In this document: positions 1 through 64,000 of the stretch, piece after piece | Numbering within the stretch: the first letter of the stretch is position 1 | Layout of the letters: each line of letters opens with the position of its first letter | Source of the DNA: Candidatus Poseidoniaceae archaeon | GTDB lineage: Archaea; Thermoplasmatota; Poseidoniia; Poseidoniales; Poseidoniaceae | Direction: 5' to 3' | DNA length: 64,000 nt | Assembly (NCBI GenBank): GCA_949373075.1 | Contig: CASIBX010000040.1 | Coordinates: forward strand, 6,686-70,685 | Translations under genes and position numbers: made by a program | Notes under the pieces: generated by a model | Told to the model about the DNA's origin: nothing | The model's database searches: none | Seen by the model: only the letters and a program-made list of their open reading frames with translations

Positions 1-413
1 AGCATTGACCATGTTCCAAGAATCAGACTCCATCCACCTTCTCCAGGTTCAACTAGATCTTTGTACCATTCATTAGTGATGAGTGATGTGAACCAATCTC
101 CAACACTTTCTTCTCCAATCAAGGATTTTGCTCCAGTAAATGTAATCAATCCGCATATAGTGATGAATATTGCATCGCTAGCAACGAATGCTGCTGCTGT
201 GTCTTTGTGCTCAAATGTTTGATTCCAATATTCGAAAGTTAGAAGTCCGCCCCATGATACTCGATAGTTTGGATGAATTTCTCCAATCAAGTTTAGTCCA
301 GCCAGTAATAATCCAAGGCTACCTAGCCAAAAATACCAGTTAGCAAGAGTCTTCGAAGGGTTTGTTATAATTCGGAACAAACTGTCCTCTGCATTCTCAC
401 TTTCTTTGCTCAT
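1..413 (-). CDS. hypothetical membrane protein, partial (3' end runs off the window)
   Basis: Not in the ORF track. Reading the reverse strand from ATG (411..413) gives MSKESENAEDSLFRIITNPSKTLANWYFWLGSLGLLLAGLNLIGE... The frame stays open to position 1 and includes hydrophobic helices. Confidence 0.4.
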   Translation of the reverse strand, partial: MSKESENAEDSLFRIITNPSKTLANWYFWLGSLGLLLAGLNLIGEIHPNYRVSWGGLLTFEYWNQTFEHKDTAAAFVASDAIFITICGLITFTGAKSLIGEESVGDWFTSLITNEWYKDLVEPGEGGWSLILGTWSM

Positions 414-477
414 GCGCCGTGCCACCTTGGACGCGGTTAAGAGGGTTGGCATAGCCCTGAAGGGGCTTGCAGCAAAC

Positions 478-1746
478 TCAGAGTTGACTCTGATGGCGGT
501 ACTTGGCAGAGAAAACCTCGGTTAGAATAGTCTCGGCTTTTGCCATTACATCACATGGGTCGATGTTAGTTGGAATGCATGAATTGATTTCCTTACTGCG
601 TCCATATCTTCCTCTTGAAATTGTTTTTGCGGTGACAAGACCAAGCATATCCAGATTTGAAATAATTCCCGAAATACGTCGTGCGGTTAGGAACTGTTGA
701 CCAATATGTGTACATGCTTGTTTGTAGATATGGTATACTTCTCCAGTCTGAATATTTCTGAGTCCGTTTTTCTCATTGATTAACACAGAAGCCAAAACTA
801 ATTTTTGCTGAGTTGGTAAAGTTCGAATCACTGGTGTTACCTGGTCGGATTCTATTTGGGCTTGAGCAATTCTTACGTGATTTTGTTCAACGACTTCCAG
901 ACCTTCTTGCTCAGCCTTTTCCGTAGACACTCGCAAAAGGTCTAGTGCACACCTAGCATCTCCATGTTCTTGAGCAGCTAGTGCGGCACACAATTCGATA
1001 ACGCCTGCCCCAATTGCTCCTTCAGCGATCCCAATACTTGCGCGTGAACGAAGAATATCTTGCAATTGTTCAGCGTTATATGGGTTGAATACGATATCTT
1101 GCTGACCCAATCTACTTCTTACTCTAGGGTCTAGGAAATCTGTAAACTTCAAATCGTTTGAAATCCCAATTACACAAGCCCTAGCATTATTGAGTTCAGC
1201 GTTAAGATTTGTAAGGTTGTAAAGAAGGTCATCTCCTGCTTTCTTTACTAGATGGTCTATTTCATCAAGAACCAATACGTAAACTCCGCCTCTTTCATTC
1301 ATGCGCTTTACCAATTCGGAGAACACTCTGTCAGTAGGCCATCCTGTAAATGGGATGTCGTCAATTTCATGTTCCTCAAGCAGTGCATTTCCCAAGTGAG
1401 ATAATACTCGATACTGGGTGTCTATTTGTCTGCAATTAACCATAACTGGGTGAACAAACCTTCCAATCGATTCTCCCTTTCTTTGGAGTTGGTCACAGAC
1501 ATATTTTGTGACGGCAGTCTTACCTGCGCCAGTGACTCCATACAGTATCATATTGGAAGGTATATCTCCCTTCAAGGCCTCTACTAAATTGAATGAAAGT
1601 TGGTCTCTTTCGTAGTCACGATGTGGTAGAGATTTCGGCTGGTGAGTGTGACGCAGTACTTCCTTCTGGACGAAAAGGGTTTTTTGATTAAGAATTCCAT
1701 CGAAAATATTTCGCTTCAAAAAATAACACCTCCTCGTTTTTGTCAT
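478..1746 (-). CDS. cdc6: Orc1/Cdc6 replication initiator (AAA+ ATPase with C-terminal winged helix)
   Basis: 422 aa. Walker A GVTGAGKT, Walker B VLVLDEIDHL, and the typical archaeal Cdc6 N-terminus (LPHRDYERDQL). ATG at 1744..1746. Confidence 0.95.
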   Translation of the reverse strand: MTKTRRCYFLKRNIFDGILNQKTLFVQKEVLRHTHQPKSLPHRDYERDQLSFNLVEALKGDIPSNMILYGVTGAGKTAVTKYVCDQLQRKGESIGRFVHPVMVNCRQIDTQYRVLSHLGNALLEEHEIDDIPFTGWPTDRVFSELVKRMNERGGVYVLVLDEIDHLVKKAGDDLLYNLTNLNAELNNARACVIGISNDLKFTDFLDPRVRSRLGQQDIVFNPYNAEQLQDILRSRASIGIAEGAIGAGVIELCAALAAQEHGDARCALDLLRVSTEKAEQEGLEVVEQNHVRIAQAQIESDQVTPVIRTLPTQQKLVLASVLINEKNGLRNIQTGEVYHIYKQACTHIGQQFLTARRISGIISNLDMLGLVTAKTISRGRYGRSKEINSCIPTNIDPCDVMAKAETILTEVFSAKYRHQSQL

Positions 1747-2132
1747 ACACGTTGTTGAACCGGTCTACGCCATGCGTGATGCCTTAAGGGAGTCCGAGTC
1801 CACCATATAAGGGTAGTCCAAGAAGTAGATTCAATAGTGAGGTTTTACTCACTTATTGCATTTCAATTGGGGGTATAAAAAGGAAGCCGTATTTTATTTC
1901 ATTACCTATTAAAAGGCTCCACTGTGAAGCCGATTTTTTTTCATTACGCCGGAACTTAATTTTCCTTCACTCCGATCTAGAATCTGTGTCTCCAAAACAC
2001 CAAATCGAAAGGATTAGGCGTAATTGCAAATTACCTAATCTTGTTGATTCTAAAATAAGGGACTGCTCCGCTTACTTTTAGGCCCCCCTAAACATGTCAC
2101 ACTTATGTGCGTTATTTTTACAATCTATATTA
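1747..2132. other. candidate replication origin (oriC) next to orc1/cdc6
   Basis: 386-bp non-coding AT-rich spacer directly upstream of cdc6. Direct repeats GAAGCCGTATTTTATTTCATTAC (1883..1905) and GAAGCCGATTTTTTTTCATTAC (1926..1947). ORB-like CTCCACTGTGAAG (1917..1929). A G-string (1869..1873) faces an inverted C-string (2083..2088) across the AT-rich core. A near-perfect 29-bp palindrome lies at 2012..2040. Confidence 0.4.
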
Positions 2133-2897
2133 TTACAAAATTTGCCCTTCAGAGTTGATGTCAAACTTCATCCCGTCTTCTCCGTGTATTACATTTTCAG
2201 GAAAATCAGGAACCTCTTTGGTAATTATCTGGTAATCTGAATCGATATATGTGTGAGTAATAACCATTTTTGTATTAGGATATTTTTTGGCTAATTCTGT
2301 AATATCACTTGGCTTGTGATGGTGTTCAGTGTTTACCCATTCGGGCACTCCCATCTCTACTATTGCAAAACTACACTTTCCTATCCGGTTCCACAAATCT
2401 TCGTAAGGTCCAGAATCTCCTGAATGAATCATCGACCACCCTTCATCATTAGTCATCATCCATCCATGGGGGTCAACTTCTGGATCATGAAGTACTTCGA
2501 ACCTCTCCATAGTCCATCCTTCGATATTTGGCACATCCACCCAATTAATTGTTTCAATAATTTCTTCAAGAGAGCCAGGGTAGGCTAAATTGCATAAATG
2601 GGTCAACCTTTCTCTGACGCCACTAGATCCTGCGACGGTTAGTTTCTTCAAACTCTCTCGGTCAGAAATATATTTTCGTTCCAGAAGTAAGAATGGAAAA
2701 CCAAATACGTGGTCTCCGTGTACGTGGGTGATTAGAATGGTGTCAATATCAGCAGGGCTAATTCCCGCCTTTCTCAAACTAGCTAATGCGGTTGGGGGGC
2801 AATCTACGATAATGTGTTTATCGATGACTGAGAAGGAATGTAGTCTTCCTGATGGCAAGAAAGCGTTACCGCTTCCGAGTAACTCCACGAGGACCAT
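2133..2897 (-). CDS. metallo-beta-lactamase fold hydrolase (RNase Z/PhnP-like)
   Basis: HxHxDH motif ITHVHGDHVFGF. Probable start is the internal Met MVLVELLGSGNAF (2897); the track ORF extends to 2936. Confidence 0.8.
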   Translation of the reverse strand: MVLVELLGSGNAFLPSGRLHSFSVIDKHIIVDCPPTALASLRKAGISPADIDTILITHVHGDHVFGFPFLLLERKYISDRESLKKLTVAGSSGVRERLTHLCNLAYPGSLEEIIETINWVDVPNIEGWTMERFEVLHDPEVDPHGWMMTNDEGWSMIHSGDSGPYEDLWNRIGKCSFAIVEMGVPEWVNTEHHHKPSDITELAKKYPNTKMVITHTYIDSDYQIITKEVPDFPENVIHGEDGMKFDINSEGQIL

Positions 2898-3021
2898 AGT
2901 CGGTGGAAGTACTTCAACTCTAAGACACCATCGCACCTAACATTCATCTATTCGGTTCAGGTCGCCCGAATCATAGCGAAGGTGGGCTGATTAGTGCTCG
3001 TGCTTACAGGATGTTACTCAA

Positions 3022-4824
3022 ATGTCTGAAAATCTAGATAAATCCCTTGCAATATTTTTCGGTACCCAAACTGGTAATGCTGAAGATTTAGCTATGCAAA
3101 CTAAGAAAATAGCAGACAAGATGGGACTGGAATCTACAGTTATTGATATGGATAATTATCCTGCCAATAATTTGCAAAATCACAAGAGAATATTGATTAT
3201 TACTTCTACTTGGGGTGAAGGTGAGATGCCTGATAACGCCGCAGAAATGTGGGATGACGTATGTGCAAAAACCCCATCTTTAGCGGGAGTAAATTACTCA
3301 GTATGTGCGATAGGTGATACATCTTATGATGAATATTGCCAAGCAGGCATAGATTGGGATAACAAGTTCAAAGAATTGGGCGCAAACCGAGTTTCTGATG
3401 TACAATTATGTGATGTGGACTTTGAACCGGAATGGAAGGTTTGGGTTGACAAGGTGATACCTGCTATGGCTTCAATTGAAATTACTCTCTCTGTTTCAGA
3501 ACCAGTTCAAGCCGCAGAGGTAGTGCAAGAGGCTCCAACAGAAGTAGCAGTAAGTACTGGCAAATCTGCATGGAGTGCTAAAAATCCATACATGTCTAAA
3601 ATCACTGAATGCTATCTTCTGAATGGTGAAGGCTCTAGAAAAGAGACCAGGCACATAGTTTTCGATTTAGGAGATTCTGGGCTAGATTACAAAGTAGGAG
3701 ATGCTTTGGGTGTTGTTTCAGAAAACCCTGAAGATACTGTTAATTTACTCATTGAAGCTGCAGGTTGGGATGAATCTCAAATGGTAACTACTCGCAGTGG
3801 TGACGTTACTCTCAAAGAGGCATTGAAGAAAGACTTTGAAATCCATCGTGTTAACAAGAAGTTCGTTAATTCGCTTTCTGAGAAAGTAACATCCAGTGGC
3901 ATGAGGATAACGGTCAAACTTATTGAAAGATATAGGGAGTCTGTTGCAGGAACAGGCTCTGATTGGATGGGAGGCGATGCCCCTCTCCAATCTGAATTAT
4001 TGTCTTCGATTCCAGGAGACGACCCTATTGGAAGAGTCGAATCACTTACTTCTGACGCTAAAGCGATGGAGGATTATATTTGGTCAAGAGATTACATTGA
4101 CGTGTTAAGGGATTTTGATGTTAATTATTCAGTAGAGGAGTTCTTTGATATTGCTGACAAATTAAAACCTCGTCTCTATTCAATCGCAAGTAGCCATGAT
4201 GCTCACCCTGGATTTGTAGAACTAACCGTTGGAATAGTCAGGTACTCTCACCATGGTCGCGAAAGAGGCGGGCTTTGCACAGTTTACATGGCCGACGAAG
4301 TCGAAGTCAATGAGACAGATGTTGGAGTGTTCATGTCTCCTACCAAATCATTCGTTCTTCCTGCAGATAAATCTACAGACATCATCATGGTTGGGCCTGG
4401 TACTGGAATTGCTCCTTTCAGGGCTTTCATGGAACAGCGTATACATGATGGAGGAGATGGAAAGAACTGGTTGTTCTTTGGCGATCAATCTGAGAAGACC
4501 GAATTCTATTACAAGGAATCGATTGAGTCTTGGTTAGATGAAGGTCACCTTTACGAATTTACAACAGCTTGGTCTCGGGACCAAGAAGAGAAAATCTATG
4601 TTCAGCATCGGCTCAAAGAGCATGGTGCTAGAATCTGGGAATGGTTTGAAAGAGGGGCCTATTTCTACATCTGTGGAGATAAGACCTACATGGCAAAAGA
4701 TGTCCATCGTGCATTGATAGACATAGCCAAGGAACATGGTGGGATGTCAGATGAAGATGCTACTTATTTCATTGAGAAAACAATGATGAAAGAAGAGAAG
4801 CGTTACCTTCGTGACGTCTACTGA
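3022..4824 (+). CDS. CysJ-like diflavin reductase (flavodoxin domain + FAD/NADPH ferredoxin-reductase domain)
   Basis: 600 aa. N-terminal flavodoxin motif IFFGTQTGNAEDLA, FAD motif RLYSIASS, NADPH motif GPGTGIAPFRAF, and C-terminal YLRDVY as in sulfite reductase flavoprotein / P450 reductase. Confidence 0.85.
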   Translation: MSENLDKSLAIFFGTQTGNAEDLAMQTKKIADKMGLESTVIDMDNYPANNLQNHKRILIITSTWGEGEMPDNAAEMWDDVCAKTPSLAGVNYSVCAIGDTSYDEYCQAGIDWDNKFKELGANRVSDVQLCDVDFEPEWKVWVDKVIPAMASIEITLSVSEPVQAAEVVQEAPTEVAVSTGKSAWSAKNPYMSKITECYLLNGEGSRKETRHIVFDLGDSGLDYKVGDALGVVSENPEDTVNLLIEAAGWDESQMVTTRSGDVTLKEALKKDFEIHRVNKKFVNSLSEKVTSSGMRITVKLIERYRESVAGTGSDWMGGDAPLQSELLSSIPGDDPIGRVESLTSDAKAMEDYIWSRDYIDVLRDFDVNYSVEEFFDIADKLKPRLYSIASSHDAHPGFVELTVGIVRYSHHGRERGGLCTVYMADEVEVNETDVGVFMSPTKSFVLPADKSTDIIMVGPGTGIAPFRAFMEQRIHDGGDGKNWLFFGDQSEKTEFYYKESIESWLDEGHLYEFTTAWSRDQEEKIYVQHRLKEHGARIWEWFERGAYFYICGDKTYMAKDVHRALIDIAKEHGGMSDEDATYFIEKTMMKEEKRYLRDVY

Positions 4825-5295
4825 TCAGGCTTCACCTTCGGGTGGAGTTGGAATCTCAACTGCATTGAGTCCTTTCTCACGCGCCCTTCTAATCATAATG
4901 GTGGTCCACTTTGATTTCGGTCCGGGGAATGCCAAAACGTGTGTGGCATGTTCTAACATTTTATCGCCTAGATTAGGTGATGCTTCAGGCCTTCCTGTAT
5001 CTTGTAGTCCCTTTCTGGGCTCATTCCATGCTTCTGAGAAAATGGCCATTGGTATAGCGTGGTTATTGGCCCACCTTTCAGAGAGGTAATCTACTCCACT
5101 TGCGCCACCAATAATGATTAAATCAGGATAGGCATTCCATTTTATCCATTGTTCTAGTTGATCTTCTAACCACTCGTAGTCGTAGAACCTTGAGTTGCCA
5201 CAAATAACTAGATTTACCACTCTTCCATCTTGATTGAGGTCACGGCCAGCAAGACGCTGGACCGTGGCTGCACCTGTATTTGTATCATCGGCCAT
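4825..5295 (-). CDS. DUF2493/SLOG-fold family protein
   Basis: Core LIIIGGASGVDYLSERWANNHAIPMAIFSEAW...LAFPGPKSKWTTIMIRRAREKGLNAVE resembles the DUF2493 (YspA/DprA-like SLOG) pattern. Probable ATG at 5295; the track start at 5334 is TTG. Confidence 0.5.
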   Translation of the reverse strand: MADDTNTGAATVQRLAGRDLNQDGRVVNLVICGNSRFYDYEWLEDQLEQWIKWNAYPDLIIIGGASGVDYLSERWANNHAIPMAIFSEAWNEPRKGLQDTGRPEASPNLGDKMLEHATHVLAFPGPKSKWTTIMIRRAREKGLNAVEIPTPPEGEA

Positions 5296-5436
5296 GTTTC
5301 CAAATTGTTTGCGTATGCTATAAGGCGAACCCAAGAATATTACTAATAGTTACATAATTGGGCAGTTTGCTTCCGTTATTCGGAGTTATCAAAGGGTCTT
5401 TTCAACTATGTTTCAACCGCTTTCATCATAGAATAG

Positions 5437-6795
5437 ATGCGGTTCGCCTCAATCATGGCATTCAAGCGCGTGCTAATTGCGAACCGCGGTGAAATCGCAT
5501 TAAGAATTCTTAGAACCCTTCGCGACATGGGTATTGAAGTAGCAATAATTCACGGCAGGGAAGACCGATTATCTCTGCCAGTGAGGTTTGCAGATATCGC
5601 TTATCCTATAATGCGCTCCAATCCACTGGATTCTTATCTGGACATCGAGGCGGTAGTTAAGGCCGCTAAAGATTTGAATTGTGATGCAGTTCACCCAGGA
5701 TATGGATTTCTTGCAGAGAATGCCAAGTTTGTTAAGAGGCTGGAAGAAGAAGGAATAACCTTCATTGGACCCACTGCGGATGTAATCACATTACTGGGAG
5801 ATAAAATTGAAGCAAGGGCTGCAATGGAGGCTGCTGGCCTGCCTACTGCAAAAGGAAGTAGTGAGCCAATATCATCTGCTGATGTCGCTAGTTCACTCGC
5901 CGATGAAATCGGTTATCCTGTAATTATCAAAGCCGCTGCTGGTGGCGGAGGAATCGGAATGCAGATAGTCAACAAAGCCGATGAATTTGAGAGTGCTCTC
6001 AAATTATGTCAAAGTCGTGCTAAGTCTGCATTTGGCGATAGCAGAGTTTTCGTTGAGAAATACATCGAAGGAGCTCAACACGTCGAATTCCAAGTTTTAG
6101 GAGATGGCAAGAAAGCCATTCACTTTGGAGAGCGATTTTGTTCTATTCAGAGGCGTCATCAAAAGTTGGTAGAGGAAGGACCATGGCTTAGTGATGAAAA
6201 ACGTGCAGAGATTGGTGCATTGGTTTGTTCAGGGGCCGAGTCCGTGGGTTACAAAGGTCTTGCAACATTTGAATTCTTGAGAGATAGTAATGGTGACTTT
6301 TACTTCCTAGAGGTTAACCCCCGAGTTCAAGTCGAACATACTGTTACAGAATTAATCACTGGCTACAACTTAGTTGAGTTGGGAATTAGAGTTGCCCAAG
6401 GGGAAGAACTTCCTCTTACTCAAGATGATGTAGTTATCAGAGGCCATGCCATTCAGTGCCGCCTAAATGCAGAAGACACAACGAATTTCATACCTTCACC
6501 TGGGCGCCTTTGGGAATGCCATTTCCCTTCTGGATTTGGAATACGTTGCGATACTCATGCTCATCCTGGTTACGAAATGCCGGGTTGCTTCGATAGTTTG
6601 CTAGCGAAATTACTAGCTTGGGGACCAGATCGTGAATCTGCGATTAAAAGAATGCGTACTGCTCTAGATGAAACGATAATCACTGGAGTAGACCACCTTA
6701 TTCCATTACACCGCAGAATAATGGATGAAGAGGATTTCTTGGCAGGAGATATCACAATTTCATATATCGATGAACACGCCCATCTCTTGGGATGA
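5437..6795 (+). CDS. accC: biotin carboxylase (acetyl-CoA carboxylase or pyruvate carboxylase A subunit type)
   Basis: KRVLIANRGEIALRI N-terminus, ATP-grasp glycine loop KAAAGGGGIGM, EVNPRVQVEHTVTE motif. Alternative start MAFKRVLIANRGE at 5455. Confidence 0.9.
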   Translation: MRFASIMAFKRVLIANRGEIALRILRTLRDMGIEVAIIHGREDRLSLPVRFADIAYPIMRSNPLDSYLDIEAVVKAAKDLNCDAVHPGYGFLAENAKFVKRLEEEGITFIGPTADVITLLGDKIEARAAMEAAGLPTAKGSSEPISSADVASSLADEIGYPVIIKAAAGGGGIGMQIVNKADEFESALKLCQSRAKSAFGDSRVFVEKYIEGAQHVEFQVLGDGKKAIHFGERFCSIQRRHQKLVEEGPWLSDEKRAEIGALVCSGAESVGYKGLATFEFLRDSNGDFYFLEVNPRVQVEHTVTELITGYNLVELGIRVAQGEELPLTQDDVVIRGHAIQCRLNAEDTTNFIPSPGRLWECHFPSGFGIRCDTHAHPGYEMPGCFDSLLAKLLAWGPDRESAIKRMRTALDETIITGVDHLIPLHRRIMDEEDFLAGDITISYIDEHAHLLG

Positions 6796-6799
6796 TAAT

Positions 6800-7726
6800 A
6801 TGGATGTACTAATCGTTGGCAGTCTAGCCTACGACTCTCTAGAAACCCCTTTTGGAGCCAGAGAGGATGAACTTGGAGGTTCTGCTTCATATGGTGGATT
6901 TTCTGCTGCCTTTCACAATAGGAGACTAGAGGGTAAAGGCGTTGGCTTAGTGGGTGTAATCGGTGAAGATTTCAAACCTGAGCATCTAGAATGGTACAAT
7001 TCAGCGGGGTTGAATGTAGATGGAATTGAGTCAACAGGAGGTCAAACCTTCCGTTGGAAGGGTTCCTATCACGGTGACATGTCCGAGGCTGTAACGCATG
7101 AAACCCATCTCAATGTATTCGAAAACTTCCAGCCCAAAGTTCCTCTCAGCCACACTTCACCGAAGGTGTTGATGTGTGCTAATTTACATCCTTCTTTACA
7201 ATCTTCAGTATTGTCTCAAGCCAAAGCTAGGAGAATCTCAATATTGGATTCAATGAATTTATGGATTGATATAGCCCTCGATGAATTATTAGATGTAATA
7301 CGAAATGTTGATCTCGTCGTACTCAATGATGCAGAGGTTAGGATGCTGGCTTCAGATGACAATTTAGTAACAGCTGCAAAGAGCGTTCTTAAATTAAAAA
7401 ATGGTGGAATGTTAGTGGTTAAACGCGGTGAGCACGGCGTACTAGCACTACATCCAGACGGTCTAATTTCAATGCCCGCGTTCCCAACTTCAAATCTTAC
7501 AGACCCCACCGGTTGCGGCGATTCATTTGCAGGAGCATTATCTCAGATTTTAGCCCAAGGTAAAGGAGAAGTTTCTCGCAAAGAATTAGCAGAATCATTA
7601 GTTCATGCCACAGTTACTGCTTCGTTCACAATCGAGAATTTTGGAACTGAAAGATTAAGAAATTTAACGATTGAAGAATATGAAAACCGTCTTTCAGAGT
7701 TTAGAATTATCTCTAACACTTCTTGA
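6800..7726 (+). CDS. PfkB-family carbohydrate/nucleoside kinase
   Basis: Ribokinase-like fold with the C-terminal signature DPTGCGDSFAGAL. ATG at 6800 sits 5 nt after the accC stop; the track ORF start at 6725 overlaps accC. Confidence 0.8.
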   Translation: MDVLIVGSLAYDSLETPFGAREDELGGSASYGGFSAAFHNRRLEGKGVGLVGVIGEDFKPEHLEWYNSAGLNVDGIESTGGQTFRWKGSYHGDMSEAVTHETHLNVFENFQPKVPLSHTSPKVLMCANLHPSLQSSVLSQAKARRISILDSMNLWIDIALDELLDVIRNVDLVVLNDAEVRMLASDDNLVTAAKSVLKLKNGGMLVVKRGEHGVLALHPDGLISMPAFPTSNLTDPTGCGDSFAGALSQILAQGKGEVSRKELAESLVHATVTASFTIENFGTERLRNLTIEEYENRLSEFRIISNTS

Positions 7727-7765
7727 TTGCAGTATGCTCAAGAACAGAGGGCAACTCGCAAGGCC

Positions 7766-8785
7766 ATGACCGTACTCAATATCGCAATGGTAGGTAGCGA
7801 TGATTTAGCAAAATCAATCGCCAAAGCCACAGATCAGCGCGATGTTCACACCTATGTTCACAAAGAATCTGGAGCCGATGGGCCTCGGATTCTATCTATC
7901 ATTAGACCAGCTAAAATGCCGGAAAGAATTCGTCCATTTTTCAATGCGCTATGTGCTGCTAGAGTTGGACTGATTGAAGTTACAGAGATTAATGCAGCAT
8001 TCGGAGAAGTTCTGGTTGGTTTTGCATCCGCTGGTGTGGAAAAAGGAATTATGGTAATTAATCCGCCCGAGGGAGAATGGATTGACGAAGACCAAGTAAA
8101 GGGTTTCTTAACTCAAGCAGGTTTGAAGTCTTGGACGCAGTGTGGCAATGACGGTATTGAGATTCGTCATGCGCTATACGGGTTGATGGATGAAATTTCA
8201 GGTGATTTGGAATCGGCCAAAAAAGAACCATTGGTAGTCCCAATCGATCAACATTTCAACGTCAAAGGAATCGGCCTTGTAGCGATAGGTTATGTTCAAT
8301 CGGGTTCAGTTTCTGTTCATGACGAGTTGCACCTTTTGCCTGCTGAAGGTCCTGGTACAGTGAAGAGTTTGCAAGTAATGGATGACGATGTATCAGAAGC
8401 AGTTGCTGGTGACAGAGTTGGAATCGCATTAAGAAATACGAAAGAAGACCACTTGACAGGGGGTTCTCTAATTATTCATCCAGCGGTGGAGGACAAAAAC
8501 AAGGGCATCTCAATACCCCTGTCTTTAGATGAACACAAAAAGAGTTCATTGGAACTATCGGTATCTCCATTCCAAAAAAGAAATTTGGCAGTGGGTGATG
8601 TAGTCCACGCTAGTGTGGATTTACAATTTGTCGTTGGTAGGGTCGAATCGATAGACTCAGGACTTGAAGTTACTTGGGAATCTCCCCTATTTATTCGTAA
8701 AGAAAACCCCCCTACTGTAATCATTGCACAATTGGATTCCAAGCCTAGAATTATGGGTAGTGCAAAACTAACTCGGCTTAATTGA
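7766..8785 (+). CDS. EF-Tu/SelB-like protein with a degenerate GTPase domain and an intact beta-barrel domain II
   Basis: Domain II pattern FNVKGIGLVAIGYVQSGSVSVHDELHLLP...GDRVGIALRN. The P-loop reads GSDDLAKS (second Gly replaced by Ala). I could not see DxxG or NKxD motifs. ATG at 7766; the track start at 7727 is TTG. Confidence 0.6.
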   Translation: MTVLNIAMVGSDDLAKSIAKATDQRDVHTYVHKESGADGPRILSIIRPAKMPERIRPFFNALCAARVGLIEVTEINAAFGEVLVGFASAGVEKGIMVINPPEGEWIDEDQVKGFLTQAGLKSWTQCGNDGIEIRHALYGLMDEISGDLESAKKEPLVVPIDQHFNVKGIGLVAIGYVQSGSVSVHDELHLLPAEGPGTVKSLQVMDDDVSEAVAGDRVGIALRNTKEDHLTGGSLIIHPAVEDKNKGISIPLSLDEHKKSSLELSVSPFQKRNLAVGDVVHASVDLQFVVGRVESIDSGLEVTWESPLFIRKENPPTVIIAQLDSKPRIMGSAKLTRLN

Positions 8786-8800
8786 ACAACTGCCAAGAAC

Positions 8801-8820
8801 GGCCCCCCTATGGGGGGGCC
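8801..8820 (+). terminator. GC-only hairpin 16 nt after the stop codon (possible terminator or RNA-stability element)
   Basis: GGCCCCCC-TATG-GGGGGGCC: an 8-bp all-G:C stem with a 4-nt loop. No T-tract follows. Confidence 0.35.
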
Positions 8821-8864
8821 AAACGGTGGGTTGATAACCTCGGGTTCAAGTTCATCGGTTCGGG

Positions 8865-10388
8865 ATGCATATGGACACGAAGCCAGAGAGGCTCAGTGTC
8901 AAGGGGTCGGAGATAACATTTCGTTCCCTTTCACTGGGAGGAGTTCGTGGTAAGGTCAGGGCGACCTTGAACGAATCACAGGTCTCTTTTGAATCACGTT
9001 CAGGCCATGCCCTAGATATCCGTTTGGATGCAATAAAAAGAGTACATCATCATCATACAACTTTGGTTCCAGGTTGGCTTGGAGTCATTGGTGCAATTAT
9101 GGTTTGGGTGGCTTGGAGGGGGGTTACTGGGCGCTTGCAAGCAGTTCTTGGGGCAGCCGGAATCGTACTTTCAGCAGCTCATTTCATCACAAGAAGACCG
9201 ACGTTGACAATTGATACAAACGCCGATGATTGTCATACCGTATTTGGTTCTGACATTGCGATGTTGCGTCTTTGCTCTCTTATTCAAAAAATAAATAATG
9301 GTATGAGTTTGGAAGATGCGAAAGCAAATGTAGATGCGATGGTTAGTGATTCTGAGTATCCAAGGTCAAGAGAATTTGATTTGGCAGAGTTAATCCCTGA
9401 GCCCGTCGAGTTATTCCCTTCACCTGTTCTCAGTCATTTCCTTGATGCAATGGACCAAACTCCTGGTGAAAGGGATAGTTCAGGTATTGAGGCCGTGAGC
9501 CCAGCGATTGTAATCGAGGACTTAGATTTGCCAATTTGGGATGATGAAGTCGAAGATATCCAACCTGAGGTTTCACCTAGTCTTATCTCGCGAGCCCAAT
9601 CAAACCTATTCACCCAAAGACATAATGTTGCACAAAATGGTTGGCAAGAACCACCTCGCCAACAGCCATATCAGGGCGTACATCGATCTGACGCCAATGC
9701 AGCCCCATCATACGGAATGATACAGCAGCAAAGCACAGCGCCTTATAGCCATCAAACCGTAAATCCACAACCAACTCCAATTCCAACTGAGTTCTTACCT
9801 TCATTTGTAGGAGCCAATGGGGCACACGTCCCTGGCGTAAATCCAGAGATGTTTTCTTCCCCAGATTCTCCTCTGAGTCAACCGCTAGAAGAGATTGAAA
9901 CCACTTCATTAGTAGCATCTGCACGCAGAGAAACTCCGCTAGATGCAACTTTAGTTGGCGATGAAGTTCTAACTCCTAAAGACCGCTATCCAAAGATGAG
10001 TAAGTTGTCTACAAAGCCAGGTCGGCGTAGGATTACCAGTCGGAAAAATAGTGCTGGGAAATTACGAGGTTCTTCAGTGATTGCAGAATTAGTAAAACCC
10101 TCTATTGGTAGGGCTAATCGTATTGCAAAAAGGTTGTTTAGGCGTAAACCTAGGACTGCGGAATCACTAAGGATTCAGGCAGAGCATTCTCGTCAATCAC
10201 AATTAGTCAGTTCAATCCAAGACCTTGCAAAGAGCAATGGTGGTGAAGTAAGTGATGAAGAAGTCCGAGAGATGATGTCTCATATATCGCCTAAACCAAT
10301 AATTCCAGCAAGTTTTGGTGACTTGGTTAGTACTGAAACAAAGAATAAACCAGGCGACATTGCCTCACTACCAAGATTAGATGAATGA
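8865..10388 (+). CDS. hypothetical membrane protein with a long disordered P/Q/S-rich tail
   Basis: 507 aa. The N-terminal beta-rich region is interrupted by an HHHH run and two hydrophobic helices (LVPGWLGVIGAIMVWVAW, AVLGAAGIVLSAAHF). The C-terminal half is low-complexity with a basic patch. I recognised no family. Confidence 0.55.
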   Translation: MHMDTKPERLSVKGSEITFRSLSLGGVRGKVRATLNESQVSFESRSGHALDIRLDAIKRVHHHHTTLVPGWLGVIGAIMVWVAWRGVTGRLQAVLGAAGIVLSAAHFITRRPTLTIDTNADDCHTVFGSDIAMLRLCSLIQKINNGMSLEDAKANVDAMVSDSEYPRSREFDLAELIPEPVELFPSPVLSHFLDAMDQTPGERDSSGIEAVSPAIVIEDLDLPIWDDEVEDIQPEVSPSLISRAQSNLFTQRHNVAQNGWQEPPRQQPYQGVHRSDANAAPSYGMIQQQSTAPYSHQTVNPQPTPIPTEFLPSFVGANGAHVPGVNPEMFSSPDSPLSQPLEEIETTSLVASARRETPLDATLVGDEVLTPKDRYPKMSKLSTKPGRRRITSRKNSAGKLRGSSVIAELVKPSIGRANRIAKRLFRRKPRTAESLRIQAEHSRQSQLVSSIQDLAKSNGGEVSDEEVREMMSHISPKPIIPASFGDLVSTETKNKPGDIASLPRLDE

Positions 10389-10390
10389 AT

Positions 10391-10852
10391 TCATCTGTTT
10401 CTCTGAGAAAGCATATGGGCTCGAATCCCCTTGGCTCTTTCCCATTCAATTTCATCTTCTTCAGTAACCGGTGTAAGTTGAGGTATTGGAATCGGCCTCA
10501 TCATTGAATCGATTGCTACCATGAAGAAATATCCTTCACAGATCTCTGTTTTTGTCCAATCGGCTTTGTTCATAGCCCAAGCAGTTACTTTTGTACAAGC
10601 AGTTCGATTAGAAGTGAAAACAACCTTTGCAGTAACTTCGATTAAGTCTCCCTGGCGAGCAGGAGCTTTGAATTCTAAAGTATCGATTGAAATGGTTACA
10701 AATTCACGATGTGCAAACTTTGCGCATACAATTCCTGCCGCTTTATCCATCAATGATAAAAGGCGTCCACCAAAGAGTGTATTGTATGAATTTGTATCTT
10801 GCGGAAACACTTCTTCGATAAGTGTCACTGGTTCGGTACTAAAGGGTTCCAT
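10391..10852 (-). CDS. acyl-CoA thioesterase, hotdog fold (YciA/BFIT-like)
   Basis: NSYNTLFGGRLLSLMDKAAGIVCAKFAHREFVTISIDTLEFKAPARQGDLIEVTAKV matches the acyl-CoA hydrolase hotdog pattern. Start taken at MEPFSTEP (10852). The 80-codon N-terminal extension of the track ORF overlaps the divergent neighbour. Confidence 0.8.
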   Translation of the reverse strand: MEPFSTEPVTLIEEVFPQDTNSYNTLFGGRLLSLMDKAAGIVCAKFAHREFVTISIDTLEFKAPARQGDLIEVTAKVVFTSNRTACTKVTAWAMNKADWTKTEICEGYFFMVAIDSMMRPIPIPQLTPVTEEDEIEWERAKGIRAHMLSQRNR

Positions 10853-10946
10853 TGTACTGAGGGGGTTGGTATCTCCTCCTTCAATCCATTTACGAATGTC
10901 CCAATCCGTGTGAGATTTGAAGAGGTATAGGTTCTGCCAACTGAGT

Positions 10947-11612
10947 GTGTCCGGAATTTGTGTCGCTTTAGTTAGTGGGGGAATCGATTCTCCAGTTGCT
11001 GTAGCGAGGATGCTAGTAAAGGGTTGGAAAGTGTTTCCTTTACATGCATCCCAAGAGCCGGTGACAGGTCCTGCGGCAGAATTGAAAACCATTGCACTAC
11101 TACGTCATTTACTAGAAGATAAGGGCACAGTAGGTGATGCTGCAAGAGCCAATCTTTCGCGGGAACTTATTGTAGTCCCAGTTGCTGAAAAGTTAGCACT
11201 TTTCACTAAGAAATGGAATCATTCAGAATATTTCATTCACATGAAAAGACTATTCAATTCAATCGCAACGATAAGGGGAAATGAAGTTGAAGCAACCCAT
11301 GTCCTGACAGGTGAAAACTTAGGCCAAGTTTCCAGTCAAACTTTAGGGAATCTAGGCGGAATCGAGATCGCCACTCCATTACTTCCTTTGCGTCCATTAT
11401 TAGCATTCGATAAAGTTACGATTATGACTATGGCAAGGCGACTTGGGACACTTGAAATCAGTGAAGGTCCAGAAGTCTGCGATGCGTTGGGTCCAAGTAA
11501 ACCTACAACTGTAGCAAATAAGGAATGGTTGGAAAGTTCGGAAGATAGAGCTGGTGGCTTGCAGTCACTCGCCGAGAATTGTTTTTCCAAACTGAAAGTC
11601 GTGCAATTATGA
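10947..11612 (+). CDS. ThiI-like PP-loop ATPase (sulfurtransferase core) without THUMP/NFLD domains
   Basis: PP-loop VALVSGGIDSPVA, then LTGENLGQVSSQTLGNL and PLRPLLAFDKVTIMTMARRLGT as in the ThiI adenylation domain. Start uncertain: GTG at 10947 or TTG at 10917. Confidence 0.65.
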   Translation: MSGICVALVSGGIDSPVAVARMLVKGWKVFPLHASQEPVTGPAAELKTIALLRHLLEDKGTVGDAARANLSRELIVVPVAEKLALFTKKWNHSEYFIHMKRLFNSIATIRGNEVEATHVLTGENLGQVSSQTLGNLGGIEIATPLLPLRPLLAFDKVTIMTMARRLGTLEISEGPEVCDALGPSKPTTVANKEWLESSEDRAGGLQSLAENCFSKLKVVQL

Positions 11613-11619
11613 CCTTCAT

Positions 11620-11646
11620 CGGGTCCCCCCCTACGGGGGGAACCCG
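11620..11646 (+). terminator. GC-rich hairpin 8 nt after the stop codon (same core as 8801..8820)
   Basis: CGGGTCCCCCC-CTAC-GGGGGGAACCCG: 11 bp with one bulged A. An ATATTTTA stretch lies downstream. Confidence 0.35.
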
Positions 11647-11712
11647 TAACTGACAAGTTCCCGTCGATATTTTATGCCTGACTTGTGTGGAGGGAGAGAG
11701 AGGGTGCCACCT

Positions 11713-14700
11713 ATGAATGATAATAAGAATGCAATTACCGCTTTGGTATTCACATGCTTGATGCTAGTTTCTCCTTTAGCAGCAGCAGCATCAGTGACTA
11801 CTTTCAGTGATGGCGGAGCCGAAATCGAAGTTGAAGTTAGAGACGGACCAGATTATACAAATTTTGATGATGGGACGGTCACACTACCTTCGGGTGACAC
11901 GGTTACTAGCGCTTCAGTAAAGGTTTCAACAAGTATGGCAACCCATGAAACATTTGCAACAATCAATTCTGAAACCGCTCAATACGTATGGGACCCTGTC
12001 TACAATAATCAGCAAACAGAATACTCAACATTAGCAGATTTCACATACCACGAAGAGACTGTAAGTTTGGTAAGCGGTGGCTACTCAACCGACTTCGAAA
12101 TGACTTCTTCAGATTTTTATGATGAAAGTGCACCAGTTCATGAGCAATCTGGCTGGCAGCATGGCACTTTAGCTGAGTCTTTTACACTAAATGACAATTG
12201 TAACACTGGTAATGAATGCTGGGGTACAAACATGTTTGATAGTGACAATGATTACACCAATGACGACTTGGGGTCAGGTTTTTCTTACAATTTGATTTCT
12301 CCTCCAGTTGAAGTAAATCCTCTTTCCCCGATTGCACGTTTCTCTAGTTGGCACGGTTTACACTGGTCGCAGACCAATCCGGGGGCTACTCCAACGAACA
12401 CATACTACGATTGCGGATACGTTATGGTTAGAGAGTATTACAATCCTGGCAGCTTTGGTTCTTGGTCGCACATACCATTCGATTTAGCAAATTCTTCCGG
12501 TGTAGGTTACTCTAACGGTTTGTATCAAGTTGGGGCAGGGAATGGTAAAATTCAGAATTGTGATGGATTGACCGCTACAGACTATGCTCTTGGAGGGGAA
12601 TCTACTAATCCAACTTTGAACCCTAATGGTTGGTCAACATTGGCACTCAACCTCGATGACTACAAAACCAAGGATATCCAATTGAAATTCGTAATGAGTC
12701 ACAATTCAGGTGCAGGAGCTCCTTACAATGCTACAATGCCTGGCTGGTTTATTGACGATTTTAGAATAGGGGACCCATTGCCTCAATCTGGATATATGAC
12801 TGTCAAAGGTTTCACTCCAATTCAGGCACCAAATCCTGGCTTCCCAGATGGATACGGAGTTTTGACTCTGGAACAGGAAACAACTCCTACCAACTCACTC
12901 ACAGTTAGCGTTTTGCGCGGTGGAACTAGTGAGATAGCGCTAGACAGGGACGGCAATCAATTGACTAACTTAGAAGGTCCAATCGTGGAACTTTGGGATG
13001 TTGATGCAAGTGAATATCCGGTAATAGATATCAGGTTTGATTTTGATACTGGTCTATACCGACTCTCTACAGCGGTCCTACATGGTATGAATATTGGTAC
13101 TAGAGTCGGATCTGGATTGAATGACTCAAATGTCGTCTACGACCCTATGATTATGGACGGCGTCTGGATGTCACCTGGTGGAGAAATACCACTAATCTAT
13201 TCTCCAGAAGTAATCGACAATTCATTCACTCCACCTCTGGCTAGGAGTAAATTCTCACAACCAATTCTCGGTATCACTCCACAGGTTTTAGACGATTGTT
13301 CTGAGTCTCCTTTGGTACAAATTAATCCAAGAGATAATTCTCTTGTCAATTTGACAGTAGGCCAAAAATGGGTTCCTAGTGAACCGATATTTGGATTCAC
13401 AGCTTTAGTTTCGTATGCCAACCCTTGTGGAATGTCGGAAATATGGTTCGACTTAGAATTTGGTCATAGTGCAACAGGAGTGTCATTAGATATAGCCCAT
13501 GATGGTGATATTGAATGGGCTATGAATGAGCCTGCATTTGGCTCCTTTGGACGTCAAACCTCGTTCTGGGCTGGCTCAACAAATGGGATAAATTATGCAA
13601 TGGACCAATCAACTTTGACTCTGAATACTAATGGTGAAGCAACAGGCGGTACTTTCATGCTACCTGTTGACGCAGATGTTAGTATTGCTGAAGTCGCATT
13701 CTCAGACAATACTGCTGCTGATTTCACACTCTCGTTAACGGCTAGTGGCCAAGAGGTTTCTATGGGTGTAATGCCAAATCAATCTATATTGGCGTTTGAA
13801 ACTCTAGAATCTATGTTTGATTTTGAGGGTGCAATTACATCGCTTCTCACCAATCCCCTTTTACAGGTTTCATATGTCGATGAGTATGGTAACGATTGGG
13901 CAACATTCCAATTCAAGATAGTAAACTCTAATGCTGCAAGTGGCTCTCAAGTCGTTGTACGAGACTTGGATATAGTCTATGATTGGAGCACAACATTGGG
14001 CGCAGCGAACAATTTCGATAGGGAATTGAACCAAGGTATCGCTTTGGGTACGGGTGCTGATGTAGACGTTCCATTGACTCTATCTGCTGAAAGCGGAGGG
14101 GCGATTAAACTCTCAGACTTGTCTATCACAACATCTACTGGATACGACTCATCTCTGTCTCTAACAGGAAACCCAGAGGGGTTGTATCCTAACGGAGATA
14201 TCATTGAGGCTGTTTCAGTTCACAGTGTTGCTCAATCAACCGGTACTTCATTTGCAGAATCACGGCTTCGAATGGAATCGAGTAGCGGAGTTGTTGAATT
14301 AGCATTCTCCGAACTCACGCTCTTTACAGAATCTTATGACCCAGACAATCTAATCTCTCTAGAGTCATCCTCCTACACTGAAGTTGGAGATGAAATGCAA
14401 ATTACTTGGCGATTTAGAATTAATACTGCTTGGGAGGATACTGCAGAATTACGTTTGTATGCAAGTCTGATTGCAGGTAATGGCGTAAACGGTTTGCCGG
14501 GAGCAGTTGTCCTCGCTCCAGTCAATGGCAATGCGATCGAAAATGATGCCTTAATTTCTTCTTTCGAATTAAGAAATAATGCTGGTGTCACTCAAAACCT
14601 TGAATCTGCAAGTTCCAATCAAATCATCAACCTAATCGGTAGTATTCGATTAGAAGGATTAGATGTTGCTCCAGATCCAACCTCATACAATCTAACATTA

Positions 14701-17511
14701 CAGCGATGGGATGTTGAAACTATCAACGGTTCAGTAATGTCTGAATGGGTAGAGGTTTCTAATTCAACAGGAATTATCGGTGGCGATTTTGACTGGTCGG
14801 TAAATCTTGGATTGACAGCTGCAGGCCAAGCAACATATCGTTTCATGATTGATGGATATGAAGGCGGCGACACACTTTGCCCTCCATCTCCAATCATTTC
14901 AGATGTAGATTGTGCGATTCCTTTCAATCTGTCAATCGATACCTATTCCCCTACATTGGTGAATATCTCTGTACTCAAAGCCTCCAACTATGACCCGACC
15001 ATTTGGTCAAATTGGAGAGGTTTGGTAGATGATACATGGGTACTGCCTAATGCTCAACAGAAAGTTCGCGTTCTCGCTCAGGATATTCCTGCACCACCGA
15101 GTACTCTTGAGATGTACTACTGGGTAGAATACGACCACGATTCAGATTTCGATGGTATAGCGGACCCTGATGAATATGTTTCAATTACATTGGTTAGCGA
15201 TGGCGAAGCGCCTACTGCCAACTACAGTGGTACTTTCAGTGATAATGCTAACAAGGGCCAAGACCCACCAGGTAAGGTCAGTGTTTACATTACTGGAGCA
15301 GATTTAGGTGGTAACCAAATAGATGGTGGAGCACACGGATTTGAAGATGATTTGGTTACATATGTTTCAATGGATGCAAAGACTCCAAACATCAGGAATT
15401 TCTTTATCGAGAATTCTGATGGAGAGCGCTTGCACAATCCGAATGAAGGTCAACCATTCTACCAAGGGCCATGGAACATGTCGATGTATGCTGGTAACGA
15501 ATACCATTTGATTGTTGAAGCGACCGATGAGAACGGTTGGAGAGACATCAACTATTTCGAAATCGACTTAGGTCCTGAGAATATGGTGGTTTACTATTCC
15601 CCACGCAATGAAACAGCATGGGCTGACTCAACCGATATAGAAATCGTTGAAGCAGGTGATGATAGCGATGGTCCTCAAGTCCTAAGAATGGATGGCGGCC
15701 GTCTTATCGATCCGTTTGAAGATGAGTTTTATCTTGATTTGCCGATTAGAATGAATTGGGATATTATTGGAATTGAATCGACAACCTATGTCCCGCAGTT
15801 GCGAATTAAGGATATGGACAGAGACCCTTCATTGATGAGTGAGTCCGGTGGACGACACAAGCAGCGCTGGGTCTACAGTGATGGGATACAATTGGATTAC
15901 AGAAATGGAATCAGTCCTACCTTCACAGACCTTTCCGAGCCGTATTCTCAAGATATCGAGTTAGCATTCGTATTCCCTGGTGATACGATTTCAATGGAAG
16001 GGCAGTATGCTTACCTTGATGGAATAAACAATGGGGTTTACGTTTTGCCTGAAGGTGAGTTTACCATAGAAGTGACACGTCTAGAAGCGTCTATGGATGG
16101 CCAGAATGGATACCTAGCTTATCCAGCAGGCGGTGCAGATGGTTCAAGAACCGACGGTCCTACACTGCATTTAATCGATGGTGGAGAGTTCAACATCAAC
16201 ATTACAGCACCTCCTCTCTCAAATGAATACACCTACACATTCCGTCTGGTTAACTTGCCAGATGGTGCTACTGATTCTACGGCTTCAATTTGTGATGGTA
16301 ACAGTGCATTTGGCTGTGCTTCATTCAAGGTGAAGGTCGATGGTCAGAAGCCAGAAGTCGAGAAAGATTCCTGGAGTGCAAGTTCTGGAATCAATGGTGA
16401 TGTTCTTGAAAACACATTACCATCTTCTACAATGCATTGTGTAAATGTACAGGCTATCGTTGAGGAAAATGCAGCACTATTGGCTGGAGAAGTCAATCTA
16501 ATGTGGTCTTTCTATGCAGATGGTGGAGATTCTAACTTCACTTGGCCAGTTTATGGTCAGAAATTCGGAGGAGATGCACAGTCTCATCCTTTGGATTTGA
16601 AGATTCAAGGTGGAGATTACCTTGTCGAAGCCGAATGTGTAGATCTATGGCCTGACCCACAAGACCCTACACAGACTCAGATTACAACAATCGACGTCAT
16701 AATGTGGATTGAAGGAAGAGATTCTGCAGGTTGGAGTATTGACGGAGGAGGGCCAAATACTGCTGGCGGAGTAAGTTCAATCTATTCCTCAAACCCAGTT
16801 CACAACTCTCAATACCGGTTAGTTCACGAGCAAGCAAAATTCACAGTAATAGATGTGAGAATGAATCCGAAGAGTCCAGAAGTTGGAGATACGGCTGAAT
16901 TAGAAATATCTATCCAAAATATTGGAACCAAAGATGGAAACATCACTTTGGAAGTACAATCTGTGACAGATGGCGGATTCCCTACTACTGAAATGACTTT
17001 GACAACTGATGAAATCACTCAGGGAGCATTGGAGAATATATTTACAGAACTCGAAGTGTTTGCCAACCCTACTAGTGGAATGTATTTCCTCATTGTAGAT
17101 TCAAACTCTAATGAAGTATTGTGGAACGGTTCTGAGAACTCGAAATCTTTCAACGTTGCAGAAGCAAGTGGCGATGAAGGATTCTTATCAGGTTCGGGTA
17201 TGTTGATTGTAATTGGATTGGGTACATTGATTCTGATATTGTTAGTCGTGGTAGTAGTACTTGCTAAGCGCGATTCAGGCGATGGAACGTTTGAATACGA
17301 ATATGATTATGAAGAGGAAGAGAAATCTTACGCTGATTTACCTGTTGCTGCTAAAACAGGACCTCCTGCTGCTTCCCCTGTTGCCGATGTTGACCCCTTA
17401 ATGGCGACAGCAATGGCCGAATTCCCGCAATGGGACCAAGCAACAATTCAGGGATATTTCGACCAAGGTTGGGACATAAACACTCTCCGAGATTGGGTAA
17501 ACAACCAGTGA
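11713..17511 (+). CDS. giant secreted surface protein, C-terminally membrane anchored (adhesin / cell-envelope protein)
   Basis: About 1932 aa from ATG at 11713. Signal peptide NAITALVFTCLMLVSPLAAAAS. An N-terminal beta-sandwich ends in GWFIDDFRIGDP. A CARDB-like module (VIDVRMNPKSPEVGDTAELEISIQNIGTKDGNITLEV) lies near the C-terminus. One TM (LIVIGLGTLILILLVVVVVLA) is followed by an acidic/aromatic tail. Confidence 0.75.
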   Translation: MNDNKNAITALVFTCLMLVSPLAAAASVTTFSDGGAEIEVEVRDGPDYTNFDDGTVTLPSGDTVTSASVKVSTSMATHETFATINSETAQYVWDPVYNNQQTEYSTLADFTYHEETVSLVSGGYSTDFEMTSSDFYDESAPVHEQSGWQHGTLAESFTLNDNCNTGNECWGTNMFDSDNDYTNDDLGSGFSYNLISPPVEVNPLSPIARFSSWHGLHWSQTNPGATPTNTYYDCGYVMVREYYNPGSFGSWSHIPFDLANSSGVGYSNGLYQVGAGNGKIQNCDGLTATDYALGGESTNPTLNPNGWSTLALNLDDYKTKDIQLKFVMSHNSGAGAPYNATMPGWFIDDFRIGDPLPQSGYMTVKGFTPIQAPNPGFPDGYGVLTLEQETTPTNSLTVSVLRGGTSEIALDRDGNQLTNLEGPIVELWDVDASEYPVIDIRFDFDTGLYRLSTAVLHGMNIGTRVGSGLNDSNVVYDPMIMDGVWMSPGGEIPLIYSPEVIDNSFTPPLARSKFSQPILGITPQVLDDCSESPLVQINPRDNSLVNLTVGQKWVPSEPIFGFTALVSYANPCGMSEIWFDLEFGHSATGVSLDIAHDGDIEWAMNEPAFGSFGRQTSFWAGSTNGINYAMDQSTLTLNTNGEATGGTFMLPVDADVSIAEVAFSDNTAADFTLSLTASGQEVSMGVMPNQSILAFETLESMFDFEGAITSLLTNPLLQVSYVDEYGNDWATFQFKIVNSNAASGSQVVVRDLDIVYDWSTTLGAANNFDRELNQGIALGTGADVDVPLTLSAESGGAIKLSDLSITTSTGYDSSLSLTGNPEGLYPNGDIIEAVSVHSVAQSTGTSFAESRLRMESSSGVVELAFSELTLFTESYDPDNLISLESSSYTEVGDEMQITWRFRINTAWEDTAELRLYASLIAGNGVNGLPGAVVLAPVNGNAIENDALISSFELRNNAGVTQNLESASSNQIINLIGSIRLEGLDVAPDPTSYNLTLQRWDVETINGSVMSEWVEVSNSTGIIGGDFDWSVNLGLTAAGQATYRFMIDGYEGGDTLCPPSPIISDVDCAIPFNLSIDTYSPTLVNISVLKASNYDPTIWSNWRGLVDDTWVLPNAQQKVRVLAQDIPAPPSTLEMYYWVEYDHDSDFDGIADPDEYVSITLVSDGEAPTANYSGTFSDNANKGQDPPGKVSVYITGADLGGNQIDGGAHGFEDDLVTYVSMDAKTPNIRNFFIENSDGERLHNPNEGQPFYQGPWNMSMYAGNEYHLIVEATDENGWRDINYFEIDLGPENMVVYYSPRNETAWADSTDIEIVEAGDDSDGPQVLRMDGGRLIDPFEDEFYLDLPIRMNWDIIGIESTTYVPQLRIKDMDRDPSLMSESGGRHKQRWVYSDGIQLDYRNGISPTFTDLSEPYSQDIELAFVFPGDTISMEGQYAYLDGINNGVYVLPEGEFTIEVTRLEASMDGQNGYLAYPAGGADGSRTDGPTLHLIDGGEFNINITAPPLSNEYTYTFRLVNLPDGATDSTASICDGNSAFGCASFKVKVDGQKPEVEKDSWSASSGINGDVLENTLPSSTMHCVNVQAIVEENAALLAGEVNLMWSFYADGGDSNFTWPVYGQKFGGDAQSHPLDLKIQGGDYLVEAECVDLWPDPQDPTQTQITTIDVIMWIEGRDSAGWSIDGGGPNTAGGVSSIYSSNPVHNSQYRLVHEQAKFTVIDVRMNPKSPEVGDTAELEISIQNIGTKDGNITLEVQSVTDGGFPTTEMTLTTDEITQGALENIFTELEVFANPTSGMYFLIVDSNSNEVLWNGSENSKSFNVAEASGDEGFLSGSGMLIVIGLGTLILILLVVVVVLAKRDSGDGTFEYEYDYEEEEKSYADLPVAAKTGPPAASPVADVDPLMATAMAEFPQWDQATIQGYFDQGWDINTLRDWVNNQ

Positions 17512-17517
17512 TTAATC

Positions 17518-18315
17518 ATGAATCTAGATTGGGAAGACATCCATTGGAAAGATCCCGATGGTGGCACTATTGTGCTGCATGGGATACTACCTACAGTTGT
17601 ATTGCCCAATGTGATGCGCCCACGTTTGACGTGGCACGGCTTAGGTATCATGGGTTCAACCGAAGAAGTTGAAGTTTGGCTTGAAGAAGAGAAGGCAGAA
17701 TTAGAAGATTCAGGAATCAACCTTGACAGTGCGATTCTGAATGGTGGATTGGATGGATTATATCTTGAGATGTTAACTTGGGTCGATGGAATCCAAGTTG
17801 GTAAATTCCCCGACCCTGAACCTCGCAGATTGCACAAAGCTGCACAAAAGCATGGTAGGCCCGTATTTTTTGTTGAACCCGATATGGATGATGAAAGATG
17901 GGAGGAAATACTCATCAAAGAAGCGAAAGCAATGACGAGGCCATTCAAGTTGTTGAGGATAGTTTTCACCTCTCGACGGTGGAGGAAAAGTATCAAGAAA
18001 ATGAGGCTACATGTAGTGGAGCAGCCTCCACGGGAGCCCGATGGCTTGCAAGCAGCAAGCGCACTCGCTGCAACTTGGTGGAAACTAAACCGAGACAATT
18101 CAGATGAAGTTCTAAATGATGAGAAGGACGAGAGATTCGCTGCAAGACTTAGAGGCGGTCTTGCAATGCTCAGAGAAGAGCACGGCGATAAAGCCGTCTT
18201 GCTCGTTCCAATACAACAGGCATGGAGAGATTCTATGCTAAGAGCATTGAATACTATGCCTGATGCAGAGGAGAGTTCATCACTCTTGGGCACTTCGGAT
18301 GAAGAGGAGGAGTGA
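17518..18315 (+). CDS. hypothetical acidic cytoplasmic protein
   Basis: 265 aa, starting 6 nt after the giant gene. Its stop overlaps the next gene. No confident family; the C-terminal half is only faintly TraB/GumN-like. The 281-aa antisense ORF is Ser/Leu-rich shadow. Confidence 0.55.
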   Translation: MNLDWEDIHWKDPDGGTIVLHGILPTVVLPNVMRPRLTWHGLGIMGSTEEVEVWLEEEKAELEDSGINLDSAILNGGLDGLYLEMLTWVDGIQVGKFPDPEPRRLHKAAQKHGRPVFFVEPDMDDERWEEILIKEAKAMTRPFKLLRIVFTSRRWRKSIKKMRLHVVEQPPREPDGLQAASALAATWWKLNRDNSDEVLNDEKDERFAARLRGGLAMLREEHGDKAVLLVPIQQAWRDSMLRALNTMPDAEESSSLLGTSDEEEE

Positions 18316-18317
18316 CC

Positions 18318-18857
18318 ATGAGCGGAGTCGGTAAGTTCGATGTTAGAGTAGACAATCTACTAGTTCGCTTTACTCCATCTCCTCCGGTTGATCTCGAAGA
18401 GGCAGTTGAAAGATTGGGCGGAATCAGGAACGGAGACGTCATTATCAAGGCATTAGATGCTCCACGAGCGACTCTCATAATCGATTCAGGAGGCCGAATC
18501 ATAGTCCATGGTACTCATCGAATCGAAGCAGCAAGAGCGGCTGCAAAAGAAATGCTCCTGAGAATGGGTCGTGATGACTCAGGCATGGTGGCGGAACTTG
18601 GACCAATTGTGGCATCATTCGATTTCGGAGAAGAGGTTCCTATCAACAATTTACGTACTAATCTTGGAAGTGGAACTACGTCAATCGATGAGCGATTAGG
18701 CTGCTTAAGGTTGAATGATACTAGACATGATTTGGAATTACTGATTTGGGCTAACGGCCGTTGTGTTGCTTTGAATGCCCGCCATCAGAACATGGTGGCT
18801 ATGGCTGCAGTACATTGGAAGTCTAAATTCAGTGATAAGAAATCACTGAAGGCGTGA
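18318..18857 (+). CDS. divergent TBP-fold (TATA-binding-protein-like) protein
   Basis: Two internal repeats align by eye with the archaeal TBP repeats. PRATLIIDSGGRIIVHGTHRIEAARAAAKEMLLRMG matches [20 protein letters not shown]... The second repeat is HDLELLIWANGRCVALNARHQNMVAMAAVHW. GAGGAGG lies 8 nt upstream of ATG at 18318. Confidence 0.5.
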   Translation: MSGVGKFDVRVDNLLVRFTPSPPVDLEEAVERLGGIRNGDVIIKALDAPRATLIIDSGGRIIVHGTHRIEAARAAAKEMLLRMGRDDSGMVAELGPIVASFDFGEEVPINNLRTNLGSGTTSIDERLGCLRLNDTRHDLELLIWANGRCVALNARHQNMVAMAAVHWKSKFSDKKSLKA

Positions 18858-18862
18858 GACAT

Positions 18863-19705
18863 ATGGATTGGACAGGGCCAATCCTTGATGACCATTTTCA
18901 CCTAAACCGGAATGGTAGATTCCTTGATGCTGCTCGTGATTTTTTACGAGTTGGTGGTACCGACTTAGTTTTGGTTCATTGCCCTGATTTTGCTTCCCCT
19001 CCAGTAACCAGGAAAGGTCATTTTGATTCCTATGCAGATACAATTGCAATGGCCGAAGAGGTTCGCTCTCTCGGGCTCGGAGTACGAGTAATATTGGGTC
19101 CGCATCCAGCTGCATTTGCACACCAATTCGAATCTTTAGGCGATAGGGCAGAAGAGAATTATTGGGACAGCATTGAGACTGCCCTTCATTTTGTTCATGA
19201 AGGTAAAGCCCACGGTATCGGTGAAGTTGGTAGGCCGCATTGGAAAGTGACAGATGAAATTTGGAGTCGTTCTAATGCTCTTCTTTTGGAAACGATGCAA
19301 TTAGCAGCTAAAGAGGGCGTGCCTCTTCAATTACATGTTGAAGGTGAGTCTGATGAAACATATGGGGATTTAGCGGAAATGGCAGACCGAGCGGGCCTTG
19401 CCAGAGAACGATTAGTTCGTCATTACGCACCCCCTAAGGTAAATGCAGAATACACTCATGGAATCACTCCTAGCGTACTTGCGGGAAGTGGTTCAATCGA
19501 AGAACTGATGGCTACATTCGAAGCGTCATCGCATGGATTCATGCTGGAAACTGATTACATGGATGACCCTAGGCGCCCAGGTGCAGTACTCGGTCCTAAA
19601 ACCGTACCAAAAAGAACACGCCAACTCTTGGAAGCGGGTCTGGATGAAGAGATATTGTACAGATGCCATAAGGACTTACCTGACCATATATATGGTTCAA
19701 TTTAA
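18863..19705 (+). CDS. TatD-family metal-dependent hydrolase
   Basis: N-terminal DDHFHLN (HxH metal motif) and later H/E/D ligands (LQLHVEGE, ETDYMDD). ATG at 18863; the upstream GTG at 18854 overlaps the previous stop. Confidence 0.7.
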   Translation: MDWTGPILDDHFHLNRNGRFLDAARDFLRVGGTDLVLVHCPDFASPPVTRKGHFDSYADTIAMAEEVRSLGLGVRVILGPHPAAFAHQFESLGDRAEENYWDSIETALHFVHEGKAHGIGEVGRPHWKVTDEIWSRSNALLLETMQLAAKEGVPLQLHVEGESDETYGDLAEMADRAGLARERLVRHYAPPKVNAEYTHGITPSVLAGSGSIEELMATFEASSHGFMLETDYMDDPRRPGAVLGPKTVPKRTRQLLEAGLDEEILYRCHKDLPDHIYGSI

Positions 19706-19752
19706 CCAAGAGTTCATGACCTCCGCTTTCTTCGGCAAGCACAGTGGTTACT

Positions 19753-20865
19753 ATGAAGAGGGTTATTTTAATCTCAATTCTCATATTTTTAATGTTAGCC
19801 CCTATGAATGTTCAAGCACAAGTACCAATTCCTGTTGCTGTTGAAATAGAATGCCAGCAATCTACAATTAACATAAACGTTCATCCTGAGCAAAACCAAC
19901 CGGTTTCTGTATCATGTACCGTGGAAAATACTGGTAGTTTCAAAGAACAGATTGACATCGATTGGAATGTCGAGGGCAATGATTTCAATCTCGATGTATC
20001 GGGGGATACCTCTTGGGATATTGAGGCGGGTGATTCCGAATCATTCACTGCAGTTTTCACAGCATCTGCTAGAATTGAGGTCAAATCTGAAGATTTCAAT
20101 ATCACGGCCACTGTAGTGAGTGTAACAATTGGCGGCGATCCTATTACAATCCCATTGGGACAATTTGGCTCAACTGCTGAAGTGGGCGGCACTGTCAATT
20201 CATTGGCGTATTCGAGAGTAGACTTGGAAGTGTCTAATCCTACTACGAGAAACATCGAGGTCTCGGAGGAGGAATCTATCCAATTTACTATTTTTAATGA
20301 TGGGAATAGAGCCGATAACCTTGAAGTGATTGTGGTCAATCAGCAAGAAATTGAAGATGCTGGTTTCAAATTTATTTCTGACTCGTTTTATCGTGCTACC
20401 GTTAATCCGGGTTCTTCTTCAGAACAGGGGACTATTCTCTTAGAAGCACCTTCGGAAGCATCTAGTGAAATCTCCATTCAGGTCGAACTTCGTGCATATT
20501 CCAAACTGGATGAATCTGCTGAACCAAGCGTAATTACTGTTAGGATTGTTGTCGCTGCTTCAGGGGGAGGAGGTACATTGGGTGGCTTTGATACTATGAG
20601 TGGTGAAAATTGGGCCATGATTGGAATGGCAGGAGGAGGCCTAATCGGGGTTATCCTTCTTCTTGTGATTATTTCTCGTCTTACCAAGAAAACAGCAGGT
20701 AAGCAAAAGGTTGCTCAAAAAGAAGCCAAGAAAGCAGCTAAGGCTGAACGTAAGTCTGGAAGAAAGGGCAAAAAAGCAAAACCAGTGGTTGACGAAGAAT
20801 CCTCTGATGACGACTTCGATTTCGATGATGATTTCGATGATGATTTTGATTTCGACGATTTGTGA
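19753..20865 (+). CDS. secreted, C-terminally anchored beta-sandwich (CARDB/NEW3-like) protein with a Lys-rich then Asp/Phe-rich tail
   Basis: Signal peptide MKRVILISILIFLMLAPMNVQAQ. Two CARDB-like modules. TM LIGVILLLVIISRL, a K-rich stretch, then DDDFDFDDDFDDDFDFDDL. Confidence 0.65.
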   Translation: MKRVILISILIFLMLAPMNVQAQVPIPVAVEIECQQSTININVHPEQNQPVSVSCTVENTGSFKEQIDIDWNVEGNDFNLDVSGDTSWDIEAGDSESFTAVFTASARIEVKSEDFNITATVVSVTIGGDPITIPLGQFGSTAEVGGTVNSLAYSRVDLEVSNPTTRNIEVSEEESIQFTIFNDGNRADNLEVIVVNQQEIEDAGFKFISDSFYRATVNPGSSSEQGTILLEAPSEASSEISIQVELRAYSKLDESAEPSVITVRIVVAASGGGGTLGGFDTMSGENWAMIGMAGGGLIGVILLLVIISRLTKKTAGKQKVAQKEAKKAAKAERKSGRKGKKAKPVVDEESSDDDFDFDDDFDDDFDFDDL

Positions 20866-20964
20866 CGTAAATATCGGCATTTCGGCTAATTTTCAACACC
20901 CCGGAAATGGGCTTTATCGCTTGTTTTCTTATGGCAACAGTCATAGACGGGGTGGCTAGGGAAA

Positions 20965-20985
20965 CACCTACCCTAAGGGTAGGTG
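20965..20985 (+). promoter_or_regulatory. perfect 9-bp-arm palindrome/hairpin overlapping the fabI Shine-Dalgarno sequence
   Basis: CACCTACCC-TAA-GGGTAGGTG. The right arm contains AGGTG, ending 6 nt before the fabI ATG (20992). Confidence 0.45.
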
Positions 20986-20991
20986 CTAATT

Positions 20992-21786
20992 ATGCTAAAT
21001 TTACAAGGTAAAGTTGCATTTGTTTTCGGTGTTGCCAGTGAAGACTCAATCGCTTGGGCGATTTGTCAAAGTCTAGCTGATGCTGGGGTGACTTTGTATC
21101 TCGGTTATCAGAAGAGATTCATGTCTCGTGTTTTCCAATTAAAGGACAAACTTCCTGCTATTGCAGGGTTCTACCCTCTTGATGTTGCTACCGATGCAGA
21201 CACCAAGGAATTCTTCGATGCTTTCAGTGCAGAAAACCCTAACGTCAAGGCAGATATTTTGATTCATGCTATTGGCTTCGCACCTCGCGAATGCTTCGAC
21301 AGGCCTATTCTGTTCGTCGATGACGATAAAATCAACACAGCATTCACTATTTCAGCCAACTCTTTGCAACGCTGCCTAAAGTTTGCATTGCCTTATCTGA
21401 ATGAAGGCTCCTCCACAATCACGCTGACCTATGCTGCATCAACACGGCATGTTCCTTCTTACGGAATAATGAGTATGGCTAAGGCTGCTCTTGAGTGCTG
21501 GACAAGAGAATTAGCATGCCACCTTGGGCCGGAAGGCCATCGCGTTAATGCTATTTCAAGCGGGCCAATTCGCACTATTGCGGCTAGCGGCATTCCTGGA
21601 TTTGATAATATTCTCGACCATGTTGCGGCCAATTCACCATTACGCAGAAATGTTACACAATCCGATGTCGCTGGTTGTTCGACATGGCTTGCAAGCCCTC
21701 TTTCAGCAGGAGTTACGGGCCAGTGCATCTATGTCGACGCTGGTTATTCGATTACAATGGTTCCTTCAAGCATAATGGGTGAGTGA
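20992..21786 (+). CDS. fabI: enoyl-[acyl-carrier-protein] reductase (NADH), FabI
   Basis: LQGKVAFVFGVASEDSIAWAI N-terminus, catalytic Y-x6-K (YGIMSMAK), ISSGPIRT motif. The stop TGA (21784..21786) overlaps GTG at 21783 of the next gene. Confidence 0.9.
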   Translation: MLNLQGKVAFVFGVASEDSIAWAICQSLADAGVTLYLGYQKRFMSRVFQLKDKLPAIAGFYPLDVATDADTKEFFDAFSAENPNVKADILIHAIGFAPRECFDRPILFVDDDKINTAFTISANSLQRCLKFALPYLNEGSSTITLTYAASTRHVPSYGIMSMAKAALECWTRELACHLGPEGHRVNAISSGPIRTIAASGIPGFDNILDHVAANSPLRRNVTQSDVAGCSTWLASPLSAGVTGQCIYVDAGYSITMVPSSIMGE

Positions 21787-21791
21787 ATCCT

Positions 21792-24700
21792 ATGACAATA
21801 ACAACTGCAGATGGAAAGCCGTGTGATGGACTAGAGCAGGCCCCGTTTGAGCCAATTGCAGTAATTGGAATGGCAGCTCTAATGCCAGATGCAACTTCAA
21901 TTGAGCAGTTTTGGCAGAATATTATCGATGCACATGTTTCCATCAAAGAGGTCACTAAAGACAGATGGGACCCTGATATTTACTGGGATGAAGGCTCACC
22001 TGGTAATATCGCTGAGGGTAAAACATATTCCAAAATCGGAGGATTCGTAGAAGGATATGAGTTTGATTGGAGGCGATGGAGACAACCCCCGGGAACGCTC
22101 CCTCAGATTGACCCGTGCCAACTTTGGGCGGTTACAGTTTCTGCAGACGCTATTGAGCATGCAGGATATGGTGAAGGCGGAAAAACCCTAGACCGATCTA
22201 GAACAGGTGTAATTTTTGCAAATGCCTTAGGTGGTGAAAACCGTTCAGAATCGAATCTTCGCGTATTCAGTGCTGAGATGAGGAAAATAGCAATCGATAA
22301 CGGAGTTACTCCTGAGCAAGCCGACTCCATGGTTGAGACTATTTGCGAAGGAAAACCACGAATTGATGAAGATACAATGCCTGGAGAATTGGCGAATGTA
22401 GTAAGTGGAAGAGTTGCAAATCTTCTAGACTTGCAAGGTCCCAATTATTCTACAGATGCAGCATGTGCTTCCTCGATGGCCGCTTTACTCGATGCCTGCC
22501 GTCTTTTGCAGACAAGGCAAGTCGATACAATGCTCGCCGGAGCAACAGACCGTTGCATGGAAGCCCCGACATATGCTAAATTCAGTGCCATTGGAGCACT
22601 ATCTCCTACTCACTCGACACCTTTCGATGCACGGGCCAATGGATTCGTTATGGGCGAAGGCGCTGGCGTGTTACTGCTCAAGAGACTGTCAGATGCAATC
22701 CGTGATGGCGATGATGTCAAGGCGGTAGTTCGTGGGGTGGGGGGCTCTTCAGATGGTAGAGGCAAAGGAATAACTGCGCCAAGCCAGAGGGGGCAAGTTC
22801 AAGCGGTTAGCAGAGCATATTCACAAGCAGGATATGCCCCTTCTACTGTTGAGTTAGTCGAGGCACACGGAACCTCAACCAAAGTAGGCGATGCTACTGA
22901 ATTATCTACACTCTCACTTCTTTGGAATGATTTAGATGGCGGCGACCATATCGCAGTGGGCTCAGTAAAGAGTCAAATTGGCCACTTGAAAGCAGCAGCA
23001 GGTATTGCTGGAATTATGAAAGCATGCAATGCTGTTTATCACAACACTATCCCTCCAAGTGCAGGATTCCAAACACCTAATCCCACCGTTGAATGGAATG
23101 AAATTCCATTCTTTGTGCCAACAAAAGCTCGTGATTGGCCTGAGCCAAAATCTCACCCTCGCCGTGCAGGAGTTTCTGCATTTGGGTTTGGAGGGACTAA
23201 TTTCCACGTTGCAATCGAAGGTTACGTCCCCGAATTCCATGCCGAATTGGTATCTCACTGGGATGGAAGATGGGAAGCATATGCTGGATATGACAAGCCA
23301 TCTTCGGATAAGGCGACAATGACGCATGAACAGTTGAAAGCCATAGAAGGCGGATTGCTACTATTGTCAGGAGACTCTGTCGAGGCAGTGCGAACTAAGT
23401 TGGCAGCAGTTTCTTTCCAAGACTCTAATTTTGATGATGACCCTAGTGGAATTAGACTATCGTTCACTTTACCCGATGCATGGTCCTTTAGCCCATCTGA
23501 TTCCGTCCGCATGGCAATCTCAGCAACTAATTGGGCCGAATTCAACAAGAGAACAGAACTCGCATTGAAAGCGATGGATGACAAGGCTAAATGGGGCTTC
23601 TTAATGAGCCAGGGGATTATGATTAGCGATGATCCTGCATTACCCTCTGAAGCCAAAGTCGCCCACATGTATCCTGGCCAAGGTAGCCAATATGTTGGTA
23701 TGACGCATGACCTAAATCACCGCTTCACAGGCGTGGGCGAAGTTTGGGAGAAGGCCGACATTACCATGGTAGAGGTTTTGGATGGAGAAACCCTCTCGTC
23801 CTTTGTTCTACGTGATAATCTGTCACAAGAAGAAAAGGAAGAAGCAGAATTCAAACTCAAACAAACTGAATACACTCAACCTGCAATGTTAACCGCAGAT
23901 TTAGCCATAGAAGCGGCGCTTAATGCCCATGGGCACAAGCCCGATATGGTTGCAGGGCATAGTTTAGGAGAATATGCTGCATTGATGAGTGCAGGCATTC
24001 TAGATATGGATGGGGCACTAAGAGCAGCCGCTGCCCGTGGTACTGAGATGGGTAGTGTAGAAATCGACGATAAAGGACTAATGGCTAGCGTAACCGCTCC
24101 TTATACTCGAATAGCCGAGATTATTGAAGAGATAGACGGATACGTCATAGCAGCTAACAAAAACTCTCCTAAAATGACCGTAATAGCGGGTGAAACCGCT
24201 CCTGTCAAGGAGGCTATGTCTAAGTTTCAATCCGAAGGTTTCCAAAGTGTAGAACTGGCGACCAGTCACGCATTCCATTCTAGAATCGTAGCCCCTGCAA
24301 ATGAACCTCTTCGCAGGTTCCTCGAAGGACTTGAAATTAGATGGCCAAGCATTCCAATCACAAGCAACGTAGATGGTGGATGGTATCCAATGGATGATGG
24401 CAGCGATTCTAAGACAGCTGTGTTGTCAAAATTAGCACCGCAGATGGCGTCTAGTGTTGAATGGACTAAGCAGATAAATTCAATGTATGAAGCAGGAGCC
24501 AGAATCTTTGTCGAAGTTGGCCCTAAACGCGCATTGACCGTTTTCGCTTCACAAATTTTGGAAGGAAAAGTAGCCCTTCCAATTATGACAAATCACCCCA
24601 AGGCAGGAGGAATCGCAACTTTCCTGTCAGCATTAGGTACTCTCGCACTAGCGGGTAGAACTCCTGAGTGGCCAGACCGTAACAGTCCTCAACTTACCGA

Positions 24701-27700
24701 GGCATTCCGAGCGGGTCCGGTCGAAGCCCAAGGCGTATCTCAGCAACCGGCTACTCCGCTCAAAGAACGTAGCAGGCCACTGCCTTCCAAAGGCGGAGAC
24801 GTAATCACCAAGACTGTAGTACAATCTAAAGAGGCATTCAGCGACCCTGATGCCGCTAAAATTAACTTGGTAGGGGAACTAATTGCTGCACAAACTGGCT
24901 ACCCTGCTAAATTCTGCCAAGGAAATGTCGACATGCGAGATGTATTGGGAATGAACGACTCTCAAATACAAATTGTAGTGTCCAGCGTACATGCTCGTTG
25001 TAGCACAGACCCTGATTGGGATGTCACAGTAGCAAAAACTCCAGGGGATATCACTCGATGGATAACCGCTGCACCCATACCCGGCAGTAAAACTAGGGCT
25101 ACAAAATTCGATGACCGTGATGATGACCCGTATGTGATAACAGGAATTTCCTTAGGATTACCTGGCGGAGAAAGGGTATTCGACAAAGGTAACTTTGAGA
25201 AATTAATTCGTGGAGAAACCTGTATTAGCGAAGTTACTGATGATTACAAACAGAGATTGCTTGACAAAAATATTGTTCGCCTGATCAAAGGCAGAGATGG
25301 CAGCGTAGGTATGGACGCTGCGACAGAGTTTGGCGACATCCCTCAACTAGCTGGCCTCAAATCCGCATTTGATCCAACCGAGGAATTCGGTATTGATGCA
25401 AAGATTGCTGCTGCTTGGGACATGGCGACACAGTTAGCATGTGCTGCAGGATTGATTGCTCTCAAAGATGCAGGTATTCCTCTAACTCCTGTTGAACAGG
25501 TAGGTAAAGGCGGTTTGCGATTGATTCGCTCATGGCAGATGCCTTCAATGTACAGAGATAGAACTGGAATTGTCTTTTCATCATGTTTCGCAGGCCATCA
25601 AATGGCGGCCAAACATGCTAAGTTAAACGGTGATGATGGTGAAGGCAGATTTGACCGCCGATATCTATTCCAAATCCTCAATATGGGGCATTCACAATTC
25701 GCTCAACACGTGGGTATTCGTGGCCCTAATACTACCATTAACTTGGCATGTGCTTCTGCTACAGCAGCATTTGGTGTGGCCGAGGATTGGCTAGCAGCAG
25801 ACCGTTGTGACCGCGTAGTCATCATCTCTGCAGATGATGTGACTGGAGACGATATGTGGGAATGGATTGGCTCTGGTTTTGCCTCGAGTGGCGCTGCAGC
25901 TACCAGTAACGTCATCGAAGAAACAGCACTACCTTTCGATAAACGCCGAAACGGTTTGATTCTTGGAATGGGAGCCGCTGCATTCGTTGTAGAAAGGAAA
26001 TCACATTCAGATGCAAGGGGAGTTCAGCCTATGGCAGAGTTACTTGGTACTAGAATCGCTAACTCGGCCTTCCATGGAACCAGGCTTGATGTAGACCATG
26101 TCGCTTCTACTGTTGACGGATTCATTGGAGAAATGGAATCCCGCTGGGGCCTTGACCGTCACAAGATGGCTTCCGAAACAGTGTTCTTTTCCCATGAAAC
26201 ATTCACTCCTGCAAGAGGAGGCTCAGCCCAAGCCGAAGTTAAGGCACTGAGAGATACCTTCGGTGCGAGTACAGATTCGATAGTGATTGCCAATACCAAA
26301 GGTTTCACCGGACACCCAATGGGTGTCGGAATTGAAGATGCTGCAATGTTTTACGGTTTGATGACAGGTAAGATTCCACCAATCGCTAATCACAAGGAAG
26401 TAGACCCTGAATTAGGTAATCTGAAATTATCTAAGGGCGGGGCATATCCTGAACTGAAATATGGAATGCGATTTGCTGCAGGTTTTGGCAGCCAAATTGG
26501 GTTATCATTAGTTCGTAAGTGTGAATACACTGGTGACAGAATAAATCGGCAGAAATTGTTGACTTGGAATCAATCAATTGCAGGAACTCCAAACATCGAA
26601 TTACGTGTTCTTCAAAACAAACTAGTAGCATATGTTGATGGAGACAACAACCTCCATGGCGGTATTCAAGGAGAAGAATATGCGGTTCCTAATAATGTAC
26701 AACCAATCGCAGCTCCAGTCATTGCAGACGTAACTCCTGAACCGGTAGCCGTACCTGAACCAGTTGCAATCGTTGCGAAAGTTCCCCCACAGGAAGTTTC
26801 AGGTGATCTTACTTCAATCGTAATCGATGTAGTTGTAAACCACACAGGCTATCCTGCAGACTTCGTTGAACTCGACCAAGACCTCGAAGGTGAGTTGGGT
26901 ATTGATACGGTAAAACAGGCTGAAATAATGGCGGACATACGCACTAAATTTGCATTACCTGTAGACGAAGATTTCGTATTATCCGATTATCCAACCCTCA
27001 CTCATATGATTGGCTATATCCACAAAATGAAGGGAGGTAGTGCTCCAACTCCTACAGCGCCAACTCCAGTAGTTGAAACTGAAGTAAGCCAACCAGCGGA
27101 AGTAGTAGCCAAGGTAGAGCCTACTGTAATTCCAAAGACAGTAGTTTCGGCAGATACCTCCGATATCCAGCCCAAGTTGATTGGGGTTGTTGTGAAGCAT
27201 ACAGGTTATCCTGAAGACTTCATTGAAATGGACCAAGACCTTGAGGGAGAACTTGGAATCGATACGGTCAAACAGGCTGAAATCATGGGCGATGTAAGGG
27301 AGATTTTCTCATTACCTGTTGACGAGGACTTCGTACTTTCAGACCATCCTACGCTGAATCATTTCGTGGCATATATTCAGAAAATGACCGGCGCAACCGC
27401 CTCTTCACCCGCTCCAGTAGAGCCAACTCCTCTATCTGTACCTGCCTCTAAACCCGAGGCAGAACCAGTGAGGGAGCAAATTGTAGTAAGTGATAATGGA
27501 GAGATTCAGCCCAAACTAATCGCTGTAGTTGTCAAGCATACGGGATATCCTGATGATTTTATCGAGATGGACCAAGACCTTGAGGGGGAACTTGGAATCG
27601 ATACGGTCAAGCAGGCTGAAATTATGGGCGACGTCAGAGAGATTTTCTCTTTGCCTGTGGATGAAGATTTCGTCCTTTCAGACCATCCTACACTGAATCA

Positions 27701-30416
27701 TTTCGTTGCATATATTCAGAAGATGAAAGGGGGAAGTTCACCAGAACCAGTTCCAACACCCTCTCCAATTAGTGACGTAGCATCTGTTCCATCACCTATT
27801 GCGCCTGCACTAACACCTACACGTTCAACCACTAGGCGATGGCAAGTTGAGGTCGAGCCTTGCCCAGCAGTTGCAGAAGGATTGCCAATTGGTGGAACGA
27901 TTGTTCTTACACAAGATAGTTGGGGAGTCGCAGATGCATTAGCTCTCAGACTAAGCGAAAAAGGACTTTCAGTCGCTAAAATCGGCTTTGAGTTCGGTGC
28001 AAAGTCGGTAACTGAGCAAGAAGAATTGTCAGGCCACACCTTCAGAGCAGACCCTAGTAGCGAAGAACAAATTTCAGAAATCTGTTCACGAATAACAGGT
28101 GTTGCAGGAGTCATTCACTTAGCACCATTATCTCTTACAGGAAGTTCATGGGAATCTAAAGGTCCTTCCAACCAAGTAACTCTTGCAGCACACTCTTGGT
28201 TTGGCTTGCTCAAAGGACTCGACTCACAATTAGCAGTGATATCCTCTGGTATTGTTGGAAGCGTTACCGCTATGGATGGAAGACATGGAAATCGCGGAGA
28301 GAGATTCAATTCCCTCTCCTGCGCAGCCAGTGGCGTTACCAAATCATACGCGTTTGAGCGTGAAAACCTAAGATGTCGTGCTTTAGACTTGCATCCTGAA
28401 TTAATCATCGATGCAGAGGCTGCTGCTGAAATAATCGAAAATGACATGTTCAGTTTAGGGGGCGATGTAGAAGTTGGAATCGACAGAGACGGTAGACGAT
28501 GGACATTGGTCTGTTTTGCCGAAGACATTGTCGATGAAGTGAAATCTCTCGAATCAGATGACATTTGGGTTGTCAGTGGTGGAGGTTCCGGAGTAACAGC
28601 GGCTTCGATAATTGGAGTCTCAAATGCTAGCCAAGGAGCAGGAGCAACATTCTTGCTTCTTGGAAGAAGTAAACTTGAGGACGAAACTTCGACTTGGCTT
28701 GATTGGAGTGAAGAGCAACTAACCTCCAGAAAGATGGAACTTCGAGAGTCTCTGATGTCTGATTCAGAAAGTGGGAAAATCACAATGGTCGAATGGAATA
28801 ATGCCTGGACTAAATTAACTAGAAGCATGGATATTTACCGTACTATTAGCGTGATAAAGTCGAGTGGTAACCATGCAGAGTACCATTCCGCAGACGTTAC
28901 CGACTCTGATGCAATAATTGCAGCAGTTGGCGGAAGGAGCGTCACAGGAATCGTCCATGGCGCAGGACTTGAAGAATCTAAATTAGTCGCTGACAAAGAA
29001 TGGAAAACATTTGACTTGATTGTACGTGTGAAAGTAGATGGCTGGAAGGCGTTAATCTCAGCAGTTGGAGATGACTTACGATTTGCATGTGCATTCACAA
29101 GTGTTGCCGGACGCTTTGGAAATGGTGGCCAGACAGATTACGCCGCTGCAAATTCAATTCTAGATGCAGAGATGGCTCGATTAACTGCTAGTGGAGATTG
29201 CCGAGCAGTCGCCATTGGATGGACAGGTTGGAGAGATGTTGGTATGGCAACACGAGGTTCAATTGAAGCAGTATTCGAATCAGCGGGAATAGAAACGCTA
29301 GCAGTTGAACAGGGAGTTGAGATATTCGTAGGAGAGGCTCTTGCTGGTGGAAAGAGGAGAGTACTTGGCTGTGGATCTTTAGGTCTAATGGATAGGTTTG
29401 ATTCTTTCAGAGAAGCTCCGTTGAAATTACCTGCAGAGATGGCAGCATCTATTGCGGACCCTCGTCGTTTCCCTCTAATCGACAAATTAATTTCTCTTGA
29501 TGTTGGAAAGTCTTTGGTTTCACAATGCACACTTTCGACCCAAGACCATCCGTTCTTGATCGACCATTCAATCGATGGAGTGCCATATCATCCTGGAGTA
29601 ATGGCTATGGAGATGTTTGCAGAGAACTCTCTATTGCTATTGCCTGGTCATTGTATTGCCGGATTTGAAGATGTAACATTCGGTCTGCCGATTAAGATAA
29701 TGAAAGGTTCAATGACAGTTCGAGTAGAAGCCAAATTTGAACGGACTGATGGTGATTTAACTTGGGTGAGTTGCCGTTTAGTTTCTGATTTGGTTAACTC
29801 GAAAGGGGAGATATTTGGAGAGCCACGCCTTCATCATGAAGCAAAGGTTAGATTGGTTACTTCAAGTGATGATTTGCTTCCATTCCTTCAGAGTGAGGTT
29901 GATGCTTTACCAACTATTGGTACTCCTGCTGATGGCGAATTATTGCACCATTCAAGTTTCATCTACCTCAGATATTTCCATGGTCCAAGATTCCAATCGC
30001 ACGGCGGAGTTCTTCGTGGAATCGACAATGGCGTTGATGGAATCGCACTGATGAGGCACCAACTTCCAGCAACAGACCAGTTTGCTCAGGAAAGTGAAGG
30101 CGAAGAAATACTGCTAGACGCATTACCTATGCTGATAGAAGCAGGATTCCAAAACGCAGGCTTAGCCGCTATGGAGAGCGACGGTTTCTCCAGTTTACCA
30201 ATCGGAATTGAATGGACCACCATGCTAAGGGTCCCTGAATCTAATGAGAGACTTCGAATGCGTTCAGTGAAGGTCGCTTCTGAAGATGCAGGTGTAACTG
30301 TTCACGATGTCGTAATCGTTGGTGATGATGATGCTCCAGTATTGTCTCTCAAAGGATTGAGACTCAAGGCTATGGGAGAAGTACCTGAAGACCAAAGATT
30401 CACACTCGAGAGGTGA
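21792..30416 (+). CDS. type I PfaA-like polyketide/fatty-acid megasynthase: KS-AT-ACP-like-KS-ACP-ACP-ACP-KR-DH
   Basis: Numbering follows the track ORF (start 21783). KS1: DAACASS (C228), EAHGTST, KSQIGH. AT: GHSLGE (S727) and the malonyl-type HAFH motif. ACP-like domain: LGMNDSQ (about 24855..25080). KS2: LACASAT (C1323), SHETFTP, KGFTGHPMG. Three ACPs: LGIDTVKQAEIM. KR: VVSGGGSGVTA and GQTDYAAAN (Y2453). PS-type DH: HPFLIDHSIDGVPYHPG (H2595). Start is ATG at 21792 or the overlapping GTG at 21783. Confidence 0.9.
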   Translation: MTITTADGKPCDGLEQAPFEPIAVIGMAALMPDATSIEQFWQNIIDAHVSIKEVTKDRWDPDIYWDEGSPGNIAEGKTYSKIGGFVEGYEFDWRRWRQPPGTLPQIDPCQLWAVTVSADAIEHAGYGEGGKTLDRSRTGVIFANALGGENRSESNLRVFSAEMRKIAIDNGVTPEQADSMVETICEGKPRIDEDTMPGELANVVSGRVANLLDLQGPNYSTDAACASSMAALLDACRLLQTRQVDTMLAGATDRCMEAPTYAKFSAIGALSPTHSTPFDARANGFVMGEGAGVLLLKRLSDAIRDGDDVKAVVRGVGGSSDGRGKGITAPSQRGQVQAVSRAYSQAGYAPSTVELVEAHGTSTKVGDATELSTLSLLWNDLDGGDHIAVGSVKSQIGHLKAAAGIAGIMKACNAVYHNTIPPSAGFQTPNPTVEWNEIPFFVPTKARDWPEPKSHPRRAGVSAFGFGGTNFHVAIEGYVPEFHAELVSHWDGRWEAYAGYDKPSSDKATMTHEQLKAIEGGLLLLSGDSVEAVRTKLAAVSFQDSNFDDDPSGIRLSFTLPDAWSFSPSDSVRMAISATNWAEFNKRTELALKAMDDKAKWGFLMSQGIMISDDPALPSEAKVAHMYPGQGSQYVGMTHDLNHRFTGVGEVWEKADITMVEVLDGETLSSFVLRDNLSQEEKEEAEFKLKQTEYTQPAMLTADLAIEAALNAHGHKPDMVAGHSLGEYAALMSAGILDMDGALRAAAARGTEMGSVEIDDKGLMASVTAPYTRIAEIIEEIDGYVIAANKNSPKMTVIAGETAPVKEAMSKFQSEGFQSVELATSHAFHSRIVAPANEPLRRFLEGLEIRWPSIPITSNVDGGWYPMDDGSDSKTAVLSKLAPQMASSVEWTKQINSMYEAGARIFVEVGPKRALTVFASQILEGKVALPIMTNHPKAGGIATFLSALGTLALAGRTPEWPDRNSPQLTEAFRAGPVEAQGVSQQPATPLKERSRPLPSKGGDVITKTVVQSKEAFSDPDAAKINLVGELIAAQTGYPAKFCQGNVDMRDVLGMNDSQIQIVVSSVHARCSTDPDWDVTVAKTPGDITRWITAAPIPGSKTRATKFDDRDDDPYVITGISLGLPGGERVFDKGNFEKLIRGETCISEVTDDYKQRLLDKNIVRLIKGRDGSVGMDAATEFGDIPQLAGLKSAFDPTEEFGIDAKIAAAWDMATQLACAAGLIALKDAGIPLTPVEQVGKGGLRLIRSWQMPSMYRDRTGIVFSSCFAGHQMAAKHAKLNGDDGEGRFDRRYLFQILNMGHSQFAQHVGIRGPNTTINLACASATAAFGVAEDWLAADRCDRVVIISADDVTGDDMWEWIGSGFASSGAAATSNVIEETALPFDKRRNGLILGMGAAAFVVERKSHSDARGVQPMAELLGTRIANSAFHGTRLDVDHVASTVDGFIGEMESRWGLDRHKMASETVFFSHETFTPARGGSAQAEVKALRDTFGASTDSIVIANTKGFTGHPMGVGIEDAAMFYGLMTGKIPPIANHKEVDPELGNLKLSKGGAYPELKYGMRFAAGFGSQIGLSLVRKCEYTGDRINRQKLLTWNQSIAGTPNIELRVLQNKLVAYVDGDNNLHGGIQGEEYAVPNNVQPIAAPVIADVTPEPVAVPEPVAIVAKVPPQEVSGDLTSIVIDVVVNHTGYPADFVELDQDLEGELGIDTVKQAEIMADIRTKFALPVDEDFVLSDYPTLTHMIGYIHKMKGGSAPTPTAPTPVVETEVSQPAEVVAKVEPTVIPKTVVSADTSDIQPKLIGVVVKHTGYPEDFIEMDQDLEGELGIDTVKQAEIMGDVREIFSLPVDEDFVLSDHPTLNHFVAYIQKMTGATASSPAPVEPTPLSVPASKPEAEPVREQIVVSDNGEIQPKLIAVVVKHTGYPDDFIEMDQDLEGELGIDTVKQAEIMGDVREIFSLPVDEDFVLSDHPTLNHFVAYIQKMKGGSSPEPVPTPSPISDVASVPSPIAPALTPTRSTTRRWQVEVEPCPAVAEGLPIGGTIVLTQDSWGVADALALRLSEKGLSVAKIGFEFGAKSVTEQEELSGHTFRADPSSEEQISEICSRITGVAGVIHLAPLSLTGSSWESKGPSNQVTLAAHSWFGLLKGLDSQLAVISSGIVGSVTAMDGRHGNRGERFNSLSCAASGVTKSYAFERENLRCRALDLHPELIIDAEAAAEIIENDMFSLGGDVEVGIDRDGRRWTLVCFAEDIVDEVKSLESDDIWVVSGGGSGVTAASIIGVSNASQGAGATFLLLGRSKLEDETSTWLDWSEEQLTSRKMELRESLMSDSESGKITMVEWNNAWTKLTRSMDIYRTISVIKSSGNHAEYHSADVTDSDAIIAAVGGRSVTGIVHGAGLEESKLVADKEWKTFDLIVRVKVDGWKALISAVGDDLRFACAFTSVAGRFGNGGQTDYAAANSILDAEMARLTASGDCRAVAIGWTGWRDVGMATRGSIEAVFESAGIETLAVEQGVEIFVGEALAGGKRRVLGCGSLGLMDRFDSFREAPLKLPAEMAASIADPRRFPLIDKLISLDVGKSLVSQCTLSTQDHPFLIDHSIDGVPYHPGVMAMEMFAENSLLLLPGHCIAGFEDVTFGLPIKIMKGSMTVRVEAKFERTDGDLTWVSCRLVSDLVNSKGEIFGEPRLHHEAKVRLVTSSDDLLPFLQSEVDALPTIGTPADGELLHHSSFIYLRYFHGPRFQSHGGVLRGIDNGVDGIALMRHQLPATDQFAQESEGEEILLDALPMLIEAGFQNAGLAAMESDGFSSLPIGIEWTTMLRVPESNERLRMRSVKVASEDAGVTVHDVVIVGDDDAPVLSLKGLRLKAMGEVPEDQRFTLER
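26803..27732 (+). repeat. three tandem ACP-domain repeats (coding) separated by Pro/Ala-rich linkers
   Basis: Units are centred on GAT-ACG (Asp-Thr) codons; the ACG codons are at 26907, 27264 and 27603 (spacing 357 and 339 nt). Units 2 and 3 are nearly identical in protein and differ mostly at synonymous sites. Confidence 0.9.
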
Positions 30417-30420
30417 TTGA

Positions 30421-31110
30421 ATGGAAAAGATGGATCCAGTGACGGGTCCACGTATGTTCCTTGCTCGTCGCAAGATTGGTGATTGTATCAGCGTCCTCGC
30501 AGAAACAATCCCTAGGGGTTCACCAAAAAGAATCGCAGACCACAATTCAGGACGACTTCTTCTAGAAGAATGCTTGAGTGAATGGGGAATCCCAATCGAT
30601 TCAATAGAGGTCTTACGCACTGATGAGAGAGCCCCATACCTTTCATGGTTAGATGGTATTTGGAGAAATACTCCCTTGCCAGGGATAAGTATCGGCCATT
30701 CTGGTGAATGGGCTGTATGCGCTCTAATAGAACCTGGATTCTGGGTTGGAATCGATGCTGAGCCTAAGGATAGAGGCATTCAAGAAAATGCATTTGATAT
30801 GATGGCTAAGGGTGAAGAATTAGATTGGTTGAAATCAAATCCAGGGCAAGCAATTCGCATATGGACGGCCAAAGAGGCTGTACAAAAAGCAGAGAGGAGG
30901 GGGATGAACCTCAATCCAAGAGATATTGTTCTTGATAATTACCAAGTTGAATCATTTATCCATGAAGACCAGATGGTTTCAGTTTCATGGCGTAATGCAG
31001 GAGATGACCCTGTGAGTGCAGAAGACGATTTATTGCAACAAACCCGAATTGCTATGCAGTCCGGTGAATCATGGGGCGTTGGTTGTAATACAACCAGAAA
31101 TAATGTTTGA
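30421..31110 (+). CDS. Sfp-type 4'-phosphopantetheinyl transferase
   Basis: ISIGHSGEWAVCAL, WVGIDAEP and IWTAKEAVQKAERRG match the Sfp/PfaE-type PPTase motifs. ATG lies 4 nt after the megasynthase stop and is preceded by GAGAGGTGA. Confidence 0.85.
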   Translation: MEKMDPVTGPRMFLARRKIGDCISVLAETIPRGSPKRIADHNSGRLLLEECLSEWGIPIDSIEVLRTDERAPYLSWLDGIWRNTPLPGISIGHSGEWAVCALIEPGFWVGIDAEPKDRGIQENAFDMMAKGEELDWLKSNPGQAIRIWTAKEAVQKAERRGMNLNPRDIVLDNYQVESFIHEDQMVSVSWRNAGDDPVSAEDDLLQQTRIAMQSGESWGVGCNTTRNNV

Positions 31111-31111
31111 A

Positions 31112-31588
31112 TCACTTGTTCCAAACTCTACTGGATTCCCAAGGTAGGCCGAACAGAATCCCGATTTCAGTTAGGATTACATAATTTAGTAATAGGTAAC
31201 TAAGGTAAGATATTATGATGATAAGTAGCGATGTGTTGATGATTTTTCTTCTTTCACGCTTAGCTTGGTCAACGGTGCAAATACCTTGACTTCTGAAGTA
31301 AAAGAACAATCCCACACATACGGTGATAGCAGCGATAGCGAGCATCAATGGCCTGAACCATGAATATCCATCATTGCCCCAGTATAATGTGTTGGATAGT
31401 GCTGCACCTGAAGATACGGTTGCAATTCCAAACATTACCAGCACTACAGATGGAAGACAACACATGGAGGCGATAACTGAAGAACCAGCAACTATTTTCC
31501 ACAACTTTTGCGGCTGCTTTTCTTCTTCGCTATCAGCAGTAACCTCTTGCTCCATGCACAATTTAGATTGATGAACTACAAAAAGCAT
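31112..31588 (-). CDS. MerT-like membrane protein with a CC motif (putative heavy-metal transporter)
   Basis: Three predicted TMs. The first carries ASMCCLPSVVLVMFGIA, like the MerT/MerF vicinal-Cys helix. A single Cys (GICT) follows TM2. Alternative start MEQEV at 31555. Confidence 0.45.
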   Translation of the reverse strand: MLFVVHQSKLCMEQEVTADSEEEKQPQKLWKIVAGSSVIASMCCLPSVVLVMFGIATVSSGAALSNTLYWGNDGYSWFRPLMLAIAAITVCVGLFFYFRSQGICTVDQAKRERRKIINTSLLIIIISYLSYLLLNYVILTEIGILFGLPWESSRVWNK

Positions 31589-31646
31589 TGTCTAGTCCTA
31601 TAATCTCAATTGGCCATGCTAACATGGCCTAGTTGTCGATTGTTAG

Positions 31647-31814
31647 TTAGTAGACAGTCCAGACGTAGAACCCTACCAATAGTGAAATTGGAACTACATA
31701 GTATAGAACTCTAACAATAATGGATTTAGTCTCACTCTTGGTGTTCATAAATTCACTATCTTTGACTACAGAATCTCCAATCGCAGCCACAATTTCCCCT
31801 ATAGCATCTACCAT
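31647..31814 (-). CDS. possible small membrane protein (55 aa), below the ORF-track size cutoff
   Basis: MVDAIGEIVAAIGDSVVKDSEFMNTKSETKSIIVRVLYYVVPISLLVGFYVWTVY. GAGGTG lies 5 nt upstream of the ATG, immediately after the M28 peptidase stop. Confidence 0.35.
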   Translation of the reverse strand: MVDAIGEIVAAIGDSVVKDSEFMNTKSETKSIIVRVLYYVVPISLLVGFYVWTVY

Positions 31815-31823
31815 TATCACACC

Positions 31824-33227
31824 TCAAGCGTTCAAGTTCCTAATCTCAGGAGTTTGGTCGGCAATGATGAATTCAAGCATTGCTGCCCACATTACGAATT
31901 CCATACTCTTCTCCAATTCTTCTTGACCACCTACTTCAGCAACCATGTTATCGAGAGTGTCAGATGGAGAGTGATATGCATCATAATCCGCATCATACGC
32001 CCCTAAGTGGAAGATAGTTTGCGCTCCTAAATCACGGAATGTAACGTGATCTGAGCGTCCAAAAGTGTCTTCGTGAACATCCATTACAAGGTTGTAATGG
32101 TCATCCCAATGCTGGTCGCACCCTGCTCCATATGAGCCTTCAATTCGTAGGTCTCTTGGAGCCTTTAGGATGTTGAAGTGTACATCATCAAGCACAGTTG
32201 TAATCGCAACATCCTGTACTTCTGGGTCAGCATCAGGTCCTGACCATGCATGGTAAGGGAAAGGATCGCCATTTGATTTCATAGCAGGCCAAGACATCCC
32301 CATCATGTCCATGTTAATGTAGAACTCAAGTTCTTTATCTTGGGGCAAACAATAGTCACAGTTGTTGTTAGCAAAGGCGTTGGAACCTCGAAGTCCTTCT
32401 TCTTCACTAGACCATAGAGCCAAGAATGTATCACATTCGAAAGTCAAGTCTGCGAAGGCACGGGCATACAGCATCATCGCAACAGTACCTGCGGTATTGT
32501 CGTATGCTCCCTCATAAGTTCCTCCTCCTGGAGGTCCACCTGGAGGTGCGATGTCCATGTGTCCACCCATTCCTTGAACGCAGTTATCGTTGCGGCCTTG
32601 CTTCCAAGCTATGACGTTGAGGCTTTCTGGCTGTGCTAAGTTGCCATGGTCTGTTACTCTAAGCAAGTGAGTTTCATATCCAAGGCCTTCGAAATGACCT
32701 TTGAAATATTCTGCAGCACGCTCAAAGGCAACATTCCCAGCACCCATCCAGCGATTTATGTATGCTCCACATTTCGTTGTGTCTGTACAAGTACTTGTGA
32801 TAAAGTCGATTTTCCTAAACCATTCTTCACCGTTAACGACCGGAGTTCCGTTTGTAATCGAAACGCTTACTGCTTCAGTTTGTCCATCACTACTCATGAA
32901 TGCAATGCTTACTTCATCAGTGTAAGGCGTTGTTAATAACTGACCAAACACTGTATTGTCTTCAACTATCACGCTGTGGCTTTTCACATAAGTCCCGTTA
33001 ATGAACATTAGAACATCTGGTTGAGTTGTTATCGAATTACCTTCACCAACTAGAGTGAAATCATGGAATTCCCCTGCTCTCAAAATTGCATCTTCAGGAT
33101 TAAGGAAATCGATTTGTAATGCACCTGCAGGGTCAACAGAGGCCTTTTCTTCTTCACCAAAGCATCCAGCCAGTGGTGCTACCATGAATAATCCGGCGAG
33201 GACTAGTGCCGTTAGGTGTCGGTTCAT
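31824..33227 (-). CDS. M28-family metallo-aminopeptidase, probable lipoprotein
   Basis: Signal/lipobox LFMVAPLAGCFG. Zn-ligand regions GMGGHMD, LWSSEEEGLRGS, and SDH late in the protein. Confidence 0.8.
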   Translation of the reverse strand: MNRHLTALVLAGLFMVAPLAGCFGEEEKASVDPAGALQIDFLNPEDAILRAGEFHDFTLVGEGNSITTQPDVLMFINGTYVKSHSVIVEDNTVFGQLLTTPYTDEVSIAFMSSDGQTEAVSVSITNGTPVVNGEEWFRKIDFITSTCTDTTKCGAYINRWMGAGNVAFERAAEYFKGHFEGLGYETHLLRVTDHGNLAQPESLNVIAWKQGRNDNCVQGMGGHMDIAPPGGPPGGGTYEGAYDNTAGTVAMMLYARAFADLTFECDTFLALWSSEEEGLRGSNAFANNNCDYCLPQDKELEFYINMDMMGMSWPAMKSNGDPFPYHAWSGPDADPEVQDVAITTVLDDVHFNILKAPRDLRIEGSYGAGCDQHWDDHYNLVMDVHEDTFGRSDHVTFRDLGAQTIFHLGAYDADYDAYHSPSDTLDNMVAEVGGQEELEKSMEFVMWAAMLEFIIADQTPEIRNLNA

Positions 33228-33308
33228 GCGCTACGCGCATATTCCGTTATTCATCAATATATTGGGAGATTGCTAAAATAAAAATTAGCACGATGTAGTG
33301 AAAGTGGA

Positions 33309-33380
33309 TGCGGATAGCGGGAATCGAACCCACGACATGAGGTTGGAAACCTCAGGTGATAACCACTTCACCATATCCGC
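33309..33380 (-). tRNA. tRNA-Gly (anticodon UCC)
   Basis: Hand-folded cloverleaf. Acceptor GCGGATA/TATCCGC, D-stem GTGA/TCAC, anticodon stem TGAGG/CCTCA with loop TTTCCAA, variable loop TGTC, T-arm GTGGG-TTCGATT-CCCGC, discriminator A. CCA is not encoded. Confidence 0.9.
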
Positions 33381-33424
33381 GTAATATTCTGTCGGAGTGC
33401 GTCCTCTTCTTAGGCGATTCGGTC

Positions 33425-36400
33425 TCAGAATCGAGGAGGAGGTCCACCAAGCATGCTGTTCTCATCGATTACGAATCTGTCCGCTCTCACCCTGTTTAGG
33501 TGCTCTACACGCTCTGATTTCCTACGTTTCGAGTTCCTTCTACCGTTAACTGCAAGGAATAATCCTAGAATAAGTGCAAGACTTACTGCTATGATTTCTT
33601 GAATGTGTGGGACATCTTTAGTTTGCTCTAACAGATCATCGAATGTTTCACCATCATCAGAATTGATAGTTTTGATTTTGATGGAAGTAGTCGCCATCGT
33701 AGATTCAGAGCCAGGCTCACTCGCAGATATTCCAGGCGTCTTCGTTCCTTTCGCGGTCATCTGTCCCGAGAAGGCAACTGTTTGAACTCCTTCTCCGGGT
33801 ATCACAAGTATGTGTGAGCGTACTCCAGCATCAATAGAGTTAGTCGATTCCCATACGACTATTACTGCCAATTCATTTTGAATCATATTGGTGATAGTAC
33901 AAGTAAAAGTTAGGCTTGAATCAACCGCTAGATCAACATTGAATTCGTTAGGGTCGCAAGATAGCAACACTTCTGCAGTGTTACGTGTAGGGTCTTCAGG
34001 CCAGTGGTCTGGCAATTCAGCCCCAGGCGAATTATTGTCTCCAAATCCATCGCCATCCCCGTCTTCATGTTGTGTTCTGTGTTCAGGGAAAGCATCTCCA
34101 ATGTTTGACCAACCGTCCAAGTCATTGTCAGGACAACCCAGTAAGTCCAGAGTAGCAGTTCCTGCTGCGGATGAGCATTGGTCCCCATCTGTACCATCTG
34201 CATTGTCACCATAGCCATCTCCATCTGTGTCTAGCCATTGAGTAGGGTCTGCCGGAAGGAAGTCATTATTGTTCGACCATGAATCACCATCGTCATCTAA
34301 ACATCCGATGCTACCGTTAGTGGAGTTTCCTGCAGCTAGCGGACAATTATCGATATTGTCTCCAAATCCATCAGAGTCATTATCTGACCACTCGCTAGTG
34401 TCGGAAGGGAATGCATCTCCAGAATCAGACCATGTGTCACCATCTGCATCTGTACAACCGAATGTATCCGAACTACTGTTTCCAAATTGAGAGGGGCATG
34501 AATCGGGTGTTGTTCCTTCAGCATTATCTCCAAATCCATCATTATCAGTGTCGTTCCATTGTGTGTTGTCTAGTGGGAATGAATCATCTAAGTCAGCCCA
34601 TGAGTCCTGGTCTGCATCAAAACATCCTAAGGAGCCGTTGGTTGAAGTTCCTGCAGTCTCAAAACAATCGTCTTCGACATCATCATATCCGTCCCCATCG
34701 GTATCGAGGTACCTAGTAGGGTCTAGCGGGAAGTCATCGTTCAGGTCAGAATGACCATCGCCATCGGTATCGACACATCCAAGTCGGTCAATTGTTGAAT
34801 TTCCAAATGTGAGTGGGCAATCATCTGCGTTGTTACCTGCAGCATTGTCTCCGTATCCATCACCATCTTGGTCTTCATATTGAGTAGGGTCATTTGGCAG
34901 TGCATCAATCATGTCTGCCCAGCCATCGCCGTCAGCATCCACACAACCTAGCATTCCGCCTTCGGTTGAATTACCCCATATTCCCAAACATGAATCGTGA
35001 TTGTTACCAATTATATTGTCTCCAAATCCGTCTCCATCAGCATCTTGCCATTGGGTAGAATCATTGGTGAAACTATCTTCTGAATCTGCCCAACCATCGC
35101 TATCGAAATCGGGGCAACCAAGAGTTCCATTTTGCCAAGAGTCACCGGCTGTGTTAACACAATCGTCAGCTAGATTGCCGGTTGGCTCGTCTCCAAACCC
35201 ATCGCCATCAGTATCGTTCCACTGTGTTTGGTCTGCAGGGAAGGCATCGTGGTCAACTGTGCGTCCATCTCCGTCTGCATCTAGGCAACCTACTACAATC
35301 CAAGTCGAGTTACCTGCAAAGTTCGGACAATCGTCCTCACTATCTGCAATACCATCACCGTCTGTATCGATAGACTTTGTAGGGTCGTTTGGCCATTGGT
35401 CATTAGAATTTGAAATTCCATCCCCGTCGCTGTCAAGGCATCCTTGCAAATCAATAGTTGAATTGCCCCAAACAGTAGGACAATCATCCCAATTTGTAGC
35501 AGGGTTTGGATTGTCATAATAGGTGTCTCCGTCAGTATCCAGCCATTGGCTTGAATCGTTAACAAGTATGTCGTTTAGGTCGGATTGACTATCACCGTCA
35601 GAGTCAAGACACCCATTTCTGTCAAGTGAAGAATTACCCCAGACCGTTTCACAAGCATCTGCTCCTTGAATTGCAATCCAACCACCATCAGGGTCTGACC
35701 ATGAATCAGAATCAGTATCTGGGCAGCCATAGCGGTCACCGCTGGATGTTCCAGCAACAGAGGTACAGGAATCAGCGTTGACCCCACCAGGGTTATCACC
35801 GAACCCATCACTATCGGAATCTGACCATTGTGTTCCTTCGTTAGGGAAATCATCCCCTACATTGGACCATCCATCTCCATCTCCATCCGGGCATCCGGTT
35901 TGGTCTTGAGTAGATGTTCCTGCTGTATTTGGACAGTCATCAAGAGTGTCAATTATTCCGTCACCATCGGCATCGGCAGACATGTTGATCATGGAATAAG
36001 GAGCATCGATAACCATGGCAAAGGATTGTGGTCCAGTTGGGATATTAGTTCCATTTACGTGAACCTCCCACTGACCTGCCATCGGAGATGAGATAGTTGT
36101 ACCAATCAGGTTGTCAAGATTGTTGCCATATTCGACCCAATTCCCATTAGGGTCTTTTACTGCAAAGTCGATATCGTTAACCAAATTGGTGGATGCAGCA
36201 GGAGTGCTAGCAGGGTCAGTCCATGATACCATTACTTTGAGGTCAGGTGCGCTTGCAGGGACTGTAAATTTCCAACTTCTAGAATCTCCAGTATTAACCG
36301 ATTCATCATCTACCCAAGTGGTATTCACTGCACGGTCAAGGTCGAGAAGTCCCCATCCTTCGTGGTTGTTAGGTGCACTTTCACCAGCACCATTGCTAGA

Positions 36401-38119
36401 AGACCCGTACTGGCCTGACATGTCATGTGCGCTAGCTGCAATTATTCCCTTTACTAGGGCACTTGTAGGAGTTGTGTGCGCTAAATTATCAATCAAATGT
36501 TGATACAGCAGGGCGGATGCACCTGCTGTAATTGGGGTTGCCATGCTAGTTCCTCCCATGAAGGTGTAATCTGAATTTGAGTGAGCACCCCATCCTGTTT
36601 GTGTTGTTGAGCGACTCTTTGCTGAAAGAATGAAACTCCCTGGTGCTGAGACATCAGGCTTTAGCCTTCCATCATCGACAGGACCACGGCTTGAGAATGC
36701 GGCTAATCCTTCGGTATTATTTGCCATCTTATCGGAATTAATCGGGTCGGTTGGATAGTCTCCTGGCCACCATTGTCCCCATTGATTGGAAATAGTTGAA
36801 CCTCGGTTATTTTCAGATGCACCAACAGTGAGAACGTTCTTCGCAGTAGCAGGTGCACCCATGCTATCTAGGTCTACTTCTCCATCACTATTGGCGTCTG
36901 TTCCTTCATTCGCTGCCGCGAATAAAATTAACAATCCAGTGTGATTTCTTGCCGAATGGTCTGCCTGCATAGAATTGGAGGTATATTGTCCAGCAACTGA
37001 TGATCCCCACGAATTTGTGTGTATGTTAGAGCCATTTGCAACAGCATCATCAAACATGTTGCTCAAGTCGTCTGGTATGCCCATCAATGTGTAATCATCT
37101 GTATATCCATACGTGTTCTCCACCGATGTAGTCCAATCTGTCCAGACTTCAGTAGCCTGCATGTAGAGTCTTGCTTCAGGTGCAATTCCTTTGATAGATC
37201 CTGAGGACTGAGTTCCATCTCCTAGTACAGAGCCTGCCACGTGAGTTCCATGCCCACTATCAAGGTCAGATGCACCATCTTCGTATGGGGCGTTAGCATA
37301 ACTTTGCATTCCTGATGGAATGCCGTAGGAGTGAATGCCTACTATGTGGTCTCTGAAATCAGGGTGCATATTGGTATTGTTTATTCCATTATCCAATCCC
37401 GTATCTGAAACTGTTACGATAATTCCTGTACCATCTAATGCATTCCAAGCAGAGTTTATTCCTGCCATTTGGGTAGCGTCCTGTAATACAGTCGCACCGA
37501 TTACAGCATCAGCCTCATCGTTTAGTAGAACCTTTTCGAACTGAGGCTCAATCCACTCAACTTCTGATTGTTGGATTAGCCATTCTACTCCACTAATTCT
37601 AACTTCAACTGTTGCCCATCTCCAACTGTGTGACATTACTTCAACATCACTTCTGTCTTCAATTCCCTCAGGTAATTCATCCCCTGACAAAACCAAACTT
37701 ACAACTCCTATACCTTTAGCGATGAACCAAGAATCCATCTCTCCCTTCAGAGATGGCATTAGGTCAGGGTGTAGTTTTGCAGAAGGTGGCATTTCGATCA
37801 TTCCATTAACGTCAAGTTTCGCCAACTCAGAAGTGGTATGCCCGTTTAATTCACAATGGAATGCAGATGATGGCAAAAATGACCAGCACTCAATACCTGC
37901 TGCAGCAAGTTCATGCACCCATTCGCTAGGAACTGGATATTCATGAGTAAGCATCCAAAAACCAGAGTGTGAAGTATCAGGGTATTGCAGAATTGGAACA
38001 GATTCAATGTCTCCATTACGTAGTCCAATAGTCTCTCCGTCTACGCTTTGGGGTTGCCAAGCAGCGACGGAACCAAATGAAGATAAAACCAGTAGGCCAA
38101 CAAGGGCTATTGCTCGCAT
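33425..38119 (-). CDS. giant subtilisin-like (S8) serine protease with a Ca-binding repeat array and a C-terminal TM anchor
   Basis: Signal peptide MRAIALVGLLVLSSFGSVAA. Catalytic triad motifs VSDTGLD, HGTHVAGS, GGTSMATP. A beta-sandwich follows the catalytic domain, then about 12 repeats of roughly 60 aa of thrombospondin-type-3-like DxDxDG units. TM IIAVSLALILGLFLAV, then a basic tail. Confidence 0.9.
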   Translation of the reverse strand: MRAIALVGLLVLSSFGSVAAWQPQSVDGETIGLRNGDIESVPILQYPDTSHSGFWMLTHEYPVPSEWVHELAAAGIECWSFLPSSAFHCELNGHTTSELAKLDVNGMIEMPPSAKLHPDLMPSLKGEMDSWFIAKGIGVVSLVLSGDELPEGIEDRSDVEVMSHSWRWATVEVRISGVEWLIQQSEVEWIEPQFEKVLLNDEADAVIGATVLQDATQMAGINSAWNALDGTGIIVTVSDTGLDNGINNTNMHPDFRDHIVGIHSYGIPSGMQSYANAPYEDGASDLDSGHGTHVAGSVLGDGTQSSGSIKGIAPEARLYMQATEVWTDWTTSVENTYGYTDDYTLMGIPDDLSNMFDDAVANGSNIHTNSWGSSVAGQYTSNSMQADHSARNHTGLLILFAAANEGTDANSDGEVDLDSMGAPATAKNVLTVGASENNRGSTISNQWGQWWPGDYPTDPINSDKMANNTEGLAAFSSRGPVDDGRLKPDVSAPGSFILSAKSRSTTQTGWGAHSNSDYTFMGGTSMATPITAGASALLYQHLIDNLAHTTPTSALVKGIIAASAHDMSGQYGSSSNGAGESAPNNHEGWGLLDLDRAVNTTWVDDESVNTGDSRSWKFTVPASAPDLKVMVSWTDPASTPAASTNLVNDIDFAVKDPNGNWVEYGNNLDNLIGTTISSPMAGQWEVHVNGTNIPTGPQSFAMVIDAPYSMINMSADADGDGIIDTLDDCPNTAGTSTQDQTGCPDGDGDGWSNVGDDFPNEGTQWSDSDSDGFGDNPGGVNADSCTSVAGTSSGDRYGCPDTDSDSWSDPDGGWIAIQGADACETVWGNSSLDRNGCLDSDGDSQSDLNDILVNDSSQWLDTDGDTYYDNPNPATNWDDCPTVWGNSTIDLQGCLDSDGDGISNSNDQWPNDPTKSIDTDGDGIADSEDDCPNFAGNSTWIVVGCLDADGDGRTVDHDAFPADQTQWNDTDGDGFGDEPTGNLADDCVNTAGDSWQNGTLGCPDFDSDGWADSEDSFTNDSTQWQDADGDGFGDNIIGNNHDSCLGIWGNSTEGGMLGCVDADGDGWADMIDALPNDPTQYEDQDGDGYGDNAAGNNADDCPLTFGNSTIDRLGCVDTDGDGHSDLNDDFPLDPTRYLDTDGDGYDDVEDDCFETAGTSTNGSLGCFDADQDSWADLDDSFPLDNTQWNDTDNDGFGDNAEGTTPDSCPSQFGNSSSDTFGCTDADGDTWSDSGDAFPSDTSEWSDNDSDGFGDNIDNCPLAAGNSTNGSIGCLDDDGDSWSNNNDFLPADPTQWLDTDGDGYGDNADGTDGDQCSSAAGTATLDLLGCPDNDLDGWSNIGDAFPEHRTQHEDGDGDGFGDNNSPGAELPDHWPEDPTRNTAEVLLSCDPNEFNVDLAVDSSLTFTCTITNMIQNELAVIVVWESTNSIDAGVRSHILVIPGEGVQTVAFSGQMTAKGTKTPGISASEPGSESTMATTSIKIKTINSDDGETFDDLLEQTKDVPHIQEIIAVSLALILGLFLAVNGRRNSKRRKSERVEHLNRVRADRFVIDENSMLGGPPPRF
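34025..35977 (-). repeat. coding tandem array of about 12 units of roughly 60 aa (Cys pair + DxDGDG calcium-binding motifs)
   Basis: Unit pattern: D-C-x3-G-N-S-(T/S)-x4-6-G-C-x-D-x-D-G-D-G-W-x-D-x3-F-P-x-D-x-T-Q-W-x-D-T-D-G-D-G-(F/Y)-G-D-N. Confidence 0.8.
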
Positions 38120-38196
38120 GTTTCTGTGAGGAATTGGTGGGGCATGAAGGTTGCCGTCCTACACAACTTCATATTCTCTATCACAGCCGCCTAGAT

Positions 38197-40062
38197 ATGG
38201 GAGCAGGTCACAAACGCGCCACGCAGTATGAGCATCTAGACCCCGACGCTCTCAATGATACCAAAACCGAAGTTCTAGGTAAGCAAATTTGGCGCGTCAT
38301 CCCTTACGGTTACCGCTACAAGATGCGCGCTTTAATTGGCGTTCTTGCAAATGGGATGGCAAGGTTTGCAGATTTGTTACCGTTCGTATTCATCGGTTTC
38401 GCAGTAGATTATTACGCTGGAAATGAAACCGATGGATTCTTTGGAAGTATGAGGGGTTTTCTTGACGATTCAATATTCCCATTGATGACAGATAATTTAG
38501 CTGTAGGATATGGAATTCTAATTTTCCTAGGATTCGCAAGCCTTGCTGTATTCCAAGGCATAAGTGAATATTGTTGGCAGACTCTTGGATACAAAGTTCA
38601 ACATGATCTTCGCCTTGATGCAACCCGTTCTCTAATCGATATGGAAGCATCATACTATGATTTACGCCAAACGGGCCAATTGATGAGTGTTTTATCGGCA
38701 GATGTGAATCAATTGGAAGATGTGATTAGCGATGCTTCGACGTCTATCATCAGAATAGTTGTTACATTTGGTACAGCGTTCTTGATTTTGGTTTTGATGA
38801 GTTGGAAATTAGCAGCCGTACTGTTTGCACCACTTGTACTGATTATTCCATTAGTCTACCTGTTCTCTACCCGTGTCCAGAGAAAGTATCGTCAGCAAAG
38901 AGAATCAACTGGTGATATTACTGCCGTTTTGGAAAATGTCATTTCTGGAATCGCAGTTGTTCAAGCATACAACGCTCAGGAATGGGAAGCAAAGCGTGTT
39001 GATTCAGAATCTACTGCTTATCGTGAGCAAGCAATCGGTGCTAGTCGTGACCGCAATCGTTTCCTGCCAGGCCTTTACGCCATAGCAGGGATTGCTTTTG
39101 GTTTACTGGTTACAGTAGGTGGATACCTGACTAAGTCGGGGGACATCTCAACTGGTCAGTTAGTGACATTCCTATTGATATCGACTAGGATGACCATGCC
39201 TATGTTCATCTTTGGAATGCTTGTAAATCAATTGCAGAAAGGAGAAGCAAGTGCACGCAGAGTGTTTGCATTAGTGGATTTAGAGCCTACCATTGCAGAC
39301 AAGGAAGATGCTTCAGAACTAGGTGGTCCTATCTATTCAGTAGAATTTGAGGAAGTTCATTTCACCTATCCTGGTACTACTACCAAGGTGTTGGCCGGAA
39401 TCTCATTCAAGGTAGTTGCTGGTCAGTTCCTTGGTGTGATGGGTCACACTGGAGCGGGTAAAACTACAATTTTGAAATTGTTGATGAGATACTATGAGCC
39501 CCAATCCGGGCGTGTATTAGTGAACGGAATCGACGTACAAGACCTTACTTTAGACTCGGTTAGAAACGGAATGGGATTTGTCAGTCAAGAACCGTTCCTT
39601 TTCTTTGGTTCTCTAAAGCAAAACGTTGCATATAATCGTGAAGCGGATGATGAAGAAATCATGAAAGCTCTCGAAATGGCAGGTGCTGCAGAATTCGTTG
39701 ACGAATTAGAAAATGGTCTTGATACAATGGTCGGGGACCGAGGTACTATGCTTTCTGGCGGGCAAAGAGCAAGAGTCTCTTTGGCTAGGGCGTTACTAAA
39801 GAATCCAAGTCTACTTGTTCTCGATGAGGCATCTAGTGCTCTTGATGCAGAGACTGAGAAGAGAATCCAAGAGAATCTACTGGCTAGCGGTAGTGAAAGA
39901 ACAACCATAGCCGTCGCACATCGCTTGTCGACAATTCGTAATGCGGATGAGATTATTTCGATGGTGGACGGGGGAATCCTTGAACGTGGAAATCATGATT
40001 CATTGATTTCAAACAATGGTGTTTACGCTAGTCAATGGCGAATCCAGACCGGTGAAATCTGA
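38197..40062 (+). CDS. ABC exporter, fused permease + ATPase (MsbA/multidrug type)
   Basis: Six-TM N-terminal half. Walker A GHTGAGKTT, signature LSGGQRARV, Walker B LLVLDEASS. Start taken at MGAGHK (38197), because the track start at 38077 overlaps the divergent protease gene. Confidence 0.85.
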   Translation: MGAGHKRATQYEHLDPDALNDTKTEVLGKQIWRVIPYGYRYKMRALIGVLANGMARFADLLPFVFIGFAVDYYAGNETDGFFGSMRGFLDDSIFPLMTDNLAVGYGILIFLGFASLAVFQGISEYCWQTLGYKVQHDLRLDATRSLIDMEASYYDLRQTGQLMSVLSADVNQLEDVISDASTSIIRIVVTFGTAFLILVLMSWKLAAVLFAPLVLIIPLVYLFSTRVQRKYRQQRESTGDITAVLENVISGIAVVQAYNAQEWEAKRVDSESTAYREQAIGASRDRNRFLPGLYAIAGIAFGLLVTVGGYLTKSGDISTGQLVTFLLISTRMTMPMFIFGMLVNQLQKGEASARRVFALVDLEPTIADKEDASELGGPIYSVEFEEVHFTYPGTTTKVLAGISFKVVAGQFLGVMGHTGAGKTTILKLLMRYYEPQSGRVLVNGIDVQDLTLDSVRNGMGFVSQEPFLFFGSLKQNVAYNREADDEEIMKALEMAGAAEFVDELENGLDTMVGDRGTMLSGGQRARVSLARALLKNPSLLVLDEASSALDAETEKRIQENLLASGSERTTIAVAHRLSTIRNADEIISMVDGGILERGNHDSLISNNGVYASQWRIQTGEI

Positions 40063-40071
40063 TTCATCTAA

Positions 40072-40371
40072 TTATCCGGACTTCTCGATTCTCATACGCC
40101 TCTCATCTTCTAGATCAGGGGCGAATCGCTTGTCACCTTGAATTATGACCATAGACATCAGTAAGAATAACGGGAATCCAACTACAATAGCCCAAACAGA
40201 TACTGACAAGTTCATTAAATTGTGTTCTTCAAATATTTCTGCAGTGATGATTATTGCAATTACTAATACAACTCGAAGTAAAGTGAGCCAACTTCTAATC
40301 AAAAGCCAAATCTCTCTGGCATCATCTGAATCTTCTGGCGCATCGATACTATCTCGGAGAGACTGCGCCAT
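40072..40371 (-). CDS. small two-TM membrane protein, hypothetical
   Basis: 99 aa with two hydrophobic helices, immediately downstream of the GT2 gene on the same strand. Confidence 0.5.
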   Translation of the reverse strand: MAQSLRDSIDAPEDSDDAREIWLLIRSWLTLLRVVLVIAIIITAEIFEEHNLMNLSVSVWAIVVGFPLFLLMSMVIIQGDKRFAPDLEDERRMRIEKSG

Positions 40372-40405
40372 AGGTAACCCTAGGTCTCGACTCGCTTAAG
40401 GTTAG

Positions 40406-41533
40406 TCAAGCAGTACGTATTCTGTCGTCAATCTGTTCACCAACACCGGCACTTCCGCCGGTGCGGCGAATCTCTTTCCATGCTTTATTTACACCAGCGC
40501 CGTATGCCCAGTGAGCGAGGAATACGAATAGTGGTGCAAAGAATACTGTTCCAATATTTCGATGTGGACTTGTACCTATTGCAGCACCAAGCCAAGATAT
40601 AGCAATGTAAATTCCTGCAAGTCCCAATGGTATGTGGAACGCTACACGTGAGATGTCCCATTCTCCACTAAGGGTGAACCATAGGTCTGCAGCAGCTCCG
40701 CCTGTAGCGGCGCCATAAATCGTACTGATTGCCGCAGCGATTACAATCCAAGGGAAGAATCCGATAGCCGTGTGAGACCATTCTGCAATCTCTGGCCATC
40801 TCTTGTTAGCGACCATTCGTGTGTAACCATAGTTACGCATTTGCTTCATGTATGGTCTGAAAGGCCGGCGGCGGCGATGCGGCATTACATTTTCAGGGTC
40901 AATAAACAACTTGTGGCCCTTTCTCTGAATCTTGGCATCCAATACTACATCTTCTGCACCAATGCATCCGTCCTCGAAAAATCCGACTTCACGGAGGTTT
41001 GCCATTCTGTGAGCACAGTTTACTCCTGGATTATGTGTGATTGGAACTAATTTTCCTTTTGGCTGAGCGCCGTAGCGTGTTCCTGCAGTCATAAATTTGG
41101 TACAGAATGCAACATCTGCACACTTTGCTCCAAATGGATCTTCATCAGGAGCAAAGTTAGGTCCGCCAACAGCTCCAACCTCGGGGTCGTCGAACCAGCG
41201 AACTAACTTTTCGACCCAGTCAAGAGGAGGTATTGTGTCGTCGTCTGTGAACAGAACTAGGTCGTGGTCCATTTGTTCTAGTGCAAAATTACACGCATTC
41301 GCCCTGTTGCGGGATGGGTCATCTATCCAAGTCGCCCCGTACTTTTCACAAACTTCTTTTGTGTTATCCTTTGATTTGGAATCTGAGATAACAATTTCAA
41401 AATCTGGGTACGTTTGTTTAGATAGTCTTTCAAGAACGATTTCCAATTCAACAGCGTTGTTGATGGTCGGAATTAGAACTGCCACCTTGAAAGGTTCACC
41501 ATCTTCCTTGAGCAGGGGCGCAATATCTGCCAT
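40406..41533 (-). CDS. family 2 glycosyltransferase with a C-terminal membrane domain
   Basis: VAVLIPTINNAVELEIVLERLSKQTYPDFEIVISDSKSKDNT and the DxD-type LFTDDDT motif. Several C-terminal TMs. Start taken at MADIAPLL (41533); the track ORF extends to 41596. Confidence 0.8.
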   Translation of the reverse strand: MADIAPLLKEDGEPFKVAVLIPTINNAVELEIVLERLSKQTYPDFEIVISDSKSKDNTKEVCEKYGATWIDDPSRNRANACNFALEQMDHDLVLFTDDDTIPPLDWVEKLVRWFDDPEVGAVGGPNFAPDEDPFGAKCADVAFCTKFMTAGTRYGAQPKGKLVPITHNPGVNCAHRMANLREVGFFEDGCIGAEDVVLDAKIQRKGHKLFIDPENVMPHRRRRPFRPYMKQMRNYGYTRMVANKRWPEIAEWSHTAIGFFPWIVIAAAISTIYGAATGGAAADLWFTLSGEWDISRVAFHIPLGLAGIYIAISWLGAAIGTSPHRNIGTVFFAPLFVFLAHWAYGAGVNKAWKEIRRTGGSAGVGEQIDDRIRTA

Positions 41534-41679
41534 ATACTGTCCACTAAGCCCCCCTTGATGAAACCATCTCACCAATATGCGGAATTGATAATTCACCCCA
41601 AAGGCGCGCGAAAGTAGGCCTCAGCAATTAGAAGGTTCATAAGCCTCCAAAGAAGCAAACAAAGTATAGGGATGCTCTC

Positions 41680-42420
41680 ATGTTGAACGTCACAGCCCGT
41701 CAGGAACTCATGCGAACCATAGTAGAAACACTTGGAGTCGTAGTTGAAGAGGCAAGACTAGACTTCGGAGAAGATGGATTATCTGTAAGGGTTGTAGACC
41801 CTTCACATGTAGCCATGATCAAGATGGATGTGGACAGTGCTGCATTCGAAACTTGGGAAGTCGATGAGACTAAACTAGGTCTCGAAATGAGGAAACTGAA
41901 AGACATTCTGAGCCTTGCAGGCCCTGGTGACACAGTTGAATTAGCTTACAATGATGAGTCAGGTCAAGCAACAGTCAATATCGGAAGAATCGATTTAAAT
42001 CTCCGCCCTCTTGATAATACAACTCTAAGCCCTCCAAACGTTCCTTCATTGGAACTACCTTGTGGCGTCACAATCACTGGGTCTGACCTCGGACAGGCAC
42101 TTCGTGCTGCTCGCCAAGTTGGAGATTTGGTCAATCTTTCTCTAACTGCAGATACATTCGCTGTAAATGTAAACGGGTCTACAGATTCGGTACATGTCGA
42201 GTTTTCCAAGGATGAACTGGTTGCAATAGACTGCAGTAGCCCTGCTCGCTCCCAGTATTCTCTAACTTATCTTATTCCAATGACTAAGATTATGCAAGGT
42301 ATTGACAATGTAAACCTAAGATTTGGTGAGAACTTCCCACTAAGGATTACTTTCGACTTTGCAGATGGTGCAGGTCATGTCGAATACTTCTTGGCTCCAA
42401 GAGTCGAAGGCGACTTCTGA
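41680..42420 (+). CDS. pcn: DNA polymerase sliding clamp PCNA
   Basis: 246 aa, archaeal PCNA length and pattern (EARLDFGEDGLSVRVVDPSHVAMIKMDV..., C-terminal YFLAPRVE). Confidence 0.9.
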   Translation: MLNVTARQELMRTIVETLGVVVEEARLDFGEDGLSVRVVDPSHVAMIKMDVDSAAFETWEVDETKLGLEMRKLKDILSLAGPGDTVELAYNDESGQATVNIGRIDLNLRPLDNTTLSPPNVPSLELPCGVTITGSDLGQALRAARQVGDLVNLSLTADTFAVNVNGSTDSVHVEFSKDELVAIDCSSPARSQYSLTYLIPMTKIMQGIDNVNLRFGENFPLRITFDFADGAGHVEYFLAPRVEGDF

Positions 42421-42425
42421 TTCCA

Positions 42426-43121
42426 TTAATTGGTTACGAAGTACAGGCAATGATTGTCTTCAAGACCGTGCAGGTCTATTTGTTCTTCAATAGTTAGTCC
42501 AGCATCTTCTAGTTGCTCTCTAACATTTTGGAAGACTTGTCTTTCTCCTCCATCATTGAAACGTTCTGATGCTGCTTTTAGAGAAAGTAACCCCTTTCCA
42601 CCCTTTTTCAAGAATCGCTTGACAGCATTGATGAAAATTTCAGCCTGTCCCGCCTGACTAACATCCTGTAATAGCCAATCTACCTTTGAAGCAACCATTA
42701 CCCCCCATGCAGAATGCTTCCTTGCATCTCCTAAAACCGGAACTAAACCAGGTCGGAGTGTTGAGAGGTGGACTAAATCTCGTAAACATCTCGGCGATAG
42801 GTCTACTGCGATTATACGGCCATTCTTGTGATTGTCACTTCCACAGACCTGGTCATGAATATGCGAAAGTGATGTTCCATGGCCAGCACCAAGGTACAGG
42901 CAAGTATCTCCTTCTTGTGGAAGTAAGTCATACTGAGTATGCCTTGCACGAGATATCGCTGCGCCTAATTTGGAGCGAGTAGGGTCCCATCTCCTGTATT
43001 CTACGCCCTTGAATCTTCGAAGTGATTCTCCATATTGAGATAACTTTGGAACTGCGTTTTTGGTCCAAATTGCTCTGCCGTCAACCATAACGGCCCATGA
43101 GAGTCGGCGTTTTTTGGCCAT
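42426..43121 (-). CDS. flpA: fibrillarin-like rRNA/tRNA 2'-O-methyltransferase
   Basis: YRRWDPTRSKLGAAI and CLYLGAGHGTSLSHIHD SAM-binding motifs. Start is 4 nt downstream of nop5. Confidence 0.95.
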   Translation of the reverse strand: MAKKRRLSWAVMVDGRAIWTKNAVPKLSQYGESLRRFKGVEYRRWDPTRSKLGAAISRARHTQYDLLPQEGDTCLYLGAGHGTSLSHIHDQVCGSDNHKNGRIIAVDLSPRCLRDLVHLSTLRPGLVPVLGDARKHSAWGVMVASKVDWLLQDVSQAGQAEIFINAVKRFLKKGGKGLLSLKAASERFNDGGERQVFQNVREQLEDAGLTIEEQIDLHGLEDNHCLYFVTN

Positions 43122-43125
43122 GTTC

Positions 43126-44133
43126 TCACCTCTGTGGCGGAGTCGAATTCTCGCTTCGGATAGTCTCTACTTTAGCCGCTACTGCATCAATGGTTTCTTG
43201 ACTCCACGTTTCTCCTCCAAATTCATCACATCTGGCGGCGATAGTAGCTTTGGCAGCAACAGTTCTTGCAATCTTTCCTCGCATCCAGCGAGGTGATCGT
43301 GAAATCCAAGGGTGCATGAATATGTGGCCGTGTTTAGGAGATGGCGACCCAGTCTTCAAATGATTGAAAAATGCTTTTTCGGCTCCCAGTATTTGCATTG
43401 TTCCTGCTGGAAGTCTTGCTAATCTAGCACGCCCATGTGCTTCCACGCAAAGTCTTGCAGCAAGGATTGGACCTAGTAGTCCTGACAGTGAGGGTAGGTG
43501 CTGTGATGCTAATTCTCGAACAACATCTTCCATGCTTTCTAGTCTGTTTTTGATTTCCCATACACTTTGTGCCCAATCGTGAATGCTATCCCATTCTGCA
43601 TCGGTCGGACCTAGGGGCGGCATACCAATGTCAATCACCTCGGCTAAATCACTCAAACTTGAGGAGTCGATAACCTTCTTTGCAAGGCCACTTCGGTCTT
43701 TCTCGAATCTTGCTTCAGGAAGAAATAATCCTACCCATTCAACTAGCCTTCCCTCAATCGTGATGAAGGAAGCTCGTAGTTCATCAGATGCCCTTAGAAT
43801 GTGCTCTAATCGCCTGTCAGGGTCACCTGCTGCGGCGTCAACTCCTCGCTTGGAAAGTAAAATCGCCGCACGGTCTAAGGATTGAAGAGCCTCTTCGGTA
43901 GGCAATGGCCAGTCCGCATCAGGTAACTCTTCATCACCATGGATCAACACTTTGGCATCTGGAAATCTTTCAGACAATCTTTCTGCTTCAGGGGTTAGTG
44001 CCCCATAGGCAATAATGTCCATACGTGCGCATACGGCATCTGTATTCTTCCAGCCTTCCCATTCTTCGACATCTAAAAGATTGCCTTCAGAATCTGAAAC
44101 AGCGGCCGCTCTCCAATCATACCATAGCCACAT
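43126..44133 (-). CDS. nop5: Nop5 (Nop56/58) C/D box sRNP protein
   Basis: NOP domain AEKAFFNHLKTGSPSPKHGHIFMHPWI...RGKIARTVAAKATIAARCD. Classic nop5-fibrillarin operon. Confidence 0.9.
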   Translation of the reverse strand: MWLWYDWRAAAVSDSEGNLLDVEEWEGWKNTDAVCARMDIIAYGALTPEAERLSERFPDAKVLIHGDEELPDADWPLPTEEALQSLDRAAILLSKRGVDAAAGDPDRRLEHILRASDELRASFITIEGRLVEWVGLFLPEARFEKDRSGLAKKVIDSSSLSDLAEVIDIGMPPLGPTDAEWDSIHDWAQSVWEIKNRLESMEDVVRELASQHLPSLSGLLGPILAARLCVEAHGRARLARLPAGTMQILGAEKAFFNHLKTGSPSPKHGHIFMHPWISRSPRWMRGKIARTVAAKATIAARCDEFGGETWSQETIDAVAAKVETIRSENSTPPQR

Positions 44134-44219
44134 ATGGTAGTCCAGACGGACTACATTGATGAACCAATTGCTGCTGAGATGTTACAAATGTTGATATGTG
44201 GGTTCCTCCACCTGTTCCT

Positions 44220-44549
44220 ATGTTCTGCCCAGAATGTGGTACATTGGCATTCCCTACTCCTACTGGTGTCATCAATTGCACCAATTACAAATGTGGATAT
44301 CAAGGTCCCCAAAATAAAGAATTTGCGAATGTCCAATCATCGACTAAAGCCGAGACTAGAGTCTATGAAGTCATCAAAGACTCTGATGAAATGAAAGGAG
44401 TGCTGACAATAGGTGATTACATCTGCCCTGATTTGAAATGTCAATCACGCGAAGTATATTCTTATCTTGAACAGACTCGATCATCAGATGAACCCGAAAC
44501 CCGTATGTTAACTTGCAAGGATTGCGGCAAGGGTTGGAGAGAATTCTGA
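44220..44549 (+). CDS. tfs: transcription factor S (TFS) / RNA polymerase subunit M family
   Basis: N-terminal zinc ribbon MFCPECGTLAFP...CTNYKCG. C-terminal TFIIS-type ribbon CPDLKC...QTRSSDEPETRMLTCKDCGKGW with the acidic DE hairpin. ATG at 44220. Confidence 0.9.
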   Translation: MFCPECGTLAFPTPTGVINCTNYKCGYQGPQNKEFANVQSSTKAETRVYEVIKDSDEMKGVLTIGDYICPDLKCQSREVYSYLEQTRSSDEPETRMLTCKDCGKGWREF

Positions 44550-44560
44550 AGTGGTTAAGT

Positions 44561-45136
44561 ATGCAAATACGAGTGCTATTCGCTTGTTTGCTATTATTGA
44601 TACCTGGCTGTGTATCTGAAGAAAGTCCTGAGTTTAACGGTAAAGACTTGGGTGAAATGGATACTTTCAAATTCACATTGAGTGACCAAAACCAATCGTC
44701 ATTTTCACTCGAAGATAGTGAGGGCAAGGTCGTAATCCTAGCATTCGTCTATACCCGGTGCGATGATGTCTGCCTGATGATTTCAAATAATCTCAAATCT
44801 GTCAAATCTCAATTAACTTCAGATGAACTTGAACAAGTTTCATTTGTCTCAGTTACAATTGATTGGAGGCATGACTCACCAGAAGTTCTGAAGAATTGGT
44901 CGGCAGACATGGGCTTAGATTGGCCACATCTAACCGATTGGAACTCCGACCAAATAAAGAACACATATTCTGAGTATGATGTAGTTCCATACGATGAAGA
45001 GGACTATCAAGACATACATCTTCAACCCGTGTACATTTTGGATTCAGATCTAAAAGGTCGAGTAATGTGGAGTGAATACGATTGGCCCATTGATTTATTC
45101 ATGGAAGATTTACGAACTGTAATCGATTTGGGGTGA
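44561..45136 (+). CDS. SCO1/SenC-family thioredoxin-fold copper chaperone, lipoprotein (paralogue 1)
   Basis: Lipobox LLLIPGC. CxxxC motif YTRCDDVC with a downstream His (DIHLQPVYIL). Confidence 0.8.
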   Translation: MQIRVLFACLLLLIPGCVSEESPEFNGKDLGEMDTFKFTLSDQNQSSFSLEDSEGKVVILAFVYTRCDDVCLMISNNLKSVKSQLTSDELEQVSFVSVTIDWRHDSPEVLKNWSADMGLDWPHLTDWNSDQIKNTYSEYDVVPYDEEDYQDIHLQPVYILDSDLKGRVMWSEYDWPIDLFMEDLRTVIDLG

Positions 45137-45140
45137 TGAA

Positions 45141-45734
45141 ATGAGGATTACTGCAATACTTCTGGCAGTAATGTTTCTTTTACCTGGTTGCACATCTGAG
45201 GATGATGTCGAAATCACATATAACGGTCGAGATTTGTCAGGTAGTGAAACCTACAAATTTACTCTAGAGAGTGCTGATGGAGACCTTTGGAGTCTAGAAG
45301 AACAACGTGGGAAAGTTGTGATATTAGTGTTCATGTTTACTAGGTGTGATAACACATGCCCTGTAACTAGCCAGAATGTAAAAATGGTTCAGGATACTCT
45401 GACAGATGATGAATTGGACAAAATTAGTATAGTCTCTGTAACAGTTGACAAGAGACATGATTCACCTTCAAAGTTACAGAATTGGACTGAAGACAGAGGA
45501 TATGATTGGCCTCACTTAACAGGCTCAGGCTCAGCTTTAGATATGGTTTACGAAACATATGGCGTATACCCATACGAAGAAGGCGACGACTCTGATGAAG
45601 GCTATACTGTAGCCCATCCGTCACCAACATACATCCTAGATTCAGGCCTCATGGGGAGAGTTGTTTGGTCAGATTATGATTTCCCGGTTGATTTATTTGT
45701 AGAGGACGTAAGAACAGTTCTCAAGAATTACTGA
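45141..45734 (+). CDS. SCO1/SenC-family thioredoxin-fold copper chaperone, lipoprotein (paralogue 2)
   Basis: Lipobox FLLPGC. CxxxC motif FTRCDNTC with a downstream His (VAHPSPTYIL). By eye, roughly half of its positions are identical to the upstream paralogue. Confidence 0.8.
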   Translation: MRITAILLAVMFLLPGCTSEDDVEITYNGRDLSGSETYKFTLESADGDLWSLEEQRGKVVILVFMFTRCDNTCPVTSQNVKMVQDTLTDDELDKISIVSVTVDKRHDSPSKLQNWTEDRGYDWPHLTGSGSALDMVYETYGVYPYEEGDDSDEGYTVAHPSPTYILDSGLMGRVVWSDYDFPVDLFVEDVRTVLKNY

Positions 45735-46538
45735 TTACTTCTGGCAAGAACTACACCAGAATGTAGAGCGTCCACCTTGGACCAGTCTCTCAATAATCTC
45801 TCCACATTCACAATCGGCTCCTTCCTTATCATACACCTTGAACTGGTGAATGAAATATCCAAGAGTTCCGTCAACACCTGCAAAGTCTCTCAACGATGAG
45901 CCACCAACTCGAATAGCTTCTGAAAGTATTATTTTTATTTCATTAACTAAAATTTCACATTCTTTCATTGTGATCGTATTTGACAAACGAGTCGGAGAAA
46001 TCTTGCTTCTGTTTAGCGCTTCACACGCATAGATATTACCGACTCCAACCACAACCTTTTGGTCCAGTATACAGATTTTGACAGGGCTTTTTCTTCTTTG
46101 CAATTTCTCATAAAGGTCCGTTGCAGGCCATTCTTCTAGAGGCTCTGGACCTAAATGGTCTAGCAACTTGTGGGAGCCTCCTGAGTAAATATCCATTACA
46201 CCAAATCTTCTTGGGTCATTGTATACAGACATCGTTCCGTCATCGAGATAGATGACGACATGGTCATGTTTGCCCTCACAATCACTAGCATCTAGTGTCC
46301 ATTTACCACTCATTCCTAAATGGGAAAGTAAGATGTCATCATTATCAAGGTCGATTAAGAGATACTTTGCACGCCTTCTAATTGCAGTTATCGTTCTTCC
46401 AGTAAGCCGTTTATCAAGGTCTTCAGGAAATGGAAAACGTAGTCCTTCTCTGCGTAAATCGACGCCTTCAATTCGCTTACCAATCCATGAACGAGACAGC
46501 CCGGTGCGGACGGTTTCGACTTCAGGAAGCTCTGGCAT
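45735..46538 (-). CDS. mutM: formamidopyrimidine-DNA glycosylase (Fpg/MutM-Nei family)
   Basis: N-terminal MPELPEVETVR (catalytic Pro2/Glu3), H2TH region, C-terminal zinc finger CECGEIIERLVQGGRSTFWCSSC. Confidence 0.9.
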   Translation of the reverse strand: MPELPEVETVRTGLSRSWIGKRIEGVDLRREGLRFPFPEDLDKRLTGRTITAIRRRAKYLLIDLDNDDILLSHLGMSGKWTLDASDCEGKHDHVVIYLDDGTMSVYNDPRRFGVMDIYSGGSHKLLDHLGPEPLEEWPATDLYEKLQRRKSPVKICILDQKVVVGVGNIYACEALNRSKISPTRLSNTITMKECEILVNEIKIILSEAIRVGGSSLRDFAGVDGTLGYFIHQFKVYDKEGADCECGEIIERLVQGGRSTFWCSSCQK

Positions 46539-46576
46539 ATCTGGTTGTTTTCACTTGACATCAATAGTATTGATTG

Positions 46577-47185
46577 TCATAGACCAGATAGTTTGTATGC
46601 AGTCCAAATTGCCAAACCGATCATCAAAACCCCTGTAGCGACATTCAAACTACGCTGATTCTGCTCGATTTTCGCTAATATTGTAGATTTAGATAACAAA
46701 AGAGCGACTATCACATACCAGACAGTATCGATTGTCATTCCCATTCCAGCAATTACCCATTTTGTATCGTTTGACATCGATGGGTCGAGTACACTAGAGA
46801 GTACTGCGAGCATGAATACTGCAATTTTGGGGTTTAGAAAGGCGATGAAGAATCCTTCGAAAAACCCTTCACGCTTGCCTTCTGATTGAACTATGACTTT
46901 TGCTTCACTACGAATCATCCCAATCCCAAGGTAGAGTAGAAAAAATCCGCCAATAATTTGCATTAGTGTGAATATATCAGGGTTTTTCTCCATTATCACA
47001 ACCAAACCGAATACTACGCTAACCGCATAGAAACCGAATCCAATTCCGTGCCCAACAGCGCACGCTAAACCTCGAGACCTCCCTCCAATCATTGTGTTGC
47101 GCAGAATTACTGCTAATGATGGACCAGGTGAAGTTGCACCGAGAATAAACATCACGGCTGCTGCTGAAATTGCAGTTATGTCCAC
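46577..47185 (-). CDS. LysE/RhtB-family amino-acid exporter
   Basis: 202 aa, six TMs, N-terminal ATSPGPSLAVIL motif typical of LysE-type translocators. Confidence 0.8.
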   Translation of the reverse strand: MDITAISAAAVMFILGATSPGPSLAVILRNTMIGGRSRGLACAVGHGIGFGFYAVSVVFGLVVIMEKNPDIFTLMQIIGGFFLLYLGIGMIRSEAKVIVQSEGKREGFFEGFFIAFLNPKIAVFMLAVLSSVLDPSMSNDTKWVIAGMGMTIDTVWYVIVALLLSKSTILAKIEQNQRSLNVATGVLMIGLAIWTAYKLSGL

Positions 47186-47226
47186 GCCTGTCGCAAAGTG
47201 TCAGTGCCAATGACCTTTCTGTAAGT

Positions 47227-47388
47227 TCAACCGAAGAAAGTGATAGTGTGTGCTCCTAATCTCTTTGCCGTTTCCATAGATGCATGGTCCATATGTGCTT
47301 GAACAATAACATTGTCAAGGACAGCAACTGTTGCCTTGACTAATGATTCTGCTGCGGTTGGACGTTGTTTGGTACTCTCGCTCGCCAT
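47227..47388 (-). CDS. possible small protein (53 aa), below the track cutoff
   Basis: MASESTKQRPTAAESLVKATVAVLDNVIVQAHMDHASMETAKRLGAHTITFFG. A TAAATAT-like element lies about 30 nt upstream of the ATG. No family recognised. Confidence 0.25.
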   Translation of the reverse strand: MASESTKQRPTAAESLVKATVAVLDNVIVQAHMDHASMETAKRLGAHTITFFG

Positions 47389-47633
47389 GTGCGTACATTA
47401 TTCTTCTACGCATATTTACCTTTGTCTCGATGCATCAAAAGGCAGACGTCTAGCCTGTGACGGAATCCTGAGATTGGATTCCGGAAGATGGTATTTCATT
47501 TTCCACAATTGAGAATTTCGATTTCAGATAATGGTAAATTGTAATTAAAAAGTCTAGTTTTTATTGCTAGTTTAGATTTTGTCGAGTAAAATCAAACGGT
47601 GAGTCCATAAGAGATAGGCAGCCGCCTCGCAGT

Positions 47634-49310
47634 ATGTCCCGCGAATTAATCCGCGTCGAAGGTGTAGACCGTTCATTCGGTGCAGTCACCGTTTTACAGG
47701 ACATCAACATTATGGTGACAGAGGGTGACCGAATCGGAATAGTCGGCCACAATGGTGCTGGAAAGACAACACTGCTCAATACCATTTCAGAACAAAAGCA
47801 GGACGTAGGGGATATCGAATTTGCCTCTGGAATCCGCATTGCATACCTTACTCAGATTCGAGACATAGATGAAGATTCAACTATCGAAGAAGAGTTATCT
47901 CGTAAAGGGCGCCAATTTCAGGAGTTGGAAGAAGAGATCGCAGCGATTGAGGCACAGATGGTTGACCCTTCATTCTATGACGGCAACTGGCAACCTGTTA
48001 TGGAGAGATATTCTGAACTCCAAACAATGCTTGGAGCATCAGGTGGAGGAAATGTTGCTAATATCGCCAAGGCGATTTTGGAGATGCTCGGACTTGACCA
48101 GCATCCAATGGAGATGAAAGTCAACAAATTATCAGGTGGAGAGAAAGCCAAACTTGCTCTTGCTCGCCAACTTGTTGGTCTTGCTGGAGTCGACGTAATA
48201 TTCCTTGACGAGCCGACCAACCATTTGGATATTGAGACCACTGAGTGGCTAGAAGAATTCATCAATGAATTCGTAGGGGCTCAACTAATCGTTTCTCACG
48301 ACAGATATTTCCTAGACCAAGTTTGTACTAGGATTGTTGAAATAGATAATCTTCGCAATTGGAATTACAAAGGTAATTATTCTGAGTTCCTAAAACAAAA
48401 AGAAAACTTCCTAGCAGCACTCGATGACAGAATCAAGAATGTGGAGAAGAAAATTGCCCACACTCAAAGTGCTCTACGTTCAATGAAGTCTGCTAACAAA
48501 TTCGACAAGTCGATTTCAGCAAAGCACAAGATGATAGAGAGGATGCAACAAGAACTCAAAGCTCTGTACGGTCGTAAACCCAAGCAGCGCAAAGGTTTAC
48601 GATTCAATCTTGAAGCAGCCGATAAGTCAAGTAATGACATTATTCAATTTCTTGGGGCTTCTAAGAGATTCGAGGGATTAAAGCGTCCAATTTTGAATAA
48701 CCAAGATTTGGAAATTTCCAAAGGCGACAGAATTGGTATTGTTGGAGGAAATGGACAAGGTAAAACCACTCTTCTGAAGATGATAACTGGTGATGAAAAA
48801 ATAGACTCGGGAACGAGAGACCTTGCACCAGGTGCTATCATCGGTTACTATCACCAAGACCACCGCACTCTTGATTTCAATCTGAATGCAGTAGAACAGG
48901 TCGAGATTTTGCGTCCTGATATGTCGTACGGAGAAGTTCGAGCAGCATTAGGGAGATTCCAGTTTGCCAAAGAAAATGTAACTACTCCTCTCGGGAAACT
49001 TTCTGGTGGAGAAAGAGCACGTATCGCTTTATTGAAGATTTTACTTGAAGAGAATAATCTACTACTGTTGGATGAACCAACAAACCACTTAGATATGGAT
49101 GCTAAAGAAACGCTTGAAGGTTCTTTGATCTATTATGATGGAGCAATAGTTACCGTAAGTCACGACAGATGGTTCCTAGACCAAGTTGTTAACCAGATTT
49201 GGGAGTTAGATGGCGGAATAGTAACCAAATATTATGGGAACTATACCGATTACATCAGGAAGAAGAAGGGCCTTCCTGCTCTTGTGGACGGAGAAGAACC
49301 GGACCAGTAA
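47634..49310 (+). CDS. ABC-F family ATPase (two NBDs, no TMD; translation-factor type)
   Basis: Walker A GHNGAGKTT and GGNGQGKTT. Signatures LSGGEKAKL and LSGGERARI. Two copies of LDEPTNHLD. A charged inter-domain linker. VSHDRYFLD and VSHDRWFLD motifs typical of ABC-F. Confidence 0.9.
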   Translation: MSRELIRVEGVDRSFGAVTVLQDINIMVTEGDRIGIVGHNGAGKTTLLNTISEQKQDVGDIEFASGIRIAYLTQIRDIDEDSTIEEELSRKGRQFQELEEEIAAIEAQMVDPSFYDGNWQPVMERYSELQTMLGASGGGNVANIAKAILEMLGLDQHPMEMKVNKLSGGEKAKLALARQLVGLAGVDVIFLDEPTNHLDIETTEWLEEFINEFVGAQLIVSHDRYFLDQVCTRIVEIDNLRNWNYKGNYSEFLKQKENFLAALDDRIKNVEKKIAHTQSALRSMKSANKFDKSISAKHKMIERMQQELKALYGRKPKQRKGLRFNLEAADKSSNDIIQFLGASKRFEGLKRPILNNQDLEISKGDRIGIVGGNGQGKTTLLKMITGDEKIDSGTRDLAPGAIIGYYHQDHRTLDFNLNAVEQVEILRPDMSYGEVRAALGRFQFAKENVTTPLGKLSGGERARIALLKILLEENNLLLLDEPTNHLDMDAKETLEGSLIYYDGAIVTVSHDRWFLDQVVNQIWELDGGIVTKYYGNYTDYIRKKKGLPALVDGEEPDQ

Positions 49311-50700
49311 TCAGTGCTCTTGAAAGATAAGGTGGAATATCGTCGGCCACCATTCCAGGGCCGATTTGTTCACCTGCTAAATTACCTGCAGTTCTCATCA
49401 AATGAATTCCCAATCTAGATGCTGACCAAGGCGACAAACCAAGCCCGAGCAGTCCACCTATACAACCAGCCAGCAGGTCACCAGTTCCCCCCATCGCCAT
49501 GCGCGGATTTCCACCACTACCTATTCCTCCGCGCCCACCTGAACCAATTAAGATGTCCTCAGGTCCAGTTCTAATCACTACTCGACTCTCGCCCGAACCT
49601 GCCAATAAACCTGGAATTGAATCAATATCCTCAATCCAGTTTTCTAATTCTCTTTGATGAGGCGTTACAACTCCAATCAGGCTTTGAGGCCAGCCTTCCA
49701 ATGCTTTGATAGCGTCTGCATCAATCACTTTTGGAATATTTGGAGTCGCTTGAATTAGCATCCGAACCGCTTCAAGAGAAGCGGGGTCATCACCCATTCC
49801 CGGACCGATTACCATAGCCTGAACTCCTCTTCCTGTCATGCAACGTTTTACCAATCCTGAAACTTCAGTGATTATTTCTTGGTCTGTCATTGGCTCTTGA
49901 ATCAATTCACTAGGCCACTTTGCCCTTGCAGCAGCCTCCTTTGGCATTGCAACATGAACTAGGTCAACCCCCATTCTTGCAGCAGCCATTCCTGAAAGAA
50001 TTGGGGCTCCGTGATAGGGGCCTCCTCCAATAATCAGAACCCTACCTCTGTCTCCTTTGATTTGGCCTTCTTGTGGATGCGGGTAACGTAGTAGATCTCC
50101 CGGGCCAGGGTCTAGAGTTTCTTCTGGCCAACCTATTGGTGCGATGAATAAGTCTCCTACTTCTGGCAATAGTTTACCATTTGAGTCAATCATATTTGAT
50201 TTTGGAGCTTCGAATGTTACGGTTCTGAATGCATTAAAGGAGATACCTGAGCCACATCCTGTTGGCATATCACATGCTAAAGCCATTGGCCTTCCTGGAA
50301 TTGCTTCCATTAATTTGAGAACTTCACCTCTCGGTTTACCGTATATGCCAGCACCAAGTAGGCAATCAACAATCACTGCAGGGGGTTGAGGAGGTAGGTT
50401 TTCGATTGAATGAATATTTCCTTTCCAGTCCTCTCTAGCCCTCTGTGCAAGGGCATTCTTTTGCTTGTCATGTGTTGCGATAACTTTGCATCCTTCTAGC
50501 ATAGTTGCTAATCTGAAACCATCTCCTCCATTGTTGCCTGGCCCACATAATATCCAGATTGGTTTGGGTGCTCCTTCTAGTGCATTTGCAAGATGTTCTG
50601 CTGCAGTTCTCATCAACTCATCCATATTGGCGCCTAATGCTTCGGCATTGGCGTCGAGGATAGCGACCTCATGTGGAGCCATTATCCAACGGGGTCGCAT
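49255..50700 (-). CDS. nnr: bifunctional NAD(P)H-hydrate repair enzyme Nnr (epimerase + ADP-dependent dehydratase)
   Basis: YjeF-N motif LCGPGNNGGDG. C-terminal carbohydrate-kinase motifs IIGGGPYHGAPILSGMAA and GTGDLLAGCIGGLL. Start is ATG at 50700 or 50682; the track GTG is at 50715. Confidence 0.85.
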   Translation of the reverse strand: MRPRWIMAPHEVAILDANAEALGANMDELMRTAAEHLANALEGAPKPIWILCGPGNNGGDGFRLATMLEGCKVIATHDKQKNALAQRAREDWKGNIHSIENLPPQPPAVIVDCLLGAGIYGKPRGEVLKLMEAIPGRPMALACDMPTGCGSGISFNAFRTVTFEAPKSNMIDSNGKLLPEVGDLFIAPIGWPEETLDPGPGDLLRYPHPQEGQIKGDRGRVLIIGGGPYHGAPILSGMAAARMGVDLVHVAMPKEAAARAKWPSELIQEPMTDQEIITEVSGLVKRCMTGRGVQAMVIGPGMGDDPASLEAVRMLIQATPNIPKVIDADAIKALEGWPQSLIGVVTPHQRELENWIEDIDSIPGLLAGSGESRVVIRTGPEDILIGSGGRGGIGSGGNPRMAMGGTGDLLAGCIGGLLGLGLSPWSASRLGIHLMRTAGNLAGEQIGPGMVADDIPPYLSRALITGPVLLRPQEQEGPSSS

Positions 50701-50742
50701 ACAACTCGCACCCACTTCTAGGCTTTTGATTACAACGGTATC

Positions 50743-53700
50743 ATGATGAACGAATGTATGCTCCGTAGAAGCATGTCGGAGGAGGCGCCGGTGTTTGAAA
50801 CCACGACCGGACCGGTTCGTGTTATCACTGCTGCAAGCCTATTCGATGGCCATGATGCAGCAATCAATGTCATGCGACGTTTGATTCAGAGCAGTGGTGC
50901 TGAAGTTATTCACCTTGGACATGATAGATCTGCAAAAGATGTGGTTGATTGTGCGGTGCAAGAAGATGCACATGCAATTGCTTTGACTTCCTACCAAGGT
51001 GGTCACATGGAATATTTCACTTACATTCGTCAATTACTAGATGAAGCAGGCTGTGAACATATCCGCATCTTTGGCGGCGGTGGCGGAACAATTACTCCGC
51101 CTGAGATTAGAGATTTACACAATAGTGGCATTTCCAAAATCTATTCTCCCGATGATGGCCGCAAAATGGGATTAATGGGAATGATCCACGATTTAATGAG
51201 TACTGCAAGCGAAGTTGATTTGATTACAGACAATAGAATAAACAGTCTAGAAGGGCCCATTACCGCTGATGATATGTCCAAGGTTGGTCTATTGCTTACT
51301 CTTTCTGAATCTGCTAGTGATGATGAGTTCAAAGCGACTCTAGACAAAGTTCGCTCCAGCGATTCGGATGTACCAGTGATTGGTTTTACAGGTACTGGTG
51401 GTGCAGGTAAGAGCAGTCTTCTAGACGAATTGATGCTACGCATTCTCCGTGATAATCCTGACAAGAAAGTGTGCTTGCTCTGTGTAGATCCGACTCGTAA
51501 GAGAACTGGCGGTGCACTACTTGGCGACCGTATAAGAATGAATTCACTTTCCAATAACAATCTCTTCATGCGTTCTTTAGCGAGCCGTGGAAGTGGCTCA
51601 GAAATCAGTGCGAACTTAGACCGAGCAATCGAGGCAGCAAAGGCAGTTGGATTCGATTTGATTTTCTGTGAGACTAGCGGTATTGGTCAAGGCAGTGATG
51701 CGATTACTACTGTCTCTGACCGCTCGTTATACGTTATGACTGCCGAGTTCGGAGCCCACACTCAGTTAGAGAAAATCGAGATGCTTGATGTTGCAGACTT
51801 AGTAATTCTAAACAAGTATGAAAAGCGTGGTAGTGAAGATGCTTTACGGGCAATCAGAAAACAGGTTCGACGTAACAGAAACATGTTTGAAAATGCTGAT
51901 GAGGATTTACCAGTAGTTGCAACAATTGCTAGCCAATTTGCAGACCCTGGTGTAGATGTTCTTTGGCAGAAATTAGCCGCAATGGTAGATTTCAATTCAA
52001 GTGAACCGATTGGAATAATCGGTGAACGTAAAGGAGTAATTCCTCCTGAAAGAGTTCACTATCTATCTGAGATTTCTTCTGTAGTACGTGATTACCATGC
52101 TCAAAATGGTTCAGTTTCTGAAAAACTTCGTACTATCCAGCATTTAGAAACTGCATGCAAGGAGTTGCCTTCGATAAAGAGCGAAGTCGATGAACACTTA
52201 GCCGAATTACGCGAAGAAGTTGTTGAAGCAAAACAAGTGGTATCTGACTTCCGAGATTTAGCAGAACAGTACTCCAGTGGTGAATACACATACTATGTTC
52301 GTGGAAAACCATTCACAGTCTCAACCGTGACTGAATCACTATCACACCAGATGATTCCTCGTGTGTCTCTCCCTAAATTTACTGATGATGGAGACATGTA
52401 CAATTGGGTCAGCAGAGAAAATGCACCTGGTCATTTCCCTTTCACTTCAGGAGTATTCCCATTCAAGCGAACCGACGAGTTGAGTGCTCGTATGTTCGCA
52501 GGTGAAGGAGAAGGTGAGAGAACTAATCGTAGATTCCATCTTCTTTCTCAAGGCCAAGATTACGTTCGTCTATCAACTGCCTTCGACAGTGTAACTCTGT
52601 ATGGGCGTGACCCAGACCCTCGCCCAGATATTTGGGGTAAGGTCGGTAACTCGGGAGTTTCTATCGCTAGCATTGATGATGCAAAGCGCCTCTATTCTGG
52701 ATTTGATTTGTGTGATGCAAATACTTCTGTTTCAATGACAATAAATGGGCCAGCTCCAGTTATTCTTGCATTCTATCTCAATGCAGCAATCGACCAACAA
52801 GTCGAGAAGCATCTGCAATTAGAAGCAGATGCAAGTGGTTACCGTGGTGATTTACCTGAAGGTCACAATGGATTTGGTCTGGTAACAGTCGGAAAGAGAG
52901 GAGACGAAATGGTTGATGCAGCAACATATGCAGAAATCAAGGCAAAGACTCTTCAAACAGTTAGAGGAACAGTTCAGGCTGATATTCTCAAAGAAGACCA
53001 GGCGCAAAATACCTGTATTTTTTCTACACCATTCGCTCTCAAGATGATGGGAGATGTACAGCAGTACTACATTGACAATGGAGTGCGCAACCACTACTCG
53101 GTTTCAATTTCCGGCTACCATATCGCAGAAGCAGGTGCAAATCCAATCACTCAACTTGCTTTGACATTGGCAAACGGTTTCACCTATGTTGAGTATTACC
53201 GAAGCAGAGGAATGGATGTTGCAGAGTTTGCACCTAACCTCTCTTTCTTCTTCTCTAATGGCCTAGACCCAGAATACACAGTCATTGGAAGAGTTGCTCG
53301 CCGTATATGGGCTGTAACTATGCGTGACTTGTATGGTGCAGATGCTCGCAGTCAGAAGCTCAAGTATCATATTCAGACTAGTGGGCGAAGTCTTCACGCA
53401 CAAGAAATAGATTTCAACGATATCCGTACAACCTTGCAGGCACTATTGGCGATTCAAGACAATGCAAACTCGCTGCACACCAACGCATACGATGAAGCGA
53501 TTACCACTCCAACCGAGGAATCGGTCAGAAGGGCACTCGCAATCCAGTTGATTGTCAACAAGGAAAGCGGTTGGACAAAGACAGAGAACCCAATGCAGGG
53601 TTCATTCATCGTTGAGGAATTGACTGACTTGGTTGAGGAAGCAGTTCTGCAAGAGTTCGAAGCTCTCTCTCGCAGAGGTGGAGTTTTGGGTGCGATGGAG

Positions 53701-54066
53701 ACAATGTATCAGCGTGGTAAGATCCAAGATGAAAGCATGTACTATGAGCACCTCAAGCACGATGGAACACTTCCAATCATCGGCGTTAACACATTCTTGA
53801 ATCCAAATGCACAAGATTTCGATGAGAATGCTGCAGACGAATTCGATATGGAATTGGCTAGAGCAATGCCTGATGAAAAGCAAGCATGTCTTGAGAGAAC
53901 TCTGGCTATTCCACGCGATGAAGAGGCGCTCAGTAGATTGCAGCAAGTCGCCAGAGAAGGCGGCAACGTATTCGAGGAATTGATGGAAACAACCAAGGTT
54001 GCTTCACTTGGTCAAATCACAGATGCACTGTTCGCAGTTGGTGGACAGTACAGACGTAACATGTGA
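50743..54066 (+). CDS. icmF: fused isobutyryl-CoA mutase (IcmF): B12-binding domain + MeaB-like GTPase + acyl-CoA mutase barrel
   Basis: N-terminal [23 protein letters not shown] (DxHxxG B12 motif). G-domain [13 protein letters not shown] ... ETSGIGQ ... LNKYE. C-terminal mutase catalytic domain. The roughly 1100-aa length fits IcmF. Alternative start MSEEAPVF at 50773. Confidence 0.85.
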   Translation: [1107 protein letters not shown]

Positions 54067-54121
54067 TTTTGGCAACCGATTCCTGCTGAATTGTTATTTA
54101 TCATGATAGGGTCGAGCAATC

Positions 54122-54736
54122 ATGGATGCAACAACCGCTCTGGTCGAGTTGTTGCTCTTACTTGCTGTGGGATTGTTGACTCCAGGGCCAAATGCACTCA
54201 CTTCATTCGCTCACAGCGGCCTTTTTGGTAAGAAAGCAAACATTCCATTAATCACTGGAATGGCGATTGGTTTTGTATCGATTGAACTCATTATCGGCTT
54301 CCTTGTCAACTCTTTGGATGGAAATGAAACCGCACTCACAGCTCTTCATTGGGTGGGCATGGTATTCCTTGGTGCAATGGTAGTCGCTATGTTCAGAATA
54401 GACCCCTCAAAAATCGAGGCTGAAACAAGTGAAGGAAAACTGGGAATCAAGACCGGAATTGCGATGCAGTATGTCAATGGTAAAGAATGGGCATTCATCA
54501 TTATCATGATGAGTCAGTACATGGAACCTCTAGGTGATGGCTTTGTTGGAATTAGTGTGATAATCTTGGTTACGCTCGTAACTTGTGTATCTGCAATGAT
54601 CGCTTGGACTTTTTTTGGAGACCGCCTATCCGGACTATTCAGCGATGAGAAGTATGGCCCAAGAATCTTCAAGGTTTGCGGGATCTTGCTTTCGCTATTG
54701 TGGGTGGCTTTCCTGATTAGGGGCCCAACAGCTTGA
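54122..54736 (+). CDS. LysE/RhtB-family exporter
   Basis: 204 aa, multiple TMs, N-terminal LLTPGPNAL motif. Confidence 0.75.
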   Translation: MDATTALVELLLLLAVGLLTPGPNALTSFAHSGLFGKKANIPLITGMAIGFVSIELIIGFLVNSLDGNETALTALHWVGMVFLGAMVVAMFRIDPSKIEAETSEGKLGIKTGIAMQYVNGKEWAFIIIMMSQYMEPLGDGFVGISVIILVTLVTCVSAMIAWTFFGDRLSGLFSDEKYGPRIFKVCGILLSLLWVAFLIRGPTA

Positions 54737-54753
54737 CTCGCCAATTGTCTTGA

Positions 54754-56046
54754 TCAACCTTCTCTATCAAAGGTGTTCAATTCACTTTCAAGTGCTTGAG
54801 TTTCAAACTCTAGGTCGTACACCTTCCCGCCTGTTTGTTCAGCCTTTAGCCTCTTTTCCTCTAGTAGTTTCAAGCGTAGACGTGCTGCCTCTCGTTCATC
54901 TTGGAATCGCTGTTCTTCGATAACCATCTGTTCGCGGGCAATTTGTTGACGTTCAGCCTTACCACTGAGGTCGGTTTGAGATGCCTCACCATCAATTTCA
55001 TTTTCAGTAGGAAACGAAATTGATATTCCTTCGCTGTTGAAATTCTCATCGATAGATTTCAGAATCCAATCTTTCGCAATGAATTCCTCATTGTAACTTT
55101 CAATCGATGCAAATAGTCTGAAATTCTTAGTAAAATCATCCAATTCATTGACCAGAACTCTAGGTTCGGGACTCTTCAAGCAATGAGGTGATTCTCTGGC
55201 TAATTTGAGGAGTGTATATTTGACGTGATCAATATCCTCATCATAACTCACTCCAATGTCGATAACGAGCGATTTTCTACTCGCAATTCCTTCTCCTCCG
55301 CCTCTTGCATGATTGACTATATCTGAAGAGATGATCGTGTTATTTGGAATGATAACCAATCTTTCATCATGGTCCAATATTTTGGTCGAAAGAACCCCAA
55401 TCGATACTACTGTGCCAATTGTTTCACCTAACTCGATTCTGTCCCCTACTTCGAAGGGACGGTCTACTGCCAATAAGAATGAATTAGCAATGTTGCTAAT
55501 GGTTTGCTGCATTGCAATTCCAAGTATAAGTGCAATCAATGTTAATGATGCAAATATACCGAACAAATCGATATCAAGTTCAATCAGAGCAAAATAAGTC
55601 CCGATGAAATATAGCGCTGCACGAGTACAAATTACCAGGATTGGGTTTCCTCCCGAAACGGTAACAGCGTCCTTTTTCTGAAATTGTTCAAGGATTACTG
55701 GCATCAGATATTTTGCTGAAACACTTGAAATCGAGGTTGCAATCATTATGTAAGTCGCACCAAAGTATGGTTGTAGAGTGTTATAGTCGATATCAGATTC
55801 GATTAGCCAAATACAGGATAATTGACCACCTGCTGCTAGGATAAACAAATTTAATCTGACTGCAAGAGGTCCGAGTAATTTATCATCCCATCCTGCAGAA
55901 CTGCCTTTTACAATCTCCTTCCATGGCCTGATTAGGACATACTTAGTGCCGACTAATGCAAGCGCAGTCCCTAGTATACACAAAATTATCTTAACACTGA
56001 ATGGCAAGCCATCCAAGTAGTCAAGCAAATCTGAAATCAATTCCAT
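54754..56046 (-). CDS. MscS-family mechanosensitive channel with a C-terminal coiled-coil extension
   Basis: Pore helix and beta-domain motif DRPFEVGDRIELGETIGTVVSIGVLSTKILDHDERLVIIPNNTI. ATG at 56046; the track GTG at 56055 overlaps the upstream stop. Confidence 0.85.
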   Translation of the reverse strand: MELISDLLDYLDGLPFSVKIILCILGTALALVGTKYVLIRPWKEIVKGSSAGWDDKLLGPLAVRLNLFILAAGGQLSCIWLIESDIDYNTLQPYFGATYIMIATSISSVSAKYLMPVILEQFQKKDAVTVSGGNPILVICTRAALYFIGTYFALIELDIDLFGIFASLTLIALILGIAMQQTISNIANSFLLAVDRPFEVGDRIELGETIGTVVSIGVLSTKILDHDERLVIIPNNTIISSDIVNHARGGGEGIASRKSLVIDIGVSYDEDIDHVKYTLLKLARESPHCLKSPEPRVLVNELDDFTKNFRLFASIESYNEEFIAKDWILKSIDENFNSEGISISFPTENEIDGEASQTDLSGKAERQQIAREQMVIEEQRFQDEREAARLRLKLLEEKRLKAEQTGGKVYDLEFETQALESELNTFDREG

Positions 56047-56051
56047 AAGTT

Positions 56052-59000
56052 TCACTTTTGGTCAGCGAATTTCTTTGCTTGCTTTGCCCACTTGTCTCTC
56101 TTGATTCTTCCAGAGAAGAATTCGATAGCAATATTGACCTGTTCTTCAATTTCTGAAGTCATGTTTCCAACCTGCTCGAAAGTGTAGATTCCAAGAGCAT
56201 TCAACTTATCCTCGATGAAAGGTCCAACTCCCTTGATACGTTGCAGATCATCCTTATCATCGGATGTTGCAACACCAAGTGTCGCGAAATCGATGGTCTT
56301 AGCCTTCTCAGAAATACGTAAGAGTTCTTCCTCTTTCTTACGAGTAGCCTCATCCATTTGATCGAGTTTCTTACGGCGCTCTTCCATTTCTTTCTCCATC
56401 TGTTCAAGCCTTTCTTGAGCGGCCTTTTCAGCAGCAACCCGGGCAGCATCTTCTGAATCTTCACGAGCTTTCTTTTCAGATGCGGCCTTCTCTTCAGCAA
56501 CCTTTGCCTTTGCTTCAGCAGCAGCGGCTTTTTCTTCGGCTTCCTTGAGTTTCTTTTCAGTTGCTTCTTTCTCAGCCTTTGCCATTGCATCAGCAGCTTC
56601 AATCTCGGCTTCCTTGAGTTTCTTTTCAGTTGCTTCTTTCTCAGCCTTTGCCATTGCATCAGCAGCTTCAATCTCGGCTTTCGCTTTTGCTTCAGCAGCC
56701 TTCTTGTCAGCCTTATCCTTTGCTTCGGCTTCCTTCTTGTCAGCCTTATCCTTTGCTTCGGCTTCCTTGATGGCCTTTCTTTCAGCGTCTTCTTGGGCCT
56801 TCAATTCCTTGGCTCTTCTATCGGCTTCTGCTAGTTCATCGGCCTCAGGGTCTCCAACTTTTACTTCCCAAAGGATGTAAACAGATGCACTACCGATTCT
56901 GATTTGACCGTTGTATACTCCACTAACATCCTCTTCAGTTACATTGTCATCAAATTTCAATGTGAAGACAATTGCGCCACTGCCCTTATCTTCAGAGTTA
57001 CCTTCTACTAGAATAGAATCCATATTGAATCGACCACGGTTTGTGTGCGATGCCATATCTGTGATTGTTATCAGAGATTCAGGGTCTAAGTTTGTGATAG
57101 TGATAGTTTCCTTACTTTCACAACTGTCTCCGAAGTTTTCAACGTGACCAGGTTTAAGGATGAACGGATCGTTCTTTGTTCCCATTCCTCTTACAAAGCC
57201 AGGTCTCGATGTTGTGTATTCTGGTTCTGGACCATTCTTCATTCCAACGAGTACCATTAGAGACTCTCCCTTTTCTCTGGACCAATATATCAGTGGTATC
57301 AGAAGCAGCAGTAGTAGTAATGGGAAGCAGACACAAATCCACCACATTGTGGAGGAACTGCTGTCATCATCGTCATCCTTAGATTCAGTCTTGACAGTTA
57401 CACAGGTGGTTTCATCCTCAATGTTTTCCGGAATACTTTCTGAATCGAGACTGTCAGAACCACATCTCTCTTCATCAGCGTCAGACCATGTGTCTCCATC
57501 GTCATCTTCGTCAGCATTGTCACCAACTCCGTCTCCATCAGTATCTGTATCTTCATTAGGATCCATTGGGAATGCATCTTCAGCATCAGAAACTCCATCG
57601 CCATCGGTGTCATCTTCCAATGCATCACAAGTACCGTCTCCATCTGAATCAACAGGGAAGTCGGAATCATCGAGTGGGTCTGTACCACATTCAGATTCAT
57701 CGTAGTCAGACCAGTTGTCGTTATCGTCATCATAGTCTTCTACAAGTCCAGTTTCAGATACTCCAACAATTGAGTCAGGGGCACCGTCACCGTCTGTATC
57801 CTTAGCTGCTGAGCGGTCATCAGGGAAGTCGTCGACATTGTTGCCAACAGCGTCACCATCTCTGTCATCATCTTGTGAATCGCATATCATGTCGCCATCT
57901 GAATCAGTAGGCATACTAGATGCATTATCAGGATCAGAACCACAGGACTCTTCTGGACCATCTGCCCATCCATCAAGGTCTCTATCAGATTGCAGAGCAT
58001 CACAGATTCCATCGTTGTCATCATCGATTGGTACAGAGAATTGGTCTTCTGAATCAGAGTTACACATGATTTCGTCTGTGTCAATGAATGTATCATTGTC
58101 ATCATCGCTGTCGATGTAGTTACACAATCCATCTCCATCGGTATCGATTGGAGTGCTGGCTGCATCTTGTGGGTCTTCTGCACAGAGGTTCTCCATTTCG
58201 TTAGACCATCCGTCGCCATCCATGTCGTCATCATAGACGTCAGGGATTCCATCACCATCAGAATCTAGTAATACGCCCAGAGTAATCTGGAATGTGCCAC
58301 TCTGTCCGGAGTTTGTGTTGTTAGCCCAGATAGTGTAGATGGTAGAAGCACTGAGTTCAGTAGGCGTTCCCGAAATTGCACCCGTGTCGGTTGTTGAGCG
58401 ACCAGGCATTGTTCCGTTGAAATCTAGTCCAAGAGGCAATGCAGGATAAATCTCCCAAGTGTCAATGTCTCCACCTGCTGTAATTGGAATTAGTGAGTTC
58501 ATTGCTGAATCATTAGCTAATTCTACGCTATTACTCATGTAGATGACAATGATTGCTCTATCGTCACTTGTATCAAGCAGGTCACAGATCTTATCTTGGT
58601 CAATGTCACTTGGATAGGATGATTCATCCATTTCATCGGTTTGACAATTTGTCTCGTCAACATTGGACCAGCCATCTCCATCAATATCGTCATCATTGAC
58701 GTCAGGTATTGCGTCCAGGTCTGTATCTAGGAGAACAGATATGGTCACAGTTGAGATTCCATAGTCCTCAACTCCTGTTGCATTGATTGTGTACACCGTA
58801 CTCTCGGTCAGAGTGTTTGGAGTTCCCCAAATTGTACCGTTACTGTTTCCAAAGAAGATTCCATTTGGCAATGTTGGCTCAATGCTCCAAGAGACAACAG
58901 CAGCTCCAGATGTAGATGGATACAAAGCCATCATTGGCGAGTACTGTGCTAGTTCAGCAGTATTGTATGGGTATGTAATGAATACTCCAGTTCCATTTAC

Positions 59001-62000
59001 AGTAATCTCCAAAACAACAGTTCCTGAACCACCGGTATTGTTGGCCCATATGGTGTAGTTAGTTGCTAGTGAATCCACGAATGGAATTCCAATAATCGCA
59101 CCATCTCCTCTCAAACTCAATCCAGTTGGTAGGGCTGGAGATACCTCCCATGAGGAAGGAACTCCACCAGTACTCGTAGGTACTACTGGAGTGATTGGTA
59201 CGTCCTTGAAGAATTCATATTCTGAATCAGCGTAGGAAATAACAGGTGCAGGTTCGTCAATGGTAATTGTAAACGGAACACCTGCGCTACATACATTCCA
59301 ACTATTACATGACTTCACCTTGAAGATAGCAGTACTTTGGTTCGCAGTAGGTGTGCCAAAGATATGACCTGTACTGTTAACCTGTAATCCAGCCGGTAGA
59401 GGCGGATATGTGGTAAAGTGGTGCAGGTTTGCTGGGTTAGTAATTCCAGTTGGGGCAATAGGTGTGATTGCAGTCCCTCTGGTGTAACTCTGTGTAGTAT
59501 CAGCAGGATTGTATGACACTACAGGTAATGCAGGACTTATTCCGAATGTTACCTCAAATGATTGAGTTCTATTCCATGAGTATTGTGATGCACCATAATG
59601 TACAGTAATCGTATATGTTTCATTTGCAGTGTCTGTACAACTAATAGTTGGAGTTCCAGCTATTTGTCCAGAAGCTGCATTGAAAGTTAGTCCACAAGGA
59701 AGGGCTGCATTGTTAATATTCCCTGCACTATCATTTAACTGATAAGTTGCAACATTAGCGTTATGATACCCTATGGCATCAAAAGAAGAAGTTGCACCTT
59801 CTGATGGACTGTTATAGTTTATTTCGTGGTCGTAATCTCCCCAGAATCTGTAGAGTTTATGTTGTGAAGGAGGCATACCTGATTGACCTGTTGACCAAGT
59901 ATCAACGCCATTACAATTCGTATTATCGCTGCCACATTCACTCAGCAATGATGCGGTTCTGAACATGAATTTAGTACCATGATAACCTGTGAAGTAAATT
60001 GAACCCGAATTATCGAGTCCAAAGTCGCTAGTCGTGTGGGTACTAGACCATTGTTGAGAAACAACATCATATGCTACGTTTAGGTCTTGGTCAAATCCAG
60101 TAGTTCTCAGGTCGTGTCCATCGGACATGTCGATTAAAACATGTGCAATATCATCAGAATCAACTGCCGAATAAATCGAATCACTTCTGTAGGTATCCCA
60201 AGTGGAATAATACCCAATTCGTCTTTCAAGTGAAATAACATCACTGGTAGTATGGTTCATCGTTGCTACGTTTGAGCAAAAAATGTTAGCGCCAGTTGGC
60301 AACGAACTGGTCGAGCTTCCAGCGAATTCAATTTTCGTGCAATAGTTAGTGTCACTGACATATGCGAAGAATAGAGTATCATCGCTGAACTTGTCCATTG
60401 TAAAGTATTGATTTGCACTGGCACTATTCACGTTGTTCTTAGTTGTCGCGTTTTCTGCCCAAACCCAATTTCCGGAGGAGTCTGTATGTGCAATCCAAGA
60501 TGAACCACGGTTGGAACCAGCAACCAATCCGGAGGCTGAAGAAGACCCAAAGTCATAATCCCAAGCGTATGTGCTTGGAACATGTCCAGCAGTAGTTACA
60601 GAACCATCATGATGTAAAATAACTTGGTGTTGATCAGTCGCTCTGCAATTTGTTGGGTCAGATTTACCTACAGCAGTCCACTGGACTTGTCCATTTGTGT
60701 TGACTTTCGCAACCCAAGGTTGGAGGGTAGATAGACAAGTTCCAAATGGTCCAATTTGCATTCCACCGAACTTCAAATCATCATTGGCAGTCTTTCCTTT
60801 AGCGATTATTGCAACATCGCCTGTTGACTTATCTAAGTCCATTTCTGAAGATTCCTCTGAGGTCCCAGTAGATACGTATGCTAAATCGGTCGATGAGGTT
60901 CCTGTAGATTCAGTATTGATTGCCCACTGTAGGTTTCCGTAGTAATCCCACTTTGCAAGAATAACAGTTGTTTTCCCGTTATTGTCAATCGTCACTCCAT
61001 CGAAATTGAATTCAACAGGGTCACTACTTGTAGCAGTTGCTTGGAATAATGCGTAAATGTTACCATTGTCGTCAACATCAACATCTTCAATGAAGAATGA
61101 GTTTCCTCTGATGCTCTTAGCCCAGACGTAATCTCCAGTAGGTTCTTTCATACTCAAAACAATATCATTAGAGTCATGATTTCCGCCTGCAGCAATACCA
61201 TCTATCGTGATGCTATTTGTGTTAGTATACCTCTCTAAAGTGACGATCTCACCATTACTAGCGAAGGCTGTTTTAGCAGAGGTCTGATCATTATATGAAG
61301 TGCTGAACAGGTTCTCGTAACCGGTGTACAATGGATTTTCCATAGTAGATTTGATTGTGATATTATCACTCCAAGCCTCAACACCAGAAGTGGTCGAAAT
61401 AGTGTAATTAGAGCCAGTGAAATCTGTGCTTGTTACGCGACCACTAATTTCTCCAGTTGTCGCATTAAGGGTCAAACCGGCTGGTAGTGAAGGGCTTATT
61501 GCAACACCAGTTGGCATCATTGCCGGATATTCAGGTATGTATGAAATATCCATTTCCATCTCGAAAATCAATCCTTCAGTGCCGTAGTCAAGTGTTGCTA
61601 CCTCTAACATATCACAAGTTCCATCGCTATCATGATCGCCAGGATAAACTGCACTGTTTAACGAGGTGTCAGTAGGTGAACCGTAATATGCAACCATATT
61701 CCATTGCGCCCCAGTTTGTTGATATGGAGTCCAAATAATCCAAGGGTCATCGCCTGCTCCAATCACAAGTTCGAGGTTTTTGTGGCCGTATTGGCCGTAG
61801 TAATAATTTGCAGATGAATGCTGAATCACTAGTGTTGTTGTTTGAGTATTCGATGTTGAAGAGAGTTTAGTATGATATAATGTTCTGTTAGCATTATCTA
61901 CCCATGCCAAATGTACATTATCATTTGAGTCTAATTCTAAACTGACTCCAGAATTACCACTTGGTGTTTGGTCTGTAAATCTTGTAATCCAATTAGAACC

Positions 62001-64000
62001 CGAATTGTCATAGTAACTGTATGTTACAAATGAATTGGTGTCACTAACACTTGAGCCTTTCATGAAAGCAATATGCGGTTGTGCATTGGAATCAACAGTG
62101 AATGAAGAGCGTCCAGGGCCAACATCTGTTATCGAACCTGAGCCTGAATCTAAACCTGAACTCCAAGAACTTGAACTTGTGTCATAGACCCAAGTGTAAA
62201 TTCGTGTTGCTGAATCATGATAAGCCAGCAAATGGAGATCACCATTTGAATCCACACTAATTTGCTTGTAGTCTGCATTTGTCGTAGAGTTGCTCACACC
62301 TGAAGGGTACGTAATTCCAGTTACGGCATTGCTTGTAGAAATACTTACGATTTCATCGTGAGATGTCATGTACACTGTGCCGTCTGGTGCAATTGAAATG
62401 TCATGGTAATAATCATCATGATTCGAATCGAATGTGTAGACTAAAGTAGAACCAGGGCTCGTACTTGAAGAAGTGCCAGAACCGTATTCCAAGTAGTACA
62501 ATTGGTGGTCATTCACGATATAAGCACCCTGACCATAACTTTCGTAATCAAATGCTTGTTGTGAATTACTTCCGTAGTTTGGGCTGGCTGATACGCCCTG
62601 CGAATTAGTAATAGCACTAGTAGTTCTTGCAAATAATTTCATGTTCATGTTTGAATTATCAAGTCCTACTGTTTGGTACTCATGAGTTGCATCATTTGGC
62701 AAGAATAGAATCCCTGTGCCGTAAAAATACTGGTAGCCTGTGTTCGCCCAAGTCGAGTATGAATTGACAACTGCTCTTGTGCCCCATTCTTTACGCTCAC
62801 ATGCCTGTTCGTCAGCATCACTCCAACCATCACCATCATCATCGGTGTCAACATAGTCACAGGTACCATCGCTGTCTAGATCACGAGGCATACTTGCAGA
62901 AAGTTTTGAATTTGAGAGACATGCATCTTCATCAGTATCGTTCCAATTGTCGTTATCATCGTCCAAATCTTCAATCAAATTGGTTGAACAAGCAGCATAA
63001 ATCGAATCAGGCATTCCATCTGAATCTGTATCTAAGACTGCACACGGGTCTAATCTGAAATCATCATCAACGTCTAGGGTCCCATCATTATCGTCATCAG
63101 TGTCCCAATGGTCAATGATGCCATCTAAATCGTAATCGGTTGGACGCATATGCAAATCTGTTGGGGCAAGATTAAGTCCCATCTCATTAGCTTGGTCTCC
63201 GATATGGTCTGTGTTTTCATGGCCAGTTCTTCCCCAAGCACCAGAACCCCAACAGTAGACTTCATTGTCAACCATAACTGCACAAGTCGATGTATCAGTT
63301 AAAGCAAGTAATTTCGCACTGCCTTCTAAATCGACAGCGTTTAGGAATGGTAAGTGCATGATACTGTCGCCCAAAGGGTTACTGTTTCCATACCCAAGGC
63401 GGCCATAAGTTCCTCTTCCCCAGCAATATACTTCTCCTGAATCAGAGATTGAACAAGAGTGGTCGTAACTTGATTCGACATCAGACATTGTTGTTCCATT
63501 GAAATTAATTGGTTTTGCAGTTAGTATGTCGTTATTGGTACCATAATAGGCTGTTAAACCATTGCCTAATTGTCCATAAGTGTGAGCTCCCCAACATACA
63601 ATGTCTCCTACATTGGTAGGTGGAGAAGTAGTTTCATGCAGTTGAGTTGTTGCACCTACTACCATACAAGCAAAGTCATTTCCAAAAGATAAATCTGAAC
63701 TTATGATTCCATTGAAGTCATAAAATACAACTGGATTTGAGCTAGTCTGAGCGATGTATGAGCCCGAACCCCAACACTTGATTGCTCCAGTAACTGAAGT
63801 CGCACATACAGCCCCAGCACTATGGGATGAAGCATACAAATCTACGAATTTACCAGAAGTTGAGTATTCTAACGTACTCGCTATTCCATGACCATATTGG
63901 TTTGAAGTTGACGCAATTGCTCGTTGTGAATTACGTCCCATACAATATATTTCGCCATTTGTTTTCAATGCACAAGTCACATCTTTTGCAGCAGCAATCT
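56052..64000 (-). CDS. giant (>2648 aa) membrane-spanning surface protein, 5'-partial: RCC1-like propeller, Ca-binding acidic repeats, Ig-like repeats, one TM, cytoplasmic coiled coil and HhH-like end
   Basis: The frame stays open upstream of 63980 to the window edge. RCC1-like blades (CWGAHTYGQLGNG, YCWGRGTYGRLGYG, YCWGSGAWGRTGHE). Six LPxGLxxxxxxGxIxGTP putative-Ig repeats. DxDxDG arrays. TM MWWICVCFPLLLLLLLIPLIYW (57279..57347). A 408-aa tail has a K/E/A coiled coil and IKGVGPFIEDKLNALGIYTFEQV. Confidence 0.85.
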   Translation of the reverse strand, partial: IAAAKDVTCALKTNGEIYCMGRNSQRAIASTSNQYGHGIASTLEYSTSGKFVDLYASSHSAGAVCATSVTGAIKCWGSGSYIAQTSSNPVVFYDFNGIISSDLSFGNDFACMVVGATTQLHETTSPPTNVGDIVCWGAHTYGQLGNGLTAYYGTNNDILTAKPINFNGTTMSDVESSYDHSCSISDSGEVYCWGRGTYGRLGYGNSNPLGDSIMHLPFLNAVDLEGSAKLLALTDTSTCAVMVDNEVYCWGSGAWGRTGHENTDHIGDQANEMGLNLAPTDLHMRPTDYDLDGIIDHWDTDDDNDGTLDVDDDFRLDPCAVLDTDSDGMPDSIYAACSTNLIEDLDDDNDNWNDTDEDACLSNSKLSASMPRDLDSDGTCDYVDTDDDGDGWSDADEQACERKEWGTRAVVNSYSTWANTGYQYFYGTGILFLPNDATHEYQTVGLDNSNMNMKLFARTTSAITNSQGVSASPNYGSNSQQAFDYESYGQGAYIVNDHQLYYLEYGSGTSSSTSPGSTLVYTFDSNHDDYYHDISIAPDGTVYMTSHDEIVSISTSNAVTGITYPSGVSNSTTNADYKQISVDSNGDLHLLAYHDSATRIYTWVYDTSSSSWSSGLDSGSGSITDVGPGRSSFTVDSNAQPHIAFMKGSSVSDTNSFVTYSYYDNSGSNWITRFTDQTPSGNSGVSLELDSNDNVHLAWVDNANRTLYHTKLSSTSNTQTTTLVIQHSSANYYYGQYGHKNLELVIGAGDDPWIIWTPYQQTGAQWNMVAYYGSPTDTSLNSAVYPGDHDSDGTCDMLEVATLDYGTEGLIFEMEMDISYIPEYPAMMPTGVAISPSLPAGLTLNATTGEISGRVTSTDFTGSNYTISTTSGVEAWSDNITIKSTMENPLYTGYENLFSTSYNDQTSAKTAFASNGEIVTLERYTNTNSITIDGIAAGGNHDSNDIVLSMKEPTGDYVWAKSIRGNSFFIEDVDVDDNGNIYALFQATATSSDPVEFNFDGVTIDNNGKTTVILAKWDYYGNLQWAINTESTGTSSTDLAYVSTGTSEESSEMDLDKSTGDVAIIAKGKTANDDLKFGGMQIGPFGTCLSTLQPWVAKVNTNGQVQWTAVGKSDPTNCRATDQHQVILHHDGSVTTAGHVPSTYAWDYDFGSSSASGLVAGSNRGSSWIAHTDSSGNWVWAENATTKNNVNSASANQYFTMDKFSDDTLFFAYVSDTNYCTKIEFAGSSTSSLPTGANIFCSNVATMNHTTSDVISLERRIGYYSTWDTYRSDSIYSAVDSDDIAHVLIDMSDGHDLRTTGFDQDLNVAYDVVSQQWSSTHTTSDFGLDNSGSIYFTGYHGTKFMFRTASLLSECGSDNTNCNGVDTWSTGQSGMPPSQHKLYRFWGDYDHEINYNSPSEGATSSFDAIGYHNANVATYQLNDSAGNINNAALPCGLTFNAASGQIAGTPTISCTDTANETYTITVHYGASQYSWNRTQSFEVTFGISPALPVVSYNPADTTQSYTRGTAITPIAPTGITNPANLHHFTTYPPLPAGLQVNSTGHIFGTPTANQSTAIFKVKSCNSWNVCSAGVPFTITIDEPAPVISYADSEYEFFKDVPITPVVPTSTGGVPSSWEVSPALPTGLSLRGDGAIIGIPFVDSLATNYTIWANNTGGSGTVVLEITVNGTGVFITYPYNTAELAQYSPMMALYPSTSGAAVVSWSIEPTLPNGIFFGNSNGTIWGTPNTLTESTVYTINATGVEDYGISTVTISVLLDTDLDAIPDVNDDDIDGDGWSNVDETNCQTDEMDESSYPSDIDQDKICDLLDTSDDRAIIVIYMSNSVELANDSAMNSLIPITAGGDIDTWEIYPALPLGLDFNGTMPGRSTTDTGAISGTPTELSASTIYTIWANNTNSGQSGTFQITLGVLLDSDGDGIPDVYDDDMDGDGWSNEMENLCAEDPQDAASTPIDTDGDGLCNYIDSDDDNDTFIDTDEIMCNSDSEDQFSVPIDDDNDGICDALQSDRDLDGWADGPEESCGSDPDNASSMPTDSDGDMICDSQDDDRDGDAVGNNVDDFPDDRSAAKDTDGDGAPDSIVGVSETGLVEDYDDDNDNWSDYDESECGTDPLDDSDFPVDSDGDGTCDALEDDTDGDGVSDAEDAFPMDPNEDTDTDGDGVGDNADEDDDGDTWSDADEERCGSDSLDSESIPENIEDETTCVTVKTESKDDDDDSSSSTMWWICVCFPLLLLLLLIPLIYWSREKGESLMVLVGMKNGPEPEYTTSRPGFVRGMGTKNDPFILKPGHVENFGDSCESKETITITNLDPESLITITDMASHTNRGRFNMDSILVEGNSEDKGSGAIVFTLKFDDNVTEEDVSGVYNGQIRIGSASVYILWEVKVGDPEADELAEADRRAKELKAQEDAERKAIKEAEAKDKADKKEAEAKDKADKKAAEAKAKAEIEAADAMAKAEKEATEKKLKEAEIEAADAMAKAEKEATEKKLKEAEEKAAAAEAKAKVAEEKAASEKKAREDSEDAARVAAEKAAQERLEQMEKEMEERRKKLDQMDEATRKKEEELLRISEKAKTIDFATLGVATSDDKDDLQRIKGVGPFIEDKLNALGIYTFEQVGNMTSEIEEQVNIAIEFFSGRIKRDKWAKQAKKFADQK
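56538..56675 (-). repeat. perfect 2 x 69-bp in-frame tandem repeat in the coiled-coil tail
   Basis: Plus-strand unit GGCTTCCTTGAGTTTCTTTTCAGTTGCTTCTTTCTCAGCCTTTGCCATTGCATCAGCAGCTTCAATCTC starts at 56538 and again at 56607. It encodes KEAEIEAADAMAKAEKEATEKKL twice. Confidence 0.9.
56699..56764 (-). repeat. 2 x 33-bp in-frame tandem repeat in the coiled-coil tail
   Basis: Plus-strand unit CCTTCTTGTCAGCCTTATCCTTTGCTTCGGCTT starts at 56699 and 56732. It encodes EAEAKDKADKK twice. Confidence 0.85.

What the first reader, a model, noticed from the sequence alone, without database searches (positions are those of the whole stretch)
20965..31110. ACP-dependent type I fatty-acid/polyketide synthase operon (FabI, 2877-aa megasynthase, Sfp-type PPTase) embedded in an archaeal chromosome
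Three genes are translationally coupled. The fabI stop overlaps GTG at 21783, and the PPTase ATG sits 4 nt after the megasynthase stop behind GAGAGGTGA. Together they supply KS, malonyl-type AT (HAFH), carrier domains, KR, DH, a trans enoyl reductase and the enzyme that activates carrier domains. That is every activity of a reducing elongation cycle. The same contiguous sequence carries Orc1/Cdc6 (0.5-1.7 kb) and PCNA, fibrillarin, Nop5 and TFS (41.7-44.5 kb) on either side, so the host looks archaeal. Archaea build isoprenoid ether lipids and are classically described as lacking ACP and holo-ACP synthase. A complete ACP-based megasynthase with its own PPTase is therefore unexpected. It could make fatty acyl or polyketide chains for bacterial-like or chimeric lipids, or for a secondary metabolite. 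No thioesterase, reductase or acyltransferase release domain is present, so the product and its off-loading route are open.
Basis: partly seen in the sequence, partly recalled or inferred. Interest (0 to 1): 0.9.

Follow-up and report, generated by a model that had tools for sequence, protein, structure and literature searches.

The report
Archaeal fatty-acid-type megasynthase operon
Marine Group II archaea keep, under strong purifying selection, a three-gene operon (FabI reductase, a 2,874-residue two-ketosynthase megasynthase, and its activating transferase) from a widespread but uncharacterised "Type R" lipid-synthase family, which gives a concrete gene set for testing whether these abundant archaea make fatty-acyl chains.

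Summary
Three tightly coupled + strand genes (FabI 20992-21786, megasynthase 21792-30416, PPTase 30421-31110) sit between archaeal markers (Orc1/Cdc6, TBP, PCNA, fibrillarin, Nop5, TFS). It is not a chimera: 78 Poseidoniales loci, including single-cell genomes and Mb-scale contigs, share the same synteny. dN/dS is 0.016-0.096, similar to TBP.

- The megasynthase is KS1-AT-KS2-ACPx3-KR-DH. A second, FabF-like ketosynthase with an intact Cys-His-His triad was missed.
- The three carrier domains have Thr, not Ser, at the phosphopantetheine position. This holds for all MGII copies and about 95% of the wider family.
- The megasynthase most likely starts at ATG 21792, leaving a 5-nt gap rather than an overlap.

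The architecture plus downstream PPTase matches the uncharacterised "Type R" pfa-like secondary-lipid cluster of Shulse & Allen 2011. The family is widespread in Acidobacteria, Chloroflexi, Actinobacteria and Myxococcota. It also occurs in Heimdall/Asgard archaea and other Thermoplasmatota, often next to acetyl-CoA carboxylase genes.

Most likely it is an iterative reducing FAS-like synthase that builds a reduced acyl chain from malonyl-CoA and releases it in trans. BGC surveys and Villanueva 2017 had already flagged such genes in MGII. Verdict: a new member of a known kind, of moderate-to-good interest.

The parts
20968..20988 (+). Perfect palindrome/hairpin CACCTACCC-TAA-GGGTAGGTG just upstream of the FabI ATG, overlapping the Shine-Dalgarno-like GGTAGGTG. 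Candidate operator or translational hairpin of the operon.
   Evidence: RNA fold -15.5 kcal/mol. The stem sequence is conserved and the loop varies in most MGIIa loci, including the ~65%-identity subclade.
20992..21786 (+). FabI-type enoyl-(ACP) reductase acting in trans. The ORF opens at GTG 20983; the likely start is ATG 20992.
   Evidence: Pfam adh_short_C2 1.6e-66. Best NCBIfam models are all FabI but below equivalog cutoffs (222.8 vs 391). Tyr-x6-Lys (SYGIMSMAK) read. 82-98% aa identity across MGII loci. dN/dS 0.016.
21792..30416 (+). Megasynthase, 2874 aa from ATG 21792 (ORF opens at GTG 21783): KS1-AT-(degenerate ACP-like linker)-KS2-ACPx3-KR-DH.
   Evidence: Best NCBIfam model is TIGR02813 PfaA at 925 bits, below its cutoff of 1010. 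dN/dS 0.048.
21849..23222 (+). KS1, PKS-type ketosynthase (aa 23-480) with DAACASS / EAHGTST / KSQIGH.
   Evidence: Pfam ketoacyl-synt plus Ketoacyl-synt_C. Nearest solved structures are PKS KS-ATs (7zma 7.7e-125, CurL).
23667..24656 (+). Acyltransferase (aa 629-958), malonyl-type: GHSLGE, HAFH.
   Evidence: Pfam Acyl_transf_1 5.8e-34. TIGR00128 FabD 2.2e-56. Motifs read.
25134..26522 (+). KS2, a second, divergent FabF-like ketosynthase (aa ~1118-1580) with an intact Cys / His / Lys-Gly-His. It is the hallmark of the family.
   Evidence: Pfam ketoacyl-synt 1.7e-14 on the excised segment. TIGR03150 FabF 8.4e-37. Residue-level alignment to FabF 9s5h and 2gqd. 540 representative clusters at E<1e-30.
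26835..27722 (+). Three tandem carrier (ACP) domains (aa ~1685-1980). Each reads DLEGELGIDTVKQAEIM, with Thr1709, Thr1828 and Thr1941 (numbered from GTG 21783) at the phosphopantetheine position.
   Evidence: Pfam PP-binding 2.8e-19, 3 stretches. Motif positions. The Thr aligns with the Ser of solved ACPs.
28080..29237 (+). Ketoreductase (aa ~2100-2485; catalytic part 2353-2485, motif SVAGRFGNGGQTDYAAAN).
   Evidence: Pfam KR 2.3e-21 and 7.2e-22 on the excised segment. Nearest solved structures are PKS KRs.
29472..30386 (+). PKS-type double-hotdog dehydratase (aa 2564-2868) with HSIDGVPYHP (HxxxGxxxxP).
   Evidence: Pfam PKS_DH_N 1.7e-07 and PS-DH 4.2e-06. Motif read.
30421..31110 (+). Dedicated Sfp-type 4'-phosphopantetheinyl transferase. 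Its ATG is 4 nt after the megasynthase stop, behind GAGAGGTGA.
   Evidence: Pfam ACPS 1.6e-10, above cutoff. Motifs WVGIDAE and IWTAKEAVQK. About 30% identical to the fused PPTase domain of P0130 and to the stand-alone Polyangiaceae PPTase. dN/dS 0.096.
5437..6795 (+). Biotin carboxylase (AccC-like). Possible malonyl-CoA supply. It is about 14 kb from the operon, so the link is only by analogy with other family loci.
   Evidence: Pfam. NCBIfam AccC models 1e-168, below cutoffs. ACC subunits adjoin the megasynthase in L079, L080 and L084 and in Koribacter (PMC3098273).
10391..10852 (-). YciA-like hotdog acyl-CoA thioesterase (ORF runs to 11092; probable start at the internal Met MEPFST). The only thioesterase candidate in the window; a link to the operon is not shown.
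   Evidence: Pfam 4HBT 1.2e-15. NCBIfam YciA 1.6e-10, below cutoff. Translation.

Best explanation
The locus is a functional, vertically inherited operon of Poseidoniales (Marine Group II) archaea. It encodes an iterative, reducing, type I FAS-like synthase of the uncharacterised 'Type R' pfa-like secondary-lipid family.

Proposed mechanism:
1. The downstream Sfp-type PPTase converts the three tandem carrier domains to their holo form. The attachment would be on the invariant Thr of the LGIDTVKQAE motif (inferred).
2. The single AT loads malonyl units from malonyl-CoA made by acetyl-CoA carboxylase.
3. Two catalytically complete ketosynthases share the condensations: PKS-type KS1 and FabF-like KS2. 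By analogy with the two KSs of PUFA synthases, they probably divide the work by chain length (inferred).
4. KR and DH process each beta-keto group.
5. The translationally coupled FabI reduces the enoyl intermediate in trans. It stands in for the PfaD/NMO-type ER domain that is fused to many family members.

The product is therefore most likely a long, largely saturated acyl chain, possibly keeping some hydroxyl or enoyl groups. No release domain or conserved release gene accompanies the synthase in any lineage examined. Off-loading must therefore be done in trans, by an acyltransferase or thioesterase encoded elsewhere, or by the AT itself (inferred).

Shown: gene order, domain content, intact catalytic motifs, conservation, purifying selection, family membership by architecture.

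Inferred: Thr as attachment site, division of labour between the KSs, nature and fate of the product.
For: - Domains and motifs.
- Tight coupling of the three genes.
- Conserved order (big protein, unk265, TBP, TatD, unk373, FabI, MEGA, PPTase, unk158, M28) in about 65 loci from independent Poseidoniales genomes, including SAGs AG-461-G23, AG-404-K16 and AH-273-F07 and a 1.5-Mb contig.
- The MGIIb locus L067 and the 3-Mb contig L081 keep TatD-FabI-MEGA-PPTase.
- dN/dS against L018: FabI 0.016, MEGA 0.048, PPTase 0.096, compared with TBP 0.034.
- No G+C anomaly.
- The family is large (540 clusters at 50% identity, E<1e-30). Variants carry a fused NMO-type ER and/or a fused PPTase, so ER plus core plus PPTase is the conserved functional unit.
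- FabI is also coupled to the megasynthase in another Thermoplasmatota genome: L084.
- ACC subunits are adjacent in L079, L080 and L084 and in Koribacter (PMC3098273).
- Thr and Ser alternate at the carrier site between close relatives (P0123) and within one protein (P0228).
Against: - No product, release enzyme or acceptor is identified. No thioesterase or acyltransferase is conserved next to the synthase in six non-MGII contexts.
- The carriers lack the canonical Ser, and I found no report of Thr-linked phosphopantetheine. From memory only, Ser-to-Thr mutants of E. coli ACP are poor AcpS substrates. Activation is therefore unproven.
- FabI scores below NCBIfam equivalog cutoffs.
- The identification with Type R rests on architecture and on relatives from the same higher taxa. 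The original Type R proteins were not compared directly.
- That paper calls the second KS a CLF, whereas KS2 here keeps its Cys.
- I found no transcript or protein evidence.
Confidence: 0.65

Rival explanations
1. The synthase makes a partly reduced specialised metabolite rather than a saturated fatty acyl chain. Candidates are a polyol or keto-ol chain like heterocyst-glycolipid aglycones (HglE-type), a polyene like enediyne PKSE products, or an alkyl tail for a resorcinol/pyrone. FabI would then act only in some cycles.
For: The best whole-protein model is PfaA, and the KS1-AT nearest solved relatives are PKSs. The order KS-AT-ACP-KR-DH followed by a PPTase resembles enediyne PKSE (my own knowledge). 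A retracted survey listed T1PKS, HglE-KS and resorcinol clusters in Poseidoniaceae (PMC10434046). No FAS-style thioesterase is present.
Against: An ER (FabI, a fused NMO domain, or an adjacent acyl-CoA dehydrogenase) accompanies the core in every context examined. No type III PKS, glycosyltransferase, enediyne cassette or FabA-type isomerase lies in the conserved neighbourhood. A universal core-genome position with TBP-like purifying selection fits a housekeeping lipid better than a niche metabolite.
Confidence: 0.2
2. The operon is a decaying or repurposed relic. Because the carrier domains have Thr instead of Ser, they cannot be phosphopantetheinylated and the synthase is inactive.
For: The canonical DSL Ser is absent from all three carriers. 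No literature on Thr-linked phosphopantetheine was found.
Against: 8.6-kb ORFs are intact in more than 100 clusters. dN/dS is 0.02-0.05. Thr is invariant in 353/353 and 221/221 MGII motifs and makes up about 95% of motifs across 150 diverged family representatives, so it is selected for, not drifting. A dedicated PPTase is retained or fused throughout the family. All catalytic motifs are intact.
Confidence: 0.03
3. It is a canonical PUFA (EPA/DHA) synthase subunit PfaA.
For: TIGR02813 PfaA is the best NCBIfam model (925 bits) and the ACPs are tandem.
Against: The score is below the curated cutoff of 1010. No pfaB, pfaC (KS-CLF-FabA-type DH) or pfaD is in the window or in the conserved synteny. 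An extra KS is embedded in the protein.
Confidence: 0.02
4. It is an assembly chimera or bacterial contamination joined to archaeal DNA.
For: None beyond the bacterial flavour of the domains. Two loci are filed under bacterial MAG names (L048 'Salipiger', L058 'Rhodobiaceae').
Against: The same junctions with TBP/TatD upstream and M28 peptidase/subtilase downstream recur in about 65 independent assemblies, including single-cell genomes and long-read contigs. The two 'bacterial' loci carry the same archaeal synteny, so they are mis-binned. G+C is uniform.
Confidence: 0.01

Closest known systems
Type R 'secondary lipid' (pfa-like) synthase cluster of Shulse & Allen 2011 (PMC3098273): Koribacter, Solibacter, Elusimicrobium, Roseiflexus
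   Same: One pfaA-like gene with KS-MAT-second KS-like domain-tandem ACPs (3-6)-KR, followed by a PPTase gene. Occasional linkage to acetyl-CoA carboxylase genes. Product unknown. Relatives of the window's KS2 occur in Terriglobales/Acidobacteria and Chloroflexales.
   Different: The host is archaeal; that paper contains no mention of archaea. A FabI gene is translationally coupled upstream. The second KS keeps its catalytic Cys and so is not a CLF in the strict sense. A C-terminal PKS-type DH is present. The original Type R proteins were not compared directly.
PfaA of bacterial PUFA synthases (TIGR02813)
   Same: Order KS-AT-tandem ACPs-KR-PKS-type DH. A dedicated Sfp-type PPTase (PfaE-like). 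A trans ER.
   Different: The score is below the curated cutoff. There is no PfaB, PfaC or PfaD. A second KS is embedded between AT and the ACPs. The ER is FabI-type (SDR) rather than PfaD/NMO-type. The carriers have Thr where PfaA ACPs read LGIDSIKRVEI (the latter from memory).
Enediyne polyketide synthase PKSE (e.g. SgcE, CalE8, DynE8)
   Same: An iterative KS-AT-ACP-KR-DH followed by a PPTase. Release by a discrete hotdog thioesterase. A hotdog thioesterase ORF lies 10 kb away in the window.
   Different: PKSE has a single ACP, a fused PPTase, no second KS and no ER. It sits in an enediyne cassette that is absent here. This comparison rests on recalled architecture and was not tested by phylogeny.
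Bacterial type II FabI / FabF / AcpS-Sfp system
   Same: FabI has the Tyr-x6-Lys signature. KS2 is closest to type II FabF among solved structures.
   Different: The activities are fused into one 2,874-aa polypeptide with tandem in-cis carriers. No free ACP, FabH, FabG or FabZ is seen in the window.

Membership tests
Type R pfa-like secondary-lipid synthase (Shulse & Allen 2011) | Single pfaA homologue with KS-MAT-(CLF/second KS)-ACP(3-6)-KR | tested here: met
   KS1 23-480, AT 629-958, KS2 ~1118-1580, three ACPs 1685-1980, KR ~2100-2485. A DH is also present.
Type R pfa-like secondary-lipid synthase (Shulse & Allen 2011) | PPTase gene immediately downstream | tested here: met
   ACPS-family ORF 30421-31110, 4 nt after the stop. 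Conserved in 63 loci.
Type R pfa-like secondary-lipid synthase (Shulse & Allen 2011) | Second KS-like domain is a chain-length factor (lacks the active-site Cys) | tested here: not met
   KS2 has the Cys, His and Lys..Gly-His aligned with the FabF catalytic residues. The Cys is invariant in 12 diverse family members. The 2011 label 'CLF' may be nominal.
Type R pfa-like secondary-lipid synthase (Shulse & Allen 2011) | Sequence clustering with the type members (Koribacter, Solibacter, Roseiflexus, Elusimicrobium) | tested here: inconclusive
   Those proteins were not available. Profile hits labelled Terriglobales, Acidobacteria and Chloroflexales share 50-57% identity in KS2 with family members. 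The NJ tree has no support values.
PfaA, PUFA synthase (TIGR02813) | Score at or above the curated cutoff | tested here: not met
   925.3 bits against a cutoff of 1010.1.
PfaA, PUFA synthase (TIGR02813) | Partner genes pfaB, pfaC (KS-CLF-FabA-type DH x2) and pfaD | tested here: not met
   None among the window ORFs or in the conserved synteny.
FabI enoyl-ACP reductase | adh_short_C2 fold with the Tyr-x6-Lys catalytic signature | tested here: met
   PF13561 1.6e-66. SYGIMSMAK read.
FabI enoyl-ACP reductase | NCBIfam equivalog cutoff | tested here: not met
   Best model PRK07370 scores 222.8 bits against a cutoff of 391.
Sfp-type 4'-phosphopantetheinyl transferase | ACPS-superfamily domain above cutoff, ~230 aa, motifs G-x-D-x-E and (W/F)-x-x-K-E-(A/S)-x-x-K | tested here: met
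   PF01648 scores 41.4 bits against a cutoff of 25. WVGIDAE and IWTAKEAVQK. Homology to the family's PPTases.
Sfp-type 4'-phosphopantetheinyl transferase | Two-lobed pseudo-dimeric fold | tested here: inconclusive
   Single-sequence AlphaFold model has pLDDT 39. No PDB hit by sequence.
Phosphopantetheine-binding carrier domain (PF00550) | Pfam score above cutoff | tested here: met
   69.6 bits against a cutoff of 20.8, three stretches.
Phosphopantetheine-binding carrier domain (PF00550) | Conserved Ser (DSL) as attachment site | tested here: not met
   Thr in all three domains, aligned to the Ser of PigH and Plasmodium ACP. Thr in 341 of 359 motifs family-wide.
Enediyne PKSE | KS-AT-single ACP-KR-DH-fused PPTase, with an adjacent hotdog TE and enediyne cassette | tested here: not met
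   Three ACPs, an extra KS, a separate PPTase and no cassette genes in the neighbourhood. KS phylogeny against PKSE was not done.

The most novel reading that the evidence does not exclude
This synthase is the de novo source of fatty-acyl chains in Marine Group II archaea. Its relatives would play the same role in Heimdall/Asgard and other Thermoplasmatota archaea. These chains would feed the mixed G3P-based membrane lipids proposed for these lineages. The chains would be built on carrier domains phosphopantetheinylated on threonine, a linkage I could find no report of, installed by a PPTase lineage adapted to it. The archaeal copies fall outside the main bacterial crown in a rough tree. The family could therefore be old in archaea rather than a recent bacterial import.
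Probability: 0.2. Interest if true: 0.85.

Novelty: new member of a known kind. Interest (0 to 1): 0.58.

Why it matters
Marine Group II archaea are the most abundant archaea in surface oceans and remain uncultured. They lack the enzyme that makes the archaeal G1P backbone, and they have been proposed to build mixed membranes (Rinke 2019; Villanueva 2017 as cited in PMC7852524).

This operon gives that proposal a concrete, compact and expressible gene set of three genes (10 kb). The set is universally conserved in MGIIa and is as strongly constrained as TBP. Expressing it would directly test whether these archaea make fatty-acyl chains, and of what kind.

Family members occur in Heimdall/Asgard archaea. 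That makes the family relevant to the lipid-divide and eukaryogenesis debate.

Independently of the host, two features are untested biochemistry in a family that spans many bacterial phyla: the near-universal Thr at the carrier attachment site, and the embedded second ketosynthase.

Tried and rejected
1. Chimera or contamination: rejected by synteny in 78 loci.
2. Canonical PUFA synthase: rejected on the curated score and missing partner genes.
3. Release enzyme among the conserved neighbours: unk158 is a small multi-TM protein with a weak MerT-like hit, unk373 is a signal-peptide/TM-anchored surface protein, and unk265 is acidic and soluble with no family. None is a thioesterase or acyltransferase.
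4. Full-length profile search (alignment A1, 4091 columns): failed inside the tool. Repeated with the KS2 region. That listing favours short fragments, so architectures could not be read from it.
5. The listing of cluster members on 30 representatives: gave organism names for only 8.
6. PPTase fold: the single-sequence AlphaFold model was unusable (pLDDT 39), so no fold search was run. Homologous PPTase sequences could not be submitted under the tool's restrictions.
7. Literature: no paper describing this operon in MGII, none on Thr-linked phosphopantetheine, and none characterising Type R since 2011 in the held library. Villanueva et al. 2017 is not held.
8. The sigma-70 promoter/terminator scanner was not used because the host is archaeal.
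9. The NJ tree has no support values, and one mislabelled 'KS1' tip is a split KS2 hit. It is used only for coarse grouping.
Full report
**Observation**

The window holds three co-directional ORFs at 20983-21786, 21783-30416 and 30421-31110. Pfam assigns the following:
- The first ORF is FabI-type adh_short_C2 (1.6e-66).
- The second contains KS, AT, three PP-binding stretches, KR and a PKS-type DH.
- The third is in the ACPS superfamily (41.4 bits against a cutoff of 25).

The flanking genes are archaeal: Orc1/Cdc6, TBP, PCNA, fibrillarin and Nop5, plus a TFS-like Zn-ribbon ORF. G+C is even across the operon and its flanks.

The database protein identical to the megasynthase is 2874 aa (P0001), and homologues begin MTITT. 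The real start is therefore most likely ATG 21792, five bases after the fabI stop, and not the overlapping GTG. FabI most likely starts at ATG 20992.

**Not a chimera, and not rare**

A scan of one genome per species returned 131 relatives. The 78 loci kept come almost entirely from Poseidoniales (Marine Group II). They include single-cell genomes (AG-461-G23, AG-404-K16, AH-273-F07) and contigs of up to 1.5 Mb.

tblastn of the window's proteins against these loci shows one conserved order in about 65 of them: large protein, unk265, TBP, TatD, unk373, FabI, megasynthase, PPTase, unk158, M28 peptidase, subtilase.
- The single Thalassarchaeaceae (MGIIb) locus, L067, keeps ThiI, large protein, unk265, TBP, TatD, FabI, megasynthase and PPTase, followed by ABC, GT2, PCNA, Nop5 and fibrillarin.
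- A 3-Mb contig carrying the nearest non-MGII relative (P0124, L081) has TatD, FabI, megasynthase, PPTase and M28.
- Two loci filed under bacterial MAG names (L048, L058) carry the same archaeal neighbours, so they are mis-binned.

Against the closest genome (L018, where dS is not saturated), dN/dS is 0.016 for FabI, 0.048 for the megasynthase and 0.096 for the PPTase. TBP gives 0.034 and TatD 0.040.

**Anatomy**

Scanning excised segments shows that the roughly 950 residues left unassigned in the whole-protein scan contain a second ketosynthase. It is closest to type II FabF among solved structures. Its Cys, His and Lys..Gly-His align residue for residue with the FabF catalytic residues.

The domain order is KS1, AT, a short degenerate ACP-like stretch (seen by eye, not significant in Pfam), KS2, three ACPs, KR and DH. 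The other catalytic motifs are intact:
- KS1: DAACASS / EAHGTST / KSQIGH.
- AT: GHSLGE and HAFH.
- KR: S...YAAAN.
- DH: HxxxGxxxxP.
- FabI: Tyr-x6-Lys.
- PPTase: GIDAE and WTAKEAVQK.

**Unexpected carrier chemistry**

All three ACPs read DLEGELGIDTVKQAEIM. A Thr occupies the position that aligns with the phosphopantetheinyl Ser of solved ACPs.
- Thr is found in 353 of 353 such motifs in 120 MGII homologues.
- It is found in 221 of 221 motifs in the MGII loci.
- Among 150 representatives of the wider family, clustered at 50% identity, the same motif has Thr 341 times and Ser 18 times.
- A close relative of the MGIIb copy (P0123) has GELGVDSVKQAEIM, and P0228 mixes Ser- and Thr-type carriers in one protein.

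The two residues therefore look interchangeable. This argues that the Thr hydroxyl is the attachment point, which is an inference. Six phrase variants for Thr-linked phosphopantetheine found no paper in the held library.

**The family**

Searching the KS2 region against 1.84 billion representatives gave 540 clusters at E<1e-30. Many are 2,900-4,000-aa proteins with KS2 in the same relative position. Three variants exist:
- the core alone, as in MGII;
- the core plus a C-terminal PPTase;
- an N-terminal NMO/PfaD-type ER, the core and a PPTase.

The MGII operon is thus a split version of the third variant, with FabI replacing the fused ER. The window PPTase is about 30% identical to the fused PPTase domain of P0130 and to a stand-alone Polyangiaceae PPTase.

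Named members include:
- Archaea: two Asgard archaea (one labelled 'Asgard group', one Heimdallarchaeota), further Heimdallarchaeota fragments, two other Thermoplasmatota, and a fragment labelled Halobacteriales.
- Bacteria: Terriglobales/Acidobacteria, several Chloroflexi orders, many Actinobacteria, Myxococcota, Bradymonadales, Gemmatimonadetes and Gammaproteobacteria.

A rough neighbour-joining tree of KS2 has no support values. In it the Poseidoniia copies form one clade about 55% identical to everything else. The other archaeal copies form several groups outside the main bacterial crown.

**Context elsewhere**
- Heimdallarchaeota contig (L079): BCCP, carboxyltransferase, a FabH-like gene and an Arf/Ras GTPase lie upstream.
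- L080: BioY, biotin carboxylase and BCCP follow the megasynthase directly.
- L084 (Thermoplasmatota): carboxyltransferase, FabI (overlapping) and a megasynthase with fused PPTase.
- L083 (Polyangiaceae): acyl-CoA dehydrogenase, megasynthase and PPTase.
- L082 (Asgard): all activities are fused into one protein.

The recurring partners are an enoyl reductase, a PPTase and acetyl-CoA carboxylase. No thioesterase or acyltransferase recurs. In the window, a biotin carboxylase lies 14 kb upstream and a YciA-like hotdog thioesterase lies 10 kb upstream. Neither link is demonstrated.

**Comparison with what is known**

The best curated model is PfaA, at 925 bits against a cutoff of 1010. The PUFA-synthase partners PfaB, PfaC and PfaD are absent.

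Shulse & Allen 2011 define a 'Type R' secondary-lipid cluster as one pfaA homologue, KS-MAT-CLF-ACP(3-6)-KR, with a downstream PPTase. They found it in Koribacter, Solibacter, Elusimicrobium and Roseiflexus, and its product is uncharacterised. In Koribacter an ACC gene sits between the two genes (PMC3098273). That paper never mentions archaea.

The window's architecture matches Type R, and its relatives occur in the same bacterial orders. The original proteins were not compared directly, and KS2 is not a Cys-less CLF.

For MGII specifically:
- Rinke 2019 and Tully 2019 discuss only fatty-acid degradation and the missing G1P dehydrogenase.
- A global BGC survey ranks T1PKS second among the BGC classes of marine archaeal genomes.
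- A retracted paper listed T1PKS and HglE-KS clusters in Poseidoniaceae.
- A Shark Bay study noted BGCs it considered potentially novel in Heimdallarchaeota and Lokiarchaeota MAGs; a cut-off passage from its KS/C-domain section also mentions similarity to PUFA or antifungal products.

I found no paper that dissects this operon. The one MGII metatranscriptome study I checked (PMC9723583) does not mention this operon, ketoacyl synthases or acyl carrier proteins.

**Verdict**

The claim of unexpectedness is overstated.

The locus is a conserved, selected, archaeal member of a widespread but biochemically unexplored family. Most likely it is an iterative reducing FAS-like synthase that builds a largely saturated acyl chain from malonyl-CoA and releases it in trans. 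The product, the release route and the Thr attachment are inferred, not shown.

Noticed in passing
window 26907-26909, 27264-27266, 27603-27605 (Thr1709/1828/1941 of the ORF from 21783); also P0121-P0270: The carrier domains of this whole megasynthase family have Thr instead of Ser at the phosphopantetheine attachment position (341 Thr against 18 Ser in 150 diverged representatives). Ser and Thr swap between close relatives and within single proteins. I found no literature on such a linkage.
   Followed up: partly
window 20968-20988: A perfect 9-bp palindrome (CACCTACCC-TAA-GGGTAGGTG) lies just upstream of the FabI start and overlaps the SD-like sequence. The stem sequence is conserved and the loop varies across deeply diverged MGIIa subclades. 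Poseidonia-type loci have a different hairpin at the same place.
   Followed up: partly
L048 and L058: Two contigs deposited in bacterial MAGs ('Salipiger bermudensis', 'Rhodobiaceae bacterium') carry the full archaeal MGII synteny (TBP, TatD, FabI, megasynthase). They are evidently mis-binned.
   Followed up: yes
window 50743-54066 (+): A fused isobutyryl-CoA mutase/GTPase IcmF (NCBIfam 1636.8 bits, above the cutoff of 1500). This is a B12-dependent acyl-CoA mutase that could interconvert branched and straight short acyl-CoA starter units.
   Followed up: no
window 10391-11092 (-): A YciA-like hotdog (4HBT) acyl-CoA thioesterase ORF whose 5' end overlaps the ThiI ORF on the other strand. The probable true start is an internal Met. 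It is the same enzyme class as the discrete thioesterases of PUFA and enediyne synthases, but it is 10 kb from the operon.
   Followed up: partly
window 11674-17511 (+), 33425-38119 (-), 56052-63980 (-): Three giant ORFs (1945, 1564 and 2642 aa). The first has no Pfam hit yet is syntenic across MGII. The second carries a subtilase S8 domain. The third was not scanned.
   Followed up: partly
L079:6474-7016 (Heimdallarchaeota contig): An Arf/Ras/Roc-type small GTPase gene lies about 3 kb upstream of the Heimdallarchaeota family member. ACC subunits and a FabH-like gene lie further upstream (about 7-10 kb). This fits a genuine Asgard origin for that copy.
   Followed up: no
one search hits, e.g. 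P0285, P0298, P0322, P0330 (550-900 aa on long contigs): In some bacteria the KS2 hallmark domain appears as a separate protein of about 600-900 aa on long contigs. This suggests split versions of the megasynthase, or gene-calling breaks.
   Followed up: no
window 3022-4824 (+) and 5437-6795 (+): A CysJ-like flavodoxin-FAD-NADPH reductase and an AccC-like biotin carboxylase sit side by side. No BCCP or carboxyltransferase partner was found among the scanned ORFs of the window.
   Followed up: partly

What the first reader, a model, noticed from the sequence alone, without database searches (positions are those of the whole stretch)
26803..27732. All three tandem ACP domains carry Thr (ACG) where the phosphopantetheine-accepting Ser should be
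The helix-II carrier motif is normally LGxDS(L/I), with Ser as the 4'-phosphopantetheine attachment site (PfaA ACPs read LGIDSIKRVEIL). All three copies here read ELGIDTVKQAEIM. I confirmed the Thr codons directly in the DNA: ACG at 26907..26909, 27264..27266 and 27603..27605, which are T1709, T1828 and T1941 in track numbering. The rest of each domain is well conserved, and copies 2 and 3 differ mainly at synonymous sites. That pattern argues for purifying selection rather than decay. Either the co-encoded PPTase modifies Thr, or these domains are non-canonical (unmodified scaffolds, or differently modified). Either outcome would be unusual.
Basis: seen in the sequence. Interest (0 to 1): 0.8.

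Follow-up and report, generated by a model that had tools for sequence, protein, structure and literature searches.

The report
Carrier domains with Thr replacing Ser
Three tandem acyl-carrier domains of an archaeal fatty-acid/polyketide-type megasynthase carry threonine where the textbook cofactor-bearing serine should be; this is a conserved hallmark of a large, uncharacterised synthase family spread across many phyla, and it probably means the cofactor is attached to threonine.

Summary
ORF 21783..30416 (2877 aa) has the domain order KS-AT-pseudoACP-KS2-ACPx3-KR-DH. Each ACP reads ELGIDTVKQAEIM, with ACG Thr codons at 26907, 27264 and 27603. Sequence and structure alignment both put the Thr at the N-terminus of helix II, where the phosphopantetheine-accepting Ser sits in solved ACPs.

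This is not an error or decay.
- ACP2 versus ACP3 gives dN/dS of about 0.03.
- Relatives use all four Thr codons.
- A pattern search blind to the site found Thr at 254 and Ser at 7 of 261 sites in 79 loci.
- These loci include marine group II archaea, other Thermoplasmatota and about ten bacterial phyla.

The architecture, with its downstream Sfp-type PPTase, matches the "Type R secondary lipid synthase" of Shulse and Allen (2011). Its product is unknown, and that paper does not mention the Thr.

A PPTase with intact catalytic residues lies beside most of these synthases. In 22 of the 139 best-scoring new representative proteins it is fused to a synthase whose only carriers are Thr-type. Ser appears sporadically at the site and no other residue ever does.

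Best explanation (about 0.7): the dedicated PPTase attaches 4'-phosphopantetheine to Thr. This is inferred, not shown. I found no prior description.

The parts
20983..21786 (+). FabI-like enoyl reductase (SDR); its stop overlaps the synthase start
   Evidence: Pfam adh_short_C2, E 1.6e-66. It is syntenic upstream of the synthase in the MGII loci that extend that far, at 73-94% identity.
21783..30416 (+). 2877-aa iterative type I synthase: KS1-AT-pseudoACP-KS2-ACPx3-KR-DH ('Type R' secondary lipid synthase architecture)
   Evidence: ORF list and translation. Pfam domains. TIGR02813 PfaA scores 925 bits, below its cutoff of 1010. The same domain order is found in about 70 loci.
21849..23222 (+). 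KS1 (active-site Cys in TDAACASS; His in EAHGTST and IGHLK)
   Evidence: Pfam ketoacyl-synt and Ketoacyl-synt_C, aa 23-429. Motifs read from the translation.
23667..24656 (+). Acyltransferase domain (GHSLGE)
   Evidence: Pfam Acyl_transf_1, aa 629-958. Motif read.
24855..25082 (+). Degenerate ACP-like domain between AT and KS2, specific to MGII; no conserved acceptor residue
   Evidence: Weak BLASTP similarity to the tandem ACPs. The alignment shows LGMNDS in the window but LGLSE, LGLTA or LGLNG in relatives. Weak ACP-HMM hit at aa 1031-1058. Not detected in bacterial relatives.
25185..26702 (+). KS2 (called CLF by Shulse and Allen; keeps a Cys in INLACASATAAF)
   Evidence: Second ketoacyl-synt stretch. 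tblastn conservation of 37-84% across loci. Motif read.
26802..27038 (+). ACP1 core (aa 1674-1752); Thr1709 codon ACG at 26907-26909
   Evidence: ACP-HMM domain E 4e-35.
27159..27395 (+). ACP2 core (aa 1793-1871); Thr1828 codon ACG at 27264-27266
27498..27734 (+). ACP3 core (aa 1906-1984); Thr1941 codon ACG at 27603-27605
27870..29282 (+). Ketoreductase region (YAAAN motif present)
   Evidence: Pfam KR, aa 2353-2485. Motif read. Conserved in relatives.
29472..30386 (+). PKS-type dehydratase (HxxxGxxxxP: HSIDGVPYHP)
   Evidence: Pfam PKS_DH_N and PS-DH, aa 2564-2868. Motif read.
30421..31110 (+). Sfp-type 4'-phosphopantetheinyl transferase, starting 5 nt after the synthase stop
   Evidence: Pfam ACPS PF01648. 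The alignment to Sfp (1qr0, 4mrt) shows IGHSG, GIDAE and WTAKEAVQK. The G-D-E and K-E...K residues are 100% conserved in 65 cluster-linked PPTases.

Best explanation
Proposed mechanism. The three domains are working acyl carrier domains of an iterative fatty-acid/polyketide-like megasynthase of the 'Type R' secondary lipid synthase family. In this family the cofactor acceptor at the N-terminus of helix II is Thr rather than Ser.

1. The Sfp-type PPTase encoded immediately downstream transfers 4'-phosphopantetheine from CoA onto the Thr hydroxyl, giving O-phosphopantetheinyl-threonine.
2. The AT loads malonyl units onto the thiol.
3. KS1 and KS2 elongate the chain.
4. KR, DH and the upstream FabI-like ER reduce it.
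5. The product is a long-chain acyl 'secondary lipid' of unknown structure.

Shown here: the Thr position, its conservation, the intact catalytic domains, and the linkage and fusion with a PPTase.

Inferred: that Thr is actually modified. Speculative: why Thr is preferred. Possible reasons are an orthogonal carrier/PPTase pair insulated from housekeeping AcpS and AcpH, or a phosphodiester more resistant to beta-elimination.
For: 1. Position. Thr occupies exactly the Ser position by sequence and by structure.

2. Selection on Thr itself. Relatives use ACG, ACT, ACA and ACC. ACP2 versus ACP3 gives dN/dS of about 0.03.

3. Family-wide pattern. A GTDB scan used the pattern [DE][LM]E[AG][DE]LG[IV]D, which stops just before the site. 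In 79 loci it found 254 Thr, 7 Ser and nothing else. An exhaustive HMMER search found 1432 representatives at E<=1e-30. Of the 139 new top representatives, 99 are Thr-only.

4. Only hydroxyl residues occur at the site, and Ser and Thr interchange in the same context.
- The MGII locus L015 has TCA Ser in both ACPs. It is sister to the Thr-bearing L014, inside a Thr clade.
- P0242 mixes one DS and two DT ACPs in one protein.
- P0172 is a Ser-type synthase fused to a PPTase that matches the same PPTase profile.

5. PPTase linkage. A PPTase lies within 10 kb in about 68 of 79 loci, with catalytic G-D-E and K-E...K residues 100% conserved. In 9 loci and in 23 of 139 representative proteins the PPTase is fused to the C-terminus of the synthase. 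In 22 of those 23 proteins every ACP is Thr-type.

6. No alternative carrier.
- No conserved Ser column exists in 232 unique ACP domains.
- The MGII pseudo-ACP has no conserved acceptor.
- There is no other ACP-like ORF in the 64-kb window.

7. An intact machine. All catalytic motifs of KS1, AT, KS2, KR and DH are present. It would be odd to maintain them around dead carriers.
Against: - No direct chemical evidence exists; nothing here measures the modification.
- The one precedent I could find points the other way. E. coli ACP(S36T) cannot be modified with 4'-phosphopantetheine and is non-functional (PMC3340395). The cluster PPTase would therefore need an altered acceptor specificity.
- I could not identify a PPTase sequence signature that explains such a specificity.
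- The 97% preference for Thr over Ser shows that the methyl group matters. Mere 'hydroxyl equivalence' does not explain this.
- Dedicated PPTases also accompany Ser-type PfaA clusters, so linkage alone does not discriminate between the two acceptor types.
Confidence: 0.7

Rival explanations
1. The Thr-ACPs are never phosphopantetheinylated. They act as structural or docking scaffolds, or carry nothing. Intermediates would travel on CoA or on a discrete Ser-ACP encoded elsewhere, in line with proposals of ACP-independent fatty-acid synthesis in Archaea.
For: E. coli ACP S36T is not modifiable. The host is an archaeon (Cdc6, TBP, PCNA and Nop genes), and by established knowledge this lineage generally lacks ACP and AcpS. 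The same protein already holds one degenerate ACP-like domain, so non-carrier ACP folds do exist here.
Against: Most of the family is bacterial. Extreme conservation of the helix II face DTVKQAE, with only Thr or Ser ever present at the site, is the signature of an acceptor, not a scaffold. The true pseudo-ACP shows what decay looks like. A PPTase is linked in about 68 of 79 loci and is fused to Thr-only synthases in 22 representatives, and no Ser carrier is in sight. Tandem multiplication of ACPs (2-7 copies) is the known way PUFA-type synthases raise carrier throughput (PMC3098273).
Confidence: 0.13
2. The Thr carries a different prosthetic group or modification, installed by another enzyme. 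Examples would be a phosphoribosyl-dephospho-CoA-type group, as on the citrate lyase and malonate decarboxylase ACPs, or regulatory phosphorylation. The neighbouring PPTase would then serve another target.
For: Thr is strongly preferred over Ser (97%), which hints at chemistry or recognition that differs from the canonical system. No literature documents Ppant on Thr.
Against: No CitX/MdcG-like or kinase gene is seen beside the synthase in the window. The conserved partner is always an Sfp-type PPTase with intact CoA/Mg catalytic residues, and it is often fused. Ser-type reversions live with the same PPTase family.
Confidence: 0.07
3. Artefact or decay: a sequencing or assembly error, or a pseudogenised synthase whose ACPs have lost the Ser.
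For: None beyond the a priori rarity of Thr at this site.
Against: There are three independent codons in the window. Hundreds of independent assemblies carry Thr, with synonymous codon turnover. dN/dS is about 0.03. The 8.6-kb ORF is uninterrupted and has intact catalytic motifs.
Confidence: 0.01
4. Another residue of the domain is the real attachment site: the conserved Thr of TGYP or the Thr of PTL.
For: These two Thr residues are 98-100% conserved.
Against: In the model they lie at the end of helix I and before helix IV, not at the helix II N-terminus that PPTases and partner enzymes address. The only position where Ser and Thr alternate is the canonical one.
Confidence: 0.03

Closest known systems
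'Type R' secondary lipid synthase cluster (Shulse and Allen 2011, PMC3098273): a pfaA homologue with KS-MAT-CLF-ACP(3-6)-KR plus a downstream PPTase, in Koribacter, Solibacter, Elusimicrobium minutum and Roseiflexus
   Same: The domain order and the downstream PPTase are the same. The relatives found here include Acidobacteriota, Chloroflexota, Elusimicrobiota and an Elusimicrobium minutum genome (L062) with 4 Thr-ACPs. The product is unknown in both.
   Different: The paper does not mention Thr or Ser at all and lists no Archaea. The window's version is archaeal, has a FabI-like ER upstream and an extra pseudo-ACP between AT and KS2. A DH domain follows KR here.
PfaA tandem ACPs of bacterial PUFA synthases (LGIDSIKRVEIL)
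   Same: Both have tandem ACP repeats joined by Pro/Ala-rich linkers, a KS-AT...ACPn-KR-DH megasynthase and a dedicated Sfp-type PPTase (PfaE). The helix II motifs are closely similar, D-[ST]-[IV]-K-x-[AV]-E. TIGR02813 is the best NCBIfam hit.
   Different: PfaA has Ser at the site. It has no second KS between AT and the ACPs. The window protein scores below the PfaA cutoff (925 against 1010 bits). There are no PfaB, PfaC or PfaD partners in the window.
Enediyne PKSE (e.g. CalE8, SgcE): an iterative KS-AT-ACP-KR-DH synthase with a C-terminal fused PPTase (from established knowledge; the CalE8 ACP structure paper PMC3107222 was listed but not read)
   Same: It is an iterative highly reducing type I synthase that primes its own carrier through a C-terminal PPTase domain, as 23 of the 139 representative proteins examined here do.
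   Different: PKSE has a single Ser-type ACP and no KS2. In the window the PPTase is a separate gene.
E. coli AcpP S36T mutant
   Same: It has the same substitution at the same structural position.
   Different: It is an engineered mutant that AcpS cannot modify and that is non-functional (PMC3340395). Here Thr is the naturally selected state and is paired with an Sfp-type PPTase.

Membership tests
Carrier protein / PP-binding domain (PF00550) | Profile match above the curated cutoff | tested here: met
   69.6 bits against a cutoff of 20.8, with three stretches.
Carrier protein / PP-binding domain (PF00550) | Four-helix ACP fold | tested here: met
   AF2 model with pLDDT 92.9. Foldseek TM 0.8-0.87 to AntF, PfACP, Thermotoga ACP and B. 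subtilis ACP.
Carrier protein / PP-binding domain (PF00550) | Conserved Ser at the N-terminus of helix II (the DS motif) as the phosphopantetheine acceptor | tested here: not met
   Thr in all three copies. Across the family, 254 Thr against 7 Ser.
Carrier protein / PP-binding domain (PF00550) | Conversion to the holo form by a PPTase | not testable with these tools
   This needs mass spectrometry. The only evidence is indirect: PPTase linkage and fusion.
Type R secondary lipid synthase (Shulse and Allen 2011) | A single pfaA-like gene with the order KS-MAT-CLF/KS2-ACP(3-6)-KR | tested here: met
   the definition is. The window has 3 ACPs, and a DH follows KR.
Type R secondary lipid synthase (Shulse and Allen 2011) | A downstream PPTase gene | tested here: met
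   30421..31110, PF01648. The catalytic motifs align to Sfp.
Type R secondary lipid synthase (Shulse and Allen 2011) | Homology with the named member lineages (Acidobacteria, Elusimicrobium, Chloroflexi) | tested here: met
   Loci from Acidobacteriaceae, Chloroflexota and Elusimicrobium minutum (L062) share the whole architecture at 38-50% identity. The exact strains named in the paper were not retrieved.
PfaA, omega-3 PUFA synthase subunit (TIGR02813) | Score at or above the curated cutoff | tested here: not met
   925.3 bits against a cutoff of 1010.1. An extra KS2 is present and the ACPs are Thr-type.
Sfp-type (group II) PPTase, for ORF 30421..31110 | ACPS-superfamily profile match plus the catalytic His, the GxDxE acidic pair and WxxKE(A/S)xxK | tested here: met
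   PF01648 at 41.4 bits against a cutoff of 25. IGHSG, GIDAE and WTAKEAVQK align to Sfp H90, D107, E109, E151 and K155 (the Sfp residue numbers are from memory).

The most novel reading that the evidence does not exclude
O-(4'-phosphopantetheinyl)-threonine is a natural, widespread post-translational modification. A whole clade of tandem ACPs uses Thr as the obligatory cofactor acceptor: at least 1432 clusters (50% identity), more than ten bacterial phyla, and Thermoplasmatota archaea including the abundant marine group II. These ACPs are primed by a co-evolved Sfp-type PPTase lineage. Together they form a carrier/PPTase pair that is orthogonal to the housekeeping AcpS/Ser-ACP system.
Probability: 0.65. 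Interest if true: 0.85.

Novelty: new variant of a known kind. Interest (0 to 1): 0.77.

Why it matters
The Ser acceptor of carrier proteins is treated as invariant. It defines the PROSITE pattern, it is the residue mutated to make 'dead' ACPs, and S-to-T is used as a null allele in E. coli.

A large natural family that has fixed Thr would have four consequences:
- It would add a new acceptor residue, and probably a new PTM, to phosphopantetheine biology.
- It would imply a PPTase lineage with altered acceptor specificity. Such an enzyme could serve as an orthogonal labelling or priming tool.
- Annotation and genome-mining rules that require DS may mis-score thousands of synthases as inactive.
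- It would give a handle on the still unknown product of Type R secondary lipid synthases. Here that includes an ACP-dependent, bacterial-type lipid synthase in marine group II archaea, one of the most abundant archaeal plankton groups, whose membrane lipid biochemistry is debated.

The question is directly testable with one co-expression and an intact-mass measurement.

Tried and rejected
1. Sequencing error or pseudogene. Rejected by independent assemblies, synonymous codon turnover and dN/dS.

2. Misalignment, with a different Ser at helix II. Rejected by the phmmer alignments, the AF2 model and the column statistics.

3. The ACP-like segment between AT and KS2 (LGMNDS in the window) as the real carrier. 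Rejected: it is MGII-specific, poorly conserved and has no conserved acceptor.

4. Another ACP in the window. None was found with an ACP HMM run at --max, E<=10.

5. A bias artefact of the word-indexed protein search, which favours DTVKQ words. I controlled for this with a DNA pattern that stops before the site and with an exhaustive HMMER search.

6. A PPTase sequence signature that would explain Thr specificity. None was evident; the motifs look like ordinary Sfp-type. The Ser-reverted L015 PPTase has Thr in place of the IxHSG His, but this is a single case.

7. Literature. Seven searches turned up nothing on this: two broad term combinations (ACP, phosphopantetheinyl, threonine, tandem ACP, PUFA synthase), Thr-phosphopantetheinylation phrases, 'replaced by threonine' with ACP, the motif strings themselves, Type R follow-ups and MGII PKS. 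None gave a description of Thr-type ACPs, a characterised Type R product, or a discussion of this synthase in the MGII genome papers I checked. The library omits most subscription-journal papers, so absence is not proof.

8. PfaA membership. Rejected on score and architecture.
Full report
**1. Observation.**
The window sequence shows GAT-ACG (Asp-Thr) at 26904-26909, 27261-27266 and 27600-27605. These codons are in frame with a 2877-codon ORF at 21783..30416. All three copies read ELGIDTVKQAEIM.

- Pfam finds three PP-binding stretches, 69.6 bits against a cutoff of 20.8.
- phmmer against all PDB chains aligns the Thr column with the DS Ser of PigH, Plasmodium ACP and Thermotoga ACP.
- An AlphaFold2 model of ACP2 (pLDDT 92.9) has helices at 2-14, 35-49 and 65-76. 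The Thr is the first residue of helix II.
- The model superposes on dozens of solved ACPs at TM 0.8-0.87.

**2. Selection.**
On the 79-residue cores, ACP2 (27159..27395) and ACP3 (27498..27734) are 92% identical in protein but only 83% in DNA. This gives pS 0.65, pN 0.04 and dN/dS about 0.03. ACP1 (26802..27038) against either copy is saturated at synonymous sites, with pN 0.17-0.19.

**3. What the gene is.**
The ORF encodes KS1, AT, a degenerate ACP-like segment, a second KS that keeps its Cys, three ACPs, KR and a PKS-type DH. All catalytic motifs are readable: TDAACASS, GHSLGE, INLACASATAAF, YAAAN and HSIDGVPYHP.

- A FabI-like enoyl reductase (20983..21786) overlaps its start.
- An Sfp-type PPTase (30421..31110) starts 5 nt after its stop.
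- The PPTase aligns to Sfp with IGHSG, GIDAE and WTAKEAVQK in place.
- The best NCBIfam hit is PfaA, but below its cutoff: 925 against 1010 bits.

The window itself is archaeal. It holds Cdc6/Orc1, TBP, PCNA and Nop56/58 genes. The closest loci are marine group II (Poseidoniales) MAGs.

**4. Thr is a family trait, not a local oddity.**
A first protein search with the tri-ACP region returned 847 hits, and LG[IV]DTVKQAE appeared in nearly all of the top 120. That search is word-indexed and could favour DTVKQ words, so I ran two unbiased checks.

First check: a scan of 185,579 GTDB species genomes.
- The pattern was [DE][LM]E[AG][DE]LG[IV]D, which ends just before the site.
- In the 78 loci kept, plus one locus fetched earlier, the next residue is Thr 254 times, Ser 7 times and nothing else.
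- The loci come from MGII, other Thermoplasmata, Myxococcales, Leptospiraceae, Acidobacteriota, Actinomycetes, Chloroflexota, Elusimicrobiota, Rhodothermales, Thermodesulfobacteriota and others.
- The Actinomycetes include cultured Amycolatopsis, Nonomuraea rosea and Planobispora takensis. The Elusimicrobiota include an Elusimicrobium minutum genome.

Second check: an exhaustive HMMER search of 1.84 billion cluster representatives.
- It found 7632, 4371 and 1432 proteins at E<=1e-3, 1e-10 and 1e-30.
- Of the 139 new top representatives, 99 carry only Thr-type ACPs.
- 29 are Ser-only. Most are classic PfaA (LGIDSIKRVE) or planctomycete (LGIDSIKKAQ) types, with a few variants such as P0172.

Relatives use ACG, ACT, ACA and ACC for the Thr. 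The amino acid is therefore what is conserved.

**5. The family has been delimited before, without this feature.**
tblastn of the window's domains shows that nearly all loci share KS1-AT-KS2-ACPn-KR-DH. This matches the 'Type R secondary lipid synthase' of Shulse and Allen (2011): KS-MAT-CLF-ACP(3-6)-KR plus a downstream PPTase, in Koribacter, Solibacter, Elusimicrobium minutum and Roseiflexus, with an unknown product. That paper contains no occurrence of 'threonine', 'serine' or 'archaea'.

**6. Is Thr the acceptor?**
Four lines of indirect evidence converge.

(a) Only hydroxyl residues occur at the site, and Ser and Thr interchange in otherwise identical contexts.
- MGII locus L015 has TCA Ser in both ACPs. 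On a KS2 tree it is sister to the Thr-bearing L014, inside a Thr clade, so the Ser is a derived reversion.
- Fragment P0242 has one DS and two DT ACPs.
- P0172 is a Ser-type synthase of the same build.

(b) A PPTase is physically tied to the Thr-ACPs.
- An iterated profile finds one within the flank of about 68 of 79 loci.
- Its G-D-E and K-E...K residues are invariant.
- In 9 loci it lies in the same stop-free frame as the synthase.
- Pfam confirms single polypeptides with the order NMO(ER)-KS-AT-ACPn-KR-DH-ACPS.
- 23 of the 139 representatives carry the fusion. Of these, 22 have only Thr-ACPs and one has only Ser-ACPs.

(c) No alternative carrier exists.
- No Ser column is conserved in 232 unique ACP domains.
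- The MGII-specific pseudo-ACP has no conserved acceptor.
- An ACP HMM finds nothing else in the 64-kb window.

(d) Every catalytic domain is intact.

The simplest reading is that the dedicated PPTase phosphopantetheinylates Thr.

**7. What argues against it.**
- Nothing here measures the modification.
- In E. coli, ACP(S36T) cannot be modified and is non-functional (PMC3340395). An altered PPTase specificity must therefore be postulated, and I could not see its sequence basis.
- The 97% preference for Thr means the methyl group is selected. The reason is unknown. Orthogonality to AcpS and AcpH, or resistance of the phosphodiester to beta-elimination, are speculations of mine.

The rivals are unmodified scaffolds (about 0.13), a different prosthetic group (about 0.07), another residue as the site (about 0.03) and artefact (about 0.01).

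**8. Novelty.**
Seven literature searches found no description of Thr-type carrier proteins, no characterised Type R product, and no discussion of this synthase in the MGII genome papers I checked. The searches covered phrases for Thr phosphopantetheinylation, 'replaced by threonine' with ACP, the motif strings, Type R follow-ups and MGII polyketide or fatty-acid synthases. The library lacks most subscription-journal papers, so prior mention cannot be excluded.

I rate this a new variant of a known kind. The carrier protein, the PPTase and the PUFA-like synthase are all familiar. The acceptor residue is not.

**9. Verdict.**
It would surprise a PKS/FAS enzymologist. If confirmed, it would add a new acceptor residue to phosphopantetheine biology and flag a systematic blind spot in carrier-domain annotation. 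Interest is 0.77.

Noticed in passing
window 20983..31110, with archaeal markers at 478..1746(-), 18312..18857, 41680..42420 and 43126..44133(-): The host is an archaeon: Cdc6/Orc1, TBP, PCNA and Nop56/58 are present, and the nearest loci are Poseidoniales/MGII MAGs. It nevertheless carries a complete bacterial-type ER-megasynthase-PPTase cassette, that is, ACP-dependent acyl-chain synthesis in a lineage generally thought to lack ACP and PPTase. The cassette is syntenic in about 15 MGII genomes and also occurs in other Thermoplasmata. The MGII genome papers I checked do not discuss it.
   Followed up: partly
window 24855..25082 (aa ~1025-1100 of the synthase): A degenerate ACP-like domain (TGYPAKF...LGMNDSQIQ) sits between AT and KS2. 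It is found only in the MGII versions and has no conserved acceptor residue. It may be a structural or docking remnant of a fourth carrier.
   Followed up: yes
window 25185..26702 (KS2): The second KS, called CLF in the Type R definition, keeps an active-site-like Cys (INLACASATAAF). It has SHETFTP where KS1 has HGTST. It may be a catalytically competent second ketosynthase rather than a chain-length factor.
   Followed up: no
L030, L033, L048, L057 (Thermoplasmata), L077, L031, L034, L037, L049; proteins P0176 and P0132: In some relatives the PPTase is fused to the C-terminus of the synthase. In some of these a PfaD-like NMO enoyl reductase is also fused to the N-terminus, giving all-in-one polypeptides of 3000-3700 aa with the order ER-KS-AT-KS-ACPn-KR-DH-PPTase.
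   Followed up: partly
L015 (MGII UBA596) 6558 and 6927; PPTase at L015 9765..10532: This is the only MGII relative with Ser (TCA) in both ACPs. Its PPTase is also the only one of 65 with Thr in place of the conserved His of the IxHSG motif. With a single case, the coincidence cannot be interpreted.
   Followed up: partly
L001 (bacterial 2.4-Mb contig) and several Acidobacteriota/Actinomycetota loci, where the PPTase lies at ~19 kb of the locus: In L001, biotin carboxylase/BCCP and carboxyltransferase genes (an acetyl-CoA carboxylase) and an acyl-CoA dehydrogenase sit between or beside the synthase and its PPTase. Shulse and Allen report the same for Koribacter. Several other bacterial loci also place the PPTase far downstream, but their intervening genes were not annotated. 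The window has a biotin carboxylase at 5437..6795, 15 kb upstream.
   Followed up: no
window 11674..17511 (+): A 1945-aa ORF with no Pfam hit at E<=1e-3 lies just upstream of the lipid cassette. The ORFs at 17518..18315 and 19744..20865 also have no hit.
   Followed up: no
window 50743..54066 (+): A single 1107-aa ORF fuses a B12-binding domain, a MeaB-like GTPase and a methylmalonyl-CoA mutase domain (an IcmF-like fusion).
   Followed up: no
window 56052..63980 (-) and 33425..38119 (-): There are two very large ORFs, apparently surface or secreted proteins. One is 2642 aa with RCC1-like repeats and He_PIG Ig domains. The other is a 1564-aa subtilase.
   Followed up: no
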